DNA of 20,000 bases from an uncultured virus (IMG/VR IMGVR_UViG_3300030618_000013) (IMGVR_UViG_3300030618_000013); one strand, 5' to 3'; shown: positions 1-20,000, counted from the first letter of the stretch. Notes: generated by a model from the sequence alone, not told the origin. A program made the numbers and translations.

Positions 1-1
1 T

Positions 2-103
2 CTCGGTTGTCAATGGCCAACTTACGGGGATGATGTAAGCCCAAATGTTTTCCGCCAAGCTATGCATGCCCGTATGCGAGCAATGAAGTTCATCAATAAC
101 TAG
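2..103 (+). CDS. 3' end of a hypothetical protein running in from the left edge
   Basis: Frame is open from position 2 (LGCQWPTYGDDVSPNVFRQAMHARMRAMKFINN) to TAG at 101-103, six nt before the next ATG. Confidence 0.55.
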   Translation, partial: LGCQWPTYGDDVSPNVFRQAMHARMRAMKFINN

Positions 104-109
104 ACAGCT

Positions 110-559
110 ATGATTTCACACACTTCCGAAGTCGTGCAACTATTGAGTAACGAACAGCACGTGATGATACTAGATGGATCCGGAGTTCCGGCTATTGTCC
201 ATCACTATAGTCTGCCGTATCCGGTAATCAAGCACCTTAACTACATCAAGGTAGTAGAAACAGAACGTGTGTTGAAGGTGCCTAAGCACCAACAAGATTT
301 TAGGTTTCCCTCATCCGCACCCGAGGCCCAGCCTATTTATGCTCACACCAAATTAGGATTTGACACTTATGGCGATCAAGCCTTAGTATGGAACATCGGG
401 TTGAAGGCTTCTAACGGATTTTCCATTCCAAGCACGGCTGTCATTGACTCCTGTTATGTGCTGATTGATGAATCTTTAGTAAAACAGCGGGCACCTATGG
501 AGACCTTCGGTCGCGAAGCCTACTTGCGACATAGATATAACAACCATATCCTGGTCTGA
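110..559 (+). CDS. hypothetical phage protein (149 aa)
   Basis: ORF in a tightly packed + strand run; no recognisable motif. Confidence 0.7.
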   Translation: MISHTSEVVQLLSNEQHVMILDGSGVPAIVHHYSLPYPVIKHLNYIKVVETERVLKVPKHQQDFRFPSSAPEAQPIYAHTKLGFDTYGDQALVWNIGLKASNGFSIPSTAVIDSCYVLIDESLVKQRAPMETFGREAYLRHRYNNHILV

Positions 560-587
560 GCATAGCCTCAACGTTACGGAGAATTTT

Positions 588-779
588 ATGGACAAACCAA
601 GTTGGACTAATGCCCCGAATTGGGCTGAATGGCTATTCCAGTACGACCAGGATAGCTGGTACTGGAGCGAGTATGAGCCCATCAGGAACGGTAACTCTTG
701 GGAGTCTCTACCCGGCCGCGCCGAGTACGCGGGACCGGGAGCCTTAAAAGTTAAGGAGCAAAGACCTCCTAACTCGTAG
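588..779 (+). CDS. small Trp-rich hypothetical phage protein
   Basis: GGAG RBS at 578-581; W-x-x-A-P-x-W-A-x-W...W-Y-W-x-E-x-E-P pattern typical of a widespread small phage protein family. Confidence 0.75.
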   Translation: MDKPSWTNAPNWAEWLFQYDQDSWYWSEYEPIRNGNSWESLPGRAEYAGPGALKVKEQRPPNS

Positions 780-839
780 GTAAACCTTTAGCTGAGTTCT
801 ATCGGGTTTAGTTCAAAATTAGAAATAGAGAAAACAACC

Positions 840-1091
840 ATGGCAAAAATACTTGCAATAACGCCGAGTTCGGGACTCAGAATCGAGGCCATCAAATTCG
901 AAGATGGATCCAAGCGTATTTCAATCCGCCAAATCTACAAGACTAAGAAAGAACCGGATGACTGGAAAATAGGTCGTAACGGTATTACCATTCCTTTTGA
1001 GAAAGCTGGACGGGTATCTGCAGCAATCAAGAATTTAGTTGACGATCCGGATCTGAATTTCAAACTGATTGAAGGTAAGGACAAAGACTGA
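840..1091 (+). CDS. PC4/Sub1 (p15)-like ssDNA-binding protein
   Basis: 83 aa; ISIRQIYK...DDWKIGRNGITIP matches the PC4-family pattern (IRxxY...W.PGKKGI.L) followed by a C-terminal helix. Confidence 0.7.
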   Translation: MAKILAITPSSGLRIEAIKFEDGSKRISIRQIYKTKKEPDDWKIGRNGITIPFEKAGRVSAAIKNLVDDPDLNFKLIEGKDKD

Positions 1092-1093
1092 TC

Positions 1094-1435
1094 ATGTTAT
1101 CAATTCAGTACACCGATGTTCATCTCATAAAGACTACTGAAAATGGAGTCAACTCGTTTTCTTTAGTTTATGTGTACTCTAATCCGTCAGAGACCAACTA
1201 TTCAGAAATCGAGGTCCTGCGTTTTTCTAATTTGTGTCCCGAGAATTATGACTACTCTTTGGACATAACTGGTGTGGTGACTTCCGGCTTCTACACCGGA
1301 GACACAGTTAAAGCTTATGGTATTGCTTGGGACTGGTCGAAAGCGTGGATCGACGTAAAAACAGCAATTATTGAAGACTGTTATAACGGGTGGGGAAGAA
1401 ACCCCAGCGTAATAATGACTAAGGAATGGTCATGA
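1094..1435 (+). CDS. hypothetical protein (113 aa)
   Basis: ORF abuts its neighbours; its TGA overlaps the next ATG (ATGA). Confidence 0.65.
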   Translation: MLSIQYTDVHLIKTTENGVNSFSLVYVYSNPSETNYSEIEVLRFSNLCPENYDYSLDITGVVTSGFYTGDTVKAYGIAWDWSKAWIDVKTAIIEDCYNGWGRNPSVIMTKEWS

Positions 1436-1704
1436 CCAATCAAGAACTTGCAGCCTACGTGTTTGACACCGTGGCTGGCATAGCATTCGGTGTTTCCGCA
1501 GCCACACTGGATTCTACATTCAAGAGTTTGGGTTTGGATGCTCTCCATATTCTGGACCTAGCTCTTACCGTAGAGCGCGAACTTCAAGTCCCGATTGACG
1601 AAAAATTGTTTACTCCGGAATCAAGGGTCAAAGATTTAGTATCCGAGGTGAACAAGCAACTGGTAAACTTACGTATCAGAGATTTGAATCTAAATATTGT
1701 TTAA
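1432..1704 (+). CDS. acyl carrier protein-like protein lacking the phosphopantetheine-attachment Ser (GLDAL)
   Basis: AAGGA RBS at 1421-1425 favours ATG 1432; ACP pattern (DSTFKSLGLDALHILDLALTVERELQVPID...VKDLV), but codon 1540-1542 is GCT (Ala) at the DSL Ser position. Confidence 0.75.
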   Translation: MTNQELAAYVFDTVAGIAFGVSAATLDSTFKSLGLDALHILDLALTVERELQVPIDEKLFTPESRVKDLVSEVNKQLVNLRIRDLNLNIV

Positions 1705-1716
1705 AGGATATTTGAC

Positions 1717-2160
1717 ATGAAAGATTATCGCGATACTGAGGACATTGACTGGGATTTGTTTCGAGATGCTTATGCCCTAATCAAGACTACATCTGACGAG
1801 GATATCGACCTAGAGAAATGGTGTCAGCCCCACATGGTTGACCCGTGTCGCACCTTGGCCTGTGCCGCTGGTACACTTGCAGTTAATCCCTTGTTTAATG
1901 ATCGTGGACTTAAACGACATGTTCGGGGGAAACCTTATTGCATAGTTAATGGTGAGTATTTATCCGGTTTTGAAGCACTAGCCTGCGTTTTCAAAATAAG
2001 TCTAGTAGAGACTACTATTTTGTTTGGTATTCGCGGGATTGCGGGGGAACGAACCGCGATTAAGATTGCCGACAACGACCAACCAAATCATTTGTCAGAT
2101 CGTCAAGTCTGGCTCAACCGCGTAGAGCATTTCTTTGCCAGACATGGACAAATACTATGA
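1717..2160 (+). CDS. hypothetical phage protein with CxTxACxAG motif
   Basis: AAGGA RBS; W...CRTLACAAG motif seen in uncharacterised phage proteins. Confidence 0.75.
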   Translation: MKDYRDTEDIDWDLFRDAYALIKTTSDEDIDLEKWCQPHMVDPCRTLACAAGTLAVNPLFNDRGLKRHVRGKPYCIVNGEYLSGFEALACVFKISLVETTILFGIRGIAGERTAIKIADNDQPNHLSDRQVWLNRVEHFFARHGQIL

Positions 2161-2474
2161 TATCCCCGACTATAACCGGAGCAGGACTAGCTCAACTTTC
2201 AGCCGAATCTGAGTTGAAATCCAAAATGCAAATATCGTTCGATAGCTTGAGCGTCCAGTATCGTCAGTCTGAAGTTAATGACGAGCCGGTTGTTAACCTT
2301 GTATTTTTGAAAGACGGGAAATCTGTAGCCGAAGTTAAGCATTTGAAAATTCAACAACTACAGACCATAACATTCAGTGGACTTACAGGGACGATTCCAA
2401 TCCAGATAGGAGGTTTCACCGGCCAGGACCTAGCCGATATGAAGACTGCAGCAACCTGGGTATCGACAGCCTAA
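2157..2474 (+). CDS. hypothetical protein (105 aa)
   Basis: ATGA overlap with the upstream gene; its 3' end contains the ACP-like repeat. Confidence 0.65.
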   Translation: MISPTITGAGLAQLSAESELKSKMQISFDSLSVQYRQSEVNDEPVVNLVFLKDGKSVAEVKHLKIQQLQTITFSGLTGTIPIQIGGFTGQDLADMKTAATWVSTA

Positions 2475-2651
2475 GTGCGAAACTGATTGATGCATAGGAC
2501 ACCTAGTAAATAAAGTCAACTAAAGGATAAACAAATGGAAACTAGTATTCAGGATCGGGTCATCAACATCGTAGCTGAACAGCTAGGACTAGCTATCTAT
2601 GAAGTTCTTCCAACCTCAAACTTCGTCAATGACTTGGGTATCGACAGCCTA
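2457..2651 (+). repeat. 17-bp exact direct repeat TGGGTATCGACAGCCTA (2457-2473 and 2635-2651)
   Basis: Read directly; the second copy encodes the ACP (L)GIDSL motif. Confidence 0.9.
2503..2512 (+). promoter_or_regulatory. candidate phage promoter element CTAGTAAATA (also at 6632-6641)
   Basis: Identical 10-mer 22 and 27 nt upstream of the acpP and dCMP deaminase starts, each followed by CAACTAAA; resembles T4-type TATAAATA. Confidence 0.35.
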
Positions 2652-2777
2652 GACGAGCTCGAACTTTTGATAGCTATTGAGGATGAATTCGAACTAGAGG
2701 TCAATAACGAGGAGGCAGAAAAGTTCAGTAATGTTCAAGAGGTTATCGACTACGTAACTGCGAATATTCAATCTTAG
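2535..2777 (+). CDS. acpP: acyl carrier protein
   Basis: AAGGA RBS; 80 aa and acidic; IQDRVINIVAEQLG...DLGIDSLDELELLIAIEDEF...AEKFSNVQEVIDYV with Ser codon at 2646-2648. Confidence 0.93.
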   Translation: METSIQDRVINIVAEQLGLAIYEVLPTSNFVNDLGIDSLDELELLIAIEDEFELEVNNEEAEKFSNVQEVIDYVTANIQS

Positions 2778-2839
2778 TCTTATAACCAGCAGCAAGAAAG
2801 TTAGAGTACCAATCACCCTTCCCAACAAGAGAAACAAAG

Positions 2840-3736
2840 ATGACAAACATTAATAGCATGGATCTGAAAACCTATCACCACGTCGTTGGCTCGTCGGCCA
2901 ATGAATTCCAGGCCACCGGTCTGTCTTTCGGCCAGTATTTCCCCTGGTGCATTGTCCGCATGAACACAATGTACACGCTGCCAATCAACGAAAGCCCGAC
3001 GATCAAGGACGAATACCTGAACGAGCCCCCGGAAGCCAGACTTCAAAAGTTTCTTGGTGTACTTAGCGATGAGATCAGCGAGGGTCATGAAATTCTAGCC
3101 CTGATGCAGGCCCGTCGTGCATCACATGAAAATGTGGACATCACCGAGCAAGACGTAACTAATTTGGCGACCAGCAACGGCGTGTCGGCGAAACGTGCTA
3201 AGGCCACGGCAGAGACATTCATGAAAGCCTACCTGCATGACAAGAGCACAGGCTTCCAATTCAATGACGATGGCACCACAGAAGTCGAGCGCCAGATACT
3301 TGTAGCCTTGGGCGATTGGCTCGGTGACATGGTAGTCTACATCCGCAGCGAAAGTCTGAAGTATGGTATTCCTTTGGAGTCTATGCTGGCCTGTATTATG
3401 GGTTCGAACTTTACCAAGCTCGACGAGAACGGGTTGCCTATCAAGAACGAGGCAACAGGCAAAGTCGAGAAAGGTCCGAATTTCATGCCACCCGAACAGC
3501 ATATTTATGCCACCTTGTTCGGTACCCAAGAACTGATTACTGAATACGAAGGTGTGTCACAGTTGGTTAATGATTTCTCTGTTATCGGTGAAGAATTGCT
3601 GTGTAACCCGATGACCGACATTCTTCATGCCGAAGGACTAGATACTGACGAAGATGAAGATGACGAAGCTGCGGATGAAGACTATGACGAAGAAGAGGAA
3701 CTTAAGGTTTGGTCGAAAACGTTGATAAATGAATAA
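2840..3736 (+). CDS. MazG-like / PRA-PH (DR2231-type) all-alpha NTP pyrophosphohydrolase with acidic tail
   Basis: DEISEGHE acidic helix, DWLGDMVVY, IMGSNFTKL..NGLPI...GKVEKGPNFMPP; C-terminal D/E tract. Confidence 0.8.
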   Translation: MTNINSMDLKTYHHVVGSSANEFQATGLSFGQYFPWCIVRMNTMYTLPINESPTIKDEYLNEPPEARLQKFLGVLSDEISEGHEILALMQARRASHENVDITEQDVTNLATSNGVSAKRAKATAETFMKAYLHDKSTGFQFNDDGTTEVERQILVALGDWLGDMVVYIRSESLKYGIPLESMLACIMGSNFTKLDENGLPIKNEATGKVEKGPNFMPPEQHIYATLFGTQELITEYEGVSQLVNDFSVIGEELLCNPMTDILHAEGLDTDEDEDDEAADEDYDEEEELKVWSKTLINE

Positions 3737-3760
3737 CTCTTAATTATTGTGTGGTAAAGG

Positions 3761-3796
3761 AGGGTGGAACTAAAAATTCCACCCTTTTTCTTTTTT
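3761..3796 (+). terminator. Rho-independent terminator
   Basis: AGGGTGGAA-CTAAAAA-TTCCACCCT 9-bp stem followed by TTTTCTTTTTT. Confidence 0.9.
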
Positions 3797-3850
3797 ATCT
3801 CGGGTTCGCAATTTTAGAATAACTAGTTTGGTTGCGCGCTCCCCTGTATT

Positions 3851-4105
3851 TTGGAAGCTAAATACAACAAGTATAAGCCTAGGCTTGACCTAATTTCCTG
3901 GTTAGAACTCAGGAACCTGAGCTGGATCGAGTGCGGACCTGCGGAGAATAGTGGTTATGTTGACTACATGGGTTGCATCTACATTGATGTTCCTTTTGAT
4001 ATCGATAATTCAGATTACACCTTGTTAGCTGAGCGTCTAGAAAATAAAGATGGTACGCCGAAAAATCGCAACGTTCGTTTTCTATATTGTGCGTATAAAG
4101 ATTAA
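3851..4105 (+). CDS. hypothetical protein, possibly 5'-truncated
   Basis: Protein-like sequence (WL...W..CG...Y.G.IYIDVPFD...LENKDG), but a TTG start with no clear RBS and an in-frame TAG at 3824-3826. Confidence 0.55.
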   Translation: MEAKYNKYKPRLDLISWLELRNLSWIECGPAENSGYVDYMGCIYIDVPFDIDNSDYTLLAERLENKDGTPKNRNVRFLYCAYKD

Positions 4106-4140
4106 TCAGCGATTTTACTAAGTTGATTGGAGTCTCAACA

Positions 4141-4578
4141 ATGCCCAATAACATAATTAAACATGACGTAAAACAAGGCAAAGGTAGCAAGAAAAGTCTT
4201 GAACATAAATGGAAGGACGCTGAGGATAAGGCCAAGAAAAGCAGCGGCAAGAAAGAGCCCTATGCTTTGACTAATTATATTTATCACAAAATGACAGGTA
4301 GCACTAAAGTTGAAGCAGCCTTACGCCTAGTCGCGGTCTCCAAGATGGAAGCAGATGCTTTCGAGGGTTGGGTAAATACACTGCAGTATGCGTATGAACG
4401 TCCGGACAACGAGGACTTCGTGATCGTTGACGCGCCGTTAAAAGACGTTGAGGCCAAGCTTTATGCAAACGACTGGGCAAAGGCTAGGTCCGCCGAGGTC
4501 AATCATTTCAGTAAAGGTGAGCACGAAGTAGAATTAGAGGACATAGGAAATAAAACAAAAATTATCAGCGTTGCGTGA
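4141..4578 (+). CDS. hypothetical phage protein; basic N-terminal domain, internal AAxRL motif
   Basis: GGAG RBS at 4129-4132 favours ATG 4141; Lys-rich MP...E.KW..A...Y..I..KM domain, then VEAALRLVA, then a second domain. Confidence 0.8.
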   Translation: MPNNIIKHDVKQGKGSKKSLEHKWKDAEDKAKKSSGKKEPYALTNYIYHKMTGSTKVEAALRLVAVSKMEADAFEGWVNTLQYAYERPDNEDFVIVDAPLKDVEAKLYANDWAKARSAEVNHFSKGEHEVELEDIGNKTKIISVA

Positions 4579-4609
4579 GCTGAAAGTGAAAGTGCTTAAA
4601 AGGATTGAT

Positions 4610-6058
4610 ATGAAGGTTCAAATACACGCTGCACAACGACTGCTGGAGGATCAACACGAAAAACTAGCAACTCACAGAGGACATATCCTGGTCCTAGGCT
4701 TCGGTGGTGTTGGTCAATCGATTCTCCCCGTAATTCTACGTCACCTCGATGTAAGTCCTAGCGCGGTAGTCGTTCTGGATAAAGAGGTACGCCCTGAATT
4801 TGCTAAATACGAAGATTTGGGTGTAACTTACGTTCATCGTGAAATCGTCAAATCTAATTTGGTGCCAACACTAAATGAATTATTGAGTCCCGGTGACTTA
4901 CTGATTAACGTAAGCTTGAACATAGACGGACTAGAAATCGTTGAGTGGTGCCTACAAAATAATGTGCTCTACATTGACACGTCTATCGAACGTTGGGCTA
5001 CTGAACCCGACGAAATCATTCCGGAACTGGGTGAACGCACGCTCTACACAACGCATCAAGAAATGCGAAGAATGGCCTCGGCCTATCCTGGGGCCTCTAC
5101 CTGTGTGGTGACGCATGGAGCTAATCCAGGTCTAGTTTCGCATTTTGTTAAAGCGGCGTTGCTCAAACTCGCAAAAGATACAGGTCTGAAAACAGGGACC
5201 CCTGAGTCCCAAGAGCAATGGGGAATGCTAGCTGAAGCCCTGAATGTGAAAATAATTCAAACGGCTGAGCGCGATACACAAATTCTGAAAGAACCCAAGC
5301 GTGTTAATGAATTCGTCAACACCTGGAGCTGTGAAGGGTTCTGGGCTGAGGGTCGAGCACCAGCAGAAATGGGGTGGGGCACGCACGAAAAAGAGATTCC
5401 TGCTGACGGTAAAGAACTCGCTGGTGGCTCTGTGCTCTATCTAGAGCAACCGGGTGTGGAGACCACGGTTAAGTCGTGGGTACCTTTGGGCGGTACATTC
5501 AACGGCTATTTGATTCAGCACTCGGAAGCCATCACTATCAGCGAATACTTTAGTACAGAGAATTATCGACCGACCTGTTACTATGCGTATCAACCGTGTG
5601 ATGCTGCAATTGCGTCTGTCCATGAAATGAAGGGACAAGAATTGTGGATGCACAGAAAGACCCGAATTGCTAAAAATAGTATTCAGAGCGGAATCGATGA
5701 ACTAGGGGTCTTGCTTCTAGGTCATGAACGGAATGCCCTGTGGTACGGATCGCAACTTTCTATCGAAGAATCACGGGAACTGGTAGAAGGGCAAAACGCA
5801 ACAACATTGCAGGTAGTGGGTTCAATGTTAGGTGCTATTGTTTGGATGCTGGACAATCCTAATCAAGGTTATTGCGAACCAGAGGACCTACCATTTGAAT
5901 TCGTGTTAAACATCGCTTCGCCCTTCCTTGGGCCTATTGCTGCGGTCTACAGCGATTGGACGCCCCTAGCCCATGCAAATCGTGAACTGTATGACGACGA
6001 GCACGACGACTCAGATGTGTGGGCCTTTTCTAATTTTCGAACTGACAGTGGACTATAA
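4610..6058 (+). CDS. hss: homospermidine synthase
   Basis: AAGGA RBS before ATG 4610; Rossmann LGFGGVG; HGANPGLVSHFVK, NTWSCEGF.AEG..PAEMGWG, HSEA and NATTLQV signatures. Confidence 0.93.
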   Translation: MKVQIHAAQRLLEDQHEKLATHRGHILVLGFGGVGQSILPVILRHLDVSPSAVVVLDKEVRPEFAKYEDLGVTYVHREIVKSNLVPTLNELLSPGDLLINVSLNIDGLEIVEWCLQNNVLYIDTSIERWATEPDEIIPELGERTLYTTHQEMRRMASAYPGASTCVVTHGANPGLVSHFVKAALLKLAKDTGLKTGTPESQEQWGMLAEALNVKIIQTAERDTQILKEPKRVNEFVNTWSCEGFWAEGRAPAEMGWGTHEKEIPADGKELAGGSVLYLEQPGVETTVKSWVPLGGTFNGYLIQHSEAITISEYFSTENYRPTCYYAYQPCDAAIASVHEMKGQELWMHRKTRIAKNSIQSGIDELGVLLLGHERNALWYGSQLSIEESRELVEGQNATTLQVVGSMLGAIVWMLDNPNQGYCEPEDLPFEFVLNIASPFLGPIAAVYSDWTPLAHANRELYDDEHDDSDVWAFSNFRTDSGL

Positions 6059-6059
6059 A

Positions 6060-6635
6060 ATGATAAAAGCAGCGTCACGACTTATTGCTATAGAGGCGTC
6101 TAAGGATAAAGAGAATTGGGGACCCGGCATCAGAGGATATCACCAAGCAGTCGGAGCCTTAGTACTGGCCCTAGACACCGGTAACTTTAGTTTCCAGCTA
6201 CGTGGTCCTCATTCTGATACACCGAATTGCTACGGAACGTGGGGTGGCTCCGTTGACGGCGCAGAAGACTTGGTCAATGCCCTACGCCGGGAACTCAGAG
6301 AAGAGACCGGCTATAACGGTGAGTGGTCTGTAATGCCGCTCAAGGTATCCAGAAATGGAAAAGGCTTTGAGTACCACACTTATTTTGTTACTGTCCCCAA
6401 GCAGTTCGTAGTCAACCCAGAATCAGAATTCAGGTCAGAATCGACGGCTGCTATTTGGACAGCTTTCAATCAATGGCCTCAGCCAATGCATCCAGGACTT
6501 AAAGCGGTACTGGATGATCCACATGTGCAATTCGTGTTGGAGCAAGCCTTGAAACGTAGAGCACAGAATTTAAGCACGGGTGTCAAAGTCAATGCAGCAT
6601 CCAGATTGGTTAACTCCGAACTTTCGATCCGCTAG
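6060..6635 (+). CDS. Nudix hydrolase with AAxRL motifs at both termini
   Basis: Nudix box GGSVDGAEDLVNALRRELREETG; ATG 6060 lies 1 nt after the hss stop. Confidence 0.9.
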   Translation: MIKAASRLIAIEASKDKENWGPGIRGYHQAVGALVLALDTGNFSFQLRGPHSDTPNCYGTWGGSVDGAEDLVNALRRELREETGYNGEWSVMPLKVSRNGKGFEYHTYFVTVPKQFVVNPESEFRSESTAAIWTAFNQWPQPMHPGLKAVLDDPHVQFVLEQALKRRAQNLSTGVKVNAASRLVNSELSIR

Positions 6636-6668
6636 TAAATAGGGTTCATACAACAACTAAATACAATA

Positions 6669-7130
6669 ATGACTCAGCCTCTAGACGATGACAAAATGTA
6701 CATGGACTTTGCTAAACGTGCAGCCGAACGAAGTCATGCTCAACGACTTCAAGTAGGCTGCGTAATTGTGAAGGATGACTCTGTGGTGTCCTATGGTTGG
6801 AACGGCATGCCCCAGGGTTACGACAATACATGTGAACATTCGGTACTGTCAGGATCCGATGTAGGTAACAGCTATGTAATGCATTTCGGTTTGAAGACCA
6901 ACGATGAGGTCAGTCACGCTGAAATGAATGCTTGTGCAAAGTTAGCAGCATCTACGGTAAGCGCTGTTGGTGCCACGCTTTATTGTACGCACGCACCCTG
7001 TATTGAGTGCGCGAAACTAATTCAAAGAACAGGTATTGCCGAGGTTGTCTTTGCCGATTACTATAGAGACAACAAAGGTTTGGCGTTGCTCAACAAACGT
7101 GGTATTAGAACTAGCCTTTTGATGTACTAA
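6669..7130 (+). CDS. dCMP deaminase (ComEB/T4 cd family)
   Basis: VGCVIV, GWNG, HAEMNA and PCIEC zinc-binding motifs. Confidence 0.93.
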   Translation: MTQPLDDDKMYMDFAKRAAERSHAQRLQVGCVIVKDDSVVSYGWNGMPQGYDNTCEHSVLSGSDVGNSYVMHFGLKTNDEVSHAEMNACAKLAASTVSAVGATLYCTHAPCIECAKLIQRTGIAEVVFADYYRDNKGLALLNKRGIRTSLLMY

Positions 7131-7481
7131 ATGAAAAACATGAATTCCAATCCAAATCCCCAGGGCAATACCGATCATGTGTTCCACAAGAATCGTGTGT
7201 TCACAACCAATGACGCATGGCTAGCTATCAAAGAAAGTGTTGGGGTCTACGAGCTACCTAAAGGTTGGGAACGTATTTACGCTGGACGTAGCCTAACTAT
7301 TGTTAATCCCAAACGATCCTTCATTTTCAAGGTAACGGTCAACCAAGAGCTGTATGTTGACCGGAAAATAAATGGTGTGTTCCATAGCGAGCACCATCTA
7401 TGCAAGTCGAATAAAGAACTGACTGACCTAGCAGTCCAAATACTGGATATGGCTGTTCCGAAAGTTCAGAATTTGCAGTAA
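7131..7481 (+). CDS. hypothetical protein (116 aa)
   Basis: ORF directly abuts the deaminase stop. Confidence 0.7.
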   Translation: MKNMNSNPNPQGNTDHVFHKNRVFTTNDAWLAIKESVGVYELPKGWERIYAGRSLTIVNPKRSFIFKVTVNQELYVDRKINGVFHSEHHLCKSNKELTDLAVQILDMAVPKVQNLQ

Positions 7482-7484
7482 CCA

Positions 7485-7568
7485 TTTTGTGTCTAGGTTG
7501 ACACAAAAACCTGGACCCTTAGGTCGATTCTGAGCTAGGGACCAGTCTTTAACCTTGGCAGAGATGCC
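7485..7568 (+). other. structured intergenic region with three consecutive hairpins
   Basis: TTTTGTGTC/GACACAAAA perfect 9-bp inverted repeat; interrupted stem 7511-7545; GGCA-GAGA-TGCC GNRA hairpin. Confidence 0.55.
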
Positions 7569-7590
7569 TAATTACTAGGAATAGACAATA

Positions 7591-7851
7591 ATGCTTACAT
7601 TGAAACTTATGACAGGTGCGGCTATGGCTGACTCAGATGCCGCACACGATTTTATGTTGATTCAAATTAATGACGATGAGGAGCTTTCTTTCGAGAGACG
7701 TCCGCGTATAGGTGACGATAATAATTCAAGCCCTGTCTTTGCTGTTATCAAAAAGTATGGTGATGACACAGGTAAGGAATACTGGCTGCAAGGAAATGCC
7801 TACGTATTGAATGCGCAAGGTAAAACAATTGCCAGTCGTGCATCATACTAA
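7591..7851 (+). CDS. hypothetical protein (86 aa)
   Basis: AGGA RBS; C-terminal AYVLNAQGKTI pattern seen in small phage proteins. Confidence 0.75.
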   Translation: MLTLKLMTGAAMADSDAAHDFMLIQINDDEELSFERRPRIGDDNNSSPVFAVIKKYGDDTGKEYWLQGNAYVLNAQGKTIASRASY

Positions 7852-7880
7852 GCTCAGTTTTCAATTAAAGTTTTAGCATA

Positions 7881-7920
7881 AAAGGCGCAAATTCTTCATC
7901 GGGTTTGCGCCTTTATTATT
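7881..7920 (+). terminator. Rho-independent terminator, possibly bidirectional
   Basis: AAAGGCGCAAA (7881-7891) / TTTGCGCCTTT (7904-7914) stem with A-rich left and T-rich right flanks. Confidence 0.85.
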
Positions 7921-7929
7921 AAACCCTCA

Positions 7930-7942
7930 AATTTAATAGTAA
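7930..7942 (+). promoter_or_regulatory. candidate late-promoter element AATTTAATAGTAA (identical copy at 13188-13200)
   Basis: Identical 13-mer in two intergenic regions; the first lies just after a terminator, where a new promoter is needed. Confidence 0.45.
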
Positions 7943-7995
7943 CTGGGAGTGAGAGCCAAATCCCACACCAACTAAAGTTTGAGTGAGGTGATAAA

Positions 7996-9231
7996 TTGCC
8001 AATTCGTGAATCAAATAACAACAGGCTACTTCCGGCCAACGCTAGGGCTGCTGATGTTGCTGAACGTATGGTTGAACACATCATACCTATGCAACAGCGC
8101 AGATACTACGATGCTTTTCGTCCGCAGGGCATAACTTGTGTGCACTTCAACAGATTGACGTCCGGTCGTAAATGCAATTGCCAAGCTAGTGCTAAACAAT
8201 TAGGTGGAATCCTAGATGAACAGGGTAAGGCCAGCACCGGCACAATCAATAGTCTGATCACGGGCCAAACTCCGTTATCGTTCAATGTGACGCCCTATAA
8301 CTTCAATCAGCAAAGGGTAACAGGTTATAACGGAGAATCCAGTCCTAATGCTCCGCAGAACAAAAATCAGGGTGTGTTCGATGTTGTGACCCTGGGCGAG
8401 GATTTCCCCCTAGCTGATATCACAGACGAAGATTCATTTGGGGACAACGGTCCAGTTTCTCCCTTATCGCTTGACGACATGGTAGGCGACTTTGATGCCT
8501 CAACTATGGGCTTTTCCGATGTAGCGTGCCCCATCTGTTTTGGATCCGGCTTCATTGGCGGATTTGCACCCTACCACGCGCATCGTCAGGTGTTTACTGT
8601 GCCTGATGTCCAGCTCCCATTAACTGGTGAAATTAATCTGGAGGATAAACCGTGGACGGCCTCAACAGAGACCGGTTTCAATGTCTTAGTTACGCTGCCC
8701 AGAGGGGCTATTGGGGTTGACGTGTTCCGAGTCTGGGACTCAGCAATTCCGGTCCCCGCTAAATTCTCTATTGACGGAAATCCGCTGACTGGCATCACGA
8801 CCTTACTGTCTTATTGCGATGGAAAGCCACATCTAGTTACTGCTACGTTTAACGGACGGTTCACCCATCTAGAACTTCAATTCAACTTGACGACAGAGAG
8901 CGTGTATTTCGAGTTCCCAAAACGTCCGACTAGCTCTAATACTGCACTGCTGGAACAGATGGAACCGTTCCAAATTATACTGAGTCCTAACCTACCCAAT
9001 ATATCGAGCATGGACGTGATCGTTGAATCACAGCTAGGTAAAGTTCTAGTGGTCCAAAACGTCAATCCTTGGCGTTCCAGATTGCAGAATGTTTTGGGTT
9101 GGGAGGTTCAAGTCCGTGTAATTCAGCCTCAAGAATTATTTCGTATCTTGCCCCACAGAGGAAGAGTTGCGACCAAGGACCGAACTACGTCAATGACCAG
9201 AGATAACGTGACAGGCCCCCGTCGCACGTAA
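7996..9231 (+). CDS. probable virion structural (neck/head-completion-like) protein with split Zn-finger
   Basis: GAGGTG RBS and TTG start; CNC ... CPICFGSGFIGGF motif typical of large-phage virion proteins; first gene after a terminator. Confidence 0.6.
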   Translation: MPIRESNNNRLLPANARAADVAERMVEHIIPMQQRRYYDAFRPQGITCVHFNRLTSGRKCNCQASAKQLGGILDEQGKASTGTINSLITGQTPLSFNVTPYNFNQQRVTGYNGESSPNAPQNKNQGVFDVVTLGEDFPLADITDEDSFGDNGPVSPLSLDDMVGDFDASTMGFSDVACPICFGSGFIGGFAPYHAHRQVFTVPDVQLPLTGEINLEDKPWTASTETGFNVLVTLPRGAIGVDVFRVWDSAIPVPAKFSIDGNPLTGITTLLSYCDGKPHLVTATFNGRFTHLELQFNLTTESVYFEFPKRPTSSNTALLEQMEPFQIILSPNLPNISSMDVIVESQLGKVLVVQNVNPWRSRLQNVLGWEVQVRVIQPQELFRILPHRGRVATKDRTTSMTRDNVTGPRRT

Positions 9232-9278
9232 TTTAACATCAGACAAGCACAGCCCAGCACATTAGCTTAAGGATGATC

Positions 9279-10562
9279 ATGGCTACCAATGCAGCCCAGA
9301 GATTGAAAGCAAGCACGACTAAAGATAAAACAGGTAACGTTAAAACGTCAAAAAATAAACCAAGAACTCAAGTCAAGGCAGCTGCTCGTATTTGTGCCTT
9401 GGAGCTACCTAAGTTCCGATATATTGACGATGTTGCTCGATTTCTTGACCAGACGGGAAGCACGGTTAAAGAATTAAGTCAGCTAAGTGGAGTCCAGCAG
9501 CAACAACTAGCAAAATTAAATCAGGCACAAATCCACACTCATCCCTGCCTAGTTAAGGCCAGCGGCTTGAGTCTAGACGGCGAGACTCAAACTGATCCTG
9601 ATCATGAGTCCTTGAAGACCTTGGTTCCCAAAATTGAACAGCTGAATACGCAATATGTATTGTCAGAAGACTTGTACGAGAAATACAGGGCTTTAGAGGC
9701 CCTAGAAACGCAGTTGGCTATACAGTTCACGGATAAGCGGGGCGAGCCTTACACGAAGGCCTACGGACTGTTAAAAGCACTGAAGGACAAGATTGGCTTT
9801 CAGTTAAAAAACGTTTTAGAATTCTTGAGCAGCGTGGCCTCACACTACGTACCTAAAGTGTTTCAGAGCTACGTATCGACATTAGTCCAAGAGCTTCAAG
9901 AGCACGTTATATTCGAGCACAAGGAACAGTTTTTGTACGTCAGTGTCAAAGACGGAGCCCTAATCTTTACGGATTACATCTTGCTAAAGAACGTAAAGAA
10001 TGATGACCTACAGGTAACGCCCCATCTCTACATCAGCCTTCAATGGACTGTGAACCAAGGAATTCAAATTCAGGTTAATCATGAATTTGACTTACCCAAT
10101 CTGTTACTAGTTGATGGCGGTTCCGAGGTTAGTTCATTGAACGAAGCCTTAGTGGTGATAGACAAACTTTTGGAACAAGAGAACTTCAGTACTAGCCTAG
10201 CTGCTATTCCACTGTCTACCAGAATGAAGAATGATCCTTCCAAGTTCAGTGCTTCTATGTTTAACTACTGTGATTATATAAAGAAAGTTGACGTTGATGC
10301 TAAATGTATATCTTTTAGACTCAAAGCGAATACTACTGTCGAACAGATAGACGAAATTAAGTATCCGCTTTATCTTGAGGTCAAACGTTTGTTTGCCAAT
10401 AGTCCGGTCGTAAAACTTAGAGTGAAGATTGGTGCGAAATTCATATCGTTTGAACCTCTAACCTCGGGTATTAAATCGGCGGTCATTCCTCATGACGCTG
10501 AGGTTTTGGGTTCCAAATTTGGATTCACGGGCCTCCAGATAGCTAAACTATTGCAGTTCTAA
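9279..10562 (+). CDS. hypothetical (probable virion) protein with two N-terminal AAxRL-type motifs
   Basis: Long ORF; AAGGA at 9269-9273 favours ATG 9279; TNAAQRLKA and VKAAARICA. Confidence 0.8.
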   Translation: MATNAAQRLKASTTKDKTGNVKTSKNKPRTQVKAAARICALELPKFRYIDDVARFLDQTGSTVKELSQLSGVQQQQLAKLNQAQIHTHPCLVKASGLSLDGETQTDPDHESLKTLVPKIEQLNTQYVLSEDLYEKYRALEALETQLAIQFTDKRGEPYTKAYGLLKALKDKIGFQLKNVLEFLSSVASHYVPKVFQSYVSTLVQELQEHVIFEHKEQFLYVSVKDGALIFTDYILLKNVKNDDLQVTPHLYISLQWTVNQGIQIQVNHEFDLPNLLLVDGGSEVSSLNEALVVIDKLLEQENFSTSLAAIPLSTRMKNDPSKFSASMFNYCDYIKKVDVDAKCISFRLKANTTVEQIDEIKYPLYLEVKRLFANSPVVKLRVKIGAKFISFEPLTSGIKSAVIPHDAEVLGSKFGFTGLQIAKLLQF

Positions 10563-10582
10563 TTAATCTAATAAGGCGAGCT

Positions 10583-11353
10583 ATGGAAGGCTTAACTAAA
10601 GTTTATGCAGCATCAAGACTGCTGGCCCTCCGTACATTTGAAGGCCCTAATTACGATCATGATGCTGTTATCAAAGAATGGCTAAGGGTTCAGGCGAAAG
10701 GTGAATTACGGATAGTCGAAACAGATAGACCTAATATTTGGCTGACCGTAGCTAGCTTTAATTATAGTTTCTATATTTTTATCCATGACGATTTACTTGA
10801 TGCTTATCCTCAAGATTCTTTAGTGGGGTTGGTGACTTTTAATAGCATTGGTGCCACACAGTTCAATGGTAAAACCATGGAGTTGAAAAGTGCCCTGGGC
10901 AACAAGCTATACACGCCTCATGCTGAGATTAATCCCGATCATCAGAAGCAGAAAATAGTATCAAGTATCTATTCATGGTTTCTTGAAGCCGGTAATTGTC
11001 TGATGACCGGTGACTCACATTCTAGAGCCGCCAACCTGTTGTGGAGGAACCTAGCTTCAGTGTTCCCTACATATCTTATTGACCTGATGGGTCTCGAAAT
11101 ATTGTCACCAAAGACTAGAGAAAGAATAGCTAAGTCACATTTGATACGACTTTTGATGCTGGGAACCTCTTTTAGTTTTGAAGACTTAAAGGACCTCGGT
11201 TCTTCAGTTAGTGCCAAACTAGTTGACGAACCTGGGTTCGGTACCACGACAGAGGATTTAAATTCAGAGCCTGATTTGTTTGGGGACCACCCTACACGAA
11301 CAGGTATGGGCGTCAATAATATAATGCTCCCAAGTACACCCGTTCAAGGATAA
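10583..11353 (+). CDS. GNAT-like acetyltransferase-fold protein with N-terminal AAxRL motif
   Basis: INPDHQKQKIVSSIY..F....CLMTGDSHSRAANLLWRNL resembles a degenerate GNAT motif A plus the S..A..LW helix of phage GNAT-like proteins; ORF certain, fold tentative. Confidence 0.5.
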   Translation: MEGLTKVYAASRLLALRTFEGPNYDHDAVIKEWLRVQAKGELRIVETDRPNIWLTVASFNYSFYIFIHDDLLDAYPQDSLVGLVTFNSIGATQFNGKTMELKSALGNKLYTPHAEINPDHQKQKIVSSIYSWFLEAGNCLMTGDSHSRAANLLWRNLASVFPTYLIDLMGLEILSPKTRERIAKSHLIRLLMLGTSFSFEDLKDLGSSVSAKLVDEPGFGTTTEDLNSEPDLFGDHPTRTGMGVNNIMLPSTPVQG

Positions 11354-11356
11354 ATC

Positions 11357-12889
11357 ATGGCCGTACCTTATGTTTATTTTAAGACACCAACAACAGATAT
11401 AGCCGTTATTGCTGATGTAACCTCAATGTTGATTGGGGCTGAGACAATCACCAGCATCGTTGTAGGTACAGCCAGTCCCGTCACTAGCACTCCTTTGTCA
11501 GCAACAGTCACGACAGGCACTAGCTCGGTAATTGGATTAACGATTACGGGCGGCAATGACGGACTTAGTTATGGCTTTCAGTTAACAATTACTACTAATG
11601 CTCGTGTATTCATCGTCACTGTCGCCACATCAGTTTCACAAGCAGAATTTATTCCTTACACCACTGAAAATCCAGATGCGTTCCAAGACTTAGTAGACGA
11701 AATAGAAGCCGGTAAAGCAGCCGTCGGAACATCCGTATTTGCGTTTCCCCCGCAAATAGACCCTTCCGGTGGTTTTGTTACCTGGGAATTTCTAGCCTCA
11801 GACGGTACTGTTTATGCCGCAGGTAATGCTTTCGACTACACTGTGCAATCAAATGGGTTGGCCAATACTGTAGTTGCCAAATCTATTATTACGGTGCCCG
11901 TTACAGTCCCACCATCATTAGATGGACAAGCCTATCAATTAAGATATACGCTAAGTCTAAGTCAAGAGTATGGAACACCACCTGATCCCACAGCAGGGAA
12001 CCTAGGCCAGAACGTATTTTTTCAATTCGAGAACGTTCGGGTGGTGGGGTTGAACACAGTTCCATTGGGTACCCAACCATCAGTCGAGCTCCAGGGTGTA
12101 CCAGCTACTGTTTCAATTGTGTTGGACACGCTATATGATAATGTGACAGTCGAATTATGGGCTGGACCCACTCAAGTAGTGGCCCCGACCCAGATTCAAG
12201 CCTATGAAAGAACTGCTAATGGTTGGTACTTTGCTGGTGTATTAGATACCTCGGGATTAGGCGTATCCCTAGTTCCCTACCAAATAATTTGGAAATACTG
12301 GGCATCAACTAATACGGGAATCATCAATCAGGAAAATGCTGATTTCTTTGTTGTTAATCCGTCGATCATGAGTGCGGTCAATGACGTTAAAGCCAAGATT
12401 AATAAGGCACGGACTACGCTTTATGGAACACCTGATATGTTGTTCCCTGCTTCAACTATTTTAACCTGGCTACGCCGTGGTGGTGACGCATTCAATATCG
12501 CTTATGGACAGTTTACTAATTTCACGTTCACAAATGCACTGGGTGGTATTCGTGAATTTTGGTTACTATGCAGTGAAGCTGCCGCCTTAGCCAGTGCTTA
12601 TCTTTCGGAGGCTGAGAAATCCTTTAATTTTCAAGGTGCAGCAATTAGTTTAGACGTAGATAGAACTCAATATTTAGAGGCTGCTGCAACTGCTATTCAA
12701 ACCCGATTAGATAACGAATTGAAGCTGATCAAAACCAATCTTATTATCAAGGGAAATACTTCAGGTGATGGATCGGTCAACGCTGGTCAACTTCAACACG
12801 GAGCAATCGGTGCCGTAGGAATTACGATTACGCAGGCCTCAATGTGGGGAGCTTATGCTCCAGGATACTTTGGAAATCGTGGAATTTAA
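11357..12889 (+). CDS. probable virion structural protein (beta-rich N-terminus; helical head-tail adaptor-like C-terminus)
   Basis: 510 aa; T/V/G-rich Ig-like composition; C-terminal FNFQGAAISLDVDRTQYL pattern reminiscent of neck proteins. Confidence 0.55.
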   Translation: MAVPYVYFKTPTTDIAVIADVTSMLIGAETITSIVVGTASPVTSTPLSATVTTGTSSVIGLTITGGNDGLSYGFQLTITTNARVFIVTVATSVSQAEFIPYTTENPDAFQDLVDEIEAGKAAVGTSVFAFPPQIDPSGGFVTWEFLASDGTVYAAGNAFDYTVQSNGLANTVVAKSIITVPVTVPPSLDGQAYQLRYTLSLSQEYGTPPDPTAGNLGQNVFFQFENVRVVGLNTVPLGTQPSVELQGVPATVSIVLDTLYDNVTVELWAGPTQVVAPTQIQAYERTANGWYFAGVLDTSGLGVSLVPYQIIWKYWASTNTGIINQENADFFVVNPSIMSAVNDVKAKINKARTTLYGTPDMLFPASTILTWLRRGGDAFNIAYGQFTNFTFTNALGGIREFWLLCSEAAALASAYLSEAEKSFNFQGAAISLDVDRTQYLEAAATAIQTRLDNELKLIKTNLIIKGNTSGDGSVNAGQLQHGAIGAVGITITQASMWGAYAPGYFGNRGI

Positions 12890-12892
12890 ACT

Positions 12893-13189
12893 ATGAAAAC
12901 AAATGCACGTCAGCGAATACTGGCCTCAACTACTACGGTTTATGCCGGTGAGGACCTAGAAAAAGAAGGTGGGTTCAAACTTAAACTGGGCACCAATATT
13001 TTCAGATGCAGTTCACCTAAAGATGCTTATGAAAAGGCCGCACGTTTTATTCATAACTTAGAGATCGCAGGTTTTAGCTACGCAAAGAAGGCATCCGAAG
13101 TTGACGGCCTGGACACGTACACCAAAGCCAATCATGAAATCTCTATTGGGGTCCACGGTGGAAACCTGAACTTAAGTTACTGGCACTAA
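12893..13189 (+). CDS. hypothetical protein with N-terminal variant tag (TNARQRILA)
   Basis: 98 aa ORF, 3 nt after the previous stop. Confidence 0.75.
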   Translation: MKTNARQRILASTTTVYAGEDLEKEGGFKLKLGTNIFRCSSPKDAYEKAARFIHNLEIAGFSYAKKASEVDGLDTYTKANHEISIGVHGGNLNLSYWH

Positions 13190-13278
13190 TTTAATAGTAA
13201 TAGTCTCACAATCACAGTCACAAGCATTCAAAAAATAAACCCATAGTAGATGTAGGTCTAGGCTCACGGAGCTCACTC

Positions 13279-13713
13279 ATGTTTAATACCGTACTTTCGT
13301 TCATTGTTCAAAATCCCATGGCCTTTGTCCTGTTGGCAATAGTGGTCATTGCCCTAATACTTTTATGGGTAGTACAACGAACTAAAGATAATTTAGACCT
13401 ACGGTCATTAATCGTTGATGAGCAAACCAAGCAACCTTCTATTCATAAACTAGGGCAACTCACGGCTCTAGTCATGAGTACTTGGCTCTTGGTGTATTTA
13501 GCGCTACAAAATCGAATGGACAGTGTGTACTTCACTACGTACATGGGGATATGGACAGCCGCCCAGGCCATCAATCAATGGACGACTAGTCGAGGACGCA
13601 CGGACTTCAGCTACGGTAGCAACCAAATCCCGGCTAATTCTAATGTGGGTGGAGTGGGAATGGGTGGACCCCAGGATAATTCAGTTACACCAGCTGGAAA
13701 TCCACCGCAATAG
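13279..13713 (+). CDS. membrane protein, holin-like
   Basis: GGAG RBS; hydrophobic segments MAFVLLAIVVIALILLWVV and LTALVMSTWLLVYLAL, possibly a third; polar tail. Confidence 0.55.
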   Translation: MFNTVLSFIVQNPMAFVLLAIVVIALILLWVVQRTKDNLDLRSLIVDEQTKQPSIHKLGQLTALVMSTWLLVYLALQNRMDSVYFTTYMGIWTAAQAINQWTTSRGRTDFSYGSNQIPANSNVGGVGMGGPQDNSVTPAGNPPQ

Positions 13714-13749
13714 AATTTATGAGTCAGTTTTGAACTATAAGGATAATTA

Positions 13750-14097
13750 ATGTACGTGCATGCAGCTCAGAGACTGAAAGCTATAGAAGATGAAGAACAA
13801 AAAGTAGAGGCTCAAATTCACGAAGGTAAAGGTGATGAGCTTCGTAAAATACAGGCCGAGTTGCGCAAGCACGGCTTAATTTATAAATTCGTACACCCAC
13901 ATTTGATGTTCCACAAGAGCAATCCAGAGGATGTTGGACGTGAGGCCGAAGCCTCTGTTGAAGTTTTGAACCGTTTAAAGTACGCCATGAATGCAAGCCC
14001 TGGAATATTCAAAAGGGTTTCGTTCGCGGTTAAGGGTAACGACGGCGTATGCTTGCAGCGCGTGCAGGTAGCGTTAAGAATTTTCTTTTCCATTTGA
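13750..14097 (+). CDS. hypothetical protein with N-terminal AAxRL motif
   Basis: AAGGA RBS; MYVHAAQRLKA. Confidence 0.8.
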   Translation: MYVHAAQRLKAIEDEEQKVEAQIHEGKGDELRKIQAELRKHGLIYKFVHPHLMFHKSNPEDVGREAEASVEVLNRLKYAMNASPGIFKRVSFAVKGNDGVCLQRVQVALRIFFSI

Positions 14098-14105
14098 GGC
14101 TAACA

Positions 14106-14594
14106 ATGACTACTGTAAATTACACGAATGCTAAAGCGGCCTTGGTTGCTGCTGGACTACCAACCAGCGCTGGCTCCAATTGGGAAGGAATTGACCAAGC
14201 ATCCTACGATAAGTTCGCTGCAGCTGCTACCTACAAAGGTGGTGTTGCATACAGCAAGTATCAAACTAATTACGGGTTTGCTTATCCATCGATCATGCCT
14301 GTATCCGTGTTGGACGCTGTAGAGATCGATGACTATCATGCAACGTTGGCCGGTACTCCATTGACTGGTGCCCATGCATCTACACCTGTTACATGGACCC
14401 TGACCGAGACCGGAGCTACAGGTACTTCGTATTCTTGGCACCTGGGTGACGGTTCATCCCCGCAGGTTACCACAGTACCTCACCTGACTTATACCTATAG
14501 TGCGGCCGGTACGTTTACAGCTTCGGTGGTCCCGACTGTTGGCGGTAACCAGGTGCCCGCAATTTCCGCTACGGCTCCGGCTATTCTATCGTAA
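14106..14594 (+). CDS. PKD (Ig-like) domain protein, probable virion surface protein
   Basis: GAGG RBS at 14096-14099; SYSWHLGDGS...TYTYSAAGTFTASV matches the PKD signature WDFGDG...HTY...G.Y. Confidence 0.8.
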   Translation: MTTVNYTNAKAALVAAGLPTSAGSNWEGIDQASYDKFAAAATYKGGVAYSKYQTNYGFAYPSIMPVSVLDAVEIDDYHATLAGTPLTGAHASTPVTWTLTETGATGTSYSWHLGDGSSPQVTTVPHLTYTYSAAGTFTASVVPTVGGNQVPAISATAPAILS

Positions 14595-14607
14595 ATAGGA
14601 ATTAATT

Positions 14608-14934
14608 ATGCTGGCGCGCAGATCACGACCAAGAGCCCGAAATGTGCATGGCGTAGCCAGCATAAAAAGAGACAGTTATTCGACGGTCAATGGGTTCACC
14701 CAGAACAATTCTTGGTGGGAACTCAGAGCCAAGGCCTATGCTAGGGATAAAGGTGTGTGCCAGGCCTTAATTAGGGGCACCCGTTGTTTAAAGCCTGGAT
14801 CTGAGGTTCACCACATACAGCCGTTAAACGCTGGTGGCACCAATAATTTATCTAACTTAATTCTTTTGTGCCAGGCCTGTCACGACCGTAGGCACCCACA
14901 TTTAGTTAGAGCAGCACAATTAAAGAAAAGATGA
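14608..14934 (+). CDS. small HNH endonuclease
   Basis: RDKGVCQ...C...EVHHIQPLNAGGTNNLSNLILLCQACHDRRH. Confidence 0.9.
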   Translation: MLARRSRPRARNVHGVASIKRDSYSTVNGFTQNNSWWELRAKAYARDKGVCQALIRGTRCLKPGSEVHHIQPLNAGGTNNLSNLILLCQACHDRRHPHLVRAAQLKKR

Positions 14935-14962
14935 ACCAACATTAGCTTCTGAAAAGGTAATT

Positions 14963-15343
14963 ATGACCATGATCACAGCAGCCCTACGCCTATTGGCAGA
15001 CGCCGATGAGAAAGGCACCAACATAGAGGCAGGTCCCGAGGACGTGGAAAACGTGCTGACCATTCTAAAAAGAATTCTAGGCATTCATTTTCTGCTGGAT
15101 GATAGATCGTCTACCAACCAGTCTTTGATCTGGCGCACTTCCGAGTATCAAGCGGTCTTGAACTTCAGTACGGTTGATGAGGACTTAAACTTTTATTTCA
15201 AGGCCTCTAAATACAAGTACGAATTAAAGGCCGAAGGCTCGGATGATCAAAGCTTACTGGCTTCAATCGGAAAAGCAGCAACGGAAGTAAATAAAAAGGT
15301 ACCTGGACTAGACGAAGTCCTGTCCCAATTGCGTGCCCTATAG
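14963..15343 (+). CDS. hypothetical protein with N-terminal AAxRL motif
   Basis: AAGG RBS; MTMITAALRLLA. Confidence 0.8.
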   Translation: MTMITAALRLLADADEKGTNIEAGPEDVENVLTILKRILGIHFLLDDRSSTNQSLIWRTSEYQAVLNFSTVDEDLNFYFKASKYKYELKAEGSDDQSLLASIGKAATEVNKKVPGLDEVLSQLRAL

Positions 15344-15356
15344 AGAGAAACCTGTC

Positions 15357-15806
15357 ATGGATAATCAAAAACTTGTAAGCCTAATTGCTTTGTTTCTTCA
15401 GATCAATCCTGAACCGTCTGATGCTCAGTTCCACGCGCTGGCTGAGTCCGTTGGTGTTGATCATGAAAGTTTAGAATCAATTGCTTATGCCATGTTGGCC
15501 GACACCAACGAAATTGAACAAGAAGTAGTGGCTGAAATAGTTCAACCACCCCAGACAGAGAGCGAAGAAGTGCTGGACGGCGAGTACGATCCGAACACAA
15601 CTAGCGTTGAAGACTTGGTGTTAAATGACGGGGCACCAGCGGGAACTACTAGCCAGCAAGCATTGCAGGATTCAACATTAAATGACGGTGTTGGCATCAA
15701 CGATGTGGGGACCGGAATTGACGGTGACAAAGATGCAATGATTAGTGACGGCGTTGCACCCATGCAACTCAAAGCCGCTTTACGTCTGACTGAAAGTGCG
15801 GGTTAA
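15357..15806 (+). CDS. acidic hypothetical protein with internal repeats and C-terminal AAxRL motif
   Basis: ATG 15357 avoids overlap; NPEPSDAQFHALAE helical domain, three D-x-x-[LI]-[NS]-D-G repeats, ends LKAALRLTESAG. Confidence 0.8.
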   Translation: MDNQKLVSLIALFLQINPEPSDAQFHALAESVGVDHESLESIAYAMLADTNEIEQEVVAEIVQPPQTESEEVLDGEYDPNTTSVEDLVLNDGAPAGTTSQQALQDSTLNDGVGINDVGTGIDGDKDAMISDGVAPMQLKAALRLTESAG

Positions 15807-15808
15807 TC

Positions 15809-16540
15809 ATGAGTCGTGAACGTGAGGAACAGACGCAGCATCCATTTCTCAGTAACTTGGGAATTCCCGTTCTGCAGCAAGCACGGAAGCCAACGATTGA
15901 AGGATTTCCGTTGGCTTTTAATCAGAACAATCGATTGGCCTGGGCTCAGGCAGTTACTGAATCGGAGGTCACAAACAATTCGATTCTTGACTGGTCTGTA
16001 GCTATTCGCAGATACGTTGATCTGTGTATGGTTCATGATTTGTTTCCGTTCCAGAACGTTAGCCAGTCACGCAATGATCAGATTTCAACGTATTTGACTG
16101 AGCGTCGTCGGGCCTTCGTCAAGTTCGTGAATCTAACCGATTTGTTTGGTAACCTATTTATCAAGTCGACTACCAGAGAGGTCAAAGTAACTGACAAAGG
16201 ATTCGTGCTAACAGTTAATGCTGATGTCAACGTAAAGGATCCAACGTTTGTTGAATGGTTGAAGCGCACACCCTACCCTAAATTCCAGTTAGACACGCTT
16301 AACGGACATTACAGGCGTCAATTGATGGACGGACTTACACTATTTGCGTACAACGACTATTCCAGATCAATGGATCAACGTTGGCATCTAGGTTACGAAA
16401 TTGTGTGTCCTATTTTCCCTGATTTGCCTACCAATCAATTGCCGTCAAAGGCAGAAATTGAGAAATTCGTGTTGGATATTTTATGGCGTCCAGTCATGAT
16501 GTCAGCACGACCGTTGAAGACCCTACGCCGTCTTATTTAA
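15809..16540 (+). CDS. hypothetical protein (243 aa)
   Basis: Long ORF abutting the previous stop; no recognisable motif. Confidence 0.8.
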   Translation: MSREREEQTQHPFLSNLGIPVLQQARKPTIEGFPLAFNQNNRLAWAQAVTESEVTNNSILDWSVAIRRYVDLCMVHDLFPFQNVSQSRNDQISTYLTERRRAFVKFVNLTDLFGNLFIKSTTREVKVTDKGFVLTVNADVNVKDPTFVEWLKRTPYPKFQLDTLNGHYRRQLMDGLTLFAYNDYSRSMDQRWHLGYEIVCPIFPDLPTNQLPSKAEIEKFVLDILWRPVMMSARPLKTLRRLI

Positions 16541-16553
16541 AAGGAAAAAAGAA

Positions 16554-16928
16554 ATGAATGATGTCACCACTATTGTGAGTGCGGTTGAAACCGCTGTACG
16601 CCTGGCTGTTGACGTGCCCTTTCTTTTGATTGGTTTAGTCCTAGGTGTCTTGGTCTACCGCTATTTGTTGCGTACCAATCCAACCCTGCTAGGTCACTTC
16701 CTGACCACCATCGACACGGACGTGCAGAAAGTAGCTTTAGACGTTGCATCGGCGGTCAAGAAAGAAGCAGCTAAGACTGAGACCAGTGCTGCGAGTGCGT
16801 CAGCTTCTGGTTCCGGTTCCACAAGTTCCGGCTCTATTGTTTCCTCAACTGTAGTTACGGTGCCTAGCGCCGTGTCTGAAACAACTATCGTTTCAAGTTC
16901 GCCGGATACTACGAGCGTTAGTAAATAA
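16554..16928 (+). CDS. single-pass membrane protein with Ser/Thr-rich tail
   Basis: AAGGA RBS; VPFLLIGLVLGVLVY transmembrane segment; low-complexity S/T/A C-terminus. Confidence 0.75.
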   Translation: MNDVTTIVSAVETAVRLAVDVPFLLIGLVLGVLVYRYLLRTNPTLLGHFLTTIDTDVQKVALDVASAVKKEAAKTETSAASASASGSGSTSSGSIVSSTVVTVPSAVSETTIVSSSPDTTSVSK

Positions 16929-16954
16929 GAGTAGGCCCTTTCATTTGTCAGTCC

Positions 16955-16991
16955 AGAGCCCATCCCTAATAAGGTGGGCTCTTTTCTATTT
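16955..16991 (+). terminator. Rho-independent terminator
   Basis: AGAGCCCAT / GTGGGCTCT stem followed by TTTCTATTT. Confidence 0.8.
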
Positions 16992-17081
16992 GCTGATCAG
17001 ATTTTGCAATCAGGATTGATAGCTTTGAGAATTGATGTACAATATTAAGTCCATGTCTTACCCTAATTTTTACGGAAACTT

Positions 17082-19994
17082 ATGCTAAAAGACAAGCTAA
17101 GGCCCAAATCGAATTTGGTGGTACCTCAGCACCTGAAGCTCAACCGACGTCTTATGGGTGAGCGCTTCATGCATTTCTACACAGAAAAATACAGTGGGAG
17201 TCCGTCTTTCTTTCTGACTACTTTGTGGGCGTCAACCTTCTTTCCTTCGATTGTTGCAGACCCACGCCGTGGCTCCAGTCGATTGTTGGCCGAAAAATTA
17301 AGAAAAATAAATCCGAAGACCTATTTATCAATCAACAAAGTAGACGATGCACATATTCCTCATTACGAGGTGTCATTGCCGCTGGCATCTTTTAGCAAGG
17401 ACACGTGGGGTGCGCCATTAGCCTTCTTGAAAGACTGGTTTCTGGGTGAGAAAACGCATGGTCCAGAAGCCAACATGCAGCAGGTTCAAGAGTACAAAGA
17501 ATTTGCTGAACTTTTGGGTGACGAATCCCTTTCTTTTGTGTCCACAAGAAGTGTCCCGGCAGCTACTGTTATCGCTAACCTGAAAGACATCAAGGCCACA
17601 ACTAAACAGGCGTTGCTCAATTGCTTCTTAGAATTAAAAGTCCAAGTTAGAGGACATCTGTACATCATTTTTGCGGACTTCAAAATAGCTAAGGACGAGG
17701 CCGAACAACTAACGACCACCGAGTGGTCTCAGATTCGTGACATCGATATCTATCCATTGATTCTGCACTGGGTAGGTTCAGGCTTTGGCGAACGAGGACT
17801 GCCTAGCACTGCTTCGTTTCCGATTTCGAAAATCGTGTTTGGCTTGCCTCCAGATCACGTTGAATCCGCTCGTACAAATAAGTACAATATTTCTATTTCA
17901 CCTGTTGGCGAACCCGAATTTATTCCTCTAACAGTAGATCGAAATAACGCAATTGTTTATGAAGATCGCTATGCACAGGCCGGGACTCACAACGATTGTT
18001 TTGCTTTATCTACTCTAGCCTCAGCTAACCTAGAATTAGGCTCACAAACTGACGCTAGGACGCAACTCCCACATAACATGGTGGTGGCCCTTGACTGGGT
18101 GAACAACAAATTTTCGTACACCAACACTCAGGGAAACTTGCATGTTGAGGACCTAACACGTCATCGCAAGGCAGATATTTCGCACATCCGTGAACTGTTG
18201 GACAACCGGTTTATTACGTCAGAAAAAGTAGACTGGTTTGCTCGCATGGGCAAGAGCGCAGGCATTGATCCCAATTTCTTTCGTTCATGCATTCAAGATT
18301 CGGATTTTGAGGGCCTAGCCCTAGAGCCGCAGCTTCAACATACATTTGATAGTGCGGCCGGTCCACAAGACTGGTTTAAAGCATCTGTGGTACTTCATCA
18401 AAGATATGAAGATCGATCATCAATTAAGTTTTCCGAAATAAGCGAAACAGGTTTCGGGCCATTCAGATCATTGGCCCGGTATTTCGCTATCCTTGAAACA
18501 GCTATCAATGAAAACCTGGAGGCCGTGTACACGAAATGGAGTGTAGCCTCTGTTACTGAAATGCTGCCCTGGCTAACCCTGATTGCTAAATATGCATCAC
18601 GGATGGAATGGGTACGCACCAATGATGAGGCCAATCGGTATGCAGCAATTAATCAGGGTGTTGATCCTGATTGGGAAATTCCAGCTATTCCGTTGCTGGC
18701 TCCGAATATTGGGTTCTTGCCGCATCAAAAGAAAGTACGCAATTTACTGAAGGACAGTCCTGACCTAGCAATTCTACCCGTACAAGCAGGGGGTGGAAAA
18801 AGTTTACTTCTTATCACCGACATATTGTACGAAATTAAAGAAAATTCAAATGATCCTTACATTGTTTTGTGCCCAGGTCATTTGGTATCGAACTACGTAA
18901 AAGAAGTTGCGTACTTTACTAACGGACAACTGAACGTATTGGCTATCACCAATTCTGCCATACGCCAGTTGGGATTCGCACGTCTGCAGACCCTGTTTGA
19001 GCAGGCACCACGTAACACCGTGGTGTTTGTTGCCTATGACACCCTGAGCTACGTGCCCAAGGGTTTCAATCGAATAATTAATTACGGAACGACCCCGATC
19101 CAGGTATTTCCTGTCATTGATTTCTTGCGTCAATTCGACTTCGGTTATTCAGCCTTAGACGAGGCCCATCGCGTCAAGAATAATACGGCGCGTACACGTG
19201 CAGCCATGATGTTGATCACAGACATTCCAAAGAAACGACTGGCGTCCGGAACCATGGTTCACGATTCGCCATCGGATTTAGCCCTCCAAATTATGGCTCT
19301 GGACCCAACGCTTTTTGGATCACGTGAGAACTTCAATAATACTTATGGCTTGATCGTCAAAAGTGACCGTGTAGTTGAATGGAAGCCTGGTGCCCAGGTC
19401 CAGATCATGCTTAAAATCAGATCCCGGATTGTAGAGGCCAGGGCTATGCGCAAGGAGTGGGCTGCATTATTGCCGTCCAAGCGCGAATGGATTGGTGGTG
19501 TGACTCTGACACCTAATCAGCAGAGCGTATACAACGATTTGCTGGCTGGCGCACTAAAGAAAATGCAAGAGGACTCGATCAAGGGTTCAAGGAAAAAGGC
19601 GCTGGCCTTGCGTAAATTCTTTGCCCAAGACGTCGAGGGCGAGGCACCTGAGGACTTTGACTACGATAATCCAGTAGACGAAGACTCAGGTGAGTTGACA
19701 GAGACTGCGATCATGCCTTATCTAGCAACTCTAGAACAATTCATCATTGCGCCGGGAAAGATCGCACCTGATCAACTACAGGGTGAAGATGCAATTAGCC
19801 CTAAGGTTCTAGCTATTCTTGAACGTGTACGCTTGCATATTTTCGGTGGCTTAATTACGGACCCTGATACTGGCGAGAAAGTCCAATACGGACCTTTTCC
19901 CGGCAAGGTCCTGATCTTCACCAACAACATTATTTCTGCTGAAGAAATCTATGAACTGGCAGGCCCAGAATTAAAAGAGTGCGGAATACTATAA
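17082..19994 (+). CDS. SNF2-like SF2 helicase/ATPase with long N-terminal extension; ends before motifs V/VI
   Basis: FLPHQK (Q motif), AGGGKS (I), VLCP (Ia), DEAH at 19158-19169 (II), ASGT (III), SPK...KVLIFT (IV), then TAA at 19992-19994. Confidence 0.85.
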   Translation: MLKDKLRPKSNLVVPQHLKLNRRLMGERFMHFYTEKYSGSPSFFLTTLWASTFFPSIVADPRRGSSRLLAEKLRKINPKTYLSINKVDDAHIPHYEVSLPLASFSKDTWGAPLAFLKDWFLGEKTHGPEANMQQVQEYKEFAELLGDESLSFVSTRSVPAATVIANLKDIKATTKQALLNCFLELKVQVRGHLYIIFADFKIAKDEAEQLTTTEWSQIRDIDIYPLILHWVGSGFGERGLPSTASFPISKIVFGLPPDHVESARTNKYNISISPVGEPEFIPLTVDRNNAIVYEDRYAQAGTHNDCFALSTLASANLELGSQTDARTQLPHNMVVALDWVNNKFSYTNTQGNLHVEDLTRHRKADISHIRELLDNRFITSEKVDWFARMGKSAGIDPNFFRSCIQDSDFEGLALEPQLQHTFDSAAGPQDWFKASVVLHQRYEDRSSIKFSEISETGFGPFRSLARYFAILETAINENLEAVYTKWSVASVTEMLPWLTLIAKYASRMEWVRTNDEANRYAAINQGVDPDWEIPAIPLLAPNIGFLPHQKKVRNLLKDSPDLAILPVQAGGGKSLLLITDILYEIKENSNDPYIVLCPGHLVSNYVKEVAYFTNGQLNVLAITNSAIRQLGFARLQTLFEQAPRNTVVFVAYDTLSYVPKGFNRIINYGTTPIQVFPVIDFLRQFDFGYSALDEAHRVKNNTARTRAAMMLITDIPKKRLASGTMVHDSPSDLALQIMALDPTLFGSRENFNNTYGLIVKSDRVVEWKPGAQVQIMLKIRSRIVEARAMRKEWAALLPSKREWIGGVTLTPNQQSVYNDLLAGALKKMQEDSIKGSRKKALALRKFFAQDVEGEAPEDFDYDNPVDEDSGELTETAIMPYLATLEQFIIAPGKIAPDQLQGEDAISPKVLAILERVRLHIFGGLITDPDTGEKVQYGPFPGKVLIFTNNIISAEEIYELAGPELKECGIL

Positions 19995-20000
19995 AAGGCT

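Follow-up and report, generated by a model that had tools for sequence, protein, structure and literature searches.

The window analysed here, a stretch of 20,000 nucleotides from an uncultured virus (IMG/VR IMGVR_UViG_3300030618_000013), belongs to a phiRSL1-like jumbo phage of 230 kb, and the G001 phage genome is 99.999% identical to the contig of the window. Gene models were our own greedy open reading frame (ORF) picks, made with no gene finder, and comprise 29 proteins (5308 aa) in the window. Among these are a homospermidine synthase (hss) with Sacchrp_dh domains, a Nudix hydrolase and further proteins that carry the same short peptide, here called the tag (Table 1). Tagged genes share one strand and alternate with genes for the connector, sheath, tube and tail fibres. 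They are upstream of a head protease, a scaffold-like protein and the capsid protein, which are encoded beyond the helicase gene at window-equivalent positions 22698-27572. The untagged 411-aa protein of this block has orthologues in phiRSL1 (ORF115), BcepSauron (gp95) and Motura (gp156).

Table 1 Tag copies and untagged neighbouring genes in the window.
Feature	Position	Strand	Context
Tag VEAALRLVA	4309..4335	+	Internal in ORF 4123-4578
Tag IHAAQRLLE	4622..4648	+	N-terminus of homospermidine synthase; likely ATG 4610, ORF end 6058
Tag IKAASRLIA	6063..6089	+	N-terminus of Nudix hydrolase (ATG 6060 to 6635)
Tag VNAASRLVN	6588..6614	+	Second copy in the same Nudix hydrolase, 7 residues from C-terminus
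Tag TNAAQRLKA	9285..9311	+	N-terminus of 429-aa protein 9273-10562; 17.4 bits, relatives-only matrix
Tag VKAAARICA	9372..9398	+	Second copy in 429-aa protein 9273-10562
Tag VYAASRLLA	10601..10627	+	N-terminus of 256-aa protein 10583-11353; 14.0 bits
Variant TNARQRILA	12899..12925	+	N-terminus of 98-aa protein 12893-13189; 10.0 bits, weakest copy
Tag VHAAQRLKA	13756..13782	+	N-terminus of 115-aa protein 13750-14097; 13.6 bits
Tag ITAALRLLA	14972..14998	+	N-terminus of 126-aa protein 14963-15343; 20.4 bits, best match genome-wide
Tag LKAALRLTE	15768..15794	+	4 residues from C-terminus of acidic 157-aa protein 15333-15806; 12.5 bits
411-aa protein, untagged	7996..9231	+	Virion gene block; phrog_21298
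510-aa 'head-tail connector protein', untagged	11357..12889	+	Among tagged genes; phrog_17327, E 1.6e-81
1552-aa SNF2-type 'DNA helicase', untagged, start	17082..20000	+	phrog_62; continues beyond window end

The tag is conserved as a peptide

In a six-frame translation of the window, the strict pattern [VITL]-x-A-A-[QSLA]-R-[LI]-x-[AEN] matched ten times on the + strand, always inside long ORFs, and not once on the - strand. The ten matches are the tags of Table 1; the variant TNARQRILA falls outside the pattern. Frequencies were compared with 2000 within-protein shuffles. The strict pattern was observed 10 times in the window against a shuffle mean of 0.004 (maximum 1), and the shorter AA.RL 9 times against 0.119 (maximum 2). 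For all 97 proteins of the 70.7-kb contig, the corresponding counts were 11 against 0.011 and 13 against 0.57 (maximum 5). The 15 tag copies of the contig encode the Arg by CGC (2), CGA (4), AGA (6) and CGT (3), use CTA, CTG, CTT, TTG and TTA for the Leu, and show all four codons at the second Ala. The tag is thus selected at the peptide level.

These results bear out a preliminary description of this DNA, which had listed 11 copies (all found, in coding frames of the + strand), had named comparison with shuffled controls as a test, and had concluded from the synonymous codons that conservation is at the peptide level. It had also not recognised the motif from any described system, and our literature searches likewise returned no published description. 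The consensus reads as K-[VI]-x-A-A-x-R-L-h-A with the core A-x-x-R-L, or, in a second rendering, h-x-A-A-x-R-L-x-A.

Placement on unrelated carriers

Seven copies in the window start within residues 2-7 of their protein, assuming ATG 4610 for hss, a candidate start with AAGGA 7 nt upstream, and ATG 6060 for the Nudix hydrolase. Two are C-terminal (Nudix hydrolase and ORF 15333-15806), and the two at 4309 and 9372 are internal, ahead of a downstream domain. The whole 230-kb genome has about 18 tags on about 14 proteins, two of which are enzymes; 11 tags are N-terminal, 2 C-terminal and 5 internal, one of the internal ones being a second copy 30 residues in.

Individual carriers illustrate this placement. 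VEAALRLVA separates a Lys-rich N-terminal part from an 84-residue C-terminal part; phiRSL1 ORF112 has its tag in the same internal place, and the BcepSauron counterpart, gp98, terminates just past its tag. The Nudix orthologues phiRSL1 ORF109 and BcepSauron gp99 are also tagged at the start, and in the second Nudix copy of the window the first Ala lies 13 residues from the C-terminus. The conserved body of the 429-aa protein (LELPKFRY...) begins directly past the last Ala of VKAAARICA, and the annotated Motura orthologue, gp157, starts MELPKFRY, at exactly this end point. Both orthologues of the 115-aa protein (phiRSL1 ORF120 and BcepSauron gp91) are tagged, as are those of the 126-aa protein in phiRSL1 (ORF124) and in the IMG/VR relatives L017 and L020. 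The 157-aa protein has C-terminally tagged orthologues in BcepSauron (gp90) and L017 (an adjacent ORF), an internally tagged one in phiRSL1 (ORF125) and an untagged one in Motura (gp180).

All-against-all BLASTP of the 12 contig carriers gave no pair at E < 1e-3 (best 0.002 and 0.003), and nearly all carrier pairs listed were short matches over the tags themselves. The carriers therefore have no other similarity, as originally suggested, and the earlier observations on placement and on the untagged proteins (the ACPs and the PC4-like, MazG-like and dCMP deaminase proteins) stand as well. In the deaminase, residues 13-25 resemble the tag at a score below the threshold (10.8 bits); we rejected this stretch as a tag and read it as part of the enzyme because the phiRSL1 deaminase ORF113 has a similar stretch in the same place.

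The tag is modular and clade-wide

A scoring matrix was built exclusively from tags of Motura, BcepSauron and phiRSL1 (29 in all) and scanned over the 349 ORFs of G001. At a cutoff of 12 bits it gave 15 matches, where a shuffled genome gave 0.7, and at 14 bits 11 matches compared with 0.25, the top ones being tags of the window. Because a matrix from these three phages recovers the G001 tags, the tag is a feature of the whole clade. It is present on 15 of the 45 genes listed for Motura, on 4 N-termini and 3 C-termini among 50 listed for BcepSauron, and on 7 N-termini and one internal site among 46 listed for phiRSL1. Three IMG/VR relatives (L017, L020 and L021) have several tags each and a fourth (L023) has one. 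PhiXhv-12, a more distant phage with 42% identity in the capsid protein, has no tag within 20 kb of its capsid gene by eye.

The sets of carriers differ among Motura, BcepSauron, phiRSL1 and the window phage while the tag stays constant. The hss is tagged in the window phage and in one other viral hss of 62% identity (L039), and untagged in phiRSL1, Motura and the other 59 of 62 viral hss loci. On these sequence comparisons the tag is a modular, portable terminal label, as had been proposed: its carriers are unrelated, orthologues occur with and without it, and it sits at N-termini, at C-termini and between domains.

That the peptide has no function of its own, and that the copies reflect chance, common ancestry of the carriers or a DNA or RNA element near start codons, is hardly credible. 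Most copies do lie near start codons, where RNA-level signals act, but others are at C-termini or between domains, and the tag is kept in clade genomes with G+C from 0.44 to 0.58. The shuffle counts, the variation of Arg codons between CGN and AGA and the carrier BLASTP contradict this explanation, and we rejected it.

Most tagged genes lie among virion genes

Most tagged genes belong to the virion gene block. Of the 17 N-class matrix matches that reach 13 bits in Motura, 16 fall at 113-178 kb, which is this block; one strong match (15.0 bits, + strand, ~211.9 kb) is among replication genes. Several tagged genes adjoin tail and not head genes: they separate the sheath gene from the tube gene, follow the tube gene or are found with the tail-fibre genes. 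The tagged gene at G001 10946-11296 is among small genes with no PHROG match.

The head protease, a phrog_18299 match, was modelled (pLDDT 77), and its model aligned to T4 gp21 (5jbl_A) with Z 11.1 and an rmsd of 3.1 A over 145 residues, and to herpesvirus proteases (HCMV, EBV, KSHV) with Z 5.0-5.7. On this model the phage has a T4-type maturation system with a head protease of gp21 fold. The scaffold-like protein is acidic, 547 aa long, with a disordered tail, and its gene lies between those of the protease and the capsid protein. It gave no fold match, and its assignment as scaffold, made from gene position, acidity and the disordered tail, is weaker.

We favour, with moderate confidence, the reading that the tag resembles the capsid targeting sequence (CTS) of phage T4, loading proteins into the prohead and probably being trimmed afterwards. 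The capsid or prohead as destination is suggested by the gene neighbourhood, the gp21-fold protease and the analogy with the T4 CTS.

The tag may instead address its carriers elsewhere, to the line that builds the tail or baseplate, to a chaperone of phage assembly or to a compartment of the cell used late in infection. The preliminary description likewise allowed for another compartment, the carriers beside sheath, tube and tail-fibre genes would suit such a destination, and hss and the Nudix hydrolase make more obvious sense in the cytoplasm. However, the majority of carriers group around the genes for connector, protease, scaffold and capsid, and these small, diverse, fast-changing proteins are more like internal or ejected head proteins than tail parts. 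We regard this explanation as distinctly unlikely.

Degrons act at either terminus, and the tag, short and portable, is also found at either end; it may then be a terminal degron or the site of a host factor (an AAA+ protease adaptor or a chaperone) that controls the level or timing of late proteins. The same core, however, recurs identically in phages of Ralstonia, Burkholderia, Achromobacter and uncultured hosts, the tag is nearly confined to the virion gene block, and its conservation follows the phage head genes and not the hosts, which together make a degron very unlikely.

A candidate cut site at the tag end

The matrix used for this analysis leaves the third residue after the Arg (+3) unscored. 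N-terminal tags mostly end in L-x-A: the +3 residue is Ala in 35/52 of them against a background of 8.3%, compared with 2/7 C-terminal tags, a trend with Fisher p = 0.09. A fixed Glu, as in the (L/I)-x-E cut motif of T4, is absent from the tags. Near the N-terminus of the capsid protein, 41/42 sequences have A9 and 41/42 have A17; V/I stands two positions ahead of A9 in 41/42, and V likewise ahead of A17 in 36/42. The disordered tail of the scaffold-like protein has a conserved P-x-[ST]-V-x-A-A-L-x-R-P motif, and most of the closer sequences among 35 aligned have [VI]-x-A just ahead of a conserved C-terminal element.

Herpesvirus assemblins have the maturation and release site consensus (V/L)-x-A↓S, and their cut frees the capsid-binding tail of the scaffold. 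The phage head protease shares their fold class, and their sites are like the h-x-A followed by a small residue at the clade capsid N-terminus, the scaffold tail and the tag ends. The closest fold to the phage enzyme is nevertheless T4 gp21; passages in one source describe gp21 and phiKZ-type proteases as cutting after Glu (PMC5694885).

The motif could be only a recognition or cut site, for the head protease or another phage peptidase, with incorporation, if any, through other features. The L-x-A ends resemble the h-x-A sites of capsid and scaffold, one domain boundary falls at a tag end, and the phage encodes, besides the gp21-fold protease, a papain-family peptidase (Peptidase_C1, E 3.4e-19) at the end of the late block. 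We consider this unlikely, since conservation is strongest in the A-x-x-R-L core, which precedes the putative cut, and not at the cut position, the C-terminal copies mostly lack the Ala, and cutting there would free merely 4-10 residues to no clear purpose. Nor does a cut site alone explain the terminal position on unrelated carriers.

A further reading, possible if still rather unlikely, makes the tag a two-part 'dock and cut' module, with a scaffold-mimicking core and an Ala-site protease end. The V-x-A-A-x-R-L core would imitate the motif of the scaffold tail, so that cargo would borrow the prohead docking site of the scaffold. The P1 preference of the protease would have moved from Glu (T4, phiKZ) to Ala, like that of herpesvirus assemblins. 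If this holds, the clade packs and injects working enzymes (homospermidine synthase, Nudix hydrolase) beside small effectors, and the tag lets one read from sequence what hundreds of uncultured jumbo phages inject.

Comparison with known packaging signals

Passages in two sources describe the internal proteins of T4 as diverse, with only the CTS in common; the CTS brings them into the scaffolding core, can carry foreign proteins and is removed by gp21 (PMC3012670, PMC5694885). As with the CTS of IPI-III and Alt, a short common peptide is found here on proteins that are unrelated and change fast, in a phage whose head protease has the gp21 fold. It is mostly N-terminal and similar in length to the T4 propeptides of 10-20 residues. 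It differs in occurring also at C-termini, between domains and twice on one protein, in usually ending in L-x-A with no Glu cut site, and in having metabolic enzymes among its cargo. We take the two sequences to be unrelated.

The jumbo phages phiKZ and SPN3US have many inner head proteins with N-terminal propeptides, which a gp21-related protease removes and for which the authors propose a CTS-like targeting role, according to the relevant passages (PMC5694885, PMC10052503). Those propeptides are mostly >100 residues, are cut at (S/A/G)-x-E and have no single short consensus across unrelated proteins, whereas the phiRSL1-type tag is compact (~10 residues) and has one.

Outside phages, a further likeness may be to encapsulins. 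Cargo-loading peptides of encapsulins dock inside an HK97-fold shell and may be at either end of the cargo; like the tag, they are short terminal peptides on enzymes. Encapsulins differ in having no protease, scaffold or DNA, and their peptide sequences are different.

A proposed model for prohead loading and its significance

Under the CTS-like reading, the tag, which from its residue pattern may form a short amphipathic helix, would dock its carrier during prohead assembly onto a component of the assembling head; this component could be the scaffold core, the inside of the shell or the protease. Varied proteins, the Nudix hydrolase and homospermidine synthase included, would be enclosed in this way and could be delivered with the DNA. 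N-terminal tags would probably be cut by the head protease at the terminal L-x-A, and C-terminal and internal copies would dock but stay on.

Several observations count against a capsid label. The C-terminal and internal copies are outside the N-terminal rule of T4, the +3 Ala is not universal, and hss and the Nudix hydrolase are cytoplasmic enzymes with no evident role inside a capsid. The tail-gene neighbours, the Motura match among replication genes and the limited spread, with PhiXhv-12 as the untagged case, count against it as well.

If the tag loads the head, sequence directly reveals which proteins the virions probably deliver throughout a clade of jumbo phages. Such proteins would be the foremost candidates for taking over the host early and countering its defences, as T4 IPI is (PMC3012670). 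Enzymes for polyamine synthesis and nucleotide hydrolysis would stand out as unusual cargo among the known phage-injected proteins. A 10-residue tag usable at either end would also offer a convenient way to bring foreign proteins into capsids of very large size, and Ala-ending sites would open the evolution of gp21 and assemblin cut-site preference to direct test. The clade is large in environmental data, where searches returned 568 homologues of the capsid protein, 323 of the protease and 156 of the scaffold-like protein.

Recurrence of the tag in the phage proteome

All 11 copies of the peptide tag named in the preliminary description (h-x-A-A-x-R-L-x-A, core A-x-x-R-L; a candidate capsid-targeting label) are present between window positions 4309 and 15794, each in frame with a long ORF on the + strand, and the other strand holds none. 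Each protein was shuffled 2000 times to estimate chance. Among the 29 proteins of the window the strict pattern [VITL]-x-A-A-[QSLA]-R-[LI]-x-[AEN] was observed 10 times (shuffled mean 0.004, maximum 1) and AA.RL nine times (mean 0.119, maximum 2), and among the 97 proteins of the contig the strict pattern was observed 11 times (mean 0.011, maximum 1), so that the motif lies far above its shuffled controls. Four further copies were found on the contig beyond the window, and extended alignment gave the consensus K-[VI]-x-A-A-x-R-L-h-A.

Two further claims, conservation as peptide and otherwise unrelated carriers, also held. Arg is encoded by CGC, CGA, AGA or CGT and Leu by five codons, and this synonymous variation rules out a DNA-level element as the source of the repeat. 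No pair of the 12 contig carriers was similar at E < 1e-3, which rules out paralogy, and the matches listed were nearly all short and lay over the tags. That the tag lacks any function at the peptide level is hardly credible.

We then scanned all 349 ORFs of G001, the IMG/VR genome record of the same phage, with a matrix made only from 29 tags of three cultured relatives (Motura, BcepSauron and phiRSL1). This returned 15 matches at 12 bits or more (0.7 per shuffled genome) and 11 at 14 bits or more (0.25 per shuffled genome), the best-scoring being the tags of the window itself. Two tagged proteins were added, one encoded among tail-fibre genes and one among small genes without a PHROG match. 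The phage total is 18 tags in 14 proteins, comprising 11 N-terminal, two C-terminal and five internal copies.

Distribution among phiRSL1-like phages

The window, in which every long ORF is on the + strand, comes from the reverse strand of a 70,688-bp contig that is 99.999% identical to part of the 230,110-bp G001 (rated 97% complete), the match wrapping round the ends of the record. Window and genome sequence differ by one base at window position 19994 (index 19993). By its capsid protein the phage groups with the Burkholderia phages BcepSauron and BcepSaruman (82% identity), Ralstonia phage phiRSL1 (77%), Burkholderia phage BCSR5 (73%) and Achromobacter phage Motura (61%), and its genes follow the same order as phiRSL1 ORF107-146. 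No near-identical record was found when window 4000-16000 was searched by megablast against the phage collection.

Judged by the genomes compared, the tag is clade-wide in phiRSL1-like phages. In Motura, 15 of the 45 listed virion-block genes begin M-x-I-Q-A-x-x-R-L-x-A, the tagged products being gp158-164, 168, 170, 171, 174-177 and 197; BcepSauron has four N-terminal and three C-terminal tags, and phiRSL1 seven N-terminal and two internal ones, the second internal copy being in ORF112. Among uncultured IMG/VR relatives, L017, L020 and L021 carry several tags each and L023 one. In the more distant Xanthomonas phage PhiXhv-12, whose capsid protein is 42% identical, inspection by eye of the sequence up to 20 kb from the capsid gene showed no such tag. 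Across the whole Motura genome, 16 of the 17 N-class matches of at least 13 bits fall at 113-178 kb, the virion block, and the remaining one (15.0 bits) lies near 211.9 kb among replication genes. Set beside this distribution, a degron or host-factor site is a highly improbable explanation of the tag.

Carriers with and without the tag

Comparison of orthologues indicates that the tag is modular. Homospermidine synthase (hss) carries the tag in this phage and in one other viral copy (L039, 62% identity); no tag is present in phiRSL1, in Motura or at the other 59 of the 62 viral hss loci. L039 is a 119-kb IMG/VR contig, and some of the untagged viral hss found belong to very large records. The Nudix hydrolase is tagged in three lineages, and in this phage at both ends. 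A 429-aa protein has two tags, and the annotated start of its Motura orthologue is the residue right after the Ala of the second. In the Lys-rich protein the tag stands between two parts, likewise in phiRSL1, and is C-terminal in BcepSauron. The first 56 residues of this protein are very Lys-rich and are conserved in BcepSauron gp98 and phiRSL1 ORF112; the product may be a small, basic internal protein associated with DNA.

Scaffold-like protein and head protease

On the 3' side of the window lie genes for a head maturation protease (phrog_18299), an acidic 547-aa protein, a virion structural protein, the major head protein, and sheath and tube. The 547-aa protein looks like a scaffold: its N-terminal half is acidic and of low complexity, residues 270-460 are folded and the tail is disordered, and neither an ATPase motif nor a fold match was seen. 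Its folded domain had no Foldseek match in the PDB at E <= 0.001, and a PDB sequence search gave no match at E <= 1. Along the tail, P-x-[ST]-V-x-A-A-L-x-R-P, [VI]-x-A and GYSVxAxAILSGKxPLPF are conserved in this order. The first resembles the tag, and the resemblance goes no further, as it scores below 6.8 bits with the relatives' matrix, since the position after Arg holds Gly or Pro in place of Leu. In a model of residues 270-547 (35-row alignment, pLDDT 72) the disordered tail with the tag-like motif did not dock on the folded part and gave no pointer to a receptor. Complex prediction for the capsid protein (42-row alignment), head protease (41) and a tagged 126-aa protein (3 rows) scored 0.00 in both control-free runs, a result that speaks neither for nor against binding.

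The head protease had no PDB sequence match at E <= 1, and its model (pLDDT 77) matched the T4 head protease gp21 (Z 11.1, rmsd 3.1 A, 145 residues aligned), followed by herpesvirus proteases (Z 5.0-5.7). The phage has a second peptidase, of the papain family (Peptidase_C1, E 3.4e-19). With a core matrix that leaves the third residue after Arg unscored, this residue was Ala in 35 of 52 N-terminal tags (background 8.3%) and in two of seven C-terminal tags, a difference that is only a trend (Fisher p = 0.09). In the otherwise variable N-terminus of the capsid protein, V or I precedes A9 by two residues in 41 of 42 sequences and V precedes A17 by the same distance in 36 of 42. A9 and A17 themselves are each retained in 41 of the 42 sequences, against 32 for E19. 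Similarly, [VI]-x-A stands directly ahead of the conserved C-terminal element of the scaffold-like tail in most of the closer sequences (35 aligned). The Ala at the tag ends, together with the h-x-A sites in the capsid N-terminus and scaffold tail, suggests that the head protease may cleave after Ala. Glu follows R-L by 2-5 residues in about half of the tags of this phage and rarely in those of Motura, and a Glu-type cut site is not favoured. It is unlikely that the tag is a processing site and nothing else.

Proposed head targeting and evidence against it

In T4, passages of PMC3012670 and PMC5694885 describe diverse internal proteins that have only the capsid targeting sequence (CTS) in common; it directs them to the scaffolding core, is removed by gp21 and can carry foreign proteins. 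As the tag pattern matches this description, we lean, with slightly better than even confidence, towards a tag that would load its carriers into the prohead and probably then be trimmed off. We classed it as a putative head-targeting signal of the CTS type. Four points set it apart from the CTS: the consensus, the use of either end of a protein, a trim site that is probably of the Ala type, and the presence of enzymes among the carriers.

Several findings count against prohead loading. C-terminal and internal copies break the T4 rule, the tags lack a fixed Glu site, it is not obvious what the enzyme cargo would do inside a capsid, and one match in Motura and one tagged gene here fall outside the recognisable virion genes. 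Several carriers also adjoin tail genes. An address elsewhere, for example the tail assembly line or a compartment, is a decidedly unlikely alternative to prohead loading.

Full-text searches of literature other than the two primary reports on phiRSL1 (Virology 2010, Structure 2013) found no description of the tag, nor is one present in passages of a 2026 jumbo-phage review and of a 2026 preprint on Matilda, a related Burkholderia phage. PMC8066314 deals with an unrelated phage.

Neighbouring genes

Coordinates of features in and around the tagged gene block (L002 and L003, coordinate handles for sequence of this phage outside the window)
Feature	Coordinates	Strand	Annotation or setting
Auxiliary untagged genes	window 1426-1704, 2535-2777, 840-1091, 2840-3736, 6669-7130		just 5' of and among tagged genes
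Lys-rich protein	window 4123-4578 (first 56 residues, 4123-4290)		
PKD-domain protein, 181 aa	window 14049-14594		among tagged genes; PKD E 1.9e-08
HNH endonuclease, 108 aa	window 14608-14934		within virion gene block
Scaffold-like protein, 547 aa	L003:4701-6341 (window-equivalent 23931-25574)	- (L003)	phrog_20988, named 'ATPase'
HNH/homing-endonuclease-like gene	L003:1516-2553	-	interrupts late block
HNH/homing-endonuclease-like gene	L002:16110-16892	+	interrupts late block
Papain-family cysteine peptidase	L002:9876-10634	-	end of late gene block

The auxiliary genes encode two acyl carrier proteins (PP-binding), a protein with a weak PC4-like match under the Pfam cut-off, a MazG-like pyrophosphohydrolase (phrog_671) and a dCMP deaminase. 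The PKD-domain protein could decorate the capsid or the tail. The 108-aa HNH endonuclease is conserved at the corresponding position of phiRSL1 (ORF122) and Motura (gp179), and one of its weaker PHROG matches is annotated as small terminase subunit. One of the two HNH/homing-endonuclease-like genes directly follows the capsid gene and the other, encoded on the opposite strand, separates the sheath gene from a tagged gene; both are probably mobile insertions, since phiRSL1 has nothing at either site.
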